Sequence record: DRR723986_5272
Reading direction: 5' to 3' (one strand)
Length of the DNA stretch: 62,213 nucleotides
Below the pieces are notes generated by a model that saw nothing but the letters and a program-made list of their open reading frames with translations, searched no databases and was not told the origin of the DNA. Positions within the stretch are counted from its first letter, which is position 1; each line of letters starts with the position of its first letter. The position numbers and the translations under genes were made by a program. Shown piece by piece: positions 1 through 62,213 of the stretch.

Positions 1-36
1 GCCAGTGTTGCGCTCTCCCAGCTGAGCTATAGCCCC
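1..36 (-). tRNA. tRNA-Ala(GGC), 5' half (truncated by window edge)
   Basis: Reverse complement of 1-36 is GGGGCTATAGCTCAGCTGGGAGAGCGCAACACTGGC: canonical tRNA-Ala acceptor and D-arm, with anticodon GGC at tRNA positions 34-36. Confidence 0.93.
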
Positions 37-94
37 AAAATCTTTCTAACTCATTGATCGATCAGGACTTTTTACTTCCAGGTACGACCAAAGA

Positions 95-130
95 GACGCG
101 CATTTTAGTGAGTGGGCGGGACAGTGTCAA
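95..130 (-). promoter_or_regulatory. sigma70 stable-RNA promoter for tRNA-Ala
   Basis: Minus strand TTGACA (130-125), 17 bp, TAAAAT (107-102), followed by a GC-rich discriminator GCGCGTC. Confidence 0.85.
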
Positions 131-240
131 GGCGGGCACGCCCTGCCGGCGAGAGCCGCAAGGCCGCCGCCTGGCGGCCCGGGAAGTGCGCCCTGCCCGG
201 CCGTGTTAATCTCCGCAAACCACAACTCCGGAGTTGCATC

Positions 241-633
241 ATGCTTGCCAAATTTATTCTCTGGCTCTCGGCCATCGTGTTCACCAGTTATGGCCTGGTC
301 AGTTTCTTCGATCCCGCGGTGCCTGCCGGATACGCGGGCCTCGCTATGACCAGCGGCGACGCGGTGGCCGAGATCGGCGCCATGTACGGCGGCCTGCAAA
401 CAGGTTTCGGCCTGTTCTGCCTGCTGGCCGCGCTGCGCCCGGCGTATTACCAGGCGGGGCTAACGCTCCTGCTGATGTGTATCGGCCTGCTCGCCCTGGG
501 GCGTCTGTACTCGGCGCTGCTGGTGAGCGAACCCGTCGGGATGTACACCTGGGGCGCACTCGTTTTCGAGTTGGTGACGGCTACCCTCGCGGGCATCGCG
601 CTGGTACAGAGCGCTCGAATCAGCACTCGATAA
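241..633 (+). CDS. DUF4345-family membrane protein
   Basis: Four hydrophobic helices with the motif EIGAMYGG...GR; ATG at 241 preferred over the upstream GTG. Confidence 0.75.
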   Translation: MLAKFILWLSAIVFTSYGLVSFFDPAVPAGYAGLAMTSGDAVAEIGAMYGGLQTGFGLFCLLAALRPAYYQAGLTLLLMCIGLLALGRLYSALLVSEPVGMYTWGALVFELVTATLAGIALVQSARISTR

Positions 634-675
634 TACTGACCGGAACTTCCCGGCACGGTCACCGCCAGCGCGTGA

Positions 676-1428
676 TCAGGCGGCGTAACGCGCCTCGAGA
701 TAGGCCAGGATGGCCGCCGATTCGAACAGGCCCTCACCGGTATTGGGGTCGTAGAGATAGGGTATTGCCACCTTGCCCTCGTCTTGCTGCAGCTTGCGCC
801 GGTTTTCGAGGGCGCTGTCGGGTTCGATAGCGAGCGCCTGGCGCAGTGGCGGCACGATCCACTCCTGCAACTCGGTTCGACCACAGTTGCGCAGGATATA
901 GGGCACTTCCAGTTCGCACAGCAACTCGCGCACCGGACGCGCGTAGGGGCTGCCTTCAAAACTGTACAACTCCAGCATGTATTCGGGCAGTACGCCGGGG
1001 CGCGCCTGCATCCCCCTGCTAATGCGCGCGGCACTGGCCAGCATGGAGCCGAAGGTCTGCAGCTTGCCGGCGCGCCACTTCAGCGGCACGACGCCCGCGC
1101 CATAGGTCTCGAACAGGTAGGCAATAATATTGAGCGATTCATACATGGCCGTGCCCGTGTTCGGGTCCACCAGATACGGAAACTGGGCCTTGCCGCCATC
1201 GGCCACTACCTGCGGGCGATAACGCTCGCCGTTTTTCGGGCAAGGGTAGATTTCCACGTCCAGCCCGAGCTCGGTCAATGCCTCGCGCACCAGGCGGCAA
1301 TACGGACAGTTCTCAATGTCATACAGCTGCAAGGTGCGCTGTGGTACCACCGTCGCCGGCTCACAACGAATGCCCGTAGTGCCTCGAACCGCTGTCGCCA
1401 GCAGTGAGGTGAACAGGTTACCCGCCAT
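676..1428 (-). CDS. Tandem glutaredoxin/GST N-terminal domain protein
   Basis: Two thioredoxin-fold repeats (CPYC...[14 protein letters not shown] and SPYA...[13 protein letters not shown]); start overlaps the gltX stop. Confidence 0.8.
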
Positions 1429-2920
1429 GGCCTGCACCCTGGAGCTGCTGGTATTCCTTTTCGAAACGTTTCAGCGCTTTCTTCGACACTCCGCCCAACA
1501 CCTCGATGGCATGGCGAATGCGGGCACGGCTCATATCCGGTCCCAGCATTTCCATCGAGTCGACGACGGAGAAGGACGCACTGGTGCCGGCAATCGCCAC
1601 GAACAGCGGCGCGAGAAAATCTTTCACCTTGATCCCCATCGCGTCGGCCAGGCCCTTGAGGTCATTCCAGACAGTATCCCGGGTCCAGTGCCGCTGGGCT
1701 TCCAGCGTCCACAGCGCGAACTGCAGGCCTTTGACCAGCTCCTCGCGCTCCGAACGAATCCCGTCGAAATCCGCTTCGGTGATCGGCAAGGTGCCAGATA
1801 CCAGGAAACCGGCCAGCGGCGCGAAATCGCTCAGGGTTTCCATCCGCTTCTGGGCGTGGGGCAGCACCTTCCGCAGGTTCTCGTCATTGAAGGCCCAGGT
1901 CACCAGGCGCTGGGCCAGCTGCGCCTCGCTGAGGTCTTCGCGAATCCACAGCCCGTTGAGCCAGCTCAGTTTTTCCACATCGAAGATCGGGCCACCCAGG
2001 GACACGCGCTGGATATCGAAATGCGCCTGCATCTCGGGCAGGGAGAATTTCTCCCGCTCATCGGGCATCGACCAACCCATGCGGCCGAGGTAGTTGAGCA
2101 GGGCCTCGGGCAGATAGCCCATGCGCTGGTAGTACAGGATACTGGTGGGGTTCTTGCGTTTGCTGAGCTTGGACTTGTCCGGGTTGCGCAGCAGGGGCAG
2201 GTGGCACAGTACCGGCATGTCCCAGCCGAAGTATTCATAAAGGAGCTTGTGCTTGGGTGCCGAGTTGATCCACTCCTCACCACGCAGCACGTGGGTGATA
2301 CCCATGAGGTGATCATCCACCACGTTGGCCAGGTGGTAGGTGGGCATGCCGTCTGACTTGAGCAGGATCTGCGCGTCCACCATGCCCCAGTCCAGTTCGA
2401 TGGTACCGCGCAGCAGGTCATCCACCGCACAGCTGCCCTCCTCTTCCGGCACCATCATGCGGATGACATAGGCATCCCCCGCGGCACGTCGCTTTTCGAT
2501 CTCGTGATCCGGCAGCATCAGGTCCGAGGGCTTCAGTGCGGTGCTGTTGCCGGCGGCACGCCGCTTTTCACGCAACGCATCGAGTTCCTCGGGCGTGCGG
2601 TAGCACAGGAAGGCCTTACCGGATGCCACCAACTGCTGCGCATACTCGCCGTAGAGCTCCATGCGCTCACTTTGCCGGTAGGGGCCATGCGCGCCACCGA
2701 CGTCGGGGCCTTCATCCCATTCGAGACCCAGCCAGCGCAGCGAGTCGAGGATCGCCTGTTCAGACTCCCTGGTGCTGCGCGCCTGGTCGGTGTCTTCGAT
2801 GCGCAGCAGAAACTGGCCGCCGTGGGCCCGGGCGAAACAGAGATTGAACAGGGCGATGTAGGCAGTGCCTACGTGCGGGTCGCCGGTGGGTGATGGTGCG
2901 ACGCGGGTACGAACGGTCAT
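1418..2920 (-). CDS. gltX: Glutamate--tRNA ligase
   Basis: [11 protein letters not shown] (HIGH motif), RIEDTD, KLSKR (KMSKS motif). Confidence 0.97.
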
Positions 2921-2992
2921 GGCATTACTTCAGCTGGGGCGGGGCTGCCGATTATACGGACTCGCCCCGGGGAAACCCACACCCCCGCTGCG

Positions 2993-3739
2993 TCAGGGGC
3001 GCATAAACTGGCCACCATCCACGTTCATGATATGCCCGGTAACCCAGCTGGCTTCATCGCTGAGCAGGAACAGGGCAGCATTGGCCATATCCTCGGGCTT
3101 GCCCAGGCGCTTGATCGGCATGCTCTTGATCATTTCCCGGGCGTAATCACCGGCGGTTTTCTCCAGCGCCCCGGTCTCCGTTGGCCCTGGCGCGATGGCA
3201 TTGACCCGGATATTGCGCCAGCCCAACTCATTGGCCAGCGACTGGGTAATACCGTTGACCGCGAGCTTGGCCACCCCGTAGAAACCGGTGCTCATCCAGG
3301 CCGCGGTGGAGGACTGGTTGATAATCGCGCCGCCGCCCCCGGCGGTCATGGCATCCACCACCGCGCGGGTCATGATCAGGCAGCCGTGGGCATTAACCCG
3401 CATGAAGCGTTCCAGGTAATCCATATCGACGGTGAGATAGCCCTCGATGCGCATGTCACCGAAAATCGCCGCGTTATTGATGAGGTAATCGATGCCCCCG
3501 AAAGTGGCAACGGTTTCTTCGGCGCACCGGGTCGCCGAGGCCTCGTCGCCAACATCGGTTTTCACAAACAGTGCGCTGCCGCCGGCGGCGGTGATATCCG
3601 CCGCTACCCGCTGCCCGTTCTCCTCATTCAGCTCGGCAATCACCACGTTCATACCCTGCGCGGCGCAGCTGCGTGCATAGGCCTCGCCAATCCCGCCGCC
3701 GGCCCCGGTGACAATCAGTGTTTTACCCGTGAAATCCAT
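2993..3739 (-). CDS. SDR-family oxidoreductase (Rv0769-like)
   Basis: TGAGGGIG, NNAA, NQSSTAAW, YGVAK motifs. Confidence 0.9.
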   Translation of the reverse strand: MDFTGKTLIVTGAGGGIGEAYARSCAAQGMNVVIAELNEENGQRVAADITAAGGSALFVKTDVGDEASATRCAEETVATFGGIDYLINNAAIFGDMRIEGYLTVDMDYLERFMRVNAHGCLIMTRAVVDAMTAGGGGAIINQSSTAAWMSTGFYGVAKLAVNGITQSLANELGWRNIRVNAIAPGPTETGALEKTAGDYAREMIKSMPIKRLGKPEDMANAALFLLSDEASWVTGHIMNVDGGQFMRP

Positions 3740-3757
3740 GTGCGGTGCTCCTGCGTG

Positions 3758-4528
3758 TCAGATCTTGAGTTTTGGTGAAAGGCGATTCGGCCGGACCTCG
3801 AGCAGGTCCACCGCTGTCCCGGCCGGCTGCTGCAGGCAGTAAACGACCGCGTCGGCCACCTGCTCCACTTCCATCCCGGTGTCCATGTGTGGCCCGGTGT
3901 CGTGCCAGGCGTTGAGGCCTGCGCGCAGCGCGGATTCGTCCCAGCCGTCCGAGAACGTGGTCCAGGCGCCACCGGGCCGGATGCAGCTGACGCCAACCCC
4001 GTCCGGCTGCAACTCTTCCCGCAGGTCACGGGTGAAGCGCTCGACCGCCGCCTTGCTGGCGGCGTAAATCGACAGGTGACTCATTTCGTCGTAGTGCCAG
4101 GCGGACGCTGACGACACGTTGATGATGCGCGGATCCGGGGCGCCGCGCAGCAGCGGAATAGCCGCCTGGCTAGCGAACACGGTGCCGAGAAAGTTGGTAT
4201 TCACCTGCAATACGACCTCGGCGGGCACCAGGGCCTCAACCGCGTTGGGTCGCGCCAGGCCGGCGTTATTGACCAGGGCGTCGAAGCGACCAAAGGCATC
4301 GCGCAGCGCTTCCAGCGCGCCTGCCGTTGCCTGTGCATCGGCAACATCAACCACAAAACCCCTTGCTCGCTGTTCACCACCGAGCTCCGCTACCGCCGCC
4401 TCCAGGGCCTCGGATGAGCGGGCCAACAGCCCGACCCGGGCCCCCGCCGCCACCAGGTGGCGGGCAATGGCCAGACCAAAACCCCGGGATCCACCGGTAA
4501 TCGCTATCACACTGTCGCGCAATTCCAT
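3758..4528 (-). CDS. SDR-family oxidoreductase (possibly Rv0765c-like)
   Basis: TGGSRGFG, NNAG, YAASK motifs. Confidence 0.88.
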   Translation of the reverse strand: MELRDSVIAITGGSRGFGLAIARHLVAAGARVGLLARSSEALEAAVAELGGEQRARGFVVDVADAQATAGALEALRDAFGRFDALVNNAGLARPNAVEALVPAEVVLQVNTNFLGTVFASQAAIPLLRGAPDPRIINVSSASAWHYDEMSHLSIYAASKAAVERFTRDLREELQPDGVGVSCIRPGGAWTTFSDGWDESALRAGLNAWHDTGPHMDTGMEVEQVADAVVYCLQQPAGTAVDLLEVRPNRLSPKLKI

Positions 4529-5994
4529 CAGGCAACACCGATCGCGATCGTCTTGGTCTCAAGGTATTCCTCAAAGCCCTCGCGGCCCATTTCCCGGCCA
4601 ATACCGCTCTGCTTGTAGCCGCCGAAGGGGGCATCCGCCGCGTAATAGTTGCCGCCATTAACGGTCACGGTGCCGGAGCGCAGGCGACGCGCCACGGCCA
4701 GGGCCCGCTCCTCGCTGGCTGACCACACCCCGGCGGACAGGCCGAAATCACTGTCGTTGGCGATGCGCACTGCATCGTCCTCGTCGTCGTAGGCGATAAC
4801 CGACAGCACCGGGCCGAAAATCTCTTCCCGGGCGATCGTCATATCATTGGTCACGTCCACGAACACGGTGGGTTCGATGTAGTAACCATGTTCCAGCTGT
4901 GCCGGCGTGCCGCCGCCCAGCAGCAGGCGCGCGCCCTCCGCCTTGCCTTTCTCGATGTAGGACAACACCCGGTCGCGCTGCCGGGCATTGACCACCGGGC
5001 CCATGATCTGGCTGTCCGACTCCGGGTCACCGTACTCGATGAACCCGAAATACGCGGGCAGTAACTGTTCGACCTCCGCCTGCCGGGACCGCGGCACCAG
5101 CAGCCGGGTGTGGATTGCACAGCCCTGCCCTGCATGGAAACACACCGCGAGGCAGCTCAGCAGGCTCTGGGACAGGTCGGCGTCGTCGAGCATGATATTG
5201 GCCGATTTGCCGCCCAGTTCCAGAAACACCTTCTTCACGGTCTGGGCCGCCAGCGCCATGATGCGCTTGCCGACAGCGGTCGAGCCGGTAAAGGAAATCA
5301 TATCGACCCGCGGGTCACTGACCAGCTGCTCACCGAGCTCGCGGGGATCACTGGCTGTTATCACGTTGAACACGCCCGGCGGGATATCCGTGTGCTCGGC
5401 CACGATGCGACCGAGCATGGTCGCCGACCAGGGCGTATCCGGCGCCGGCTTGAGCACCACGGTGCAGCCCGCCGCCAGCGCGGGTATGCACTTTGCGAGA
5501 TTAATCTGCAGCGGCACGTTCCAGGGAGTGATACAGCCCACTACCCCGATTGCTTCCTTCTCCACCAGTCGACGGCTCTTCTGGCCAAGCGGTTCTGCGA
5601 TGCCGAGGTCGCGGCTCCACTGGAACTGCGGCAGCTGTTCCAGGGTGTAGTCGATGAAGCCAATCGGCACATCACACTGCGGCCCGCTGGCGCCGCAGAT
5701 ACCGAGCGGCGCGCCGGTCTCGGCGGAGATCATAGCGCGCAGCTCGTCCTGCACGGCCAGTAGCCCGTCGCGCAGCTGGGTCAGGCAATGCAGGCGGAAG
5801 GCGTGATTGGTCGACCAGTCTGTGCTGTCAAAGGCGCGGCGGGCGGCAGCTATGGCCTGCTCCATATCCTCGGGAGTCGCATCGGCCACGTGGCCAATCA
5901 CTGCCTCGGTCGCCGGCGCAATATTGGGGTAAACGCGGCCGCCGCTGGTGCCAACCAGCTGGCCGTCGATCAGGAGACGGGATTCAGCGTGCAT
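4528..5994 (-). CDS. Aldehyde dehydrogenase (AldA/Rv0768-like subfamily)
   Basis: ITPWN, KPAPDTPW, FTGST, LELGGKS, HAGQGC (catalytic Cys), EEIFGP, PFGGYKQSGIGRE. Confidence 0.93.
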   Translation of the reverse strand: MHAESRLLIDGQLVGTSGGRVYPNIAPATEAVIGHVADATPEDMEQAIAAARRAFDSTDWSTNHAFRLHCLTQLRDGLLAVQDELRAMISAETGAPLGICGASGPQCDVPIGFIDYTLEQLPQFQWSRDLGIAEPLGQKSRRLVEKEAIGVVGCITPWNVPLQINLAKCIPALAAGCTVVLKPAPDTPWSATMLGRIVAEHTDIPPGVFNVITASDPRELGEQLVSDPRVDMISFTGSTAVGKRIMALAAQTVKKVFLELGGKSANIMLDDADLSQSLLSCLAVCFHAGQGCAIHTRLLVPRSRQAEVEQLLPAYFGFIEYGDPESDSQIMGPVVNARQRDRVLSYIEKGKAEGARLLLGGGTPAQLEHGYYIEPTVFVDVTNDMTIAREEIFGPVLSVIAYDDEDDAVRIANDSDFGLSAGVWSASEERALAVARRLRSGTVTVNGGNYYAADAPFGGYKQSGIGREMGREGFEEYLETKTIAIGVA

Positions 5995-5996
5995 AG

Positions 5997-6854
5997 TCAG
6001 GCCTTATTAATAAACATCGGGTAAACCACCTCGCGCAGGCGCTCGGTGGAGGGCAGGGTCACGCCCATCTCCCGCGCACTCTGCAGCGCGCAGTCGAGGT
6101 CTTTCTCGCCGAGACGGCCGAAAGCGCCGAAAATCTCGTCCATCTGCTGCTCCGTGCAACTGGCCGCCAGCGCGTTGCGGTTACTGACGAACTGGAACAT
6201 GGACTCATTCACCACGCCATTGGACTTGCCTACCTCGCGCAGCAGTTCGGCGGACAAGCCAGCCGCTTCTGCCAGACGGGTGGCCTCGGACATGGCCAGG
6301 AATTCGGCGTAGGTCATCACGTTATTGCACAGCTTCAGCAGCAATCCGGCGCCGGTCGGGCCCGCGTGGATAATGCTGTCCGCCGAGGTGGCGAAAACCG
6401 GGCGCGCCCGCTCCAGATCGGCGGCATCGCCCCCGACCATGTAGCACAGGGTGCCCGCTTCAGCGCCCTGGGCGCCGCCGGATATAGCGGCGTCAATCAG
6501 CACCAGGTCACGCTGTTGCGCATCGGCAGCCCATTGCAGCAGGGCATCGCGAGTAACGGTGGAGTGGATTGCCACCAGGGTGCCGGCGGCGGCGTTCTCG
6601 AGTATGCCGTCAGCGCCGTACAGCAGCGCTTCCACCTGGGCGTTATCGCGAACACAGATGCCGATGTGGCTGCACTGCCGGGCCAGGGACGCGACGCTGT
6701 CGTGGGACCTTGCACCCAGGGCGGCAAGTTCTTCCACCGCGGGGGTATACACATCGAAGACGTGGGCATTGAGTCCGTCACGGATCAGGTGGCGCGCCGA
6801 AGGCTTGCCGATATTACCGAGGCCAATGTAACCAACCTCATGTACCTGCTGCAT
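5997..6854 (-). CDS. NAD(P)-dependent oxidoreductase, beta-hydroxyacid dehydrogenase family (Rv0770-like)
   Basis: GYIGLGNIG, DAAISGG, KLCNN, GEKDL; GGGAG RBS before ATG 6854. Confidence 0.88.
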   Translation of the reverse strand: MQQVHEVGYIGLGNIGKPSARHLIRDGLNAHVFDVYTPAVEELAALGARSHDSVASLARQCSHIGICVRDNAQVEALLYGADGILENAAAGTLVAIHSTVTRDALLQWAADAQQRDLVLIDAAISGGAQGAEAGTLCYMVGGDAADLERARPVFATSADSIIHAGPTGAGLLLKLCNNVMTYAEFLAMSEATRLAEAAGLSAELLREVGKSNGVVNESMFQFVSNRNALAASCTEQQMDEIFGAFGRLGEKDLDCALQSAREMGVTLPSTERLREVVYPMFINKA

Positions 6855-6900
6855 AGCGTGTTCTCCCATCGAGGGCCAGCATCGAGCGCCGGGTGACCCG

Positions 6901-6964
6901 AGTCTAGAAATGCCCGCATTTTATGTCAAGCGTGTTTGACTATTAGTCAACTGCTACTTACTAT
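6901..6964. promoter_or_regulatory. Overlapping divergent promoters with two tandem operator sites
   Basis: Minus: TTGACA (6929-6924), 17 bp, TAGACT (6906-6901). Plus: TTGACT (6936-6941), 17 bp, TACTAT (6959-6964). Sites GTCAA-N6-TTGAC (6925-6940) and GTCAA-N6-CTTAC (6946-6961). Confidence 0.75.
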
Positions 6965-6970
6965 TTCGCC

Positions 6971-8020
6971 ATGAACAAGGCAGTGACCGCCAACAACGCT
7001 CACCATCAGGCCATGGCGCGGTACCGCGACAATGCGGCTCGCCACCTGCTGGGCGTTTCTCGCCACTGCCAGGCGACCATTATGCATCGGCTGTCCGTGG
7101 ACTGCGGCCACCGGGCATTGAAGCTCGGCTTCGAACCCTATGTGAGCCTGTTGGCCGCTGGCGACCTGCGCCTCAGTGAGCTGTCGAGCGCGCTCGGGGT
7201 CTCGCGCCAGGCCGCCCAGCAAACGATCGACGCGATCGAAGCCGCCGGTTACCTCACCCGCGGCACGGATCCCGCCGATGGCCGGGCCAAGCGCATTGCG
7301 CTGACTACCCGCGGCTGGCAATTGATCGAGGACGGGCTGCAGGCGGCGCAACAGCTCGAACAGCACTACGGCTCGGTGGTGGGCGCCGCCGAACTGGCCG
7401 CCGCTACCGATACCCTGCGCCGGCTGGCACAGGCCCTGGCGCTACCCTTACAGGACGCTGAGGCCAACGGTGCTGCTGCCCCGCTATCGGCGCTGCTGCC
7501 GCGGGTGAAAGACCACGTGATGCACCGCCTGATGGCCCTGACGGTGGCGCGCGGACACCCCGCGCTGAAGCTGTCCTTCGGCCAGGTACTGACCCTGATC
7601 GGCCCCGAAGGTGGCAGCATCCAGCATATTGCCCGGGTACAGGGCGTGAGCAAACAGGCCATCAGCGCGATTGCGGTGGAACTGGAGCGACTCGGCTACC
7701 TGCAACGCGAGACCGATACCCGGGACGCGCGCCAGGTGGTACTGCAGTTCAGCCCGGCCGGTATCGAGCTGATCGCCGACTCGGTCGCCAGCGTAGCGGA
7801 GCTGGAAGACGAATACGCCGACCTGCTGGGCCGGCAGCGATGGAACCGCGCTAAGCGCGTTATCGAGCGCCTGTATCAGGCACTCGAACTGGAACAGGAT
7901 ATTTTCAGCGCGGCACCCGCGCAGGATATCAGGGCCCTGGCTTACCAGCTCCGCCGCCAGCTCGGCGGTCGCAGTGCCAGGGCGCTGGGTGAATTATTAC
8001 TGACGGGCAACCCCGTTTAG
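6971..8020 (+). CDS. Tandem (two-domain) MarR-family transcriptional regulator
   Basis: Two internal wHTH repeats, each GHxALKLxF...GVS(R/K)QA...GYLxR..D..D.R. Confidence 0.88.
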   Translation: MNKAVTANNAHHQAMARYRDNAARHLLGVSRHCQATIMHRLSVDCGHRALKLGFEPYVSLLAAGDLRLSELSSALGVSRQAAQQTIDAIEAAGYLTRGTDPADGRAKRIALTTRGWQLIEDGLQAAQQLEQHYGSVVGAAELAAATDTLRRLAQALALPLQDAEANGAAAPLSALLPRVKDHVMHRLMALTVARGHPALKLSFGQVLTLIGPEGGSIQHIARVQGVSKQAISAIAVELERLGYLQRETDTRDARQVVLQFSPAGIELIADSVASVAELEDEYADLLGRQRWNRAKRVIERLYQALELEQDIFSAAPAQDIRALAYQLRRQLGGRSARALGELLLTGNPV

Positions 8021-8029
8021 AGGATCGAC

Positions 8030-8755
8030 ATGACTGAACAACTGGCAACACTTCTCGAACACTACAGCTGGCAGGGCTCGCTGCTGTGCCTGGCGGGGAT
8101 TATCCTGCTGACCAAGGTGGGCAAGGCGCTGGTATTTCGCGTTCCCGCCTTTGCTGAATCCAAGCGGCTGAACCGCGTGCAGGACAAGCAGAAACTGGCC
8201 AAGGACAAGTACCCACCCATGGTGAAGGCGAGCCAGAAGATCGGCCTGTACTGCAACATCGCCTTCTTCACCGTGGTACTTCCCTTCTGCGTCACCCTCG
8301 AACTGACCAACTGGTGGCTGATACCGCTGCACATAGTGGCTATCCTGATGTTCTATGATTTTTTCTACTACCTGATGCACCGCTTCTGGTTCCACGGCCA
8401 GGGCAAGATGCGCCAGGTGCACGCGGTACACCACCAGGCGCGCAAACCAACCTACATCGATGCGCATTACGTACACCCGACGGAAACCTTCCTCGGCCTG
8501 ACACTGTTTTTTGCCTCCATCGCCGTCATGGCGGCGTTCTTCGGCCCGTTTCACGTGGTAACGATTGCCGTGCTGTACGTGCTCTATGTCCAGCTCAACC
8601 AGATCAACCACACGCTGATCGAGCTGCCCTACTTCCCGTTCCGCACCCTGACCTGGATCACCGCCAAGCACCACAAGCACCATGAGAATATGCATAAGGG
8701 CAACTACGCAACGATTACCCTGCTGTACGACAAGCTGTTCGGCACTTTTGACTGA
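8030..8755 (+). CDS. Sterol desaturase / fatty acid hydroxylase family membrane diiron enzyme
   Basis: His boxes HRFWFH, HAVHH, NH, HHKHH; GNYA...DKLFGT; TM helices. Confidence 0.9.
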   Translation: MTEQLATLLEHYSWQGSLLCLAGIILLTKVGKALVFRVPAFAESKRLNRVQDKQKLAKDKYPPMVKASQKIGLYCNIAFFTVVLPFCVTLELTNWWLIPLHIVAILMFYDFFYYLMHRFWFHGQGKMRQVHAVHHQARKPTYIDAHYVHPTETFLGLTLFFASIAVMAAFFGPFHVVTIAVLYVLYVQLNQINHTLIELPYFPFRTLTWITAKHHKHHENMHKGNYATITLLYDKLFGTFD

Positions 8756-8773
8756 AGCGCAAGGAAACGACTC

Positions 8774-9160
8774 ATGAGCGACAAGACACGGCGCCAGATT
8801 GGCGAGGAAATGATTCGGGATGTGTATGCCGGTGATGTGATAGTCCCGCCGGAGGGTTATGCGTTTACCGACGTCATGCTGGAACAGCTGTTTGCCGAAC
8901 TATGGACCCGCGACACCCTGTCCATGCGCGACAAACGTATCCTGCTGATCGGCATCATTGCCGAAAAAGGCGAGCCCACCACCATGAAGATCCAGGTGAA
9001 GGCGTCCCTGAAGCGCGGTGAGATGACGCCGGATGAGGCGCGCGAGCTGTTGCTGTTCATTGCCCAGTACGCGGGCTATCCGCGGGCTGCCTCCATGCTG
9101 GCGCCGATAGAAGAGGCCATCGCCGAATTCCAGCAGCAGGCAAACGGGGACGCCAGCTGA
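8774..9160 (+). CDS. Carboxymuconolactone decarboxylase (CMD/AhpD-like) family protein (Rv0771-like)
   Basis: LFAELWTRDTLSMRDKR...YAGYPRA motif. Confidence 0.85.
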   Translation: MSDKTRRQIGEEMIRDVYAGDVIVPPEGYAFTDVMLEQLFAELWTRDTLSMRDKRILLIGIIAEKGEPTTMKIQVKASLKRGEMTPDEARELLLFIAQYAGYPRAASMLAPIEEAIAEFQQQANGDAS

Positions 9161-9180
9161 TCGCAGGGCAGCAGCCGCTA

Positions 9181-10491
9181 TCAATCCAGCAGCCGGTAGG
9201 TCCTTACCACACCGGTCACCGCTTCCGGCGCACCGCTCACCAGGCGGGCGCGGAAGTGCGTTTCCCGCAACATGCGCATGAGCCGAATGTCACGACCGGC
9301 TATGGAAGCCTCGAGAACCTCGAAATCTACGGCGTCGCCGCGTGACGACAGATCAAAGCGCAAGGTGAGTACCGGGTCCCCCTCGGTCACAGGCGGCTGG
9401 CCACCGAACCAGATATCGGCTTCGTCCGGCAGTTCAACCGGCTCCGCCAGCCACAGCTCGACCAGGTCCGCTCGGCCCGCATCGGTCAGCAGTTGCACCA
9501 CCTGGGCATAGGCGGCATCTGCGCGTCGGTAGCTGCTGTTCCACTGGCACCAGTCGCCCAGCTCAAGGTAGAGCGCGGCGACGTCTTCCGCCGGCTCATC
9601 CACTGAGCGCTCGATAAGCCGGGTGAGCAGCTTTTCCCCATCTGCCAGCCCGGTCTGCTCAATGCGCTCAACCCGCTGCCGCACCCAGTCGCCGGAGCTG
9701 AACTGGCCACCGTGATTGAACCCCGACACCAGCCCGTCGATCTGCTCCGCAACCGGCTGCATGCCCAGCAGCAGGTACAGGTTGTACAGCTGGCTCAGGG
9801 TGTAGTCGCGCAGCCTGCCCAGGGAGGCGTCGGGATCCGCATACAAGGCGTCGAGAATACGCTCATTGGTCTGGTAGGCCTGCAGGATACGATTGCGCGC
9901 GGTGCCGTCGATGCCCGCATTGTGTGCCTCGCGCTGCCAGCGCAGGTATTCGAGTCCCGCATCCAGGGTTTTGTCAGACAAGGGCACCGACGCCATCCCA
10001 TGCAGGCGGAAGAAATACTCGTAGCTCTGGTCGAGATCGCGCAGCTGGTCGCTTTCACGGTACACCGCCATCAATTGCCGCAGGACAGGCAATTGCCGGT
10101 CGCTGTTCAGGCCATCATTGACCCGTGAGATGTGCAGTGCACGGAGCAGGGTTTCGATCGCCGCATCGAAGTCGCCCTGGTCGCGGTAGTAATAACCCAG
10201 ACCGTAAAGCGGTTCTACCAATCCCTGGGCATAGGGACCGGCGGCGATTTCCTGCGCTGATACCGCTTCCGTGAACGGTTCGCTGTCGGCGGGCTCGACT
10301 TCCTCTTCCTGCCCGGCGGGAGGCTTCGCCACATCTGAGCCTGATTCCGCCGGTCCCTGGTAGCGCAGGAAATCGCGGCCGTAGAGGGCCGGGAGGTGCG
10401 CTTCGGTCATGGCCGCCGGCAACAACAGGGCAGACACCAGCAACAGCCAGGCCTGGCAGGGCGCAAAGAGATAGCGGTGATATGGCGTCAC
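9181..10491 (-). CDS. Exported TPR-repeat protein with C-terminal TonB-C-like domain
   Basis: N-terminal hydrophobic signal, TPR-like helices (LYGLGYYYRDQGDFDAAIE; LELGDW), C-terminal LRFDLSSRG...HFRARLVSG; GTG start inferred. Confidence 0.6.
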   Translation of the reverse strand: MTPYHRYLFAPCQAWLLLVSALLLPAAMTEAHLPALYGRDFLRYQGPAESGSDVAKPPAGQEEEVEPADSEPFTEAVSAQEIAAGPYAQGLVEPLYGLGYYYRDQGDFDAAIETLLRALHISRVNDGLNSDRQLPVLRQLMAVYRESDQLRDLDQSYEYFFRLHGMASVPLSDKTLDAGLEYLRWQREAHNAGIDGTARNRILQAYQTNERILDALYADPDASLGRLRDYTLSQLYNLYLLLGMQPVAEQIDGLVSGFNHGGQFSSGDWVRQRVERIEQTGLADGEKLLTRLIERSVDEPAEDVAALYLELGDWCQWNSSYRRADAAYAQVVQLLTDAGRADLVELWLAEPVELPDEADIWFGGQPPVTEGDPVLTLRFDLSSRGDAVDFEVLEASIAGRDIRLMRMLRETHFRARLVSGAPEAVTGVVRTYRLLD

Positions 10492-10592
10492 CCACTGAAG
10501 TCTAGATGAGCCTCCCGCAGCTGTCAGCCCGATTCGGAGACCTGTCGGGCAAGCCCTTGTCGCCGTGACCAATGCTGGCGATACTCTGACTG

Positions 10593-11498
10593 ATGAAGAA
10601 CGCACAGGCATCGCTGCTCCTGGTCGCCGCCCTGCTGGCCAACACAGGGCAATCGCAGGAGTTGACCCCCAGGGCTTTCTGGCCGGCTCCAGAGGGCACC
10701 CGCGTCGCTACGGTTGGCCTGGCCCACACCTCGGGGGACATCGTGCCGGACCCCTCCCTGCCCATCACCGGGCTGGATTCCAGTATTAGCTCGGGCTTTA
10801 TCGCCTTCCGCCAGACCACCGGCCTGTTCGGACGCACCACCAATCTCATCGTCGAAGTCCCCTATGCCAGCGGTAACACCAGTGCCAGCCTGCCCGAACT
10901 CGGCACCCTGGAGCGTGACTACCAGGGCATTGGCGATGTCGCCGCCACCATGTCGGTGAACTTTCTCGGAGCGCCATCCATGGACAAAGCGGCCTTTGCG
11001 GATTTGCGCCAGAACCCGCGCCCCCTGCTGGGCGGCAGCCTCAAAGTTGTGGCACCAACTGGCGACTACGACAGCGACCGCCTGATAAACGTAGGGGCGA
11101 ATCGCTGGGCGGCCCGGGCGGAACTCGGTTTCATGGCGGTGCTCAATCCCAAGTGGTTGCTCGAGTTAGAGGTTGGCAAGTGGTATTTCCAGGATAACGA
11201 TGACTATCTCGGCAAGACCCGGGAGCAGAAGTCGATTAGCTCTGTGGAAGCGCACCTGGTGCGCCGCTTTTCGCCGGGCTTCTGGATGTCGCTGGATGCG
11301 ACGGGCTATCGCGGCGGTCGCTCGACCTTTGACGGCAGGCGACTCAACGACCTGCAACGGGACTCGAAGCTCGGCGCGACCCTGGTCTTCCCATTCGCGC
11401 GCAAGCACGCGGTGCGGCTGTCCTACGCCAATGGCTCGGCCAATGACTCCGACGAGGAGTTCGACATCTACTCGATCAGCTATCAGCGGGTTTTCTAG
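10593..11498 (+). CDS. Outer-membrane beta-barrel 'transporter' (phenol MetA-degradation-like family)
   Basis: Signal peptide, QELTPRAFWPAP, APTGDYD...NVGANRW, C-terminal YQRVF. Confidence 0.75.
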   Translation: MKNAQASLLLVAALLANTGQSQELTPRAFWPAPEGTRVATVGLAHTSGDIVPDPSLPITGLDSSISSGFIAFRQTTGLFGRTTNLIVEVPYASGNTSASLPELGTLERDYQGIGDVAATMSVNFLGAPSMDKAAFADLRQNPRPLLGGSLKVVAPTGDYDSDRLINVGANRWAARAELGFMAVLNPKWLLELEVGKWYFQDNDDYLGKTREQKSISSVEAHLVRRFSPGFWMSLDATGYRGGRSTFDGRRLNDLQRDSKLGATLVFPFARKHAVRLSYANGSANDSDEEFDIYSISYQRVF

Positions 11499-11534
11499 CC
11501 TGTCGAGCGCCCCGGACTGCAGCAAACAGGCGAG

Positions 11535-14030
11535 CTACTTGGGATCGACAGGACACACATCCACCGGCCTGTCCTCCACCGCCTGCGCCATTGCGGCCAG
11601 CAGTGCCGGACAGGATGCCTTGATCACATCCAGGTCACGACGCCTGAGCTCATATACCGCGCAGGGCGTCACCGCGCGACAGGTGGCATTGCGAGGCAGG
11701 CGCCTGACGAACCCGCCCTCACCCACGAATTCGCCAGCACCGACCCGGTCAATTTCCACCTCGTGTCCGTTCTCGGTGCGCAGTACTTTGATCTCGCCGC
11801 GGGCAATCAGGAACAGGGACTGATCCGTGGCGCCCTGCTGAATCAGGTCCTGGCGGGCAGGTATGGTGCGCTGTCTCAGGCAGGCCAGCAGTTTCGGCAC
11901 TTCGGATTCAGGTAGTGACCTGAAATACGGCACGTTACGCAGCAACTCCTGCGGATCAATGCGCAGCTTGCTGGTGTCATAACCACGCAATTTGCGTAGC
12001 TTGCGGTCCAGTTCCCCGACCAGGCTGGTGGCAACGCTGTTCGGAATCACGCCACTGCGGCGCTGCTGCTCGACGAATCGACGCTCGCTATGTAGCACGG
12101 CGCGCTCGGCAAAGCGTTGCTCGCAGGAGTCGTAAAACTCGGGGAACTGCTGGCGCATGGTATCCAGTTTGACCCTGGCGCCTTTCGACCAGCGGCTGAA
12201 AGCCGCGCGCAGTTGCTGAACCACCGTCTTGCGGGTGTGCCCGTGCCGCGCGAGCTCGTCGATACTGGCCAGCACCCGCTGGCAGCCGTGGTAACCAGCC
12301 CAGGCGTACTCGTAATCCTGCGCCGTGGAGTGACTCCGTATCGACTCGGAGTAACGGTCGAGGAAGCCCAGGCGCTGCACCACCCGCATCCAGGTATTGC
12401 GCACCCACAGCGACCAGCGCGACCTCGGTGGGATCCGCGGCAGCTCGCCGTGGTAGCGCAAGCTGTCGCCCTCCACGTTCAGCGCGTACACCAGATTGCG
12501 ATAGGTCGCCTCTGACAGATGTGCCTCACCGAACATCTGGTGATAGAACGCCTTCTGCACCGAGAAACACTTCAATAGCAGCAGGTTATATTCCTCGCGA
12601 TCATCCAGCTCTTCCTGCCACTGCTGTTCAAACATCGCTTCGGCGGAATCTATCGCCAGCTGGTAACGGGTGGCCAATCGGGTCGCCATGCGCGAAGAGA
12701 CTGCCGCCTGACCCCCAAGCGCGTGCACACTCTCCAGGGCGTTCTTCTGCGCGCCGAGGCGGGCCTCTGCCTCCGCCATTCGATCCGCGAGTGGCGGATG
12801 ATGCAAGCCCAGGCGTTTGATCAACTTCTCAATGGTTAGCCCGGGGATCACGAGGGTGAACAGAACCGCACCGGTCACCAGCACCACAAAGGTCTCGGCA
12901 AAACGGAAATCGCCCAGGCTCAGGACGATAGCCAGGGCGATCGCACCTCGCAGCCCACCCCAGTACATGACCGCCTGGAAACGCCGGTTGATGTGGTCGG
13001 AGCCCGGCAGACGGCCAACCACAGGCACCAGCGTGAATACCACCACGGCCCGGGCCAGCAACATGGCCAGGATCACCCAGATCAGCAACGGCCAGGAAGC
13101 GGCCACCGCTGCCAGATCGATCTCCAGGCCCACCAGCAGGAAGATCAGCGCATTGGCTGCGTAGGCCAGGTACTCCCAGAAGTTCTCCAGATATTCACTG
13201 ACCGACGGGGATATCTTGCTCCGCCCCCAGCCGCCTATGGTCAGCGCTGCCGCCATGGTCGCCATCACGCCGCTTACATGCAGCGTGTGTTCGGCGATCA
13301 GGAAGGAGAAATAGGCCAGGATGGTGGTCAGGGAAATTTCGATCAGTGGATCCGAGTCCACCTTGCCCAGCACGAAGCCGGTCATCAGGGCCATCGCCCA
13401 GCCAACCACGGCGCCGCCAAAAAACACGAAAAGAAAGTCCCCGACCCCGGCAACGATAGTCTGGGTCGAAACATAACCAGCCACCGCTATGGCCAACAGG
13501 ATCTGCGAGGCTACGATTGCCGTCGCATCATTGAACAGGCTTTCACCCTCGACCAGGATGGTGAGCCGCTTGGGCGCACCCAGCTGTTTGAACAGCGAGA
13601 TCACCGCAACCGGGTCCGTGGCGCTTAGGATGGCTCCCAGCACCAGCGCTGCGGTGAAGTCGATCGGCGTGAATGTGGCCACTATACTGCCAATAATCAC
13701 GGTGGAGATCAGCAGCCCCGGTACCGCAAGGGTCAGGACCGGCAGCAGGTTGCGGCGCAGCTGGCGCGAGTCGAGGTGCAGCGAGGATTCGAAAATCAGC
13801 GTCGGCAGGAAAACGAACAGGATCACATCCGGGGAAATATGGAATTCCACCAGCACCGCCAGCAGCGCAGGCGACCAGGCTGCCGCCTCGGAGAGCGCAA
13901 TGCCCACCACGACCAGCATCACCGTAAAGGGCAAACGCAGCCATTTGCTCAGGGCCAGGACCGCGGACGCAACCAGCAGCAAACCGGTCACCGCGGTGAC
14001 CAGGTCGATCACCGTGCTCGTGTGCTCCAT
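11535..14030 (-). CDS. CPA1 Na+/H+ antiporter with C-terminal cyclic-nucleotide-binding domain
   Basis: FLPTLIFES, SATDPVAV, EGESLFNDA, WGGLRGAI; C-terminal cNMP domain with GEFVGE...PRNATCRA; GGAGGA RBS. Confidence 0.9.
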   Translation of the reverse strand: MEHTSTVIDLVTAVTGLLLVASAVLALSKWLRLPFTVMLVVVGIALSEAAAWSPALLAVLVEFHISPDVILFVFLPTLIFESSLHLDSRQLRRNLLPVLTLAVPGLLISTVIIGSIVATFTPIDFTAALVLGAILSATDPVAVISLFKQLGAPKRLTILVEGESLFNDATAIVASQILLAIAVAGYVSTQTIVAGVGDFLFVFFGGAVVGWAMALMTGFVLGKVDSDPLIEISLTTILAYFSFLIAEHTLHVSGVMATMAAALTIGGWGRSKISPSVSEYLENFWEYLAYAANALIFLLVGLEIDLAAVAASWPLLIWVILAMLLARAVVVFTLVPVVGRLPGSDHINRRFQAVMYWGGLRGAIALAIVLSLGDFRFAETFVVLVTGAVLFTLVIPGLTIEKLIKRLGLHHPPLADRMAEAEARLGAQKNALESVHALGGQAAVSSRMATRLATRYQLAIDSAEAMFEQQWQEELDDREEYNLLLLKCFSVQKAFYHQMFGEAHLSEATYRNLVYALNVEGDSLRYHGELPRIPPRSRWSLWVRNTWMRVVQRLGFLDRYSESIRSHSTAQDYEYAWAGYHGCQRVLASIDELARHGHTRKTVVQQLRAAFSRWSKGARVKLDTMRQQFPEFYDSCEQRFAERAVLHSERRFVEQQRRSGVIPNSVATSLVGELDRKLRKLRGYDTSKLRIDPQELLRNVPYFRSLPESEVPKLLACLRQRTIPARQDLIQQGATDQSLFLIARGEIKVLRTENGHEVEIDRVGAGEFVGEGGFVRRLPRNATCRAVTPCAVYELRRRDLDVIKASCPALLAAMAQAVEDRPVDVCPVDPK

Positions 14031-14208
14031 CACCCGTCCTCCAGAGCGCCATCCGCGCTCGTGTCGGCTAATGCATTGCTCCAGTAAGTCGGCAAGCGGC
14101 AGCTAACCCGCTAAGTCTAGCCGCTATCGACAAAGTTGCCTCAGAAGGTGCAATCGGTGAGGATGCGCGATCAGCCGGATGAAACGCGATGCACAGGGAG
14201 CCCGTAGC

Positions 14209-15468
14209 GTGACCGCAGGAGAAGGTCAGGACACTGCAACGGCGCATCTCTCCGCCTTCGCGCATCACCGGTTCCGCCGCTTCTTTCCCTGCAGCTGTTT
14301 CTCGACTCTCGGCAGCTGGACCGTGCGCTTCCTGCTCGGCTGGAGCGCCTGGGACCTGACCCATTCGGCGACCTGGGTAGGCGTGGTGGCGGGACTGATG
14401 TTGGCCCCCGCGTTCCTGCTGTCGCCGATTTTCGGCATCGTCTCGGACCGTATCAATCCGCGCAATGGCCTGCTGGTCACAATCTCGGGTGCCGGACTGA
14501 TTGCCGGCTTTGCCGCCCTGGCCCTGTTGGCCGACTGGTATTCGCTTGAACTGCTGCTCGCTCTAGCCCTCGCACTGGGTGCTGTGACCGCTGCCCATAC
14601 GCCGATCCGCCTGGCCCTGGTACCACGACTGGTGCCTCGGCAATCCCTGCCCAGTGCGATCGGCTACTCGGCCATGGTGTTCAACACCTCGCGCATCCTC
14701 GGTCCGGCGCTGGGCGCCTGGTTGCTCAGCGTGAGCTCCATAGCAACGGCCTATGCCTGCGCCATGCTGTTGTTTGCCACCGCCCTGCCCCTGCTGCTTT
14801 CAGTCAAGGGCATCGCCGCTACGCCCACCGGGGGACCTTCCGGGATGGGCAGCCAGCTACTGGCGGGATTACGCTATGTGCGCGGCCACCGGGCAATTCG
14901 CCTGGTGTTCGGATACACGCTGGTGAATGCACTGCTGGGGCGGACAGTGATCGAGCTGCTGCCGGCTATTTCCGGGCAGCTGCTACAGGGCGACTCGACA
15001 ACGCTCGCCACGCTGACCGCCACTGCAGGTGCGGGGTCGATCGCCGGCGGCTTACTGGTCAGTCGCCAGGGTGGGGATGAAGGACGCTTGCTGGCCATGA
15101 TCACCGCCGGCCTGGTTATCGGTGCCCTTAGCCTGCTGCCGGCACTCTGCTTACACGGCCTCACGGCTCTGGGTGCCGTTATCCTGTGCCTGAGCCTGAT
15201 CACCACGGTGGTAGGAACCGGTAGCCAGGCATTGGCTCAGCTGTTGGTAGAAGACGGATACCGTGGCCGGGTGCTCAGCCTGTGGACGGTACTGGCCATG
15301 GGTGCGCCGGCAATCGGCGCGCTGTTGATGGGTGTGCTCGCAGATCGCTTCGGCTTCGCACCTGTGCTGATCGGCTTCGGTCTGGCGGCTCTGCTGGCCA
15401 TCGCCAGGCTGTACAGCCTGCGGGCCTGGCTGCAGCGCCCCGAAACGGCGGGTGCCGCCGATCACTAG
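14209..15468 (+). CDS. MFS transporter (MFS_3/macrolide efflux-like)
   Basis: About 12 TM segments, GIVSDRINPR motif A, RILGPALG, YRGRVLS; start 14209 (or 14179). Confidence 0.85.
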   Translation: MTAGEGQDTATAHLSAFAHHRFRRFFPCSCFSTLGSWTVRFLLGWSAWDLTHSATWVGVVAGLMLAPAFLLSPIFGIVSDRINPRNGLLVTISGAGLIAGFAALALLADWYSLELLLALALALGAVTAAHTPIRLALVPRLVPRQSLPSAIGYSAMVFNTSRILGPALGAWLLSVSSIATAYACAMLLFATALPLLLSVKGIAATPTGGPSGMGSQLLAGLRYVRGHRAIRLVFGYTLVNALLGRTVIELLPAISGQLLQGDSTTLATLTATAGAGSIAGGLLVSRQGGDEGRLLAMITAGLVIGALSLLPALCLHGLTALGAVILCLSLITTVVGTGSQALAQLLVEDGYRGRVLSLWTVLAMGAPAIGALLMGVLADRFGFAPVLIGFGLAALLAIARLYSLRAWLQRPETAGAADH

Positions 15469-16316
15469 GCAGCTTCGGCAGTAACAAACCAGACTGCACC
15501 CGGCATACGCAGGGCACCATCAACAAAATAGGGCGCAAGTGCTTCGCATACTGAGTCCACTACCTGGTTACGCGTTTCGGCGCTGGCATCAATCAGCAGG
15601 CGGGCCACCGGGCCAATACCGAGCAGTTCCTCAACGTTCGCACGCAAGGTATCCCGGTCGCCGAACACCATGGTCGCCTTGAAAGGTTCCAGGGCGATGT
15701 TGCCGAAGCCACTGTCGCTGAGGATCGCCTCAACGCGCGCCGGGTCAGCAAACGCGAAGGGGCCGGGGGCATGCGGGTCCGGTTTTGGTGGCGCCGGCAG
15801 GTGCTGCAGCGCGGCCTGCAAGGGCAGCATTGCCCAGGTGTTGTCCTGCGGCGCCTGCCAGCAGGAAAAGCCCACCCGGCCATCGCTGCGCAGGGTCGTA
15901 CGCAGATTGCGAAAGGCGGTCACCGGGTCATCGAAAAACATGACCCCGAACCGCGAAAACAGCAGGTCGACACTGCCTGCCTCGAAGGCATGGCTGGCCG
16001 CATCAGCCTGCAGGAACGACAACTCCGCATACTCCGGCAACCCCTCACCGGCCTTGCCATTGGCTACCTCGAGCAGCGGCCCGGAGACATCAACCCCGAG
16101 CACCTTCCCGGTTCCGCCGAGGCGTTCGGCCAGCAGCACGCTCTGGCTGCCGCCGCCGCAACCGATATCCAGTGCGGCCGCGCCGGACCTGGGTCGGATG
16201 TGGTCCAGCAGGGCCTCGGCAACCGGGTGCAGCAGGCGCGCCATGCGGGCATCTTCCTGCGCCCAGCGGCGACCCCCTTCGCCGTTCCAATATTCAATCT
16301 GTTCCGCGTTGTTCAT
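15465..16316 (-). CDS. Class I SAM-dependent methyltransferase
   Basis: LDIGCGGG, GVDVS, SRFGVMFFDDP. Confidence 0.88.
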   Translation of the reverse strand: MNNAEQIEYWNGEGGRRWAQEDARMARLLHPVAEALLDHIRPRSGAAALDIGCGGGSQSVLLAERLGGTGKVLGVDVSGPLLEVANGKAGEGLPEYAELSFLQADAASHAFEAGSVDLLFSRFGVMFFDDPVTAFRNLRTTLRSDGRVGFSCWQAPQDNTWAMLPLQAALQHLPAPPKPDPHAPGPFAFADPARVEAILSDSGFGNIALEPFKATMVFGDRDTLRANVEELLGIGPVARLLIDASAETRNQVVDSVCEALAPYFVDGALRMPGAVWFVTAEAA

Positions 16317-16333
16317 AGCTGGTCGCCCGTGCG

Positions 16334-17062
16334 TCAATAGTCGAGGGCAAAGACAGTACTGACCCGGGCGCTAATGGTCAATTCGCCCGGCGTATAGCTG
16401 GCGCCTGCGTCATCACTCATTTCCATCGCAGCACTGGCTCGCAGCATGGGCACGACCGGCGGCCGGTCCGGCGTTGAGGAAATCGAGATTGCGTCACCGA
16501 GGTCGGCACCGGCCGCCTTCGCCAGCACCTCAGCACTGGCGCGGGCATCGGCAAAGGCCAGGGCCAACGCCTTGCGATGGGTCTCGCGGCGCTGGCTGCT
16601 ATCCAGGACCGGCGGCGAGATCCGGTTGATACCGAGTTGCCCCGCGCGTTCCAGCAGCGGTCCGAGCTTGTCCAACTCGCGCAACTCCAGCTGGATGTTG
16701 CGCTCGACGGTATAGCCGGTGAACACCTGCTCTTCCTTCTGCCGGTCCCAGCGATAATTCGGCCGCACCGCGGCGCCGGTGGTGCTGATCCATTGTTCCT
16801 CAATGTCCAGGTCATCCGCCAGATCCAGGAAAGCCTTCACCACCTGGGCAACTGACTGCTGGGCAGTTTTCACTGATTCGCCGGTATGGCTTACCGCCAT
16901 GCTCAGCGTAGCCATATCAGGCACGAGGCGCAGTTCCGCTTCACCGCTAACGGCAACACTGGCGTCATCGTCGGCGCGGACAAGGCCCGCCATCAGGCTG
17001 AGCAAGAGCAAGCCGAGCAACAGTTGCACGGCGAACATCGGAGTGGAGATCAGTCGGTTCAT
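16334..17062 (-). CDS. SIMPL (DUF541/YggE-like) periplasmic protein
   Basis: Signal peptide, VSGEAELRLVPD, ALALAFADARA.A, PGELTISARV. Confidence 0.85.
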   Translation of the reverse strand: MNRLISTPMFAVQLLLGLLLLSLMAGLVRADDDASVAVSGEAELRLVPDMATLSMAVSHTGESVKTAQQSVAQVVKAFLDLADDLDIEEQWISTTGAAVRPNYRWDRQKEEQVFTGYTVERNIQLELRELDKLGPLLERAGQLGINRISPPVLDSSQRRETHRKALALAFADARASAEVLAKAAGADLGDAISISSTPDRPPVVPMLRASAAMEMSDDAGASYTPGELTISARVSTVFALDY

Positions 17063-17103
17063 AATGGCGCCCCTGGCATCCTTGGGTTTACTTACATGAT
17101 AGC

Positions 17104-17130
17104 TGGGACCCGGTAAGGGGAGAAAGGTTC
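17104..17130 (-). promoter_or_regulatory. Candidate envelope-stress ECF (RpoE/AlgU-type) promoter for the SIMPL gene
   Basis: Minus strand GAACCT-N16-TCCCA versus consensus GAACTT-N16-TCnaA. Confidence 0.45.
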
Positions 17131-17266
17131 GATGCCGCGCCAGCCGACTTGCGACTGACACCGCCTTGCCAGTATCGTGAGCCCCTGCCCGCCCAAGGCC
17201 ACGGCGCGGCGTTCCGGGCTCCGCCCGGCCCGACGACCTTACCACATTGATGCACGAGGAATTCGC

Positions 17267-18472
17267 ATGCCCGCTTTTTATAAGGAATGGCTCTACAAGG
17301 CCAAACGCGCCCTGACCGCTACCGTGATCACCAAGCCACAGCCCCGGGCGCTGGTATTTACCGGGCCCGACTCGGCGCTTGAACTGTGCCGCATCATCGC
17401 CCAGTTCGGGATAAAGAAACTGCTGATCGTTACCGACAAGCCACTGCGGGAACTTGGCGTGCTCGACGCAACCGTGGAGGCGCTGGCCGGGCACGGGGTT
17501 GCCAGCCACATCTTTGATGGCGTGCTGCCGGACCCCACGCAGCAGGTGGTCGACAACGGTATCACCGAACTGCAGCAGAGCGACTGTGACGCCGTGCTTG
17601 CCTTCGGTGGCGGCTCATCCATCGACAGCGCCAAGGTAATCGCCCTGGGGGCTGCAAATAACTGCTCGGCGGAAGCCTGCCTCGGGCTCAAGCAGTGCAA
17701 GCTACCTGCCCTGCCCTTCTTTGCTATTCCAACCACGGCGGGCACCGGCTCCGAGGCCACCATGATCGCCGTGATCTCGGATAACGAAACACACGAGAAA
17801 AATGGCGTGATCGACCCGAAAATCATCCCCCGGGCGACGGCGCTGGATCCGAAGGTCATGCAGGGTCTGCCACCCCACATCACCGCGGCCACCGGCATGG
17901 ATGCGCTGACTCACGCCATTGAGGCTTATATCGGTGTCTGGCAGGTGGAGGACACCCGCTTCTTCTCCCTGAGCGCGACCAAGCTGATTTTCGATAACCT
18001 GGCCGAAGCCTGCGCCAACGGCGATAATCTCGCGGCGCGCGAAGCAATGGCCCTGGCCTCCTACTACGGCGGCCTGGCGATCAGCAACGCCCTAGTCGGC
18101 TACGTGCACGCGGTATCACACAACCTGGGCGCCAAGTACGGGGTGCCCCACGGCCTGGCAAACGCCATGGTCCTGCCTCACGTACTGGAACTGATGAAGG
18201 ACGCCGCCGGCAAACAGCTGGCGGAGCTGGCGGTTCACTCCGGGCTGGGTGAGGCCAGCGAGGGGGACAGCGCGCTGGCAGGGAAACTGATCGAGCGGGT
18301 CCGCCAACTCAACGCCCAGATCGGTATACCGACCACGACCGAGGTGATCAAGGAAGCGGACGTCACCGCCCTGGTCGATGCCGCCCTGTCAGAAGGCAGT
18401 GGCTATCCCACACCGCGCTACCTTGAGCGGGATGAGTGCGAGCGGCTCATCCGCGGCCTGATGGCCGCCTGA
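17267..18472 (+). CDS. Iron-containing alcohol dehydrogenase
   Basis: GGGSSID, PTTAGTGSE, DALTHAIE, HAVSH, HGLANA. Confidence 0.92.
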   Translation: MPAFYKEWLYKAKRALTATVITKPQPRALVFTGPDSALELCRIIAQFGIKKLLIVTDKPLRELGVLDATVEALAGHGVASHIFDGVLPDPTQQVVDNGITELQQSDCDAVLAFGGGSSIDSAKVIALGAANNCSAEACLGLKQCKLPALPFFAIPTTAGTGSEATMIAVISDNETHEKNGVIDPKIIPRATALDPKVMQGLPPHITAATGMDALTHAIEAYIGVWQVEDTRFFSLSATKLIFDNLAEACANGDNLAAREAMALASYYGGLAISNALVGYVHAVSHNLGAKYGVPHGLANAMVLPHVLELMKDAAGKQLAELAVHSGLGEASEGDSALAGKLIERVRQLNAQIGIPTTTEVIKEADVTALVDAALSEGSGYPTPRYLERDECERLIRGLMAA

Positions 18473-18485
18473 GCTACGTGCCGGA

Positions 18486-19484
18486 CTAATCGGGCTTGCT
18501 ACCCGGCGCCGGGTCTTCCGGATCGGCGGCGGCAGGCGCAGCCGGCTCGACATCATCAGCAGCTGGAACCTCCGACGCGCCAGGTTGCGGGGCGCCGCCC
18601 ACACTGCCGGCGGCGGCCATCGGCCGGGGCGGACGCGGCAACAGCATGGACACTGAGTCGATCACCCGCTGGTAGTCCGGCCGACGCTCCAGGCTGCGCT
18701 TTTCCATCATCGGAATGCTGGCAAAGACGAACATCACCGTCATCGCCAGGATGCCGAGCCCGTGCCAGTACCAACCCTGCGGGTAGGCCGCCAGCCCGAA
18801 CAGGAACAAACCCAGCCAGAAGCCCAGCTCACCCAGATAGTTGGGATGCCGCGACCAGGCCCACAGGCCCGAGGCCAGGTGCTCTCCTTCCCGGCGATTG
18901 CGAATGAAATCGTGCAGTTGAAAATCCGCGGTCATCTGCAGGGTAATCGCGGAAAAGGTAACGATCAGCGCCAGAATATCGATCCAGGAGAAAGGCTGCT
19001 CTCCCAGGCAGTAGACCGCGTAGACCGGCAACAGCCCGGCAAAGACCTGCAGGGTGGGAAACAGGTGGACGCCGAAAAGGTCCGTCAGCAGTTCCCAGCG
19101 CGGGGCCTTGTCGCGCAACATCTGGTAGCGCCAGTCCTCATGCTGCAACCCCTCCCAAAAATAAGCCCAGTTCAGGGTCAGGCGCGTCGCCCAGTACAGC
19201 ATCAGACCCATAACCAGCAGCTCACGCAGGGCCGGTGCCTCGCTACTGCCAACCGCCAGCCAGTACAGGGCAATAAACGGTGGGATCACCGTCCAGTACG
19301 CGTCGTAGAAACTGGAGTTCCCATAGAAGCGGCTGAACAGGAAGATCACCAGGGTGGCCACAATGTCGGCAAAAAACGCCTTTGCCAGCGGCCCCCCGTC
19401 CAGTGCGTACAGACTGGCGCCGCCCAGGAACAGCGCCACCACATAGGCGATCGTGATTCGTAACAGCCCTTCTGCCTTGGTCAT
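18486..19484 (-). CDS. DUF1295 / steroid 5-alpha-reductase-like membrane protein
   Basis: NSSFYDAYW, EDWRY, ADFQL, GLWAWSRHPNYLGE. Confidence 0.85.
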   Translation of the reverse strand: MTKAEGLLRITIAYVVALFLGGASLYALDGGPLAKAFFADIVATLVIFLFSRFYGNSSFYDAYWTVIPPFIALYWLAVGSSEAPALRELLVMGLMLYWATRLTLNWAYFWEGLQHEDWRYQMLRDKAPRWELLTDLFGVHLFPTLQVFAGLLPVYAVYCLGEQPFSWIDILALIVTFSAITLQMTADFQLHDFIRNRREGEHLASGLWAWSRHPNYLGELGFWLGLFLFGLAAYPQGWYWHGLGILAMTVMFVFASIPMMEKRSLERRPDYQRVIDSVSMLLPRPPRPMAAAGSVGGAPQPGASEVPAADDVEPAAPAAADPEDPAPGSKPD

Positions 19485-19697
19485 AGCGACCTCCCGTTTT
19501 TTATCCTCGCGTGCCGCCCCGGTCCCGGAGCTGCGATCATCGCGCCCCTACCACCGCTGACGGGTTTTCAGGGCGCCTAGGTTGGGACCTCAACCCGCAC
19601 GATGTCAAATTATCGGCGCGCTTGCTATTCTCCCATAACAGCAAGCCACAGGAGGCTGAGTTCGCCCGACCGACCCAGGGGGGCGAGCCTGTTCACG

Positions 19698-20885
19698 ATG
19701 ACCGAGGCATTCACCCGATTCCACCAGACGAGGCTGGCCGAGCGCCTGCAGGAAAGTGACGCAGCGGAAATTGCCCGGGTCGCAGCAGGTATTGGCTCAC
19801 TGGGTTTCAGGCTCAGCGATGATGGCAGTTGCGTCAGCTATTACCCGGAAGACGGCGCACTGCGCATCGCCGCAGACGCCGGTGCCGACACCCTGGTCGA
19901 CCTGAGCTATGCCAACTGGCAAGGCATCGTCAACGACGTGGAGACCGCCGCAGCCCTGATCTACGGCGACCGACTGGGGCAGGAATGCCGCGGCGACCTG
20001 GGACGCTTTATGCTGTGGGAACCCCTGCTGCGCAGCCTGTATACCGGCATGCCGCTGTTTCCCTCCGAAGGCCAGCTGGCCCTGAGGGACAGTGCCGGCC
20101 AGGCCATCGATCCGAGCCGCCATTTCGACCTGCTGCACGATGCGCCGGACGCCATGCGTGAGTACCTGGACCTGAGCGGCTACCTGCTGTTGCGCTCGGT
20201 GTTCTCCGCCGAGGAAACCGCGCGCCTGAAGGCCGCTGGTGAAGCCCTCCGCGCCGCTGCCAGGGCGGACGACAAGGCCAGTTGGTGGGGCAAGGATGCG
20301 GCGGGTAACGATGTGGTCACCCGGGTGCTCAACGGCGGTAGCCATCCGGACCTGCGAGCGCTGGCGAGCGACCCACGGATCGCCGCTATGCATCGGCTGA
20401 TGCCTGCGGGACTCAAGGCCGAAAACCCGGAGAACACTGACGCCATCACCGTGCTGTTCAAGACACCGGAGATGGTACAGGGGCTGTCGGACCTGCCCTG
20501 GCACCGCGACTGCGGCATGGGAGGCCACGCGGTGATGTGTCCGGTCATCAATATGAGCATCTACCTGGAGGACGCGACCGCCGCCTCGGGAGAGCTGCGC
20601 TTCCTGCCCGGGTCCCACCGTTATGCCTGCCCGACACCGGATGCCCGTGCCGGCATCTCGGTACCCGCCCGGACCGGCGATGTCACCCTGCACTACGGTG
20701 ACGTCATGCACGGCGCGCCGGCACCGAGCTCCAGCGAAGGCCCGTTCCGGGCCAGCGTACTGATGTCATTCAAACCGGATTTCGATAATCACCGCGGCGA
20801 GCGGCACTATAACGACGTGCTACTCAAGGATGGTGACGGACACGTGTCTTCCATGCCCGGCACCCGGATACCCGACGCCGGCTGA
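19698..20885 (+). CDS. Phytanoyl-CoA dioxygenase (PhyH) family Fe/2-OG dioxygenase with N-terminal SCP2-like extension
   Basis: WHRD, GELRFLPGSH, GDVTLH...MH facial triad; the N-terminal domain assignment is tentative. Confidence 0.75.
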   Translation: MTEAFTRFHQTRLAERLQESDAAEIARVAAGIGSLGFRLSDDGSCVSYYPEDGALRIAADAGADTLVDLSYANWQGIVNDVETAAALIYGDRLGQECRGDLGRFMLWEPLLRSLYTGMPLFPSEGQLALRDSAGQAIDPSRHFDLLHDAPDAMREYLDLSGYLLLRSVFSAEETARLKAAGEALRAAARADDKASWWGKDAAGNDVVTRVLNGGSHPDLRALASDPRIAAMHRLMPAGLKAENPENTDAITVLFKTPEMVQGLSDLPWHRDCGMGGHAVMCPVINMSIYLEDATAASGELRFLPGSHRYACPTPDARAGISVPARTGDVTLHYGDVMHGAPAPSSSEGPFRASVLMSFKPDFDNHRGERHYNDVLLKDGDGHVSSMPGTRIPDAG

Positions 20886-20894
20886 ACGCCGGCA

Positions 20895-22085
20895 TCAATC
20901 GACCAGGCTCATTCCGCCAGCCACCACCGAGCGCGGCTCTTCCTCACCCGTGGTCAGGCCCTTGTATAGCGCCAGCAGTTCAGCGGCGGACTGCTGGTGG
21001 GTCATCCGCCGGGCCTGCTGGTAATTGCGCTGGGCAGAGGCCAGGCGCTCACCCGTGTTGACCAGGAAATAATCGATCCGGCGCCGCAGATCGCGGGCAT
21101 CCGGGAAGGCAAACAGGGAATGGGGGTCGCTGGCCAGGTCGCGAGCGGCACTGGCTGCCGAATCGGCAACGATAATCGGCAGGCTGTGGGCCATGGCTTC
21201 CAGCACCGACATCCCCTCCAATTCACTCTCACCGGCGTGGACAAACAGGTCAGCGTGCCGGTACAGCTCTACCAGCTCCTCATCGGAGGGCTGGAGGAAG
21301 GCCACCGGGAACGGCATCCGCTCCGCCTGGCGGCGCAGGCGCGGCTCCCGCGGCCCGGAGCCGACCAGGGTCAGGCGTACGCGGTCGACAAAATCGCTGC
21401 CCGCCAGCGCATCCATGATCAGGTCCTGGCGCTTCTCGCCGCTCAGCCTGCCCACCGACAGCACATGGAACGGCTCGGGCGCTTCCGCCCGGGCAATTCG
21501 CCGGGGCAGGTACAGCATGCTTTCCGGGACGCCGTTGGAGATCACCTGCACCGGCCCCTGGTACCCGCCTTCCCGCAGCAGGCCGCTGGCAAAGGAGGAC
21601 GGGGCAATGACCGCGTCGCTGTGACGGTAGTGGAAACGCATCCAGATACGGAACACCGTGCGGGCCAGCCAGTCGCTACGCATCCCGAGGTTGCGCAGCA
21701 CATTCTCCGGCTGGACGTGGAACGAAGACAGCACCGGGATGCCCAGTTCCCGGGCGATGGTAATCGCGGCAGCGCCGAGAAAAAACGGGTACTGCACGTG
21801 CAGCAGGTCACAGCCTGCGATCAATTCGCGCATCCGCTCCTGCTCGGGCAGGCCGAGTGGCGACTTGTTGCGATCGATGATGTGGTTGAGCCCCGGTACA
21901 GACAGCTTACGGAAAGACGCTACCCGGGGATTGGCATCAGCGGCAGTCTCCCGGGCCGCAGTCGCCAGGATCACGAAGCGGTGGCCCTGGGCCGCCAGCG
22001 CAGCGACGAAGCGCCGGGTTGAGACCACAGTTCCGTTGAAGGGGTAGTCCCAGGGGTCCAGAACAACAGCAATTTTCAGGGACAT
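20895..22085 (-). CDS. Glycosyltransferase family 4 (diacylglycerol glycosyltransferase-like)
   Basis: NGTVVS, SFHVQPEN, ISNGV, VGRLSGEK, ELEGMSVLEAMA. Confidence 0.88.
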   Translation of the reverse strand: MSLKIAVVLDPWDYPFNGTVVSTRRFVAALAAQGHRFVILATAARETAADANPRVASFRKLSVPGLNHIIDRNKSPLGLPEQERMRELIAGCDLLHVQYPFFLGAAAITIARELGIPVLSSFHVQPENVLRNLGMRSDWLARTVFRIWMRFHYRHSDAVIAPSSFASGLLREGGYQGPVQVISNGVPESMLYLPRRIARAEAPEPFHVLSVGRLSGEKRQDLIMDALAGSDFVDRVRLTLVGSGPREPRLRRQAERMPFPVAFLQPSDEELVELYRHADLFVHAGESELEGMSVLEAMAHSLPIIVADSAASAARDLASDPHSLFAFPDARDLRRRIDYFLVNTGERLASAQRNYQQARRMTHQQSAAELLALYKGLTTGEEEPRSVVAGGMSLVD

Positions 22086-22172
22086 CCGAAGCCCGTTTAA
22101 CGCTTGGTAAGCCGAGAAGATACCAGCTTAACCACGATAAACACAGGGTTGCGCCCGCTCATGCCCACAATG

Positions 22173-22215
22173 CTGACGCGGATCAACGATCGCCACCGGC
22201 AGCATGAACTATCTT
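22173..22215 (+). promoter_or_regulatory. FNR/ANR-like class II promoter for the OFOR operon
   Basis: CTGAC-GCGG-ATCAA (22173-22186), centred 30.5 bp upstream of -10 TATCTT (22210-22215). Confidence 0.6.
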
Positions 22216-22284
22216 GGAGACTGACCGTGACACCGACCAGGTGGTGCACAGACCAAGCCAGCCCCGACCAGGATCAGAACAGCC

Positions 22285-23979
22285 ATGTCCAAGGAAACCC
22301 TGTCCATCGCGATTACCGGCGCCGGCGGCGCCGGGGTCATTTCCTGCGGTGACCTGCTGCTCAAGGCCTGGGCCCGCAGCGGCGGCCGGGGTTTGCTGCG
22401 CAAGGCCTTCGGCCCGCAGATCCGCGGCGGCGAGGCGGCGGCACTGCTGAAACTCACCCGCGATGAGGCCTATACCGCGGCCAGCGACTACCAGCTGATC
22501 GTCGCCCTGGACTGGGTCAACTTCGGCCGTTTTGAAGATGAGATCCGTGCCGCGGCGGATGCTGTTGTGGTGTGTGACGACGTCGAGGCCATGCCGGAGT
22601 CGCTCCAGTCTCTGGCGCGAGCAGACCTGCCCTTTCAGCAGCTCGCGGCAGCCAGCCACCCCGAGGGCCGGGTCAACATGCTGGCGGCCGGCGTACTGGG
22701 GCGCTACCTGGATATTCCCCGGGACACCCTGATCGACTGCGCCCTGGCGCGGCTGGCGGGCAAGGCCGAGACCTACCGGGAAGCCGCAGCCGCCTGCATC
22801 ACGGCAGGCTACGAGCACCGCCTGGACTGCCCCTGGCAAGCGCCCGCCAGAACCGCCGAAAACGCCTGGTGCCTGACCGGCAACCAGGCCGCCGGCTTCG
22901 GCGCCTTGCAGGCCGGTATCCGCTTCGCCGCGGCCTATCCCATCACACCCGCCTCAGACGCCCTGGAGTATCTGGCGGGTGGCCTGGAGGCCCTGGGTGG
23001 CCACCTGATACAGGCTGAGGACGAGCTGGCGGCTATCAACATGACTATCGGCGCGGCCTTCGGCGGAGTCCCGTCCTTCACCGCGACCTCGGGGCCCGGA
23101 CTTGCGCTGATGAGCGAAAGTATCGGTCTGGCGGTAGCCAGTGAAACCCCGCTGACCGTATTGAACGTCATGCGCGGCGGCCCCTCCACCGGCATCCCGA
23201 CCAAGTCGGAACAGAGTGACCTGAACATCGCCCTGCACGGCCTGCACGGCGACGCACCGCACCTGGTACTGGCACCGCTGGATATCGCCGACTGCGCCTT
23301 CACCACCGGCTGGGCTGTCGCCTTGGCCCAGCGGCTGCAGGCACCGGCAATTGTCCTGTCTGACCAGTTCCTCGGGCAGTCCACGGCAGTGGTCTCCGAA
23401 CCCCGCCGCCCACCGATTCCAGACGCCGCTCCATCGGTTGCCGACGACAATGACTACCTACGCTACCGGCTGACTGACAGCGGGGTATCCACCGTGGCCC
23501 ATCCCGGGGACAAAGACGCCCGCTACACCGCCGACGGGCTGGAACATAACGAGCGCGGCACGCCTTCGGCGCGGGAGTCCGACCACCGAAACCAGCTGGC
23601 AAAGCGCAGTCGCAAGCTGACAACCTTTGACTATGGTGCTCACTGGGCGAGGATCGAGGGTGCCGGGGACATCGCCCTGGTCTGCTTCGGTTCAGCCAGC
23701 GCCGCGGTCGCCGAGGCCAGCGCCCGGCTGGCCGCAGATGGCCTGCCGGTACGCACAGTTGCGCTGCGCCTGCTCGCACCTCTGCGTGTCGACGAACTGA
23801 CGACAGCATTGGCCGGCTGTACGCGGATCATCGTGGTGGAACAAAACCATGGCGCCCAGCTCTACCATTATCTGCAGGGCCCGATCAGGCACGACCTGGA
23901 AAGCATCGCGATTCCCGGCCCGGTGCCTCTGACAGCATCCATCATTACCGATGCCATCACCGGCAGGGAGGCCGCATGA
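22285..23979 (+). CDS. korA: 2-oxoacid:ferredoxin oxidoreductase alpha subunit (gamma-alpha fusion)
   Basis: GAGGAG, PQIRGG, YPITP, QAEDE, ATSGPG, RGGPSTGIPT, GLEH, VEQN; substrate specificity not determined. Confidence 0.9.
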   Translation: MSKETLSIAITGAGGAGVISCGDLLLKAWARSGGRGLLRKAFGPQIRGGEAAALLKLTRDEAYTAASDYQLIVALDWVNFGRFEDEIRAAADAVVVCDDVEAMPESLQSLARADLPFQQLAAASHPEGRVNMLAAGVLGRYLDIPRDTLIDCALARLAGKAETYREAAAACITAGYEHRLDCPWQAPARTAENAWCLTGNQAAGFGALQAGIRFAAAYPITPASDALEYLAGGLEALGGHLIQAEDELAAINMTIGAAFGGVPSFTATSGPGLALMSESIGLAVASETPLTVLNVMRGGPSTGIPTKSEQSDLNIALHGLHGDAPHLVLAPLDIADCAFTTGWAVALAQRLQAPAIVLSDQFLGQSTAVVSEPRRPPIPDAAPSVADDNDYLRYRLTDSGVSTVAHPGDKDARYTADGLEHNERGTPSARESDHRNQLAKRSRKLTTFDYGAHWARIEGAGDIALVCFGSASAAVAEASARLAADGLPVRTVALRLLAPLRVDELTTALAGCTRIIVVEQNHGAQLYHYLQGPIRHDLESIAIPGPVPLTASIITDAITGREAA

Positions 23980-24818
23980 ACCAGCCCGCCGTGCTGAAGG
24001 CCAAAGAATTCAAGTCCAGGGTTAAGCCGATCTGGTGTCCGGGCTGCGGCCACTTTTCGGTACTCAATGCCATCACCAAGGCGATGGCGGCACTGGCTAT
24101 CGACCGGAACGATACGGTGCTGGTCTCCGGGATCGGCTGCTCGTCACGGCTGCCGGCCTACATTGACAGCTACGGCTTTCACGGCGTCCATGGGCGCGGG
24201 CTGGCCATCGCCCAGGGTCTCAAAGTCGCTCGACCGGAGCTGACCGTGATCGCCCTCGGCGGTGACGGCGACGGCTTTTCCATCGGCGGCAACCACTTCC
24301 TGCACGCCTGCCGGCGCAACGTGAATATCGTGTACATCGCCATGGATAATGCGGTGTACGGAATGACCAAGGGACAGGCCTCCCCCACAAGCCCTAGCGA
24401 CTGGGATCACAGCAAACTCACACCCCATGGACCCGGCGTGCGACCCTTCAAGCCCGCCGCGGTGGCGCTGGCCTCCGGCGCGCCCTGGATAGCCCGGGGC
24501 TACTCAGGCAATCCCAACCAGATGGCGAAACTGATTGCCGAGGCAATCGCGTTCGACGGCTTCAGCTTCCTCCACGTGCTCTCGCAGTGCATCACCTACT
24601 GCCCGGAACAGACGGACTGGAAGAACATTGTGCACGAACGCTCAGAACCCGCCATCACCAGCACTGAAGACGCGGCGCGGCTGTTCCTGGCCGAGGACGG
24701 TTTCGAGACCGGCCTGCTCTATCGGCAGGCGAGACCAGGCTGGCCACCGCAGGCGGCAAAACCTGATGATGACGCCGCGGCGCTGGCTGCCCTGGCAGCA
24801 CGCTTTGGAGCAAGCTGA
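23976..24818 (+). CDS. korB: 2-oxoacid:ferredoxin oxidoreductase beta subunit (TPP-binding)
   Basis: WCPGCGH, SGIGCS, HGR, GGDGD..SIGGNH, DN..YGMTKGQ, QCITY; ATGA overlap with alpha. Confidence 0.9.
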   Translation: MNQPAVLKAKEFKSRVKPIWCPGCGHFSVLNAITKAMAALAIDRNDTVLVSGIGCSSRLPAYIDSYGFHGVHGRGLAIAQGLKVARPELTVIALGGDGDGFSIGGNHFLHACRRNVNIVYIAMDNAVYGMTKGQASPTSPSDWDHSKLTPHGPGVRPFKPAAVALASGAPWIARGYSGNPNQMAKLIAEAIAFDGFSFLHVLSQCITYCPEQTDWKNIVHERSEPAITSTEDAARLFLAEDGFETGLLYRQARPGWPPQAAKPDDDAAALAALAARFGAS

Positions 24819-25327
24819 TGTTGAATGCAAAGCTGGCGGACTTTCTCGCCCACTCGGTGGAACTGGAAAGCGAGGCGCGGGAGCGCTATACGGAACTCGC
24901 CGACGCCATGGCCGCACACAATAACCGTGAGGTTGCCCGTTTCTTTCAACGGATGGCCACCGAGGCCAGCCATCACCTTGCCGAGGTGGAAGAAATCGTC
25001 GGTAGCGCGCGCCTGCCCGTACTGCAGGCCTGGGATTACCAGTGGCTCGACCCCGAAGCCCCGGAAAGCGCCAGTTATGAAGCCGTACACTACCGGATGA
25101 CCCTGGGTGACGCGATGCGGCTGGCGCTGAAGAACGAACGCGATGCCGAGGCCTATTACCGGCACATGGCCGACACCAGTAACGATCAGGAAACCCGGCG
25201 GATCGCTACCGGCTTCGCCGAGGAGGAAAAGCGCCACGCCGCCGCGCTGGAAGAGATGATCCGGGGATTAGATACGGAGCCGGCACATGGCCGCCTGGAC
25301 GATGACGAGCCCAACATGCCCGAGTGA
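24818..25327 (+). CDS. Rubrerythrin/ferritin-like diiron protein (no rubredoxin domain)
   Basis: Paired E...ExxH motifs (EASH, EKRH) in a four-helix bundle; TGATG coupling to korB. Confidence 0.85.
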   Translation: MLNAKLADFLAHSVELESEARERYTELADAMAAHNNREVARFFQRMATEASHHLAEVEEIVGSARLPVLQAWDYQWLDPEAPESASYEAVHYRMTLGDAMRLALKNERDAEAYYRHMADTSNDQETRRIATGFAEEEKRHAAALEEMIRGLDTEPAHGRLDDDEPNMPE

Positions 25328-25403
25328 GCTGAGAAGAAGTTGATTTTCAGCGAATCCGGTTTGACTGCGCCGGCGAACGACGTAAGGCAGCTCGCCGCCA
25401 TCA

Positions 25404-25446
25404 TTGACGGCGGTCAAGTCGCACGCCAGGGGAACGGTGCTAGACT
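25404..25446 (+). promoter_or_regulatory. FNR/ANR-like class II promoter for the EncFtn gene
   Basis: Palindrome TTGAC-GGCG-GTCAA (25404-25417), centred 30.5 bp upstream of extended -10 TGC-TAGACT (25438-25446). Confidence 0.7.
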
Positions 25447-25509
25447 CTGGCCGTTGCCCGCACCCGCGCGGCACAGCTACAAGCGAATACTCCCGGGAGA
25501 ACTAACGCA

Positions 25510-25797
25510 ATGGCAAATGAAGGCTACCACGAACCCATCAATGAACTGAGCGACGAGACCCGCGACATGCATCGCGCCATCACCTCACTGATGGAAGAAC
25601 TAGAGGCCGTGGACTGGTACAACCAGCGCGTCGATGCCTGCAAGGATGAGGATTTGAAAGCCATCCTCGCCCACAACCGGGATGAGGAGAAAGAACACGC
25701 CGCCATGGTCCTGGAGTGGATCAGGCGCCGCGACCCGAGCTTCGACAAGGAACTGCGCGACTACCTGTTCACCGACAAACCCATCGCGCACAAGTAA
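25510..25797 (+). CDS. Encapsulin-associated ferritin-like protein (EncFtn/Flp), short form
   Basis: YHEP...RDMHRAI.SL.EELEAVDWYNQR...HNRDEEKEHAAM.LEW.RR.D...YLFT family signature; 95 aa. Confidence 0.92.
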   Translation: MANEGYHEPINELSDETRDMHRAITSLMEELEAVDWYNQRVDACKDEDLKAILAHNRDEEKEHAAMVLEWIRRRDPSFDKELRDYLFTDKPIAHK

Positions 25798-25839
25798 CCG
25801 GGAAAGCCTTACCAGGCCCTCTCGACGAGCAGGCCGGGC

Positions 25840-27342
25840 TCAGGCAGGCTGGATGTTGGCATTCAGGCGGAAGATATTCTGGGGATCGAAGCGTTTCTTG
25901 ATCCCGGCCAGGCGCGAGTAATTATCCTGGTAATTACCGTTCATCGCCCGCTTGTCATGCTCGTCATCGACTTCCACTGTATAGAACCCATAGGTGAACG
26001 GCTGGAGCTTGCCCCACAGTGAGCGGATATAGCGCACGTGCTCGTCACTGGCACTGCCCGCGCGCCAGGAAACCATCGGGATCATGTTGTGGCTGGCATA
26101 GCGGTGCGGAAACGCCGTGGCATCCGACGCCACCCGGTTGATCGCCCCGCCACTGTGCTGAAAGATCACAATGCTGGAGCGGTCAGGATGCGGCTCGAGA
26201 CCTTCCACCAGCGCATCGATCAGCCCGGGCTTGAAGCCCTCGATAAATCCGCCCTTCAGGTATGACGCCCAGGAGCGTGCGTCACTGCTGTCACCGCTGC
26301 GCTGCAGGGCAACATAATCCACTGCACTCACCCCGTTGTGAATCGGTGTTCCGACGGCAAGATAGGGCTTGATCGCCTTGTCATAAGCCGCGGGATCGCC
26401 CGACCAGCACACGTCGAGTATGGCCATGCCCGGCTTCTCACCGAAGGGGTAAATAGCAACCAGGTCCGTGTAGAGTTCATCGGGGCACACCGGCGAGTAC
26501 TCCGCGTACACATTGAGCAGATCCCGCAAACGCTCCACCGGAAACACGATCCCACCGCCGATTACCTGCCGCTCCATGGGATGCAGCTGGAACTCAAAAT
26601 TGGTAACCACGCCGAAATTGCCACCGCCACCGCGCACCGCCCAGTACAGGTCCGGGTTTTCCTCGGCACTGGCATGACGCAGGCGACCATCGGCGGAAAC
26701 CACATCCACCGACTTCACGTTGTCCAGTGCCAGCCCGAAGCGGCGCCCCACGCGGCCAAAACCACCACCGGTGGTCAGCCCGCCGACACCCGTGTGCGAC
26801 ACGGTACCCGCGGTCGTCACCAGCCCCTGGGCCATGGATTCGTGATCCAGGCGACCGAGCAGGCTGCCGCCGGTGACGTAAGCGGAACGGTTGCCCACAT
26901 CCACCCGCACATCCCGGTAGGACGACAGGTCAATCATCAAACCGCCGTCGCAGGTGGATTTACCGGAATAACTATGACCGCCACATTTGACCGCCACGAC
27001 CAGGCTGTTTTCGCGGGCGAAATCAACCGCCGAGCAGATATCGGCTGCACCTGTGGGTTGGACGATGAGCGCGGGGTGCTTGTCGATCGAGGCATTGAGG
27101 ACCTGGCGGGCGGACTCATAAGCGACATTGCCGGGCAACAGCAGGCGGCCGCGAAGCGTATCAGCAAGCGATTGGACCGAAGCCTGTTGCAGCGTCTGCT
27201 GGGCACCCCCCAGAGTCAGCGCATCCAGGTCACGATCGACCTTGAGCAGGCCGGCGTACACTGACGCCAGGGCGCTCCGGGGCAAGCCCGGAGCCAGGAC
27301 CGCGCCGGCCAGTGCCGCGCGGCAGAATTCTCGTCTGCGCAT
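25840..27342 (-). CDS. Tat-exported FAD-binding oxidoreductase (berberine bridge enzyme-like)
   Basis: MRRREF twin-arginine signal, GGHS (covalent FAD His), RGGGGNFGVVT, KKRFDPQNIF. Confidence 0.9.
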   Translation of the reverse strand: MRRREFCRAALAGAVLAPGLPRSALASVYAGLLKVDRDLDALTLGGAQQTLQQASVQSLADTLRGRLLLPGNVAYESARQVLNASIDKHPALIVQPTGAADICSAVDFARENSLVVAVKCGGHSYSGKSTCDGGLMIDLSSYRDVRVDVGNRSAYVTGGSLLGRLDHESMAQGLVTTAGTVSHTGVGGLTTGGGFGRVGRRFGLALDNVKSVDVVSADGRLRHASAEENPDLYWAVRGGGGNFGVVTNFEFQLHPMERQVIGGGIVFPVERLRDLLNVYAEYSPVCPDELYTDLVAIYPFGEKPGMAILDVCWSGDPAAYDKAIKPYLAVGTPIHNGVSAVDYVALQRSGDSSDARSWASYLKGGFIEGFKPGLIDALVEGLEPHPDRSSIVIFQHSGGAINRVASDATAFPHRYASHNMIPMVSWRAGSASDEHVRYIRSLWGKLQPFTYGFYTVEVDDEHDKRAMNGNYQDNYSRLAGIKKRFDPQNIFRLNANIQPA

Positions 27343-27546
27343 ACCCACTCCCCAAGCGCCCCCAATGGGCTCAAGGAAAAAAGTAGACGAGACACAGCGC
27401 TGGCGCCAGTTGCCGCGACGGGCAGATGACGGATATCCATGCATTCATCGCAAAATTACGGCAATTTGACGCATTCTGGCGCGCGTTTCCCGCAGGGCCT
27501 GCTACTTTAAACCCTTGATCGCATAACAACGGGCCAGGGGCCTAGT

Positions 27547-30500
27547 GTGAACCTTACCCAGAGTTCCTTGAAGAACCCGGCGGGTGTGGCGGTTGCCGTG
27601 GCAGTGATCCTGTTTTTCGGCGCGTACAGCCTGACCAAGCTGCCGGTGCAGCTGTTTCCAGACATCGAGAACCCGCGAATCAGCATCCAGACGGGATGGC
27701 GGGCTGCATCGCCCCGGGAAATTGAGTCGGAGATTGTCGAGCCGATCGAGTCCGTCCTGCGCGGCCTGCCCGGCCTTGAGGAGATGGGCGCTTTTGCCAA
27801 CGCGGGCAACGCCTGGATCGAGCTCGAGTTCGGCCTCGAAACGGACATGCAGAAAACGCTGATTGACGTGATTTCGCGCATGAACCGGCTCGACCCCCTG
27901 CCCCGGGATGCCACCCAGCCAATGATCATGCTCGGCGGTGGGGATGGCGACGCCCCCGCGCTGACATTTTTCTTCCTGCAGTTGCTGCCAGGCACAGAGG
28001 GGGACGTTTACGACTACCTTCAGTTCGTTGAGGACGTGGTACGCCCGGCCATCGAGTCGGTACCCGGAGTGGCCCGGGTCAGTGCTGCGCAGAACAATGA
28101 CCGCGCCGAGCAGGAACTGGTAATCCTCTTTGACCCCTACCGGGCCGCCCAACTGGGCGTGCCGCTGACCGACACGGCACAACGCCTGGGCCGGGCCAAC
28201 GATATAAGCGGCGGCTTTGTCGATGTCGGCCGGCGTCAGTACACCCTGCGTTTTACCGGCCGCTACGAACCGAAAGAACTGGCGGAGTTCGTGCTGGAAT
28301 GGCGGGATGGACGACCGATAAAACTCGGCGACATCGCCACTATCTCGGTTACCCGCGGTGAGCAGGTCGTGGTCAACACGCAAAATGGCAACCCGGCCAT
28401 CTCCATTCGAATCGACAAGGAATCGAGTGCCAATGCGCTGCAGGCACTTAACGCGGTGAAAGCGGTGGTCGAGGAACTGAACGCCGGGCCGGTAAAGGAG
28501 CGCGGCCTGGTCATGGCGCAATCCTTCGATGCCTCAGTGTTTATCAATCGGGCTATCGGCCTGGTAGGCGGTAACATCGTGCTCGGCATCCTGCTCGCGG
28601 TGGGCGTGCTGTGGTGGTTTCTGCGCAGGTTCCGCGCCACGCTGATCGTCGCCATCGCGATCCCGATCTCGCTGCTGGCCACCTTCGTGGTGCTGGGCCT
28701 TACCGGGCGCACCCTGAACATCATCTCCCTCGCCGGACTGGCCTTCGCGGTCGGCATGGTCCTGGATGCCGCCATCGTCGTGCTGGAGAACATCGTACGG
28801 CTGCGGGAGAAGGGCTTGAGCACTTTTGATGCATCACTGCAGGGCGCACAACAGGTATGGGGCGCGCTGCTGGCTTCAACTGCCACCACAGTAGCGATCT
28901 TTCTACCGGTGATTTTTATGCGCGAGGTGGAGGGCCAGCTGTTCGGCGACCTGGCTATTACCATCGCCATCGCCGTCGTGGTCTCCCTGCTGGTCGCCAT
29001 GACCATCCTGCCCCTGGCGGCGAGCAACTGGCTCAGCAAGGAAACCATGGCAGACCACAACATGAAACTGTGGCAGCGTATTACCGGCCTGGTGATGCGC
29101 CTGACCAGCACGCCGCGCAAGCGCTGGGCGCTGGTACTGGTACTCATGAGCACGCCGCTGGCCGCCAGTTACCTGTTGTTACCTGAAATGGACTACCTCC
29201 CGCCGGTGAAACGGGACGCGGTAGATGCCTATTTCCAGTTCCCCGCCGGGATGAGTGATAAAACCAAGTCTGAGGAACACATCAATGTGATGACCCAACG
29301 GCTGGAGCCACTGATGTCCGGCGAAAGGGAGCCCGCCCTGAAGAATTACTACATCCTCAACTGGGGCGGCGGCGGCACGATCGGCGCGCGAGTAAAAGAC
29401 CAGTCGCAGGTGAAAGCGCTGGAGAAGATCATCCGCGAGGAAGTCTTTGCCGACATGCCCGACCTGCAGACCTTCGCCGCCCAGGGCAACCTGTTCGGCG
29501 GATTCGGTGGCGATCGCAGTATTGCGATTCACCTGCAGTCCAGGGACCGGGAAGCACTCGCCGAGGTCGCAGCCCTGGGCCAGAAGTTGCTGGTCGAAGC
29601 GCTGCCTGAAACCACCATCCGGGTCAGGCCCGACCTGCAGCAGTCAGAGCCGGAAATCCAGCTCACTCCCAATGACCGCAAGATCGCCGAGGCCGGCTGG
29701 TCGCGCAATGACATTGGCACCCTGGTGCGGGCTATGGGCGACGGGCTCTACGTTGGCGAGCACTTCGACGGCGAGAAGCGCATGAACATCATCCTGCGGG
29801 CACAGACCTGGGACTCCCCCGAGCAGCTCGCGTCCCTGCCGATCGCCACCCCAACCGGCGGTGTCGTGCCCCTGTCCGAACTGGTTGATATCACGCGGAC
29901 CGTCGGGCCCAGCCAGCTGCGCCGCATCGACAGCCGGCGCACCATCTCCCTCGACCTCCGCCCGCCGGATAACGTGTCCCTCGAACACGTGCTCAATGCG
30001 ATCAAGAACGATGTGGAGCCGGCCCTGAAGGCCGCGCTACCGGCCGATGGCAACATACTCTACGGCGGCAGTGCCAACGCCCTGACCCGCGCCATCAAAT
30101 CCATGGGCGGCAACTTTGGGCTTGCGCTGGTCGTCCTGTTCCTGCTGATGGCGGCCCTTTTCCGCTCGATGAAAGACAGCCTGCTGGTGGTCATGGCGAT
30201 GCCACTGGCCATGGTCGGCGGCATCATAGCCATCCGCCTGTTGAACCTGATCACCTTCCAGCCGCTGGACCTGCTTACCATGATCGGTTTCGTGATCCTG
30301 CTCGGCCTGGTGGTGAACAACGCTATCTTGCTGGTGCACCAGACCCGCAGCGCGGAACGTGAGGGCCTGAGTCGCCACCAGGCTGTCGAGCAGGCGCTGC
30401 AAACCCGCCTGCGGCCGATCTTCATGAGCACCCTGACCAGTATCTTCGGCATGCTGCCGCTGCTGTTGATGCCTGGTTCGGGCAGCGTTATTTATCGGGG

Positions 30501-30654
30501 CCTGGCTGCCGTGATCGTCGGCGGCATGAGTGTCAGCGCAATTTTCACCCTGCTACTTTTACCCTGCTTCCTGCGCATGGGAGATATCAGCTCAGGCGTC
30601 ATCGAGGGCAGCGGAAACACACCACACAAAACGCCACTGAAGTCTGTGGCCTGA
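27547..30654 (+). CDS. RND efflux transporter permease subunit
   Basis: LPVQLFPDI, AIPIS, GMVLDAAIVVLENI, RLRPIFMSTLT; 1035 aa. Confidence 0.93.
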   Translation: MNLTQSSLKNPAGVAVAVAVILFFGAYSLTKLPVQLFPDIENPRISIQTGWRAASPREIESEIVEPIESVLRGLPGLEEMGAFANAGNAWIELEFGLETDMQKTLIDVISRMNRLDPLPRDATQPMIMLGGGDGDAPALTFFFLQLLPGTEGDVYDYLQFVEDVVRPAIESVPGVARVSAAQNNDRAEQELVILFDPYRAAQLGVPLTDTAQRLGRANDISGGFVDVGRRQYTLRFTGRYEPKELAEFVLEWRDGRPIKLGDIATISVTRGEQVVVNTQNGNPAISIRIDKESSANALQALNAVKAVVEELNAGPVKERGLVMAQSFDASVFINRAIGLVGGNIVLGILLAVGVLWWFLRRFRATLIVAIAIPISLLATFVVLGLTGRTLNIISLAGLAFAVGMVLDAAIVVLENIVRLREKGLSTFDASLQGAQQVWGALLASTATTVAIFLPVIFMREVEGQLFGDLAITIAIAVVVSLLVAMTILPLAASNWLSKETMADHNMKLWQRITGLVMRLTSTPRKRWALVLVLMSTPLAASYLLLPEMDYLPPVKRDAVDAYFQFPAGMSDKTKSEEHINVMTQRLEPLMSGEREPALKNYYILNWGGGGTIGARVKDQSQVKALEKIIREEVFADMPDLQTFAAQGNLFGGFGGDRSIAIHLQSRDREALAEVAALGQKLLVEALPETTIRVRPDLQQSEPEIQLTPNDRKIAEAGWSRNDIGTLVRAMGDGLYVGEHFDGEKRMNIILRAQTWDSPEQLASLPIATPTGGVVPLSELVDITRTVGPSQLRRIDSRRTISLDLRPPDNVSLEHVLNAIKNDVEPALKAALPADGNILYGGSANALTRAIKSMGGNFGLALVVLFLLMAALFRSMKDSLLVVMAMPLAMVGGIIAIRLLNLITFQPLDLLTMIGFVILLGLVVNNAILLVHQTRSAEREGLSRHQAVEQALQTRLRPIFMSTLTSIFGMLPLLLMPGSGSVIYRGLAAVIVGGMSVSAIFTLLLLPCFLRMGDISSGVIEGSGNTPHKTPLKSVA

Positions 30655-30674
30655 TCATAGGAGATCCAATCTGC

Positions 30675-31733
30675 ATGCGCACCGGGATGACCACTAAGGC
30701 GGGCCTGCTGAGCCTGATGTTGCTTGCCCTGCCCTCTCTCGCGCAACCGCCCGCGGTGGTGGAACTGGCTTCCGTGACCGAGTCCGCCAGCAGCTCGGTA
30801 ATCAAGCTGCCGGGCACCGTCATCAGCACCCGCGACGCGCAGATCGCGGCGGAGCTCAGTGGACGCATTACCTGGATAGCTGAAGTCGGTGAGCGTATCG
30901 AACAGGGCCAGCCGCTGGTTACCCTGGATGACCACCTGCTGCGCCTGCAGCTGGAGAATGACGAGGCGGAAATCGCCAGGATCGCTGCTGATATCGCCTA
31001 CAACAAGCGTCAGCGTGAGCGCTTGCAGCAGCTGGCGGCGCAGAACAATATGGCCCAGTCGGAGCTGGATCAAATCGAGTCCCGCCTGCTCATGCTCGAG
31101 CAGGATCTGCGCATTGCCGGCGTGAACCGGGACCGCAGCCGCTACAACCTGGGCCGCAGCGCTATCGCGGCCCCATTTAACGGCGTGGTGGTCGCTCGCG
31201 ACATGAGCCTGGGGGAGTACACCACACCCGGACAGGCCATGCTGCGGCTGGTGGATACAGAGGCCCTGGAGATTTCGGTGAGCGCCCCCCTGCGGGTCGC
31301 ACACTACAACGCGGTGGGTGCCACGCTGGAGGTGGATTCACCGGGAACCCGGGCCAGCGTCACCATTCGCAGCATCGTGCCGGTCGGTGATGCCCGCTCG
31401 CGCATGATGGAACTGCGCCTGGGCGCCGCGGCAGGCAACTGGCTGATTGGTGAGGCGGTCACGGTCGAGGTGCCGGACAGCCCGCCGGAAGTAGCGCTGA
31501 TGGTGCCGCGGGATGCGCTGGTACTGCGTGACCAGGAGGTCTTCGTCTACACCGTATCGGAAGAGAATACCGCGGTGAAGGTGCCGGTGAGCACCGGCGC
31601 CGGTCGCGGCGCCAATATTATGATCGACGCCGACCTGAAGCCGGGTGATGCGGTGGTGATACGCGGAGCGGAGCGGCTGCGTGAAGGCCAGGTGCTGAAG
31701 GTCACGCGTAACCACATCGCCCTGGGCAGGTAA
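30675..31733 (+). CDS. RND periplasmic adaptor (MFP) subunit
   Basis: SGRI...VGERIEQGQPL lipoyl motif, coiled coil, APFNGVV, VPRDAL. Confidence 0.9.
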   Translation: MRTGMTTKAGLLSLMLLALPSLAQPPAVVELASVTESASSSVIKLPGTVISTRDAQIAAELSGRITWIAEVGERIEQGQPLVTLDDHLLRLQLENDEAEIARIAADIAYNKRQRERLQQLAAQNNMAQSELDQIESRLLMLEQDLRIAGVNRDRSRYNLGRSAIAAPFNGVVVARDMSLGEYTTPGQAMLRLVDTEALEISVSAPLRVAHYNAVGATLEVDSPGTRASVTIRSIVPVGDARSRMMELRLGAAAGNWLIGEAVTVEVPDSPPEVALMVPRDALVLRDQEVFVYTVSEENTAVKVPVSTGAGRGANIMIDADLKPGDAVVIRGAERLREGQVLKVTRNHIALGR

Positions 31734-31791
31734 ACGGGCAACAGCGCCGCGCTTAGTGCGACGCCGCTCCTGTTTCCGCCGCAGCGGCCAA

Positions 31792-32754
31792 TCAGCGGAT
31801 GGCGATCGGGTTGATCACCATCTGCACGGCTCCCTCAAAGCGCGGCACGCCAAGGACAAACAGGAATTCCCGGACCCCGTCGGCAATGAGCTCGGCGGTC
31901 TGGATATTCTCGAGAATGTGCACCCCGTGCTTCGCCAGCAGTACCCCATGGCTGGGGAATACCTGCTGCGGGTCCGGATTGGGCAACACATCCAGGCCCC
32001 AGGTGTCGGCGCCGACAGCAACCACCCCCAGTCCCGCCAGGTATTCAGCGCCTTCACTGTCCAGACCCGGCTCTCCTGCCATGAACGCCGCCGGGTCGGC
32101 ACTCGCCAGGGCCTGCCAGCCAGTGTGGAAGATCACCACATCACCCTTGCCGATGGTCACGCCCTGCGCGCTGGCGGCTTCGACGATTTCCTTGCGATTG
32201 AAAGCGACTCCCGCCTGCAGCCGGTCCTCGGCCCCGAAATAGGCAACCATATCGAGCAGGACCCCGCGGGTAACAATCGGGGGAAGGGTGTGGGTTCCAT
32301 ACTTGCGCGCGCCGGCCGGCGAGAACAGCTCCGCCGCCGGGACCCCGTTGTAATAGCGATGGCCGATGCCGAAGTGGGCGAAGCCGTCGATCTGGGTGCC
32401 GATGCCGAGCCAGGTCGCGAGGTAGTCGTCGTGGGAGGTGCCCTGAGACTTCCCGAGCGGCGGCATGACCTCATCCGCATGCGGGTACATGATCATGTTG
32501 AAACTGCGGTGGCCGTAGGCCGGTGTATCGCGACCGGTGACCCCGCCCAGGGCGTAGGTTTTTCCCGTGGTCACCAGGCTCGCTGCCCGCAACACACCCT
32601 CCGGGCTGAGATTGTTCAACGCGCCCAGTGCATCCTCCGCACCGTACTGCGAGGGATACCAGTTCGCCTCCTCGGCGATGGCCTGGGTCGCGCCCAGGGC
32701 GAGCAGCAGCGCGAGGCCTGCGGGGCGCAGGCTGGGGAATTTCACTCGGTTCAT
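31792..32754 (-). CDS. Exported cyclase-family (kynurenine formamidase-like) metallohydrolase
   Basis: Signal peptide, GTQIDGFAH, TRGVLLD, GDVVIFHTGW, GADTW, ILEN, NPIAIR. Confidence 0.85.
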   Translation of the reverse strand: MNRVKFPSLRPAGLALLLALGATQAIAEEANWYPSQYGAEDALGALNNLSPEGVLRAASLVTTGKTYALGGVTGRDTPAYGHRSFNMIMYPHADEVMPPLGKSQGTSHDDYLATWLGIGTQIDGFAHFGIGHRYYNGVPAAELFSPAGARKYGTHTLPPIVTRGVLLDMVAYFGAEDRLQAGVAFNRKEIVEAASAQGVTIGKGDVVIFHTGWQALASADPAAFMAGEPGLDSEGAEYLAGLGVVAVGADTWGLDVLPNPDPQQVFPSHGVLLAKHGVHILENIQTAELIADGVREFLFVLGVPRFEGAVQMVINPIAIR

Positions 32755-32818
32755 TTCATCATCCTTTTATGCCCGGCTCGGTTAGAGACAGCCTGGCTGT
32801 TATTGGTAGGCGTAGAGT

Positions 32819-33745
32819 TTAGTATCCGCGGGCAAAATCGACCACGTGCAGCAGTTCCCGACCGTCCAGGTAGCGCTGGTAGTTATCGCAGAAAATCGAT
32901 ACCGCAGCCTCGACGGCCGTCGGCGCTGCGGTGTGCGAGGTGATGTAGAGCCGCTCGACCTGCCACAGGGGGTCATCGTCGGCCAGCGGCTCCTCGGGCA
33001 GCACATCCAGCACCGCTGCGGCCAATGACCCCTGCGCGAGCGCATGCAGCAGGTCCGGTTCCTGCACGCAATTCGCGCGCCCGGCATTGATAAAAATGGC
33101 CTGGTCCGCGAGATTGGCCAGGAGGGCGGCGTCGACCAGCCCCGAGGATGCGCCCGTATCAGGCAACAGGGCGACGAGGTAGTCCAGGCCCTCGGCGAAG
33201 GCCAGCCGGTCCGCCGAGGCAAAACAGCTGTCAAATCCGGCCACTGCCCGGCCATCGGAGTTCAGGCCACGCACGGTCAGACCAAAGGCCGCGCTGGTGC
33301 GCGCCACGTGGCTGCCGATGGATCCGGTTCCCATGATGCCGATGCTGCGCCCCACCAGGCTGCGGTCCACCCCGCCCTGCCACTGCGCCAGCGAGGCGCG
33401 CTCGATAATCCGTCGCTCAAGGGCGAGCAACCAGCCCAGCACGTACTCGCTCATCAGCGGCCCGAAAATACCCTTGACCCCGGTCAGCAGGTAATCGCGG
33501 CGGGGCGCGTTGATCAGGGGCGTGACGCCCGCCCAGGTCGACTGGATCCAGCGCACCCGCTCCAGGCGCTGCAGCACGGCAGCGATGGCGGCGGGTGGCC
33601 CGAGCACAACCTCCGCCCGGGCCAGGGCGGATTCGGGAACCGACTCCGGCGCGGCGAACAGCGGCTCGAAACCCGGCAGGTCGCGGGTAGCGAGCGACGC
33701 CTGCCAGGGGCTTCCCGGCGGGGTCAGGACGAGGACGTGGGTCAT
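32819..33745 (-). CDS. D-2-hydroxyacid dehydrogenase family protein
   Basis: QSTWAGV, GTGSIG, INAGR, LDV..EEPL, ITSHTAA. Confidence 0.88.
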   Translation of the reverse strand: MTHVLVLTPPGSPWQASLATRDLPGFEPLFAAPESVPESALARAEVVLGPPAAIAAVLQRLERVRWIQSTWAGVTPLINAPRRDYLLTGVKGIFGPLMSEYVLGWLLALERRIIERASLAQWQGGVDRSLVGRSIGIMGTGSIGSHVARTSAAFGLTVRGLNSDGRAVAGFDSCFASADRLAFAEGLDYLVALLPDTGASSGLVDAALLANLADQAIFINAGRANCVQEPDLLHALAQGSLAAAVLDVLPEEPLADDDPLWQVERLYITSHTAAPTAVEAAVSIFCDNYQRYLDGRELLHVVDFARGY

Positions 33746-33945
33746 CGATCTGGTAACTCCCATGTGCTGACAAAACGCGTAGGTCCGGGACAGCTTGCCA
33801 TAATAGTTAAACCGGCCGGACCAATCTGCAGATGCCGCGCCAGTCTGGCGCGGATATCTGTACCAGTTCTCTGGCCACAGCCGCCTCGACGGCTACCATG
33901 CGCAATAACAAAGCATCTGTCATTCCTTTTCCCGGGAGCATACCA

Positions 33946-34368
33946 GTGAGTGATATTGAGCAGAACAAGGCCTTTGTCCGCGCATTCTTCGACGCACTCA
34001 ATGCCGGGGACGTGGATCGTATTGTCGCCGCCTATACCGATGACGGCTGCGTCCAGACCATGGGCAATACCCTGATCTCGGGTATCTTCAGTCGCGACCA
34101 GATCGCGGCGTCGGCGGGTGGGATCTACGATGTGTTCCCGGAGGGGCTGAAGTTCACGATAAGCGGCATGACGGCCGAGGGTGACCGGGTGGCGGTTGAG
34201 GCCGAGAGCGAGGGTGAACACATCTCCGGTCAGACCTACAGCAACCAGTATCACTTCCTGTTCGAGCTGCGCGACGGCAAACTGCAGCACTTGAAGGAGT
34301 ACATGGACACTGAAATGGTGACCGACGTGCTCTGCAGTGGCCAGCGGCCGCCCTTCTTCGACTCCTAG
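33946..34368 (+). CDS. NTF2/SnoaL-like protein
   Basis: NKAFVRAFFDA...AEGDRVAVE...YSNQYHFLF...EYMDT; GTG start after GGGAG. Confidence 0.85.
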   Translation: MSDIEQNKAFVRAFFDALNAGDVDRIVAAYTDDGCVQTMGNTLISGIFSRDQIAASAGGIYDVFPEGLKFTISGMTAEGDRVAVEAESEGEHISGQTYSNQYHFLFELRDGKLQHLKEYMDTEMVTDVLCSGQRPPFFDS

Positions 34369-34380
34369 GCGCCAGCCGGG

Positions 34381-35265
34381 CTAGCAGCCGCCGTCGGACT
34401 CTCCCAGCAGCCAGCCCAGGGCATTCTCGAGCAACTGGCGCACCGGCGGATTGTCGTAAGCCGCGGCCTTGTGACCCAGCGCCGTGTATACCGACCTCCC
34501 CGCACCGACACAGCTGCTCCAGGCGATGGGGTGATCCTGCATCCGCAGGTCACGTTCGTGCCAGAAGAACTTCTGAACCGGGGTATACGACTCCTCATCC
34601 ACGGTGGCCAGGATAGTAAAACCGGCGGCGCGCGGGCTGCGGTCCCAGGAATACCATTCTTCCTCGTGGTCCCAAACCGCAGGGATACCGTCCATCACCG
34701 GATGCTGCTGGTTCTCGGCAATCACCGAGGCGATCTGGAACTGGGGGTCGAGGATATGGGCAGTAAACCGAGCGCCAATCAGCGTGTCGACATACCAGGG
34801 CCAGCCCTGGTGGGACCCGTCGCCGGCGGCATGAATACCGAGCCAGCCGCCCCCGCCTTCCAGCCAGTCCTGAAACACCTGCTCCTGCGCCGGGCTCAGC
34901 ATATCGCCCGTGGCATTGAGGAAGACTACCGCCTGGAACTGCGCCAGTTGCTCGTTGTTGAACACGGCGCCATTCTCGGTAAGAAACACATCCCAGCCAC
35001 GGGAGATACCAATGCTGCGCAGCACCTCGCCGCCACGGGCGATGCTCTCTTCATGACGGAACTGATTGGTCTTGCTGAACACCAGAATCGCCGGCTGGCG
35101 CAGGTCCGCCGGTAGGTAGGGAGGCCGCTCATCGTGCTGGCTGCTGGGAAACAGAACATTCCACGCCCCGACATACCAGGCGGCACCCAGTACCAGCGCT
35201 ACCAGCAGGGCAGCGAAATAGAGCAGTCTGCGAACGAGTTTCAGTAACACACTGGTGACCGACAT
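34381..35265 (-). CDS. ThuA-like domain protein (membrane-anchored)
   Basis: LVFSKT..FRHE, GGGWLGIHAA, EEWY, DHPIAW, YTALGH. Confidence 0.85.
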   Translation of the reverse strand: MSVTSVLLKLVRRLLYFAALLVALVLGAAWYVGAWNVLFPSSQHDERPPYLPADLRQPAILVFSKTNQFRHEESIARGGEVLRSIGISRGWDVFLTENGAVFNNEQLAQFQAVVFLNATGDMLSPAQEQVFQDWLEGGGGWLGIHAAGDGSHQGWPWYVDTLIGARFTAHILDPQFQIASVIAENQQHPVMDGIPAVWDHEEEWYSWDRSPRAAGFTILATVDEESYTPVQKFFWHERDLRMQDHPIAWSSCVGAGRSVYTALGHKAAAYDNPPVRQLLENALGWLLGESDGGC

Positions 35266-35424
35266 AGGCGGTGACAGGCTCCGGTGGCTTTTCGGGAATA
35301 TAGCACGAACCGGCGGAATGCCCAGTGCAGGGCTACCCCCGTCGCCGGGGAGGCCCTGTCATGCGCCATGCGCTTGCCTTACCCAGGCCAGCCTTATCAG
35401 CTCACCGGCCGGGCAAGGCAACCG

Positions 35425-36552
35425 TTATTCGGCGCCGTCGAACCAGTCTTTAAAGCCGTGGCTGGTGGACGGACCGATGTGCAGCTGCTCCAGCACCCCG
35501 TGACCCACCTTGTCGCCGCAGCGCGCGATGACCACCTGCTGGATGTGCAGGTTTTCCAGCGCCAGCGGGTCGAGATCGCTGTCCTTCCAGGTCTCACCCT
35601 CGATCCGCAGCTCCCCCTGCCACTTGCCGTGGCCCCACTCCGGGTGCTGGTAACCCAGGCCCTTGAGGCGGTGAACCAGCAGCGGTTCGAGGGTGATTTC
35701 CAGCGACTCACCGGACTTGTCGTTCATGGTGATCACACCACTGCTGGCCCGGCGGGTACCGGGGATCATGGTGAGCTTGTGGTCGACCTTGCCTTTCCAG
35801 AGGCGGGTGGCGGGATCCTCGGTACCGGGAATATCGGCCATTGAGCTGTAGATCGGCAGGAAGCCCTGGTCGGTATGCCACTGGTTGCCGGTGTCATCCT
35901 CGAACCAGCCCGCCAGGCTGCACTCGTCTTCCCAGTGGATCGGCACCCAGTTGAAGTGCACCGCCTGGAACTCGGCCAGGGGCGCGCCACCGGCGTAGGG
36001 ATCGCCGACGGGACGCAGCCCCCAGGAGCGATCCTTGAGGCCAAAGGTGGTCTCACCATCAACTTTGAGTTCCCCTGCGGGCGTGCGAATCCAACCCTCC
36101 CAGCGACCGAACTGGTCGAGGCGCGTTGCATCCATAACGATATGACGGGAGTTGCGCAGGGTCTGCCGGCCCTCTTCGATACAGGCGGTGCGCGGGGTGA
36201 ACACCAGGTCACATTCGATCCCGGTCTCATTGGGTTCAATCAACACCCGGTGGCGACCCATGGGCTCAAGAATGGTGATCGAAAACGGGCCACAGCTGAG
36301 ATCGGTGGGCTCTGCCGACGCCCGACGGGATCCGTGGAAAACGTGCTGGTGGCCATCGACCGCCAGGCTGAAGCTGCAGTCGAAGATCCCGAGATTGGCG
36401 TAGCGGCAGGCCCCTACCCCGAAGTAAAAGCTGGCATCGAGGGCGTGCGCGTTATACCAGTAGCGATCATAGACATTGCGGTCGCTAGTGGCGGCGTGAG
36501 CCACCGGCTCCGCAGTCTGGTGAACGGGGTAATCATCGAGCTTGGAAAGCAT
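35425..36552 (-). CDS. Conserved hypothetical protein (beta-rich, AttH/tocopherol cyclase-like fold suspected)
   Basis: DDYPVHQ...DRYWYN, DRSWG.RPVG, G.GY.HPEWGHG motifs; function unknown. Confidence 0.65.
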   Translation of the reverse strand: MLSKLDDYPVHQTAEPVAHAATSDRNVYDRYWYNAHALDASFYFGVGACRYANLGIFDCSFSLAVDGHQHVFHGSRRASAEPTDLSCGPFSITILEPMGRHRVLIEPNETGIECDLVFTPRTACIEEGRQTLRNSRHIVMDATRLDQFGRWEGWIRTPAGELKVDGETTFGLKDRSWGLRPVGDPYAGGAPLAEFQAVHFNWVPIHWEDECSLAGWFEDDTGNQWHTDQGFLPIYSSMADIPGTEDPATRLWKGKVDHKLTMIPGTRRASSGVITMNDKSGESLEITLEPLLVHRLKGLGYQHPEWGHGKWQGELRIEGETWKDSDLDPLALENLHIQQVVIARCGDKVGHGVLEQLHIGPSTSHGFKDWFDGAE

Positions 36553-36712
36553 GGCCTGGCTCCTGGGTAAGGTCGGGGGACAGCATGGACCACCACCTGG
36601 CTCGCAACAAGCCGCCGGAGCGCATCACTGTACAGTCGTATAGCAAATCAAACCTGCCATGCACGGTGGCACAAGCCCGGCTAAACTGCCTGCAGCACCA
36701 AGGAGACCGCTC

Positions 36713-37684
36713 ATGCTGAAAAACCTGCTCACCAGTTGCCTGATACTGTTCACCCTGGCCGGCGTCGCCGAGGAGGACGCCGGGGTCGAAAACCGGGGCT
36801 CAGACACGGCGCGTTGGTGGGACCAGCTCCCGCGTCCCGAGTGGGCAGCCTTCGAACGGCTCGATGACGGCAGTGGCTGGTTCGAGATTTACCGTGTCCA
36901 GCCGCACATCATCGCCCTGTACGAGCCGGGCCAGTTTGAGGAGGTCATTTCCTTTCTCATCCTGGGCAGCGAACGCGCACTCCTGTTCGATACCGGACTG
37001 GGGATCGGCGACATCCGCGCCGAGGTCGAGAAACTCACCACCCTGGACGTGGTGGTGTTGAACTCCCATACCCACTACGACCACGTCGGCGGCAATTACC
37101 AGTTCGAGGTGCTCTGGGGCCGGGATACGCCCTTTTCACAGGCGCGCACGGCGGGAGTGGGCCCCGAGGCGATGGCCGAAGCCGTCTCCGCGGGCTGGGT
37201 CTGGAAGCCGTTCCCCGAGGACTTCGAGCCCGCAAGCTACCGCAGCCGACCCTGGCAATTCGACCGCTACGTCGATGAGGGCATGCAGATCGACCTCGGC
37301 GGCATCAGTCTGGAAGTGCTTTACACCCCGGGCCATGCGCCCGACTGCATCAGCCTGCTGGACCGCCACAACCGCATGCTGTTAACCGGGGATACCTTCT
37401 ATCTGGCCGCCCTGTACAGCCACATCGAGGGCAGTGACCTGGCGGACTACGTGGCCACCGCCGAGCGCCTGGCAGCGCTGGCCCCACTGGTGGACACCCT
37501 GGTGACCTCACACAATGTGCCGCTGGTGGATGGCCAGTACCTCGAGCGCCTGCAAGCAGCGATGCGCGCGGTGGTGGCAGGCAGCCAGGACTACACGGTA
37601 GTGGACGGGGCCAGGGAATATGACTTCGGCAGCTTTTCAGTGCTGACCAGCGATCCACTGCCAGCGAACGTGCAACAGCCCTAG
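36713..37684 (+). CDS. Exported MBL-fold metallo-hydrolase
   Basis: Signal peptide, SHTHYDHVGG, TPGH, TGDTFY, SHN; AGGAG RBS. Confidence 0.88.
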   Translation: MLKNLLTSCLILFTLAGVAEEDAGVENRGSDTARWWDQLPRPEWAAFERLDDGSGWFEIYRVQPHIIALYEPGQFEEVISFLILGSERALLFDTGLGIGDIRAEVEKLTTLDVVVLNSHTHYDHVGGNYQFEVLWGRDTPFSQARTAGVGPEAMAEAVSAGWVWKPFPEDFEPASYRSRPWQFDRYVDEGMQIDLGGISLEVLYTPGHAPDCISLLDRHNRMLLTGDTFYLAALYSHIEGSDLADYVATAERLAALAPLVDTLVTSHNVPLVDGQYLERLQAAMRAVVAGSQDYTVVDGAREYDFGSFSVLTSDPLPANVQQP

Positions 37685-37718
37685 CACGCCCACGACAGAG
37701 CCGGAGCCCCGGCGCAGC

Positions 37719-38639
37719 CTACGCTGCAGCGCACAGTTGCAGCAGTTGCTCCTGGCTGTAGGCCTCGTCCTCCGGTGCCAGACCGCCAACCCGGCCGCGC
37801 ACGATGAGATGCGTCATGCCGAGTTCCTCGCAATACTGCTGCAGGCGATCCTGCACCCGCTGGCGATCGCCCACGATAGACCAGTCATGAATATCCCCCG
37901 CCTTGTCGGCCATCGCCGGTGGCACCGTCGCCCGCAGCGCCTCACGGATAGCTGCGGCCGTGGATTCCGAGCGGGCAACCACCGCCGTGCGCATCAGGGG
38001 TACCGCCGCGGGCGGCGCCTGTCCCGCCGCCTGCAGTGCTTCGCGATACAGCGCGAGGTTGGCGCGGAGCACCGACATGCCCTCCAGGGGAGAGGCCAGG
38101 TAAGGTAATCCCAGGCGTCCGGCCTGCTGCAGGGCAAGGGGGCCGAAGGCGGCAACCCAGACCGGCGGGTGCGGTTGCTGCAGCGGCAAGGGCCCCAGGC
38201 GCACCTCCGACCCCGCCAGCGGCTCGCCACGCAGGGCGCTGAGCATGATCGCCAGGTTGCGTTCGAAGTGCGCCCGCTTCTGTCGCCGGTCAATGCCAAA
38301 GGCATCAAACAGTTCGGGCTGGATACCTCGCCCCACCCCAAGCAACAGGCGGCCCGAGCTGAGCTGGTCGAGAACCGCCACCTCCTCCGCCGCCTGCAGC
38401 GGGTTGCGAATCGGCAACAGGTAGGAAGTGGTGGCAAGCCCGATCCGCGTTGTGGTGGCGGCAGCCGCGGCCAGCACCAGCAGCGGTGACGGCAGGGAGC
38501 GGGGATCGCCGAAATGATTCTCCGGTAACCAGTAGGAATCAAAGCCCAGAGCCTCGGCGCGCGCAGCCTGTGCCGCCACGTCCGCTGCCCGCCAGCCCCG
38601 GCGGTCAGTCCAGCCCGTAATTCCCGTGTGAATTGGCAT
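37719..38639 (-). CDS. LLM-class (luciferase-like) flavin-dependent monooxygenase
   Basis: AEALGFDSYWLPENHF, AEEVAVLDQLSSGR, GRG. Confidence 0.88.
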   Translation of the reverse strand: MPIHTGITGWTDRRGWRAADVAAQAARAEALGFDSYWLPENHFGDPRSLPSPLLVLAAAAATTTRIGLATTSYLLPIRNPLQAAEEVAVLDQLSSGRLLLGVGRGIQPELFDAFGIDRRQKRAHFERNLAIMLSALRGEPLAGSEVRLGPLPLQQPHPPVWVAAFGPLALQQAGRLGLPYLASPLEGMSVLRANLALYREALQAAGQAPPAAVPLMRTAVVARSESTAAAIREALRATVPPAMADKAGDIHDWSIVGDRQRVQDRLQQYCEELGMTHLIVRGRVGGLAPEDEAYSQEQLLQLCAAA

Positions 38640-38714
38640 GAGGCGTTTCGCTTTACCTTGGGGCTGCTACTATAGCGCCCTTTCAAAACGAACTGACAGG
38701 AAGCGCCCTACTCC

Positions 38715-39656
38715 ATGAATTTCGACAACCGCGTCACCCGCGTTACCGGTACCGAACTGCCCATTGTACAGGCACCCATGGGCTGGATCGCCCGTTCCCA
38801 GCTCGCGTCCGCCGTCTCCAATGCCGGCGGCCTGGGCATCATCGAAACATCCTCCGGGGAACTGGATGTCATCCGTGAAGAAATCACCCGGATGCGCGAA
38901 CTCACCGACAAGCCCTTTGGCGTCAACATTGCCCAGGCGTTTGTCCGCGATCCGGACATCGCCCAGTTCATCATCGACCAGGGTGTACGCTTCGTGAGTA
39001 CGTCCGCCGGCTCGCCCGAGCGCTACACGGAGCAGTTGAAATCCGCCGGACTCACCGTGTTCCACGTGGTTCCGAGCCTCGCTGCCGCGCTCAAGGCAGT
39101 GCAGTACGGTGTCGATGGCCTGATTGTTGAAGGCGCGGAGGGCGGCGGATTCAAGAATCCCAAGGACGTCGCCACCATGGTCCTGCTGCCGCTGGTCCGC
39201 TCCCGGGTTGAGGTCCCTATTATTGCCGCCGGCGGCCTGGTGGACGGTCACTCAATGGCGGCCGCTTTCGCCCTCGGGGCTGAGGGCGTGCAGCTTGGTA
39301 CGCGGATGGTCTCGGCGCTGGAATCCCCGGTGCACGACAACTGGAAGAACGCGATCTGTTCGGCGCGCGAAACCGATACTGTCTTTCTCAGCCGCTTTCA
39401 GCCACCGGCCCTGCGGGCCCTGCGCACCGAGAAGACCAGTGCACTGGAACTGGACCAGAACCGCAGTGGCATGGCCGAGTTCGGCAACCCCCGGGACCTG
39501 TACTTCGGCGGCGACATGGAAGCTTCCATTGCGCTGTCAGGCCAGGTCTGCGGACGGATCGACGATATCAAGCCGGTGGCGCAGATCCTGAACGAGATCC
39601 GCGAGGAATTTTTCGACACCATCGGCGCCCTGCACAGCCACTACGTCAGCAGCTGA
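38715..39656 (+). CDS. Nitronate monooxygenase / FabK-like FMN enzyme
   Basis: PIVQAPMG, KPFGVN, EGAEGGG, IAAGGL.DG, GVQLGTR. Confidence 0.88.
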   Translation: MNFDNRVTRVTGTELPIVQAPMGWIARSQLASAVSNAGGLGIIETSSGELDVIREEITRMRELTDKPFGVNIAQAFVRDPDIAQFIIDQGVRFVSTSAGSPERYTEQLKSAGLTVFHVVPSLAAALKAVQYGVDGLIVEGAEGGGFKNPKDVATMVLLPLVRSRVEVPIIAAGGLVDGHSMAAAFALGAEGVQLGTRMVSALESPVHDNWKNAICSARETDTVFLSRFQPPALRALRTEKTSALELDQNRSGMAEFGNPRDLYFGGDMEASIALSGQVCGRIDDIKPVAQILNEIREEFFDTIGALHSHYVSS

Positions 39657-39675
39657 GGGGCGGGCACCGACCCGC

Positions 39676-41196
39676 TCAGAAGAATCCGAGCGGGTTGATG
39701 TCGTGGCTGACCAGCATGTTCTTGGTCTGCTGGTAATGCTCCAGCGCCATCTTGTGGGTCTCGCGCCCGATCCCGGACTTCTTGTAGCCACCGAAGGCGG
39801 CGTGAGCGGGATAGGCGTGATAGCAGTTCATCCACACGCGCCCGGCCTTGATGCCCCGCGCCATGCGAAACGCCCGGTTGGTGTCCCGGGTCCAGACCCC
39901 GGCACCGAGGCCGTACTCGGTGGCATTGGCAATCGCCAGCGCCTCTTCCTCGCTTTTAAAGGTGGTCACACCGAGGGTGGGACCGAAGATTTCCTCCTGG
40001 AACACCCGCATATCGTTGGTACCCTGTAACAGGGTGGGCTCCACGTAATAGCCCCCTGCAATGTCGCTGCCTACGGTGGCCTTCTTGCCTCCCATCAGGA
40101 AATGCGCCCCGTCAGCGCGCGCCACATCCATGTAGCTCATGACCTTGTCGAACTGCTCCTTCGAGGCCTGGGCACCCACCATGGTTTCCGGATCCAGCGG
40201 ATTGCCCTGCTTGATATTGGCGGCACGCGCCAGCACGCGCTCGATGAACTCGCCATAGATGCTCTCATGCACCAGGGCACGGGACGGACAGGTGCAGACC
40301 TCGCCCTGGTTGAAAAAGCCCAGCAGCAAACCCTCGACGCACTTGTCGATAAAAGCTTCCTCGTGCGCCATGACATCCTCGAAGTAGATGTTGGGGGACT
40401 TACCGCCCAGTTCCACGGTGGAAGGAATCAGGGTTTTCGCGGCATTGGCCAGGATCAGGTGACCGACGGCGGTTGAACCGGTAAAGGCAATCTTGGCAAT
40501 CCGATCGGAGCTGGCCAGCGCCTGCCCAATCTCTTCCCCGTAGCCATTGAGGATATTGATCACACCCGGCGGCACCAGATCCTCGATCATCTCCATCAAC
40601 ACCAGCAGCGAGACCGGGGTCTGTTCCGCGGGCTTCAGCACCACACAGTTGCCCGCCGCCAGCGCCGGCGCCAGTTTCCAGCCCGCCATCAGCAGCGGGA
40701 AGTTCCAGGGGATAATCTGGCCGACGACACCCAGCGGCTCGTGGAAATGGTAGGCCACGGTGTTGGCGTCAATTTCACTGGCGCTGCCCTCCTGCGCGCG
40801 GAGGCAGCCGGCGAAGTAGCGGAAGTGATCGACCAGCAGCGGGATGTCGGCATTCAGGGTCTCGCGGATTCCCTTGCCGTTCTCCCAGGTTTCCACGTAG
40901 GCCAGGGTTTCGAGGTTCTGTTCGATGCGGTCAGCAATACGCAGCAGAGTGTTGGAACGCTCGGCTGCAGGGGTCGCGCCCCAGCTATCGGCGGCCGCGT
41001 GGGCCGCATCCAGGGCCCGGTGCAGGTCCGCTGGCGTGGAGCGCGGCACCTCACAGAATACCTCGCCGGTCACCGGGGTAATGTTCTCGAAATAATTGCC
41101 CTCCAGCGGGGCTACCCATTCTCCACCGATGTAGTTGGCATAGCGGTCACGGAAGTTAAACAGGGCTCCCTCGGAGCCGGGCATGGCATAGGTCAT
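39676..41196 (-). CDS. aldB: NAD-dependent aldehyde dehydrogenase (AldB/ExaC/AcoD type)
   Basis: [49 protein letters not shown]. Confidence 0.9.
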
Positions 41197-41278
41197 CAGC
41201 GTTCTCCCTCGCGGTTACAGTGCTGGTCCTACTATAGTTCATGCCCCGGGGAATGCGCGCCCCTGCACCCGCCCCGGG

Positions 41279-41343
41279 GTGACGCTAAAAGTATACTAAT
41301 GTATACTTTTGAACTTGGCGGCGTTACAGTAGAGCGCCATAAT
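41279..41343. promoter_or_regulatory. Perfect palindromic operator and promoters between aldB and the P450 gene
   Basis: AAAAGTATAC-TAAT-GTATACTTTT (41287-41310); plus-strand GTGACG-17-TATACT and TTGGCG-17-CATAAT. Confidence 0.7.
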
Positions 41344-41386
41344 CCGGCGACCCAAATCGGACCGCCAGGCAAACAGGAGACCCCGC

Positions 41387-42628
41387 ATGACGCAGCTGCA
41401 AACCGCGTTGCCACCTATTGAGAGCGTGTTCAATCCGCACTCGCCCGAGTACATGCGGGACCCGATTCCCGGCTGCCTCGAATTAATGAGCCGCGGCCGG
41501 CTGGTCTGGTACGAGCCCTGGCAGGCATGGATCATGACCCGGATGCCGGACATCATGGCCTGCTGGAAAGAAGAATACCTGTCGTCGGATTTTTATGACT
41601 GGGAGTTCGCCCCGCAGCGGCCGCCCGAGGACCAGTGGAGCAACTTTGAGCGGGCCATGATCGGGCACAGCCTGCTCGCGGATCACGATCATCACCGGCT
41701 GGTGCGCCGGGTAACAGCCCCCGCTTTCTCCCGCAACGTGGTCGACAAGATCCAGGCCCGGATCGAACCCGATGTGAAGAAGCTGTTCGATGACCTGGGC
41801 GAACCGGCGGAGTTCGACTATATCGCCGAGATCGCCCAACACATTCCATTTATCTCCATCACCAGGATGGTAGGCATCCCGGAGAAGTACTGGCCGGAGA
41901 TTCGCCAGGTCATCCTTACCTTTACCGAAACCTGGAACCCGACGATTTCCGATGAACGGCGCGAGGCGGCCCGGCAGGACAGCAACCGCGCGATCGACAT
42001 CATCAAGAAAGTCATCGCGGAGCGGCGGCAGGAACCCCAGCAGGACGACTTCCTCAGCACCTTGCTGCAGATCGAGGCCGGCAACCCGGATTTCGACGAG
42101 TGGGACATCGTCACCCTGATCCTCGCCCTGGTTGGCGCCGGCGCAGACACCACCCTGGTTGCCCAGCAATGGTCGGTCTACTCCCTGCTCAAACACCCGG
42201 ACCAGATCGCCACCGCCATGGCTTCCCCGGAAGCATTCAGCAATGCCTTCAGCGAAATAAACCGTTGGGGCGTGTCCTCCAAGATGGGCTTTGCCCGCTA
42301 TGCCCCCCGGGATATGGAGGTTCTTGGACAGGCGGTGCGCAAGGGCCAGATGATCCTGATGATGCCCCACCTGAAGGATCACGACCCCGAGTATTATCCG
42401 AACCCGGACGTTTTCGATGTCCAGCGGGCCTTTGATCCGGATGTCCTGTTCGGCTACGGCCCGCGTTACTGCATCGGCGCGGCCCTGGCCAAGCGCCAGC
42501 TCTACCTGACCCTGTCCGAACTGTTCCGGCGCTTCCCGAATGTCAGCCTGGCCGAAGAGCCGGAGCGCGATGAAAACGACCACAATGCGGTGGTGTTCAA
42601 GCGTCTGCTGCTGAAGACCGGGCTCTGA
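41387..42628 (+). CDS. Cytochrome P450
   Basis: I-helix AGADTT, ExxR (EINR), heme motif FGYGPRYCIG. Confidence 0.95.
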   Translation: MTQLQTALPPIESVFNPHSPEYMRDPIPGCLELMSRGRLVWYEPWQAWIMTRMPDIMACWKEEYLSSDFYDWEFAPQRPPEDQWSNFERAMIGHSLLADHDHHRLVRRVTAPAFSRNVVDKIQARIEPDVKKLFDDLGEPAEFDYIAEIAQHIPFISITRMVGIPEKYWPEIRQVILTFTETWNPTISDERREAARQDSNRAIDIIKKVIAERRQEPQQDDFLSTLLQIEAGNPDFDEWDIVTLILALVGAGADTTLVAQQWSVYSLLKHPDQIATAMASPEAFSNAFSEINRWGVSSKMGFARYAPRDMEVLGQAVRKGQMILMMPHLKDHDPEYYPNPDVFDVQRAFDPDVLFGYGPRYCIGAALAKRQLYLTLSELFRRFPNVSLAEEPERDENDHNAVVFKRLLLKTGL

Positions 42629-42662
42629 GCCGGGCCTTGCGGGACAGCGGAGTCAACTACCG

Positions 42663-43598
42663 GTGAGGGCGGTGCGGATCGACGGGGGCAAACCCCAACT
42701 GGTGACGGTTCCCGAACCCACCGGTGACGGGGTACGAGTCCGGGTCGGCTCGGTATCCATCTGTGGCTCCGACCTGCACATGCTTGAGCAGGGCTGGGTC
42801 GAGGGCAAAGTGCTCGGGCACGAGTTTGCCGGCACAACGCCTGATGGCACCCCCGTTGCCGTGGAGCCCTTCTTCGGCTGCGGTGACTGCAGCTACTGCG
42901 ATGAGGGCTACAACGCCCTGTGCACCGGCGGCGCGCAGTTTATTGGCGGCGGTATCGACGGCGGGATGGCCGACTACGTGGTGGTCCCCGCCTCAACCCT
43001 GGTGCCGCTGGCCGATGGCCTCCCCCTGGGCATCGCCTCCCTGGTTGAACCCCTGGCGGTGGCTTTCCACGCGCTCAATCAGGCGCAGGTCACGGACCGC
43101 GACCGGGTACTGGTCGTCGGCGCCGGTGCTATCGGCCTGGCCGTGGCGGCGGCGCTCAAATCCCGCGGCCAGACCTGCGATATCGTCGCCCGACACCCGG
43201 GACAGCAAGCGGTAGCGCAACAGCTGGGGGCCAGACCACAGGCTGGTGAGGGCTACGATGTGGTCATCGACGCGGTAGGCAGCACCGGTTCCCTGCAGGA
43301 CAGCATCGAACGGGTCCGCCCCCGTGGCCGGATCGGCATGGTGGGCTGTTTCTGGGAGCCAGCCGCAACGCCCATGGGCTTCTGCGCCAAGGAACTGCAG
43401 ATGATCGCCGCTTTCACCTACAAGTGCCGCCGCCCGGGACGCACGTTCGAGGAAGCTATCGCTGCCCTCGCCGGGGACCCAGGCATCGCCGATAGCCTGA
43501 TCACCCATCGCTACCCGCTGGAAGCGGCAGCCGAGGCGTTTACCACCGCAGCCGACCGCGCCAGCGGCGCGATCAAGGTCTGTTTTGACCTTGGCTGA
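42663..43598 (+). CDS. Zinc-dependent (MDR) alcohol dehydrogenase
   Basis: ICGSDLH, GHE, CGDCSYC..G....C structural Zn site, GAGAIG. Confidence 0.9.
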   Translation: MRAVRIDGGKPQLVTVPEPTGDGVRVRVGSVSICGSDLHMLEQGWVEGKVLGHEFAGTTPDGTPVAVEPFFGCGDCSYCDEGYNALCTGGAQFIGGGIDGGMADYVVVPASTLVPLADGLPLGIASLVEPLAVAFHALNQAQVTDRDRVLVVGAGAIGLAVAAALKSRGQTCDIVARHPGQQAVAQQLGARPQAGEGYDVVIDAVGSTGSLQDSIERVRPRGRIGMVGCFWEPAATPMGFCAKELQMIAAFTYKCRRPGRTFEEAIAALAGDPGIADSLITHRYPLEAAAEAFTTAADRASGAIKVCFDLG

Positions 43599-43731
43599 GC
43601 GCGGTCATTTTACCTACACCGGGCAAGAAAAAGTGTTGGAAGCTGCAATAGGTACTTTTCCTGACTTCCGCTCAGGCGATTACTCCCTATAATGATCGCT
43701 TAGCCAGGGATGACGGTGCGGCAGCAATAAG

Positions 43732-46700
43732 ATGGCCGATTTTGAAATACCCGGATACGAGATCTACGAGCGCCTGGGCCGCGGCGGTATGGCCACGGTC
43801 TACCGCGCCCTGCATCTGAACCTCGACCGGGAAGTCGCAATCAAGGTAATGGACGCCTCGATGAGCGCGGACGAGAGCTTCTCCGAGCGCTTTGTTCGCG
43901 AGGCGCGTATCTCCGCACGCCTGATTCACCCGCACATCCTGCAGATCTATGACGTCAACCATGTCGACGGTATGAACTACATCGCCATGGAGTACCTGCC
44001 CGGTGGTGATCTCGCGGAGATGATCCGCGGTCCGCTGGACCAGGGCACCATCTATAAAATGATGGAGCAGATGACCGATGCGCTGGATTACGCTGCCCGC
44101 CACGGCTACGTGCACCGCGACATCAAGCCCAGCAATATCATGCTGCGCGGCGAGCTGGACTTCGTGCTGGCGGATTTCGGTATCGCCAAGGCCGCCGACT
44201 CCGGCACCCAGATGACCCAGACCGGGCTGATGGTCGGGACACCCAGCTACATGAGCCCGGAGCAGGCCAAGGGCATCACGGTGGACGGCCGCTCGGACCT
44301 GTACAGCCTCGGGGTCCTGTGGTTCGAGATGACCACCAAGAAATTGCCCTACGATTCCGATTCCGCGGTGAGCACCGCGGTCAAGCACCTGACCGAAGCG
44401 ATCCCGACGCTCCCCGAGAGCCTGGCCGTCTACCAGGGCTTTCTGGACAAGGCGCTGGCCAAGGAAGCCGATGACCGCTTCCAGAGCGGCCGGGAAATGT
44501 TCCAGGCCCTGAGCGAACACCGCGGCAGCTTCGCTGACAGCGACGTGCTGGTACAGCCGGAGCCGGTACCGGAAGGTGAGGAGTCCGAGCTCGCACCCAC
44601 GTCGCTCGATCCGGCGAGAACGTCCGTCTCCTGGGCCGACCAGACCCGGGTCAGCCAGTCGTCTTCAGGCCCCCGCTCCTCGCGCCCCTATAAATTGTCG
44701 GACACCTCGCGCGAACGGCTCAGCAGTGGTTTCCACAGCGGTCCGCGCAAACGCGCGGCCGAAAAACCCGGCTTTGGCAGCACCGGCTTCAAGGCAATCA
44801 TCGGCTTGGTCCTGGCCGCCGGCCTGGGCTACGGGGCGTACACCTACCTGCAGTCACAGGGGCCGGCTTCCAGCGAGGACCTGCGCAATGTCACGGCTGA
44901 ACTGGCGAGTGCCTACAGCGCGCTGAACGAGGATAAGCTCGACAAGGCGGCGGTCGCCTTCCGCAAGGTGCTGGCTATCGACAGCGGCCATGCCGCGGCG
45001 CAGCAGGGCCTGCAGGATGTGGAAGCGATGTACAGCGCCGCTATCGAACAGGCGCTGGCAGACGGCGAGCTCGGCAAGGCGGGCGGCCTGGTCACTGACT
45101 ACGGCCTGCACTTCGGCGACAGCAGCAGCGCGGAGCGCCACCGCTCGGCTCTGGCACTGGCCCAGCAGGAGCAGCAGCTGGAAGAAGTACAGTCGGAGCG
45201 GGTCCAGATCCTGCTCGACAAGGCCATGGCAGCCATGGGCGAAGGCAAGCTGTTTGAACCGAAACAGGACAACGCCTACGAATACTTCATGCAGATTACC
45301 GCCCTCAACGCGAGCAACAGCGCTGCGCGCCTTGGCCTGAACCAGCTGATGACCTCAGCGCTGGAGCAGGCCGAGACCTACATTGAGGACAAGCAGTTCG
45401 CCGAGGCCAGGGAAGTGGTCAACCAGGCGCGGGTCATCGACCCCGGCTACGAGGCCCTGATCGACACCCAGAAGGCCATCGAAAGCGCGGAGGAAGTCGA
45501 ACTGCGGCGGCAGAACCGTTGGGCGGAGTACAGCGAGGAGCAGCGCCAGACCATCCTCGAACTGCTGGCCCGGGCGGAACAACAGCTGGCTGCGGAGCAG
45601 TACCTGGCACCGGAAGGCGACAACGCCTACCAGACTTTCATCTCGGTGCTGGAACTGGACCACAGCAACGACACCGCCAACCGCGGACTGGAAGCCATGG
45701 CCGAGACCTTCCTGGCCCGGGCCGAAACCGCGGTCACCGAACAGCGCTTCGACGATGCCGAGGCCGCCCTGGCCAATGTATCCCGGGTCACGCCGAACAA
45801 CCCGGAACTGGAAACCCGACAGGCGGGACTGCGCAGCGCCCGCCAGGCAGCGGAAGAGTCCGAGGCCCGCGCCGCCTACCTGGCGGACCTGTTGAACGAG
45901 GCCGAAGCCAAGCTCGCCGGTGCCGGCACCGACCTGGCCAGCGCCGCCGGGGCCGCCAAACTGTTCCAGGAAGCGCTCAAGCAGAACCCCGGCAACGAGG
46001 CCGCCTCACAGGGCCTGGCGCGTACGGTTGATGCCTACTACAGCCTGGCCCAGGCAGCCGCCGAAGACGGCGACTTCGAGACCGCAGCCGAGGCCCTGGA
46101 CAAGGCGCTGAAACTCAACCCGGAGCGCAACGACATCGCCAGCATGCAGGCCCAGCTCGGTGACATCGAGGCCGCATGGCGCGAACAGAACAACGAGGAG
46201 CAGCTGCTTGGCGATGCCGCACAGCTGCTCAAACAGGGCAGCTACAACGAAGCTGCCGAGGCCTACGCCAGGGCCATAGAAATGTATCCGGATTCAGCCG
46301 CCGCAGAGGGCTTGCAACGCGCGGTTGACGCCCTGGTTGCCAGCGCTACCAAATCTGCGGCAAGCGGCCAGTTCGACGCAGCCCAGACGATGCTGGACTA
46401 CGCCCTGGCCTACGATGCGGGCAATACCGACGCTACCCAGCTGCAAGCTGATCTGCCGGGGCTGAAGAGCGCCTGGCAGCAGGAACAGCAAGCCCGGGCC
46501 CAAGCCCAGCAGCAGGCCAACCAAACCGCTACCCGGGGCCTGCAGGCCATCGCCAGCGGCAACCTCGATGAGGCCCAGGCCGCCTTCGAGGAGTTGCAGG
46601 CGGGATACCCCGAACTCGAGGCCACAACGCGCCTCAAAACCCAGCTGCGGGATGCCTACCTGCTCGCCACCCGCGATGAAATCGCCAACCAGGCCTTCGA

Positions 46701-46824
46701 CCTTGCGGAAGACTTTCTCACTCGCGGCAAGGCCCTCGCACCAGGGTATCCCGACTGGGCCGAACTGGAAGTCGAGGTAGAGATCGGCAAGTCCAGCTCC
46801 CGACGCCGCCTGGGCGAATTCTGA
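43732..46824 (+). CDS. Membrane Ser/Thr protein kinase (Hanks type) with periplasmic TPR repeats
   Basis: GRGGMATV, VAIK, HRDIKPSN, DFG, GTPSYMSPE; single TM (IIGLVLAAGLGYGAY); repeated TPR modules. Confidence 0.93.
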   Translation: MADFEIPGYEIYERLGRGGMATVYRALHLNLDREVAIKVMDASMSADESFSERFVREARISARLIHPHILQIYDVNHVDGMNYIAMEYLPGGDLAEMIRGPLDQGTIYKMMEQMTDALDYAARHGYVHRDIKPSNIMLRGELDFVLADFGIAKAADSGTQMTQTGLMVGTPSYMSPEQAKGITVDGRSDLYSLGVLWFEMTTKKLPYDSDSAVSTAVKHLTEAIPTLPESLAVYQGFLDKALAKEADDRFQSGREMFQALSEHRGSFADSDVLVQPEPVPEGEESELAPTSLDPARTSVSWADQTRVSQSSSGPRSSRPYKLSDTSRERLSSGFHSGPRKRAAEKPGFGSTGFKAIIGLVLAAGLGYGAYTYLQSQGPASSEDLRNVTAELASAYSALNEDKLDKAAVAFRKVLAIDSGHAAAQQGLQDVEAMYSAAIEQALADGELGKAGGLVTDYGLHFGDSSSAERHRSALALAQQEQQLEEVQSERVQILLDKAMAAMGEGKLFEPKQDNAYEYFMQITALNASNSAARLGLNQLMTSALEQAETYIEDKQFAEAREVVNQARVIDPGYEALIDTQKAIESAEEVELRRQNRWAEYSEEQRQTILELLARAEQQLAAEQYLAPEGDNAYQTFISVLELDHSNDTANRGLEAMAETFLARAETAVTEQRFDDAEAALANVSRVTPNNPELETRQAGLRSARQAAEESEARAAYLADLLNEAEAKLAGAGTDLASAAGAAKLFQEALKQNPGNEAASQGLARTVDAYYSLAQAAAEDGDFETAAEALDKALKLNPERNDIASMQAQLGDIEAAWREQNNEEQLLGDAAQLLKQGSYNEAAEAYARAIEMYPDSAAAEGLQRAVDALVASATKSAASGQFDAAQTMLDYALAYDAGNTDATQLQADLPGLKSAWQQEQQARAQAQQQANQTATRGLQAIASGNLDEAQAAFEELQAGYPELEATTRLKTQLRDAYLLATRDEIANQAFDLAEDFLTRGKALAPGYPDWAELEVEVEIGKSSSRRRLGEF

Positions 46825-46892
46825 CGGCGACGCGGCAAGCCTGCGCGTCGCTGCTAGCCCACGCCCCCGACAGCCACCGGTAATATTGCCTG

Positions 46893-46918
46893 TAATCCGC
46901 CACCGCGGCGGCGCCGTA
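46893..46918 (+). promoter_or_regulatory. Candidate RpoE/ChrR (ECF11) promoter
   Basis: TAATCC-N16-CGTA versus consensus TGATCC-N16-CGTA (one mismatch). Confidence 0.5.
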
Positions 46919-46950
46919 CCAGAGGCATCACATTATTGGCAACCACCACC

Positions 46951-47190
46951 ATGATCGAACGCAACCTCGGCAACATCGAACGCCTGCTCCGGCTCCTGGC
47001 CGGCATCGCCTTTGGCGCCTGGGCCCTGACCCGCCCCGAAATGAACGGCATTGAATGGTTCATTGTCGCGGTGGCCATCGCCCTCGTCCTCAATGGCATT
47101 TTCTCGCGCTGCTACCTCTGGTTCGTGCTGGACATCAATACCTGCGACCGGGATTCCGGCGACTGCCCGCCCGGCGCAACCTGTCCGTGA
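46951..47190 (+). CDS. DUF2892 (YgaP-like) small membrane protein
   Basis: NLGNIERLLR, two TMs, SRCYLW...INTC. Confidence 0.8.
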   Translation: MIERNLGNIERLLRLLAGIAFGAWALTRPEMNGIEWFIVAVAIALVLNGIFSRCYLWFVLDINTCDRDSGDCPPGATCP

Positions 47191-47576
47191 GCGACGACGC
47201 CCGCTGCGCAACCCTGTACTACGACGGGCACTGCCCGCTGTGCCTGAAAGAAGTGGCAAAGCTGCGCCGCCTCGGTGACGACTCACTGTCCCTGACTGAC
47301 ATTCATGCCGTTGCGGGACAGGCGGACATCCCGGATACGGATACCCTGCTCCGGGACCTGCACTTTCGCACCGCCGACAACCGCCTGCTGGTGGGGGTTG
47401 AAGCCAATGTCGCCGTCTGGCAGCACACCCGCTACGGCTACCTGTTCCGCTGGCTGAACTGGCCGATGATCCGGCCGCTGGCGGACCGGGTATACCGGCA
47501 GTGGGCCGCCTGGCGCTATCGCCGCCTGTATGGCGAACAGTACAAGGAAGCCGAACATGCATCTCGACAGCCGTGA
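47187..47576 (+). CDS. DUF393 / DCC-family thiol-disulfide oxidoreductase
   Basis: YDGHCPLC (DxxCxxC); GTGA overlap with the upstream gene. Confidence 0.85.
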   Translation: MSDDARCATLYYDGHCPLCLKEVAKLRRLGDDSLSLTDIHAVAGQADIPDTDTLLRDLHFRTADNRLLVGVEANVAVWQHTRYGYLFRWLNWPMIRPLADRVYRQWAAWRYRRLYGEQYKEAEHASRQP

Positions 47577-48189
47577 CATCGACGCCCTGGAGCAGCGCTA
47601 CCGGGCAGCCCTGATCAATTCGGTTACCGGGTTCAAGCCCGCCAACCTGGTTGGAACGGCTGATTCACAGGGCCACAGCAATCTGGCAATCATCAGTTCG
47701 GTCGTGCACCTGGGGTCACACCCGCCCCTGCTGGCCATGATCATGCGTCCCAGCCCGGTCGAACGGCACACCCTGGAAAATATCCTCGCAACCGGTAATT
47801 ACAGCATTAACCATGTCAGCGAGGACTTCATCGATGCAGCGCACCAGACGGCGGCTCGTTACCCGCGGGATACCTCAGAGTTCGCGGCAACCGGACTGAC
47901 AGAACGCTGGCTTGCCGGCTTTGGCGCACCGTTCGTCGCGGAAGCCCAGGTCTGCCTGGGTATGGCGCTGCGCGAACACCAGAAGCTCGAGATCAATGGG
48001 ACTCACCTGGTCGTCGGGGAAATTCTGCACCTGGAAGTGCCCGATCACTGTATCGCCGAGGACGGCTCCATCGACCTCGGCGCCGCCGGTACCGTTGCCG
48101 TGAGCGGACTGGACAGCTATCACCGGGCCCAGCGCATCAGGCGCATGGCCTATGCCAAGCCCGACCGGGAACCGCTGAGGCTGGACTGA
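47557..48189 (+). CDS. Flavin reductase family (DIM6/NTAB-like) protein
   Basis: INSVTGFKPANL, NLAI.SSVVHLG, RHTLENI, AHQTAARY, SGLDSYH. Confidence 0.85.
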   Translation: MHLDSRDIDALEQRYRAALINSVTGFKPANLVGTADSQGHSNLAIISSVVHLGSHPPLLAMIMRPSPVERHTLENILATGNYSINHVSEDFIDAAHQTAARYPRDTSEFAATGLTERWLAGFGAPFVAEAQVCLGMALREHQKLEINGTHLVVGEILHLEVPDHCIAEDGSIDLGAAGTVAVSGLDSYHRAQRIRRMAYAKPDREPLRLD

Positions 48190-48259
48190 GCAACGACCGC
48201 GTTTGTCTGCCGCGCGGTGGCCCTTTAGACTGGCCCCGCGACCACAAACGAGTACAGGC

Positions 48260-49798
48260 ATGAACACACCCGGTAACGTGCCCCAGGGATTTACTCAACG
48301 CGCCCTGGCCGGCGTCGAACGGATCGGCAACAAGCTGCCTGATCCAGCTATGCTGTTCATTGCGCTGCTGTTTATTGTGTGGGGGCTCTCCTGGCTGTTC
48401 TCCTACGGCAATTACAGCGCGATCGACCCGCGCACCGGTGACCCGGTCATCATTGTCAATCAGCTGTCCGGCACCGCCCTGACCGCTTTTTTTGCCGCTA
48501 TGGTGAACAACTTCGCGCACTTCCACCCCATCGGCGTGGTGCTGGTGGCCATGCTCGGTATCGGTGTGGCGGAACACACAGGCTTCATCAACACCGGCCT
48601 GCGCGCGCTGATGACAGTGACCGCACGGTGGCTGCTGACCCCGATGATTATCCTGGTCGGCATTGTCAGCCATACGGCGGCGGATGCCGGCTATGTGCTG
48701 GTTATCCCCCTGGGCGGCATCATTTTCTATGCCGCTGGCCGGCACCCCCTCGCGGGGATTGCCGCCGCCTTTGCCGGCGTGTCCGGTGGATTTTCCGCCA
48801 ACTTCATTCCCTCCGCGATCGATCCCATGCTGCAGGGCATTTCCCAGTCAGGTGCGCAGATCCTCGACCCGGACATCACCCTCAATCCGCTGAACAATTT
48901 TTTCTTCACTGCCAGTTCGTCCCTGCTGATTATCGCCCTCGGCTGGCTGGTCACCGACAGGATTGTGGAGCCGCGGCTGCAGGCCACAGCCCTTGACGGA
49001 GAACTGCAGGACCTGCCGGGCATGGAAGCGCTCGGTGATACCGAACGCCGCGCCCTGCGCAGTGCGCTGCTGGCGATGTTTGCCGGCATCGCCCTGCTCG
49101 CGCTGAGCGCCTGGCCCGAACAGTCGGCCTGGCGCGGCCCTTCAGGCTCGCTAACCGAACGCGGAGCGCCCCTGATGGCCTCCATCGTGCCGCTGATCTT
49201 CGTCCTGTTCCTGCTCCCCGGCACGGTTTACGGCCTGCGCGCCGGCACCGTAAGCAGTGCCCGGGATCTCATTGAGGGCATGACCAAAGCCATGCATTCA
49301 ATGGCCTATTACCTGGTCATCATGTTCTTCATTGCCCAGTTCCTGTATGCCTTCAACCAGTCGAACCTGGGTATCCTGCTGGCTTTGGAGGGCGCTGCGG
49401 CGCTCAAGGCCCTGGGTTTACCGGCGGCGCTGACCATCAGCGGCATCGTGCTGCTGACCGGAATAATCAACCTGTTTGTCGGCTCCGCCTCGGCAAAGTG
49501 GGCCCTGCTGGCACCGATTTTCGTCCCCATGCTGATGGAACTGGGCATCTCGCCTGACCTGACCCAGGCGGCTTACCGGGTGGGTGACTCGACGACCAAT
49601 ATCATTACCCCCCTGATGCCCTACTTCCCGCTGGTCGTGGTCTATTGCCAACGCTACGTTACCCGCGCCGGTATCGGCACCGTCACCGCGATGATGCTGC
49701 CCTACTCACTTACTTTCATCTGCGTGTGGACGGCTTACCTGCTGATCTACTGGAGTCTGGGAATTCCCCTGGGCCTGCAGGCGAGCTACAGCTACTGA
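48260..49798 (+). CDS. AbgT-family transporter
   Basis: ERIGNKLPDP, GRHPLAG..AAFAGVSGGFSAN, GSASAKW, YRVGDS.TN; promoter TTGTCT-17-TAGACT at 48203-48231. Confidence 0.92.
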   Translation: MNTPGNVPQGFTQRALAGVERIGNKLPDPAMLFIALLFIVWGLSWLFSYGNYSAIDPRTGDPVIIVNQLSGTALTAFFAAMVNNFAHFHPIGVVLVAMLGIGVAEHTGFINTGLRALMTVTARWLLTPMIILVGIVSHTAADAGYVLVIPLGGIIFYAAGRHPLAGIAAAFAGVSGGFSANFIPSAIDPMLQGISQSGAQILDPDITLNPLNNFFFTASSSLLIIALGWLVTDRIVEPRLQATALDGELQDLPGMEALGDTERRALRSALLAMFAGIALLALSAWPEQSAWRGPSGSLTERGAPLMASIVPLIFVLFLLPGTVYGLRAGTVSSARDLIEGMTKAMHSMAYYLVIMFFIAQFLYAFNQSNLGILLALEGAAALKALGLPAALTISGIVLLTGIINLFVGSASAKWALLAPIFVPMLMELGISPDLTQAAYRVGDSTTNIITPLMPYFPLVVVYCQRYVTRAGIGTVTAMMLPYSLTFICVWTAYLLIYWSLGIPLGLQASYSY

Positions 49799-49824
49799 CG
49801 TCAACCATCTCGGGATTGAGCACA

Positions 49825-50475
49825 ATGGCATCCAACAGTTTCCGGCAACGTTTCCCAGGCCCTTTTGTCCTGGCCCGGGCTTTCAAGCTGTTCTATTCAA
49901 AGCATTCACATCTGGTTGTATCCGGCTATGTGGAAAGCATCCGGCGCCGGCAACCCTGCGGTCCGCAGGGCGAACCTCTACCCTGGATGAACTATGCCGT
50001 GATATTTTTTCTCGAGCAGCGCTTGCTGCCGGAGCACAGGCTGTTCGAATACGGCAGCGGTTTCTCGACGCGCTTCTACGCTGACCGCGTGGGTGCGGTC
50101 ACCTCGGTGGAACACGACCGGGAGTGGTTTGAACAGGGCCGCAAGACACTGCCCATGAATGTGGAACTGCTGCACATCGACCTCGAGGACGGCGACCGCT
50201 ATGCCACCGCCATACAGGGCACCGAGCGGATGTTCGATATTGTGGTCATCGACGGTCGCCAACGACAGCAGTGCGTCGAGGCGTCGATCTCCTGCCTGAC
50301 ACCCGGTGGCGTGATCATCTTCGATGACTCTGATCGTGCGCGTTACCAGGCTTCCCAGGCCAGATTGCTGGAGACCGGCTTCCGGCGACTCGACTTTCGC
50401 GGACTGAAACCGGGCGGCATGTCTTCACACCAAACATCGATCTTCTACCGCGATGGGAACTGCCTGGCGATTTGA
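49825..50475 (+). CDS. Class I SAM-dependent methyltransferase-like protein
   Basis: PLPWMNY, FEYGSGFST, VEHD, IDGR, GGVIIFDDS. Confidence 0.8.
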   Translation: MASNSFRQRFPGPFVLARAFKLFYSKHSHLVVSGYVESIRRRQPCGPQGEPLPWMNYAVIFFLEQRLLPEHRLFEYGSGFSTRFYADRVGAVTSVEHDREWFEQGRKTLPMNVELLHIDLEDGDRYATAIQGTERMFDIVVIDGRQRQQCVEASISCLTPGGVIIFDDSDRARYQASQARLLETGFRRLDFRGLKPGGMSSHQTSIFYRDGNCLAI

Positions 50476-50526
50476 GCCGGGGCGGCCAGTCTGGCGGTTC
50501 AGCGCCCGCTATGCTATTACACCACT

Positions 50527-51762
50527 ATGGCTTTTCAGCGCTTCACGGACTTAACCCCGGGCCTGTTGGTGTTTCGGCCGGCAGTTACCCTGCGCTATAT
50601 CGCCTTATGCTTACTGACCACCCTCGCCGCCTGCGCGAGCCGGGTTGAGCCGCCACTTGCAGTCTCCGCAGCAACACCCCAGCCTTTCACGGACTACGCG
50701 GATTTCGGGCCGCGCCCGGAGATCCTGTCGCAGGACGCGATTTTCGCCCTGAGTGAGCCCCAGCGAGACGAATTCCTGACCTATTTCAACGCCTGGCAGA
50801 ATCGGGAGGTCAAACCGCACCGCCGCATCACCAACTACCTGCAGCGTTTTGGCACATCCTTCAATTACCAGGGGGATACGTTTACCGCGGAACAGACCAT
50901 GCGCCTGCAGAGCGGCAACTGTATGTCGATGGCCGTACTGACTACTGCCCTGGCCAACACTGCAGGTGTTGAAGTGGGCTACCAGCTGGTGGATTCGATA
51001 CCCGTTTACGAACTGGAGAACGACCTGGCATTCAAGGGCCAGCATGTGCGCAGCTACCTCTTCGATCCGGGCTACGTACCCGATGGCAGCGGTTTCACGA
51101 TCATCCGGCGCCCCGGGATTATCGTTGATTACTTCCCCTCCGGCCGCGAACACTTTATCGGCAACATCAGCGAGCAGGAATACGTGGCCATGTTCTACCG
51201 TAATCGCGCGGCCAGTGCGCTGGCTGCAGACGATTTCAATGCTGCCTTCTGGTTCTTGCGAGAGTCGATGGTGCACGCCCCCGAACATCCCGATGCCATC
51301 AATACCCTGGCAATCTTGCACCGTCGCATCGGTGACAACGCTCGGGCTGAGCGACTCTACCGCTACGGTATCGAAATCGCCGATGAGAAAGTGTCGTTGA
51401 TCAAGAACTACCGCAACATGCTGCGCTATCTCGGGCGCGAGGAAGAAGCCGCAGTGCTGGAGTCACAACTGCACACCCTGTACGACCCCAGCCCCTTCAG
51501 CTGGCTGGGCCTGGCCGAAGAGGCCTTCGATAGAGAGGACTATCTGCTGTCAGTCAGGATGTACGACAAGGCGCTGGCCGTCGCCCCCTACCTGCAGGAA
51601 GCACACCTGGGCAAGGTTCAGGCCCAGCTGAAGCTCGGTCAGCTCTACGCCGCGGTCAAGTCACTCGACGAGGCGACCGAGTATATGTACGAGCCCGAGG
51701 AAAAAGCCCTGTACACGGCAAAGCTAAGCACCCTGAAGCACCACCTCAACAACGACCTGTAG
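50527..51762 (+). CDS. Lipoprotein with transglutaminase-like domain and TPR repeats
   Basis: Lipobox LAAC; GNCMS (Cys), QHV (His), VDY (Asp); C-terminal TPRs; start uncertain. Confidence 0.7.
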   Translation: MAFQRFTDLTPGLLVFRPAVTLRYIALCLLTTLAACASRVEPPLAVSAATPQPFTDYADFGPRPEILSQDAIFALSEPQRDEFLTYFNAWQNREVKPHRRITNYLQRFGTSFNYQGDTFTAEQTMRLQSGNCMSMAVLTTALANTAGVEVGYQLVDSIPVYELENDLAFKGQHVRSYLFDPGYVPDGSGFTIIRRPGIIVDYFPSGREHFIGNISEQEYVAMFYRNRAASALAADDFNAAFWFLRESMVHAPEHPDAINTLAILHRRIGDNARAERLYRYGIEIADEKVSLIKNYRNMLRYLGREEEAAVLESQLHTLYDPSPFSWLGLAEEAFDREDYLLSVRMYDKALAVAPYLQEAHLGKVQAQLKLGQLYAAVKSLDEATEYMYEPEEKALYTAKLSTLKHHLNNDL

Positions 51763-51809
51763 CCGTTGCGCATACTGTCTGTTCACGGACAGTGCTGTCG
51801 CCGGCGCGC

Positions 51810-51846
51810 TTGACCCGAACCCAGTCGCCACTTAGACTAAGTTCTA
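51810..51846 (+). promoter_or_regulatory. sigma70 promoter for the SDR-HCCA isomerase operon with overlapping imperfect palindrome
   Basis: TTGACC (51810-51815), 17 bp, TAGACT (51833-51838); TAGA-CTAAGT-TCTA overlaps the -10. Confidence 0.6.
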
Positions 51847-51870
51847 CTTTGATACCTATATAGGCAGACC

Positions 51871-52596
51871 ATGTCCAAGGGACCGGTTCTGGTAATGGGC
51901 GCCGGTGATGCCATCGGCAGCGCTATCGTCCGCACCTTCGCCCGTGCCGGACACACTGTCTGTGCGGCGCGGCGCTCCGGGGAGAAACTGCAGCCCCTGG
52001 TCGAGGAACTAGGGGCGGAAGGCCATAGCTGCCACGCTTATGCCTGCGATGCCCGCCGGGAGGAGCAGGTCACCGCCTTGTTCGAGCAGATTGAGCAGGA
52101 CGTTGGCCCGCTGTCGGCGGTGATCTTCAATGTCGGCGCGAACGTGCCCATGGGCATTATCGAAACCGACAGCCGGAAGTTCTTCAAGATCTGGGAAATG
52201 GCCTGCTTCGCGGGTTTCCTGACGGGTCGCGAAGCCGCCCGGGTGATGGTTCCACGTCAACAGGGCAGCATCATTTTTACCGGCGCTACCGCCAGTGTCC
52301 GGGGCGCTGCCGGCTTCGCAGCCTTTGCCAGCGCCAAGCATGGCCTCCGTGCGCTGGCCCAGAGCATGGCCCGCGAGTTGGGTCCGAAAAACATCCACGT
52401 GGCGCACGTGGTCATCGATGCAGCGGTGGATACCGCCTGGATCATGGAAAATGTGCCCCAGGCGGCGGAGCTTAAAACCCGCGACGGCGTGGTACTTCCC
52501 GATGACCTGGCCGCCAATTACCTGCACCTGCACCAACAGCCGCGCAATGCCTGGACCTTCGAGATCGACCTGAGGCCATGGATCGAGCGCTGGTAA
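51871..52596 (+). CDS. SDR-family oxidoreductase (atypical, FxxxK)
   Basis: GAGDAIG, TGATASVRG, FASAK, HVAHVVIDA, FEIDLRPW. Confidence 0.88.
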   Translation: MSKGPVLVMGAGDAIGSAIVRTFARAGHTVCAARRSGEKLQPLVEELGAEGHSCHAYACDARREEQVTALFEQIEQDVGPLSAVIFNVGANVPMGIIETDSRKFFKIWEMACFAGFLTGREAARVMVPRQQGSIIFTGATASVRGAAGFAAFASAKHGLRALAQSMARELGPKNIHVAHVVIDAAVDTAWIMENVPQAAELKTRDGVVLPDDLAANYLHLHQQPRNAWTFEIDLRPWIERW

Positions 52597-52608
52597 GGAG
52601 AGCCCGTT

Positions 52609-53202
52609 ATGAGCAAGACCCTGGAATTCTATTTCGATGTGGGCAGCCCGACCGCCTATCTCGCGCACTGCCGGCTGCGCCAGCTGGCTGCACAGTACGA
52701 TCTTGAGCTGCACTATCAGCCCATGCTGTTAGGGGGTGTGTTCAAAGCCACGGACAACACCTCACCGGTCGCGATTCCCGCCAAGGGAAAGTACATGCTG
52801 GAGCAGGACCTGCCGCGCTTTGCGGCACGCTACGGTGTAACGCTGAACTTTAATCCGCATTTCCCGATCAATACCCTGTACCTCATGCGCGGTGCCATCG
52901 CCGCCCAGCGTTCCGGCTGCTTCGACGCCTACCTCGACGCGGTAATGACGGCCATCTGGGTGGACGGCAAGGCCATGGCAGACACCGACGTGGTGCGCGA
53001 AGTACTGGTAGATGCGGGACTGGATGCAGATGCGCTGCTGGCTGCAAGCGGGGAAGACTCGATCAAGCAGGCGCTGATCGCGAACACGGAACAGGCGGTC
53101 GCTCGGGGGGTCTTCGGTGCACCCACCCTGTTCATGGACGGCGCCATGTATTTCGGGCAGGACCGCCTGGATTTCATTGAGCAGGCGCTGCAGGAAGACT
53201 GA
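52609..53202 (+). CDS. 2-hydroxychromene-2-carboxylate isomerase / GST-kappa (DsbA-fold) protein
   Basis: FYFDVGSPTAYL, PMLLGG, GVFGAP, FGQDRL. Confidence 0.88.
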   Translation: MSKTLEFYFDVGSPTAYLAHCRLRQLAAQYDLELHYQPMLLGGVFKATDNTSPVAIPAKGKYMLEQDLPRFAARYGVTLNFNPHFPINTLYLMRGAIAAQRSGCFDAYLDAVMTAIWVDGKAMADTDVVREVLVDAGLDADALLAASGEDSIKQALIANTEQAVARGVFGAPTLFMDGAMYFGQDRLDFIEQALQED

Positions 53203-53309
53203 GACCAAAGGTCAAGAGCAAGTCGGGCACCAACTGACGGCACTTTTTACCAAAGTCTTAGTCCTGTATCTCAACTATACTTCTCTCCTGACGCAGCAGG
53301 AGACATGAC

Positions 53310-54176
53310 ATGCAGCCAGATCCCGAAGATCGCTACACGGAGGCGAGAAGCCAGTCCACGGGCCTGCCCCTGGGACTGATGATCGCGGTGGTGGTGATTC
53401 TGGCCGGACTCGCCATCTGGTACTTTGGCCGCAGCGAACCGGAACCGCCACCCCCCGTCCCCGAACCCGCGCCCGTGATAACTCCGGCAACCGCACCGGA
53501 GCCGGAACTGCCACCGGCGCCGGACATACCCGAGGCCGCACCAGTGCCGGAGGAGCCCAATGAGCCGGTGATACCGGTCGAGCCGCCACCAAGCCTTGAG
53601 GGCAGCGACGAGGAACTGAGGTCCCGGCTTGCCGCCGACAACAGCTCGGAGCTGGTGACCGCGGCCCTGATGAATGACAACCTGATCGAGCGTGGCACCG
53701 CCGTGGTCGACAGCCTGAGCCGGGGAGTCATGCTGCACAAGCTATTGCCGGTACCGGCACCCAAGGGCAATTTCTCGGTACTGGAAACCGAGGGTGTGAC
53801 AACCATCGATCCCCAGGGCTATGCGCGCTATGACAGCTATGCGCAGGCAATAGAAGCGCTGGAGACCGACACCCTGGTCGAAAACTTCCATCGCTTCCGA
53901 CCCTTGCTCGAGGAAACCTACGCGGGTCTCGGCTACCAGGCGGAGGACTTCGACAACGCGGTTATCCGCGCCCTGGATCGCATCATTGATACCCCGGTGA
54001 TCGACGCCCCCATACCGGTAGTGAAGCACGAGGCCATCTACCGGTTCGCGGATCCCGACCTGGAGCAGCGGCCCGATCTGCAGAAGCAGCTGCTGCGGAT
54101 GGGACCGGAGAATATCGAGCGGGTCAGGACGCAGGCACAGGCGCTGCGCGACGCACTCCTGGCCGGAAGCCGCTAG
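53310..54176 (+). CDS. DUF3014-domain membrane-anchored protein
   Basis: N-terminal TM, Pro-rich linker, YARYD, YRFADPDLE...QKQLLRMGPEN. Confidence 0.85.
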   Translation: MQPDPEDRYTEARSQSTGLPLGLMIAVVVILAGLAIWYFGRSEPEPPPPVPEPAPVITPATAPEPELPPAPDIPEAAPVPEEPNEPVIPVEPPPSLEGSDEELRSRLAADNSSELVTAALMNDNLIERGTAVVDSLSRGVMLHKLLPVPAPKGNFSVLETEGVTTIDPQGYARYDSYAQAIEALETDTLVENFHRFRPLLEETYAGLGYQAEDFDNAVIRALDRIIDTPVIDAPIPVVKHEAIYRFADPDLEQRPDLQKQLLRMGPENIERVRTQAQALRDALLAGSR

Positions 54177-55015
54177 GGCTTCGACCGAAAGGCCGGCGCC
54201 TCGAAGTCCGGAGCGAGGGCCTTACGCGGATGATAAGCGGTCACCTGCCCCATGAAGGGTGGGTGAATGGAATAGCCCAGCAGCGACTGGAGTCGTCCGG
54301 ACATACCCGCCACCACCTCACGTGGTATGCCGAGGAAGAAATTTTCCTGGGTGCGGGCCCAGGGCTGGCAATACTGGTTCGAAAACGCCCGCCGGGTCCG
54401 CTCACTGCGATTCGCGCCCCCACGGTGCAACAGGGTACCGGCGAACACCACGCAACTGCCCGCCGGCATGACAAGCGGTACACCCAGCCCCGCCAGCCGA
54501 TCGGCATAGCCCGGGTCAGCCTCGCGGTCGCCACTGACGTAGTAGCCGGCGATCTCCTCGTCAGTCCATAAATGGCTGCCCGGTATGACCTCGGTGCCGC
54601 CGTTTTCGGCAGTAAAATCCTCGACCGCCACAATTGTGGACAGGCTGATCATCGGCCGCGGCCGCGGTATCGGATAGAAAGAGTCGTCGGTATGCCAGGG
54701 CTGGGGCGTCTCGCCGGGACTGATCACAATCGCCTGGCTCGCGGTGAGCAGATAGTTGGGATCGAGCAGGCTGTCGCACAGGGCCATCACCCGGTCATCG
54801 CCGACCACGTCCTGAAAAACGCGATCGCGGGCGACCAGCGTGTAAATGCGCTCGGTCAGCGTTCCCTCGAAGTTATTGCGCCCGGCGCGCTGTCCCAGCC
54901 AGTCATCATAGAGCGCATTCACCCGCTGCAACTGCTCGCTGCTGAGAAACTCCGGCAGGAAGGTATAGCCGCGTTCGCGAATCTCGCCGAGTGCCGTCAC
55001 CAGGTCACTTGTCAT
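54173..55015 (-). CDS. Phytanoyl-CoA dioxygenase (PhyH) family protein
   Basis: GRNNFEG, PGETPQPWHTDD, NGGTEVIPGSH, LHRGGAN, R.QEN. Confidence 0.88.
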   Translation of the reverse strand: MTSDLVTALGEIRERGYTFLPEFLSSEQLQRVNALYDDWLGQRAGRNNFEGTLTERIYTLVARDRVFQDVVGDDRVMALCDSLLDPNYLLTASQAIVISPGETPQPWHTDDSFYPIPRPRPMISLSTIVAVEDFTAENGGTEVIPGSHLWTDEEIAGYYVSGDREADPGYADRLAGLGVPLVMPAGSCVVFAGTLLHRGGANRSERTRRAFSNQYCQPWARTQENFFLGIPREVVAGMSGRLQSLLGYSIHPPFMGQVTAYHPRKALAPDFEAPAFRSKP

Positions 55016-56888
55016 CGGTTCCTCCACCGGGGGTCCCCTGAGGCAGCCTGTTGGGATCATTCGCATCCCGGGACGGTGCCTCAACGCGCTCTTTCAACAC
55101 CAGGCTGGCCACGGTCCACCCCGCGCCGGGAGACAACTCCCGCCCGGCACGGAACGGCGTCAACTCACCTTTCCCATTCCAGGCCAGCAGGGGTACCCGG
55201 GTACCCCTGGCGCCGGCCAGGTAATCATCAAAGGAGTATTCCTCAGTCAGCAGCGTGGTCTTGATCTCAGCACCCTTGCTGAGCATGCTGAGCAGCTTTG
55301 ACAGGCTGACCTGGTCCCCGAACAGTCGCCGGCCGCGCAGGTTCCGGGTCGGGGCATGCTTTTGACTGCCCGAGGTCGCGGCATCGACCGTCACTGGCAG
55401 CGCATACACGTTGCCGCGACCGAATTCCCCCGCGAAATAGGCGCAAGCGAGGTAATTGAAGTCCGTATTGCGCGACATGGCGAACAGTTTACCGATGCCG
55501 GTCAGGTCCAGGGTCCGGTCCGCGTGGTCGGACATGGGGTTACCGTAGAACGTCGCGATACCCGCCATCCGCGCATCACGCAGACCATCCCAGTTACTGT
55601 GACTCACAACCACGCTGAATCCGGCGTTATGCAAGGTCTGGGCAACAGCGGTGGTCAGGGGGTTGGCGCCCACCAGCAGCACACCCTCGGGCTCGGGCTG
55701 GGCAACGCCGAGGAACCGCGCGAGCAAGCCCGCAGTAAAACTCTGCAACACCACCGTACCGACAATCACCACAAAGGTCAGGGGTACCAGCAGCGACGCG
55801 TCCGCGATGCCCAGTTCTTCCATACGCAGGGCAAAGACCGCACTGATCGCGGCTGCGATAATCCCTCGCGGCCCGATCCAGGCGATGGTCAGGCGCTCCT
55901 GCCAGCTCAGGCTCGAACCGATACTGCACAGCGCCACCTTGAGCGGACGGGCAATAAACTGGATACCCAGCATCACCAGCAGTGCCGGCCAGCCGACCAG
56001 CTTGAGCTGGTCGAAATCCAGGCGTGCCGCGAGCAGGATGAACAGGCCGGAGATCAGCAGGATGCTGAGGCTCTCCTTGAAGTCCAGAATCTCCTGGATA
56101 TGCAGCCCCCGGGTATTGGCCAGCCATACACCCATGATCGTTACCGCCAGCAGGCCCGACTCTGGTGCCAGCACATCAGACAGGGCAAACACCGCGAACA
56201 CCACCAGCAAGGTGGCGACGTTCTGCAGGTAGTGGGGAATGTTGTCGCTGCGCAGCGCCCAACCCCAGAGGAAACCGGCGGCACAGCCAAGCAGGCCGCC
56301 CACGCCCAGCAGGCGCAATAAGAGCAATCCCACCTGCGGCAGACCGTTGCCCGCCTCCTGCGCCGCGATGATCAGGGCAAAGGTGAGCACCGCAAGCATG
56401 GCACCCACCGGGTCAATGAGAATGCCCTCCCAGCGCAGGATGTTGGCGATCGAGCGATTCGGCCTGACCGCCTGGATCATCGGCATGATGACGGTTGGTC
56501 CGGTCACCGTCATGATCGAACCGAACAGCAGCGCCAGCTGCCAGCTGGCCCCCACGATCAACCAGACAAACAGGGTGACGCCAGCCCAGGTCACCAGCAC
56601 GCCGCTGGTCACCAGCCGCCGCACGACCTTGCCGTGGCCCCGGATTTCATCGTAATTGAGGGTGAGACTGCCCTCGAACAGGATCACCGCCACCGCCAGG
56701 GAGATAAACGGAAACAGCAGATCACCAAACAGGGCATCGGGATCGAGCGCGCCACTGACTGGCCCCAGCACCAGGCCGCTCGCCAGCAGGAACAGGATAG
56801 CGGGAACCCGTAATCGCCAGGCCAGCCACTGGGAGGCCAATGACAGCAGGCCAATACCAACCAGCACGAGCATCACCTCGTGGTGCAT
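55005..56888 (-). CDS. CPA1 cation:proton antiporter (NhaP-like) with C-terminal NAD-binding/RCK-like domain
   Basis: ILFEGSL, VTGPTV, WEGILIDP, GPRGIIAA; LLVGAN domain. Confidence 0.88.
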   Translation of the reverse strand: MHHEVMLVLVGIGLLSLASQWLAWRLRVPAILFLLASGLVLGPVSGALDPDALFGDLLFPFISLAVAVILFEGSLTLNYDEIRGHGKVVRRLVTSGVLVTWAGVTLFVWLIVGASWQLALLFGSIMTVTGPTVIMPMIQAVRPNRSIANILRWEGILIDPVGAMLAVLTFALIIAAQEAGNGLPQVGLLLLRLLGVGGLLGCAAGFLWGWALRSDNIPHYLQNVATLLVVFAVFALSDVLAPESGLLAVTIMGVWLANTRGLHIQEILDFKESLSILLISGLFILLAARLDFDQLKLVGWPALLVMLGIQFIARPLKVALCSIGSSLSWQERLTIAWIGPRGIIAAAISAVFALRMEELGIADASLLVPLTFVVIVGTVVLQSFTAGLLARFLGVAQPEPEGVLLVGANPLTTAVAQTLHNAGFSVVVSHSNWDGLRDARMAGIATFYGNPMSDHADRTLDLTGIGKLFAMSRNTDFNYLACAYFAGEFGRGNVYALPVTVDAATSGSQKHAPTRNLRGRRLFGDQVSLSKLLSMLSKGAEIKTTLLTEEYSFDDYLAGARGTRVPLLAWNGKGELTPFRAGRELSPGAGWTVASLVLKERVEAPSRDANDPNRLPQGTPGGGTDDK

Positions 56889-58189
56889 CAGCGTTCCCCG
56901 TCCCTGTCGTACGCTTCATCATCGAGCAGCGAGGGCAACTCCTCGCTTGGCTCGAGGTCGGCGGTGGAATGTTCCGGGCTGCGCGGATCGAGATCGAAGC
57001 TGGCCGGCGCCATATCCGGGGCCGCCGCACTGAACGGCACCTGGTCCTGCTGCGGCGAGATCGCATCGCCGCGCCGTTGCAGCAGAATATACAGGGCGCC
57101 CAGCACTAGCATGACAGCAAAGGACCAGAACAGGGCGGGTGCACCGTACATATCCATCAGCTGGCCCAGCGCCAGAGGCGCCACTGCCGCGGCCAGCGCG
57201 TTCAGCAGCAAGACCGAGGTACCGATGAGCACGAACTCGTGGCTTTCCGAGTTATCCGCGCCAATCGCCAAAGCGATCGCGTATAGCGGCATGGTCATCG
57301 CGCCGTAGAAGAACACCGTGAAAATATGCCAGGGCAGGCCGACACTGACCGCCACCGCGACACTGCCGGCGGCGCCGAGCAGGCACAACACGGCGAGAAT
57401 CATGCGCCGATCAAAGCGATCGGAAATCCAGCCGATCGGATACTGCAGCAGTGCACCGCCGACAATCGCCGCGGTAACGAAGAGGGTTACCTCGCTTATC
57501 GAACCGGCGGTGCGATTGGCGAAGACCGCGCCGAGCGACCAGAAACTGCCCACCACCAGGCCCGACAACACGGCACCGGCAAAGGCCACCCTGGAGCGCC
57601 GGTAGAGCAGGCTGAAACGGGTCCGCGTGGACTGGATCGGTGCCGGGGCGAGTCGCCGGGTCAGCCCAACCGGCACGATGGCAAGCGCCATAAACACCGC
57701 GGCGAGGATGAAAGGCGTCGCCGATTCGATCGGCGCTGCATTGATCAGCAACTGGCCAAGAGCCATCGAAATCAGTACCACGAAGGTATAGACCGCCAGC
57801 ACCTGGCCCCGGTTTTCGCTGCTGGACTGGTCGTTCAGCCAGCTCTCGATCACGGTGTACAGGCCACAAATCATGATCCCGATGATGAAGCGCATAAGGA
57901 TCCAGGCCAGCCAGTGGTCGCTGATCGCCAGCAGCAGCAGGGCGCTCAACAGCACTGCCGCCAGCACCGCGAAGCTGCGGATATGGCCTACCCGCGCGAT
58001 GATTCGCGCATTGAACAGGCAGCCCACCACAAAGCCGCTGAAGTAGGCAGAGGCTCCGAGGCCGATCAGGAAGTCGGAATAGCCCAGCCCGGTTGCCCGC
58101 AGCGGCAGCAAGGTGAGCTGCATACCGTGCCCAACCAGCAGCAGGGCCGTGGACAGCAGGAGCGAGGTGAGCGTGAATACGGTGCGCAT
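56888..58189 (-). CDS. MFS transporter (YcaD-like)
   Basis: RVGHIRSFA, IESWLN, NRGQVLA.Y, QYPIGWISDRFDRR. Confidence 0.88.
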   Translation of the reverse strand: MRTVFTLTSLLLSTALLLVGHGMQLTLLPLRATGLGYSDFLIGLGASAYFSGFVVGCLFNARIIARVGHIRSFAVLAAVLLSALLLLAISDHWLAWILMRFIIGIMICGLYTVIESWLNDQSSSENRGQVLAVYTFVVLISMALGQLLINAAPIESATPFILAAVFMALAIVPVGLTRRLAPAPIQSTRTRFSLLYRRSRVAFAGAVLSGLVVGSFWSLGAVFANRTAGSISEVTLFVTAAIVGGALLQYPIGWISDRFDRRMILAVLCLLGAAGSVAVAVSVGLPWHIFTVFFYGAMTMPLYAIALAIGADNSESHEFVLIGTSVLLLNALAAAVAPLALGQLMDMYGAPALFWSFAVMLVLGALYILLQRRGDAISPQQDQVPFSAAAPDMAPASFDLDPRSPEHSTADLEPSEELPSLLDDEAYDRDGER

Positions 58190-58204
58190 ATCAGCAGGTG
58201 TCCG

Positions 58205-59608
58205 CTAGAATTCTGCGGTATCGCCCTTGGCGGGGATTTCCACTGCCAGGCCCAGTTCATCGAACAGCCGTTCAGCCAGCACGCCCTGGGCGCGCGGTTC
58301 CCCGTGAACCAGCAAGGTACGAGGGCGCGGCGTAAAACCCTCGACCCATGCCATCAGCTCGCCCTGGCCGGCGTGCGCGGATAAACCCCCGAGCGTTTCG
58401 ATGCGCGCTCGCACCACGTAATCGTCACCGAACATCCTGATACGCGGTGCACCGTCTACGATGATCCGCCCCAGCGTTCCCCAGGCCTGGAAGCCGACAA
58501 ATATCACGGTGTTGCGGTCATCCCAGATCCGTTGCTTGAGGTGATGCCGGATACGCCCACCGGTACACATACCACTGCCGGCAATGATAATCGCCCCGCC
58601 CTTGATCCGGTTTATCGCCATTGACTCCTCTGTGTCCATGGCCAGCTTCAGGGTCGGCAGGAACTCCACCAGGGAATCCTTGTGCACCTTGTCGAGCTGG
58701 CGCACGTCATCGGAGTCCATCAGCTGCAGCCAGCGGTCGTAGATGCGGGTGACGGCGATCGCCATGGGGCTGTCGAGAAATACCTGCCAGTTATCCAGCT
58801 CACCGGCGTGGTGCAGGCAGCCGAGATGGAACAGGATCTCCTGGGTTCGACCGACGGCAAAGGACGGAATCATCACGCTGCCGCCGCGCTGCCAGGTCTC
58901 GGCAAGAATCTCCCGCAGCTCGGACACGGTGTCCTCCTCACTGCGATGCTCGCGATCACCGTAGGTGCTTTCCATGAGCAAGACGTCGGCGTGAGTCAGC
59001 TGGGCCGGGGGATTCATCAGGACCGAATCGGCCTTGCCGAGGTCACCGGAAAACACCAGGATCTTCTCCTCTTCCCCTTCGTTGAGGCGCAGCTCGATGA
59101 TTGCCGAACCGAGTATGTGACCAGCATCGTGAAAGCACAGCAGCGCGGCCTCACCCAGCTCAACCAGTTCACCGTAGCGATGGCCCTGGCAGCGGGACAG
59201 AACCGTGTCGACATCCTCCTGGTTGTATACCGGTTCCAGTTCCTTGCGCCCGCGACGGGCGTTGCGCTGGTTTTCCCGCTCCAGGTCGCGCAGGTACAGG
59301 CCCACGGCATCATTGAGCATGACCTCCAGCAGTTCTGCGGTTGCGGTCGTGCAGATAATCGGGCCATCGAAGCCTTCATGCACCAGCCGCGGCAGCAGGC
59401 CGGAATGGTCGAGGTGGGCATGGGAGAGGATTACCGCATCGATACTGCCCGGATCAAAGGCAAAATGCTCATCCCGCAGCCGCTCTACCGCATCGCCACC
59501 CTGGTGTAATCCACAGTCCAGCAGGACCCGGCCGAGGGCCGGGCAGTCCAGCATGTGACAGGAGCCGGTTACCTCTTCGGCGGCACCGAAGAAAGTCAGT
59601 GTTGCCAT
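58205..59608 (-). CDS. beta-CASP metallo-beta-lactamase family ribonuclease
   Basis: GAAEEVTGSC, SHAHLDHSG, AGHILGS, SGDLG, ESTYG, SFAVGR, SGMCTGGRI.HH, SAHAG, VHGE. Confidence 0.92.
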   Translation of the reverse strand: MATLTFFGAAEEVTGSCHMLDCPALGRVLLDCGLHQGGDAVERLRDEHFAFDPGSIDAVILSHAHLDHSGLLPRLVHEGFDGPIICTTATAELLEVMLNDAVGLYLRDLERENQRNARRGRKELEPVYNQEDVDTVLSRCQGHRYGELVELGEAALLCFHDAGHILGSAIIELRLNEGEEEKILVFSGDLGKADSVLMNPPAQLTHADVLLMESTYGDREHRSEEDTVSELREILAETWQRGGSVMIPSFAVGRTQEILFHLGCLHHAGELDNWQVFLDSPMAIAVTRIYDRWLQLMDSDDVRQLDKVHKDSLVEFLPTLKLAMDTEESMAINRIKGGAIIIAGSGMCTGGRIRHHLKQRIWDDRNTVIFVGFQAWGTLGRIIVDGAPRIRMFGDDYVVRARIETLGGLSAHAGQGELMAWVEGFTPRPRTLLVHGEPRAQGVLAERLFDELGLAVEIPAKGDTAEF

Positions 59609-59635
59609 TGATCGATTCCACAAACGTAAGCTGAA

Positions 59636-59675
59636 AGTCTAGCACCTAAAGCGGCTGGCTTTTGACGATTATCAT
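59636..59675 (-). promoter_or_regulatory. Promoter with FNR/ANR-like site for the beta-CASP operon
   Basis: Minus strand extended -10 TGC-TAGACT (59644-59636); TTGAC-GATT-ATCAT at 59662-59675. Confidence 0.45.
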
Positions 59676-60976
59676 TGATCCTGCGCAGAGAAATAGCGGG
59701 TCAACAACAGCACCGGCGCACCCAGGGCCAGCAGTACGAGACCGTAGATGGCAACCTCCAGGCCACTGCCGGCGATGGCAAACAGGGAGAACAGCAAAGC
59801 GCCCAGGGCAAGCAGCAGGCCGCGATACGCACCCCTACCGGCCGGCATTGCCCGCTTACGCTGCAGGACGATGGCAGCAAGAGCCGAACAGGCATAGGGC
59901 AGCAGGGTGGCAAGCGTGGAAACCAGGATAAGCAGTTCGAAGGCGGCGACCAGGCCCCGCGTGTAATTCATCCCGATCAGCACCGTTGCCAGCAACCCGG
60001 CGATTACCAGGCCGGTGCCCGGGGCACCACGCGCATTCAGGCCGGCAAACACCGGTGGGAACAGGCGGTCCTGGGCGATGGCGCGTGACAACTGGCCAGT
60101 GGCCAGGATATTCCCGTTAAGCGCGCCGACGATGGAGACGATAGCCCCGGCTGCCACCAGCCCGGCGCCCCAGTCTCCCAGGATACGCACCGCCGCATCG
60201 GCAAAGGGAAAAGTCGACACCGCCAACTCGTCTCCCGGCACCAGCGCCATGACCCCTATGGTCGCCACGATATAGACGACGGTCGCAGTCAGCGCTCCGG
60301 CCACCAGGGCGCGCGCAATGGTCGACTCCGGGTTGACCACATCTTCCGCCGGTATGGTGACGTTCTCGATACCCACGTAGGCCCACATGGTAATCATCAC
60401 CAGGGTGGCGATCATCAGCGGTAGAGGCTGGTCCTCCGGGTTGCGCGCCGGTACCGAACTCACATCGCCAAGCACAAAGCCCCCTCCGGCAACCAGAAAC
60501 AGGGGCAACAGTTTGAGCAGGGTTGTGACCAGCTGAAACACCCCGGCGGACTGCACGCCAGCCAGGTTAATACCTGTCATCAGCCAGATCAGGGTAACGG
60601 CCAGCACCCCTGACAGCAGCACATGGTCCCCCACCTGCGGCAGAAAGAACGCCAGATAGCCGGTAAACGCCACTGCACCGGCGGCGGTCGCAGTGACATA
60701 GGAAATCCAGTGACCCCAGCCGATAAAGAAACCGGCGCTGTCACCAAAAGCTTCCCGGGTATAGGCATAGGGCCCTCCCAGGCGGGGCAACACCCTGGCC
60801 AGACCGCCCAGGGTAAAGGCTATGAACAAGGTGCCAACGCCAGCGAAAAGCCACCCCAGCAGGCTGTAGCTGCCGTAGGGCGCCAGCACCGCCGGCAGCA
60901 TGAACACCCCATTGCCGATCATACTACCGACAGCGAGCGCCCAGCAGCGCCAGAAACCCAGGCTACGCTTTGTCAT
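59672..60976 (-). CDS. APC-family amino acid permease
   Basis: GSMIGNGVFMLP, GGPYAY, WAYVGIE; ATG at 60976. Confidence 0.9.
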   Translation of the reverse strand: MTKRSLGFWRCWALAVGSMIGNGVFMLPAVLAPYGSYSLLGWLFAGVGTLFIAFTLGGLARVLPRLGGPYAYTREAFGDSAGFFIGWGHWISYVTATAAGAVAFTGYLAFFLPQVGDHVLLSGVLAVTLIWLMTGINLAGVQSAGVFQLVTTLLKLLPLFLVAGGGFVLGDVSSVPARNPEDQPLPLMIATLVMITMWAYVGIENVTIPAEDVVNPESTIARALVAGALTATVVYIVATIGVMALVPGDELAVSTFPFADAAVRILGDWGAGLVAAGAIVSIVGALNGNILATGQLSRAIAQDRLFPPVFAGLNARGAPGTGLVIAGLLATVLIGMNYTRGLVAAFELLILVSTLATLLPYACSALAAIVLQRKRAMPAGRGAYRGLLLALGALLFSLFAIAGSGLEVAIYGLVLLALGAPVLLLTRYFSAQDQ

Positions 60977-61136
60977 CGCACCGTTCTCATCAGACCGAAG
61001 ATACCACGCGTGACCCGCGGGTGCTCCCCAGGCTTGAAGAAGAAACCGAACAAGGTACAACTGCTGCGCCGGCACGGGTCACTGAAGCGCCATCCAGACA
61101 GCGCAATCACCAGGCCCGGGTAACCCCGGGAGACGT

Positions 61137-61595
61137 TCAGCGAAACAGGTGGTCGAAGTGCTCCTGGGCAAAGCCCCGGTAGCCCATAAAGCGCGCGCGG
61201 CGCGACTTTTCCTTGAGGTCAGCCGGCGCTGTCGCACCAAATTTTTTCCGATAGACCGTTGCCGCAAGGTCGGTCCAGTCGACAGCCAGCGCGTGAATGG
61301 CATCCGCCACTTCGCTGTCGGACAGGCCTTTCTGCGCCATCTCCTGCTTCAATCGCAAGGGGCCATAGCCCCGCTCCACACGCTGGCGGGCAAAGCTCTC
61401 GGCATAGCGCGTATCGCTCTGCAGGTTTTCCTCGGCCAGGCGCTCGAGTTCACCGTCGACCAGTTGGCCGTCGGGAAACCGGGCAAGAAGTTTGGTTTGC
61501 AACTCACGGCGCGAGTGCTCGCGGCGAGCAAGGAGATTCATCGTCGAGCGGCGAATGTCCGCCGGGTTTATATCCTGCTCGGGATCGTTCGACAT
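61137..61595 (-). CDS. recX: Regulatory protein RecX
   Basis: LLARREHS..EL..KL, QSD.RYAE, GYGP, RFMGYRGF; located downstream of recA. Confidence 0.93.
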   Translation of the reverse strand: MSNDPEQDINPADIRRSTMNLLARREHSRRELQTKLLARFPDGQLVDGELERLAEENLQSDTRYAESFARQRVERGYGPLRLKQEMAQKGLSDSEVADAIHALAVDWTDLAATVYRKKFGATAPADLKEKSRRARFMGYRGFAQEHFDHLFR

Positions 61596-61627
61596 GAAGG
61601 CGTCAATGCATGATTCACGGAAGGGTT

Positions 61628-61676
61628 AAAAACGGCGCCGGGAGCGAGAGTGGGATAAGTGGATTCCCGACGCCGT
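61628..61676 (-). terminator. Intrinsic terminator/attenuator between recA and recX
   Basis: Minus strand ACGGCGTCGGGA...TCCCGGCGCCGT followed by TTTT. Confidence 0.6.
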
Positions 61677-61729
61677 GGAGAAAGGCTTGCGCAAGCATCA
61701 GCAAGGCAGGCTGCCGTGAGCAGGCGAAC

Positions 61730-62213
61730 TTACTCCTGCTCAGCAGTGACCTCAGCTGTCTCCGCGTCCTCTGCGGATGCTGCCGGCTTGGCCGTGCCGA
61801 GCAGTTGCTCCCGGATCTGGCCCTCGATCTCACTGGCGACGGCCGGGTTGTCTTCCAGGAACTTGGCGGCGTTCGCCTTGCCCTGGCCGATCTTGTCGCC
61901 CTTGTAGGCATACCAGGCACCTGACTTGTCGACCAGGTTGAGCTTCACACCCCAATCGATCACCTCGCCCATGTGGTAAATGCCCTTGCCATACATGATC
62001 TGGAACTCAGCCTGCCGGAAGGGCGGCGAGACCTTGTTCTTGACCACTTTCACCCGGGTCTCATTACCCACCACCTCATCACCATCTTTCACCGCACCGA
62101 TGCGACGAATATCGAGACGCACCGAGGAGTAGAACTTGAGCGCATTACCGCCGGTGGTGGTTTCAGGGGAGCCGAACATCACCCCGATCTTCATCCGGAT
62201 CTGGTTGATGAAG
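61730..62213 (-). CDS. recA: Recombinase RecA (3' part; 5' end outside window)
   Basis: [46 protein letters not shown]. Confidence 0.98.

Follow-up and report, generated by a model that had tools for sequence, protein, structure and literature searches.

Four enzymes encoded in the window (the whole 62,213-nucleotide stretch of DNA analysed, from record DRR723986_5272), namely an aldehyde dehydrogenase (ALDH), a short-chain dehydrogenase (SDR1), a HIBADH-like protein and a CMD protein, were shown by sequence computation to be the orthologue of an actinobacterial block lying beside cyp51 and cyp123. Comparison of loci likewise showed that in proteobacteria an FA_hydroxylase (FAH), a second SDR (SDR2) and a tandem MarR fill the places of the actinobacterial CYP123, Rv0765c-type SDR and TetR. 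Our best reading is that the seven genes make up one MarR-controlled unit, which would oxidise and decarboxylate a methyl or hydroxymethyl group of an exogenous sterol or steroid-like lipid. Since the same four-enzyme set occurs here with a di-iron hydroxylase, not a P450, it offers a testable idea of how this long-unexplained set may act on sterols. Judged from the nearest loci, the host was probably a marine, Halieaceae-type gammaproteobacterium.

Gene layout and the divergent control region

ORF calls and domain matches over positions 2993-9160 confirmed the gene layout of an earlier sequence-only reading, giving a divergent pair of compact operons, HIBADH-like > ALDH > SDR > SDR on the (-) strand and tandem-MarR > FAH > CMD on the (+) strand, with 1-18 nt gaps or overlaps between the genes of both. 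The motifs quoted in that reading (AARRAFDSTDWS, KPAPDTPW, HAGQGCAI, GGIDYLINNAAI, NQSSTAAW...FYGVAK, AIHST, GEKDL, VYAG and WTRDTLSMRDKR) were all present in the translations. The tandem MarR (6971-8020, (+) strand) is a single chain of 349 aa with two MarR/winged-helix domains, the MarR_2 and MarR models each matching two stretches. It adjoined the module in 55/70 gammaproteobacterial loci anchored on ALDH and 64/80 anchored on FAH; none was found among 80 actinobacterial loci, a TetR gene standing in its position there. The control region between the operons (6870-6970, no strand) holds an operator-like palindrome, TTGACTATTAGTCAA, at 6936-6950. The putative operator, TTGAC-N5-GTCAA with at most one mismatch, was found in 45 of the 47 intergenic regions homologous to this one, compared with 0.5% of shuffles, and would be common to both divergent operons; the palindrome shares bases with the -35 hexamer of the (+) promoter-like site and abuts the (-) promoter-like site. 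We postulate that, at TTGAC-N5-GTCAA, the tandem MarR keeps the two promoters repressed as long as it has no ligand bound.

Orthology with the actinobacterial cyp51/cyp123 locus

Four of the proteins had been likened to Rv0768-Rv0771 of Mycobacterium tuberculosis (aldA-Rv0769-Rv0770-Rv0771 in a table of PMC10470581, available in part). This likeness was tested indirectly, through NCBIfam models and the block of Mycobacterium angelicum, with M. tuberculosis itself outside the loci fetched, and in that form it was borne out: ALDH, SDR1, HIBADH-like and CMD were reciprocal best hits of a contiguous actinobacterial ALDH>SDR>HIBADH>CMD block. In M. angelicum the block adjoins an Rv0764c-type CYP51, a CYP123-like P450, TetR and purD, and the neighbouring P450 matched PDB entry 1e9x ('CYTOCHROME P450 51-LIKE RV0764C') at 838 bits. 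The cluster gene was the best hit of the window's ALDH, SDR1 and CMD in 3/3 actinobacterial genomes, with wide margins for SDR1, and of HIBADH-like in 2/3. In reverse, each of the four M. angelicum proteins found its best hit in the Halieaceae cluster by a wide margin in 3/3 genomes, making CMD a reciprocal best hit of the actinobacterial cluster CMD in 3/3 genomes in each direction.

The ALDH (4528-5994, (-) strand), a predicted NAD(P)-dependent enzyme of Rv0768 (aldA) type, had TIGR04284 ('aldehy_Rv0768') as its top NCBIfam model at 705.7 bits, below the cut-off of 775, with hydroxymuconic-semialdehyde and phenylacetaldehyde dehydrogenases among its secondary matches. Its translation holds HAGQGCAI and LELGGKS, which we take to be the catalytic Cys and catalytic Glu stretches, and the proteobacterial clade of the ALDH tree (100% SH-aLRT) lay next to the actinobacterial clades. 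SDR1 (2993-3739, (-) strand), a classical short-chain dehydrogenase and Rv0769-type orthologue, passed NF005853 (340.1 bits, cut-off 303); its top PDB match was 3qiv at 5e-84, the second-best reaching 8.5e-44. It is optional in Halieaceae, occurring in 28/70 ALDH-anchored and 21/80 FAH-anchored loci. HIBADH-like (5997-6869, (-) strand), an Rv0770-type member of the β-hydroxyacid-dehydrogenase family (NAD_binding_2, 128.2 bits; NAD_binding_11, 42.9 bits), scored under every NCBIfam equivalog cut-off, the top sub-threshold models being tartronate-semialdehyde reductase and 3-hydroxyisobutyrate dehydrogenase; the GAGLLLKLCNN in its translation presumably matches the family's catalytic-Lys motif. 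The Rv0771-type CMD (8774-9160, (+) strand; PF02627 at 31.8 bits, cut-off 23) is free of cysteine, reached 43.1 bits against the PcaC model TIGR02425 (cut-off 155.7) and had as its top PDB match 4g9q (1.6e-17), named 4-carboxymuconolactone decarboxylase.

Among the 80 actinobacterial loci, SDR1-type genes occurred in 77, HIBADH in 74, CMD in 71, CYP123-like P450s in 70, TetR in 69, Rv0765c-type SDRs in 68 and CYP51-like genes in 57. FAH occurred in none of them and was found in Proteobacteria, so the survey bore out the expected alternation of P450 and 'desaturase'. Set against the actinobacterial locus (M. tuberculosis Rv0762c-Rv0771; Rhodococcus erythropolis KB1), the window's cluster shares the aldA-Rv0769-Rv0770-Rv0771-type block and lacks CYP51, CYP123, ferredoxin, the Rv0765c-type SDR and TetR; FAH, a different SDR and the tandem MarR are present instead, CMD now follows the hydroxylase, and the ALDH lies under the TIGR04284 cut-off. 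SDR2 (3758-4528, (-) strand; Pfam adh_short, 156.6 bits), a classical SDR confined to the proteobacterial form of the cluster, recurred in 52/70 ALDH-anchored and 58/80 FAH-anchored related gammaproteobacterial loci. The suggestion that it may correspond to Rv0765c was rejected, as it is merely 27% identical to the Rv0765c-type SDR and had no match at E≤1e-28 across three actinobacterial genomes.

The pathway of the actinobacterial locus had been described as unresolved, which needs updating in view of recent reports, as far as the available excerpts go. CYP123 of M. abscessus hydroxylates progesterone and 11-deoxycorticosterone, the products being tentatively assigned as hydroxylated in the D-ring (C16/C17) and not oxidised at a C4-methyl (PMC12799577), and a cluster of P450s, ferredoxin, SDR, TetR, ALDH, NAD(P) oxidoreductase and CMD in R. 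erythropolis KB1 was reported to be induced by 17β-oestradiol (PMC12975502).

The membrane hydroxylase and sterol-type neighbours

FAH (8030-8755, (+) strand) matched PF04116 at 75.2 bits (cut-off 31), the membrane di-iron hydroxylases of the 'sterol desaturase' superfamily, and had no NCBIfam family match. Nine His residues in HX4H, HXXHH, NXXNH and HXXHH were invariant across 34 homologues, in agreement with the earlier view of a His-box di-iron enzyme. Its AlphaFold model (pLDDT 92.8) had the Scs7p hydroxylase domain as top structural match (Foldseek probability 0.91; VIA Z 5.6, rmsd 3.5 Å, 145 residues). FAH was found in 58/70 ALDH-anchored gammaproteobacterial loci, and ALDH lay within 8 kb of FAH in 59/80 FAH-anchored loci, 4 of which were contig-limited. 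In 121 sampled Halieaceae genomes, of which 42 carried the module as an accessory feature, ALDH and FAH occurred together in 41, ALDH alone in 1, FAH alone in 7 and neither in 72; the proposed co-conservation of FAH with the cluster thus held in both anchoring directions and at genome level. It is scarcely credible that the two operons are functionally unrelated neighbours. In its favour, the two are transcribed separately from opposite strands, and 20-60 kb separate FAH from ALDH in a handful of genomes (Parahaliea, Sediminihaliea), but such a reading sits poorly with this co-occurrence, with the shared operator, with a CMD gene that lies behind FAH here yet within the ALDH block in actinobacteria, and with the single co-directional string ALDH>CMD>FAH in alphaproteobacteria.

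A domain scan of window ORFs of at least 100 aa detected no ferredoxin domain in any of them, nor any P450 closer than some 30 kb to the cluster, as the sequence-only reading had it; the sole P450 among them (41387-42628) was not CYP51-like. No electron donor for the hydroxylase was encoded near the cluster. CYP51-family genes were present in 25/42 ALDH-positive and 1/79 ALDH-negative Halieaceae genomes, and KshA_C-domain oxygenases in 42/42 and 46/79, respectively, both counts being uncorrected for relatedness and genome completeness. CYP51 lay within 10.2 kb of ALDH in 13 of these 25 genomes and within 10 kb in only 8/70 ALDH-anchored gammaproteobacterial loci; 17/42 module-bearing Halieaceae genomes, including the window's two closest relatives (G053 and G002), gave no CYP51 match. 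The P450 adjacent to the module in a Haliea locus had CYP51 structures as its top PDB matches, and a gammaproteobacterial locus (L067) reads ALDH...CYP51-ferredoxin fusion>3β-HSD-like. A 3β-HSD-type gene was found in 8/80 related loci, and alphaproteobacterial and Opitutia loci carried extra Steroid_dh/steroid-5α-reductase-like (170 bits), 3β-HSD-like and GMC oxidoreductase genes. A recurrence of predicted steroid-type neighbours (CYP51, 3β-HSD-like, Steroid_dh and KstD-like) is supported. Squalene/oxidosqualene cyclase domains were found in 0/121 Halieaceae genomes; therefore, any sterol would be exogenous. Cholesterol supports growth of a Halieaceae isolate, according to the available part of PMC5790920.

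Proposed function and alternatives

The earlier interpretation stood in its four-gene orthology, the co-conservation of FAH, the alternation with P450s and the steroid-type neighbours, and fell in taking SDR2 as the Rv0765c counterpart. We regard the chances as evenly balanced that exogenous sterols or steroids are the substrates of the module and that FAH is the oxygenase that starts the sequence. FAH would hydroxylate a methyl group, an SDR would convert the alcohol to the aldehyde and the Rv0768-type ALDH would yield the carboxylate. The β-hydroxyacid-dehydrogenase-family enzyme could then oxidise an adjacent hydroxyl, producing a β-keto acid whose decarboxylation would be catalysed or assisted by the CMD-family protein, and the ketone might be re-reduced, perhaps by the other SDR. 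The concrete case we favour, following eukaryotic ERG25/26/27 logic, is loss of the C4-methyl adjoining the 3-hydroxyl, which would ready methylated sterols for ring degradation; taken alone, this C4-demethylation detail is tentative and rather doubtful. Several points speak against the sterol reading, among them the lack of a nearby electron donor, the module-bearing genomes that gave no CYP51 match and the D-ring products of CYP123. No enzyme of the window's cluster was steroid-specific by any curated model, characterised HIBADH-family enzymes use small hydrophilic acids, and MarR regulators are commoner as phenolic-acid sensors. Oestradiol, the reported Rhodococcus inducer, carries no methyl group at C4 or C14. 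Functions within the CMD family are diverse.

In eukaryotic sterol C4-demethylation (ERG25/SMO, ERG26, ERG27), a single oxidase performs the three oxidation steps, and decarboxylation falls to a 3β-HSD-type enzyme. The module resembles it in an initiating oxygenase of the same FA_hydroxylase superfamily, in the proposed order of methyl, carboxyl, β-keto acid, CO2 loss and ketone reduction, and in the occasional 3β-HSD-type gene of related loci; it differs in that a separate SDR, ALDH, β-hydroxyacid-dehydrogenase-family enzyme and CMD would split the work, and in that the host, judged by the missing cyclase, makes no sterols. Methylococcus SdmAB is a bacterial sterol C4-demethylase that occurs alongside a CYP51-ferredoxin fusion, of the same type as the fusion near ALDH in L067. 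SdmA is a Rieske oxygenase with a biosynthetic role, unlike the His-box di-iron membrane enzyme here, in an organism without a cyclase. Operons of the XylMABC and CymA-B-C type also pair a membrane His-box di-iron hydroxylase with alcohol and aldehyde dehydrogenases that take a methyl group to the carboxylate, but their hydroxylases are of the AlkB/FA_desaturase family, come with a reductase of their own and use aromatic or alkane substrates, and these operons lack a β-hydroxyacid dehydrogenase or CMD partner.

It is possible, though unlikely, that the module instead degrades a phenolic or aromatic compound, such as an oestrogen-like A-ring or side group or algal/lignin-type phenolics, with FAH attacking a benzylic methyl or the ring, SDR and ALDH producing the acid, CMD acting as in aromatic lower pathways and MarR sensing the phenolic. 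The MarR-type control, the secondary ALDH matches and a glyoxalase/dioxygenase-superfamily gene close to the module in one alphaproteobacterial locus would suit such a role, as would a CMD family best known from the protocatechuate branch, with weak top NCBIfam matches of PcaC type and the name of 4g9q. The domain scan, however, found no ring-cleavage dioxygenase or ring-hydroxylating oxygenase in the window's cluster, the PcaC model was far under its cut-off, the recurrent neighbours were CYP51, 3β-HSD-like and Steroid_dh rather than aromatic-pathway genes, and we know of no FA_hydroxylase-family enzyme that acts on aromatics. In the excerpts available, p-hydroxybenzaldehyde shifts expression of the M. 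tuberculosis operon (PMC10470581) and the reported Rhodococcus inducer, oestradiol, is itself phenolic (PMC12975502), both of which fit a phenolic substrate.

We consider it highly improbable that ALDH, HIBADH-like and CMD use a small hydrophilic 3-hydroxy acid or semialdehyde, freed as a fragment when FAH or a P450 performs O-dealkylation or ether cleavage, leaving the other product to the steroid-type neighbours. The sub-threshold HIBADH-like models point that way, and the FA_hydroxylase superfamily includes an alkylglycerol monooxygenase that cleaves ethers and yields an aldehyde; all small-acid models were nevertheless far under cut-off, the conserved core lacks any kinase, transporter or CoA-ligase that would serve a small acid, and nothing points to a specific ether substrate. 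Somewhat less improbable, but still quite unlikely, is a stress or membrane-remodelling unit in which the hydroxylase modifies the cell's own lipids (acyl-chain, ornithine-lipid or carotenoid) and the dehydrogenases detoxify lipid-derived aldehydes. The FA_hydroxylase superfamily covers lipid, sphingolipid and carotenoid hydroxylases, and the one relative with a solved structure, Scs7p, is a fatty-acid 2-hydroxylase. The mycobacterial operon is, moreover, discussed under aldehyde stress in the part available of PMC10470581. Such housekeeping is at odds with the accessory distribution of the module, with the pairing of the same four enzymes with P450s in actinobacteria and with the co-occurrence of CYP51 and KshA-like genes, and the dedicated repressor-type control fits an inducible substrate.

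Gene layout and shared control region

The module comprised seven closely packed genes in two divergent operons (window 2993-9160). On the minus strand, a HIBADH-like protein of the β-hydroxyacid-dehydrogenase family (5997-6869) was followed by an aldehyde dehydrogenase (ALDH, 4528-5994), SDR2 (3758-4528) and SDR1 (2993-3739), with gltX 72 nt beyond. The plus strand encoded a regulator of 349 aa containing two MarR domains (6971-8020), then a membrane protein of the FA_hydroxylase family (FAH, 241 aa, 8030-8755) and a 128-aa CMD-family protein without cysteine (8774-9160). All motifs quoted in the sequence-only reading were found in the translations of these genes. Nearest relatives of the ALDH locus were almost all Halieaceae (OM60/NOR5 group) or unclassified marine gammaproteobacteria, and DNA near-identical to 2993-9160 occurred in metagenome runs of marine plankton and seawater, drawn from five studies. 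At 8001-9000, across FAH and CMD, G+C content fell to 0.56, compared with 0.62-0.67 around these genes.

The 101-nt spacer between the operons contained a perfect palindrome, TTGACTATTAGTCAA, at 6936-6950. Across the HIBADH/MarR spacers of 46 related loci and the window's own (47 regions), TTGAC-N5-GTCAA was exact in 28 and had one mismatch in 17 more (45/47), at a constant distance to the MarR start in homologous spacers; shuffled sequence gave a match this close (no more than one mismatch) in 0.5% of cases. By consensus matching, one promoter-like site directed towards the MarR operon shared its -35 hexamer in part with the palindrome, and another, directed towards the ALDH operon, lay immediately next to it. 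The simplest reading is that it is a putative operator common to both operons, and that this shared element ties them together. Two MarR/MarR_2 stretches in one chain, together with the conservation of the putative operator, placed the regulator in the MarR family. With both domains on one chain it is in effect a covalent pseudo-dimer, and this form was kept across Halieaceae loci.

Correspondence with the actinobacterial Rv0768-Rv0771 block

In actinobacteria, the Rv0768-Rv0771 block (ALDH>SDR>HIBADH>CMD) lies beside cyp51 and cyp123. What CYP51 and the genes around it do in bacteria without sterol synthesis, above all mycobacteria, has been a standing question since the gene's discovery. Using an actinobacterial ALDH above the TIGR04284 cut-off (845 bits) as seed, we kept 80 loci from Mycobacterium, Mycolicibacterium, Rhodococcus, Nocardia, Actinomadura and others, with M. 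angelicum and others standing in for M. tuberculosis, which was absent. The contiguous string was the rule among these loci (SDR1 type in 77/80, HIBADH in 74/80 and CMD in 71/80, several misses being short contigs), while FAH and tandem MarR were found in none of the 80. Identity to the window proteins was about 55% for ALDH, 52-59% for SDR1, 30-44% for HIBADH and 29-42% for CMD. In the region upstream of this string, a CYP123-like P450 was detected by tblastn in 70 of the 80 loci, TetR in 69, an Rv0765c-type SDR in 68 and CYP51-like P450s in 57, with Pfam confirmation on seven loci. Gene order in M. angelicum was CYP51, (SDR), P450 and TetR, then ALDH, SDR, HIBADH, CMD and purD, and its CYP51 matched PDB 1e9x ('CYTOCHROME P450 51-LIKE RV0764C') at 838 bits; gene names for Rv0762c-Rv0771 are tabulated in PMC10470581.

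The sequence-only reading had noted a close resemblance of the ALDH, SDR1, HIBADH-like and CMD proteins to Rv0768-Rv0771. With M. angelicum as stand-in for M. tuberculosis, reciprocal best hits bore this out for the four genes, with a reservation for the HIBADH-like protein. The forward best match was the cluster gene in 3/3 actinobacterial genomes for ALDH, SDR1 and CMD and in 2/3 for the HIBADH-like protein, the ALDH margins being small in two mycobacteria (571 vs 537 bits and 553 vs 534 bits). In reverse, all four M. angelicum proteins matched the Halieaceae cluster first in 3/3 genomes by wide margins (ALDH 544 vs 355 bits). TIGR04284 (aldehy_Rv0768) was the best NCBIfam model of the window ALDH at 705.7 bits, below its curated cut-off of 775, as were the Halieaceae relative G002 (652 bits) and small-genome actinobacterial MAGs (about 727 bits). 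Reciprocal best hits and conserved neighbourhood placed the window ALDH in an Rv0768-type orthologous group wider than that model. SDR1 exceeded the cut-off of the Rv0769-type SDR equivalog NF005853 (PRK07774; 340.1 bits vs 303). Seventy ALDHs were placed in a quick maximum-likelihood tree, whose root was insecure with very long outgroup branches; in it, proteobacterial sequences and one Opitutia sequence formed one clade (SH-aLRT 100%) adjoining a Myxococcota sequence and actinobacterial clades. The suggested pairing of the other SDR with Rv0765c failed: SDR2 was 27% identical to the Rv0765c-type SDR and had no match at E<=1e-28 in three actinobacterial genomes.

A four-enzyme core that pairs with either of two oxygenase types

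FAH belonged to the FA_hydroxylase superfamily (PF04116; 75.2 bits vs a cut-off of 31) and had a predicted structure of pLDDT 92.8. Nine histidines (H117, H122, H131, H134, H135, H194, H214, H217 and H218), in HX4H, HXXHH, NXXNH and HXXHH boxes, were invariant across 34 homologous sequences of 37-92% identity. A PDB sequence search returned no relative. As to the sterol-acting ERG25/SMO (methyl oxidase) and ERG3 (C5-desaturase) branches of the superfamily, no NCBIfam family or curated sub-family model matched, and source names and protein atlas clusters gave only the generic 'sterol desaturase family'.

FAH is part of the module on four counts, namely ALDH-anchored loci, FAH-anchored loci, the genome level and gene order. 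Among 70 ALDH-anchored gammaproteobacterial loci, FAH was present in 58, tandem MarR in 55, CMD in 50, HIBADH in 60, SDR2 in 52 and SDR1 in 28. Within 8 kb of FAH in 80 FAH-anchored loci we found ALDH in 59 (four misses being contig-limited), CMD in 63, MarR in 64, HIBADH in 62, SDR2 in 58 and SDR1 in 21; in Parahaliea and Sediminihaliea, FAH and ALDH were 20-60 kb apart. At the genome level, where counts describe relatives in the Halieaceae sample and not the window's own genome, 42 of 121 genomes had an ALDH orthologue and 48 had FAH. Both occurred in 41 and neither in 72, leaving one genome with ALDH alone, at a contig end, and seven with FAH alone, four of them at only 41-47% identity. The desaturase is therefore co-conserved with the cluster, as the sequence-only reading had required. 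Gene order agreed: CMD, part of the ALDH string in actinobacteria, lay behind FAH in the window, and alphaproteobacterial MAGs carried HIBADH>ALDH>CMD>FAH on a single strand.

The expected exchange of P450 for desaturase was also borne out, with TetR, CYP123 and an Rv0765c-type SDR in actinobacteria and tandem MarR, FAH and SDR2 in proteobacteria around a common ALDH/HIBADH/CMD(/SDR1) core. Four genes known as CYP51 neighbours thus form a portable core, found in marine Gammaproteobacteria, Alphaproteobacteria and a Verrucomicrobiota MAG, that accepts a His-box di-iron hydroxylase in the P450's stead. Cultured Halieaceae whose loci hold the cluster include Parahalioglobus pacificus KCTC 23430 (L034), Sediminihaliea albiluteola F7430 (L016) and Haliea alexandrii LZ-16-2 (L207). 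The window cluster differed from the mycobacterial cyp51 locus as a whole in that CYP51, CYP123, ferredoxin and TetR were all absent, and among scanned ORFs of 100 aa or more no P450 or ferredoxin adjoined it. The actinobacterial locus was already known, if unexplained, and the proteobacterial form is a variant of it. Among the papers listed by our literature searches, none linked an FA_hydroxylase gene to the module or described the proteobacterial form, with its His-box hydroxylase, different SDR and single-chain double MarR.

A further variant without FAH or MarR occurred at three loci (L008, L012 and L013), where CMD preceded another, distant ALDH, a kinase of the EcKL/APH type and a family-III CoA-transferase; a 3β-HSD-like gene, a P450 of the CYP51 family and a small ORF of no assigned family were present as well in L008 and L013. 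Elsewhere in the window, a second oxidation set (39676-43598) consisted of an ALDH (39676-41196, minus strand), a divergent P450 (41387-42628, plus strand) and a Zn-alcohol dehydrogenase (42663-43598, plus strand). At 22-23% identity, this P450 was ruled out as the missing partner, whether as a CYP51 or a CYP123 orthologue.

Sterol-type neighbours and a candidate route

Outside actinobacteria, too, the module was accompanied by CYP51-family genes, which lay within 10 kb in 8 of 70 gammaproteobacterial loci. At a Haliea locus a CYP51-family P450 and TetR directly adjoined CMD-FAH-MarR, in Sediminihaliea albiluteola such a P450 was inserted between MarR and HIBADH, and in two lower-GC gammaproteobacteria without FAH it occurred with a 3β-HSD-like gene. 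One gammaproteobacterial MAG locus (L067) ran ALDH > SDR > luciferase-like monooxygenase > SnoaL > SDR > CYP51-ferredoxin fusion > 3β-HSD-like. In the PDB, both the Haliea P450 and the fusion P450 matched CYP51 structures best. The fusion, a CYP51 with C-terminal ferredoxin, was followed by the 3β-HSD-like gene (L067:15076-17954), 4 kb from the Rv0768-type ALDH on its downstream side; the fusion's P450 part was 57% identical to mycobacterial CYP51, and PDB 6mcw ('Cytochrome P450 51', 551 aa) aligned over the ferredoxin part. Two loci added KstD-like flavoproteins, an old-yellow-enzyme fusion and a longer FAH paralogue, and in alphaproteobacterial and Opitutia loci the core was surrounded by genes for a Steroid_dh protein (PF02544, 170 bits) and a GMC oxidoreductase, along with a 3β-HSD-like gene.

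CYP51-family genes were present in 26 of 121 Halieaceae genomes, 25 of these among the 42 ALDH-positive ones and the remaining one FAH-positive (raw counts, ignoring kinship and completeness), and 13 lay within 10.2 kb of ALDH. KshA_C-domain Rieske oxygenases, a domain not specific for steroid 9α-hydroxylase, occurred in 42/42 ALDH-positive and 46/79 ALDH-negative genomes (Fisher 5e-8, again ignoring kinship and completeness); the 88 positive genomes (of 121, G043-G163) often held multiple copies, with up to 11 matches per genome. A squalene/oxidosqualene cyclase domain was found in none of the 121, with the positive control recovered in Bacillus subtilis. This rules out a biosynthetic role of the module and indicates that these bacteria make no sterols or hopanoids of their own, so that the sterol substrates of CYP51 must be external. 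In mycobacteria, likewise, CYP51 must meet external sterols. Growth on cholesterol is reported for a sponge-derived Halieaceae isolate (PMC5790920), and OM60 genomes are listed as predicted steroid degraders (PMC4810484). For CYP123, the M. abscessus enzyme is described as converting progesterone and 11-deoxycorticosterone to mono-hydroxylated products (PMC12799577), and a Rhodococcus enzyme as yielding 16-hydroxy-oestrone (Ye et al. 2022, as cited in PMC12799577). In Rhodococcus erythropolis, 17β-oestradiol is reported to induce a cluster comprising P450s, ferredoxin, SDR, TetR, ALDH, NAD(P) oxidoreductase and CMD (PMC12975502).

We put at about even the chance that the module acts on an exogenous sterol or steroid with FAH as initiating oxygenase. 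What was a vague steroid-associated locus can then be cast as a defined enzymatic hypothesis, in which FAH would hydroxylate a methyl group to an alcohol, an SDR would oxidise this to an aldehyde and ALDH would convert the aldehyde to an acid. The HIBADH-like enzyme, which matched the family-level domains NAD_binding_2 and NAD_binding_11, might next oxidise a hydroxyl β to the new carboxylate. That arrangement is the defining substrate pattern of the family, one member of which, 6-phosphogluconate dehydrogenase, then decarboxylates. The resulting β-keto acid would be handled by the CMD-family protein, and return to the alcohol may fall to the second SDR. Such a pattern would exactly suit a 3β-hydroxy-4-methyl sterol, eukaryotes begin C4-demethylation with an FA_hydroxylase-family protein, like the module's FAH, and CYP51, recurrent next to the module, removes the other nuclear methyl group of sterols. 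C4-demethylation specifically is nevertheless a tentative and much less likely proposal. Two points count against the sterol route: 17β-oestradiol, the reported inducer of the Rhodococcus erythropolis version of the cluster, lacks methyl groups at both C4 and C14, and the CYP123 products are tentatively assigned as D-ring hydroxylations (PMC12799577).

Further observations weigh against the sterol reading. No enzyme of the window cluster matched a steroid-specific curated model, no electron donor for FAH was encoded near the cluster, and 17 of the 42 module-bearing Halieaceae genomes had no CYP51 match, including the window's nearest relatives, G053 (83% ALDH identity) and G002. MarR and CMD proteins are better known from the breakdown of aromatic compounds, and the module might instead serve a phenolic or aromatic substrate. 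We consider this unlikely; the CMD protein reached 43.1 bits against PcaC (4-carboxymuconolactone decarboxylase, TIGR02425), far below the cut-off of 155.7, and matched the general CMD Pfam domain alone (31.8 vs 23). Nor is it of the AhpD-type alkylhydroperoxidase branch, which has a catalytic CxxC pair, since it lacks cysteine. The top structural match of FAH, by Foldseek and by VIA (Z 5.6), was the fatty-acid 2-hydroxylase Scs7p, though weakly. Modification of the cell's own lipids coupled to aldehyde detoxification seems distinctly improbable. Small-acid metabolism after oxidative cleavage appears more doubtful still, the HIBADH-like protein having scored 152.3 and 162.5 bits against the 3-hydroxyisobutyrate dehydrogenase and tartronate-semialdehyde reductase equivalogs (cut-offs 291.6 and 340.75). 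Beside the co-occurrence of ALDH and FAH across the Halieaceae sample, a chance neighbourhood is barely credible.

Carrying the sterol reading further, the Rv0768-Rv0771-type block could supply the later steps of a catabolic bacterial route for sterol C4-methyl removal, the third such route and one of independent origin, a possibility we hold to be rather doubtful. The methyl hydroxylase would be FA_hydroxylase in proteobacteria and CYP123 in actinobacteria, followed by an SDR and the Rv0768-type ALDH, after which the β-hydroxyacid dehydrogenase would act on a 3-hydroxy-4-carboxy steroid and a CMD-type decarboxylase would complete the removal. Bacteria that make no sterols would thereby strip methyls from exogenous sterols ahead of ring degradation, the candidate substrates being dinoflagellate and algal 4-methyl sterols at sea and, in soil, sterol precursors of plants and fungi. 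The enzymatic route would be new, if shown. If demethylation is the correct reading, pairing a β-hydroxyacid dehydrogenase with a CMD-type decarboxylase would be a new enzyme logic in sterol chemistry and a means of recycling methylated algal sterols at sea, and a C4 route working with CYP51 on the 14-methyl would explain why mycobacteria retain a sterol 14-demethylase.

Several other genes of the window were recorded alongside the module. A Phenol_MetA_deg-family protein (10593-11498), which we take to be a putative outer-membrane channel for hydrophobic compounds, was encoded 1.4 kb past the CMD gene and was absent from all 80 related loci examined. At 18486-20885, a DUF1295 membrane protein lay beside a 427-aa PhyH-family dioxygenase; the Steroid_dh proteins of two of the compared loci (L071 and L080) also match DUF1295 (Pfam). 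A two-subunit 2-oxoacid:ferredoxin oxidoreductase followed by a rubrerythrin-like protein (22285-25327) would be an unusual pair for an aerobic marine heterotroph.
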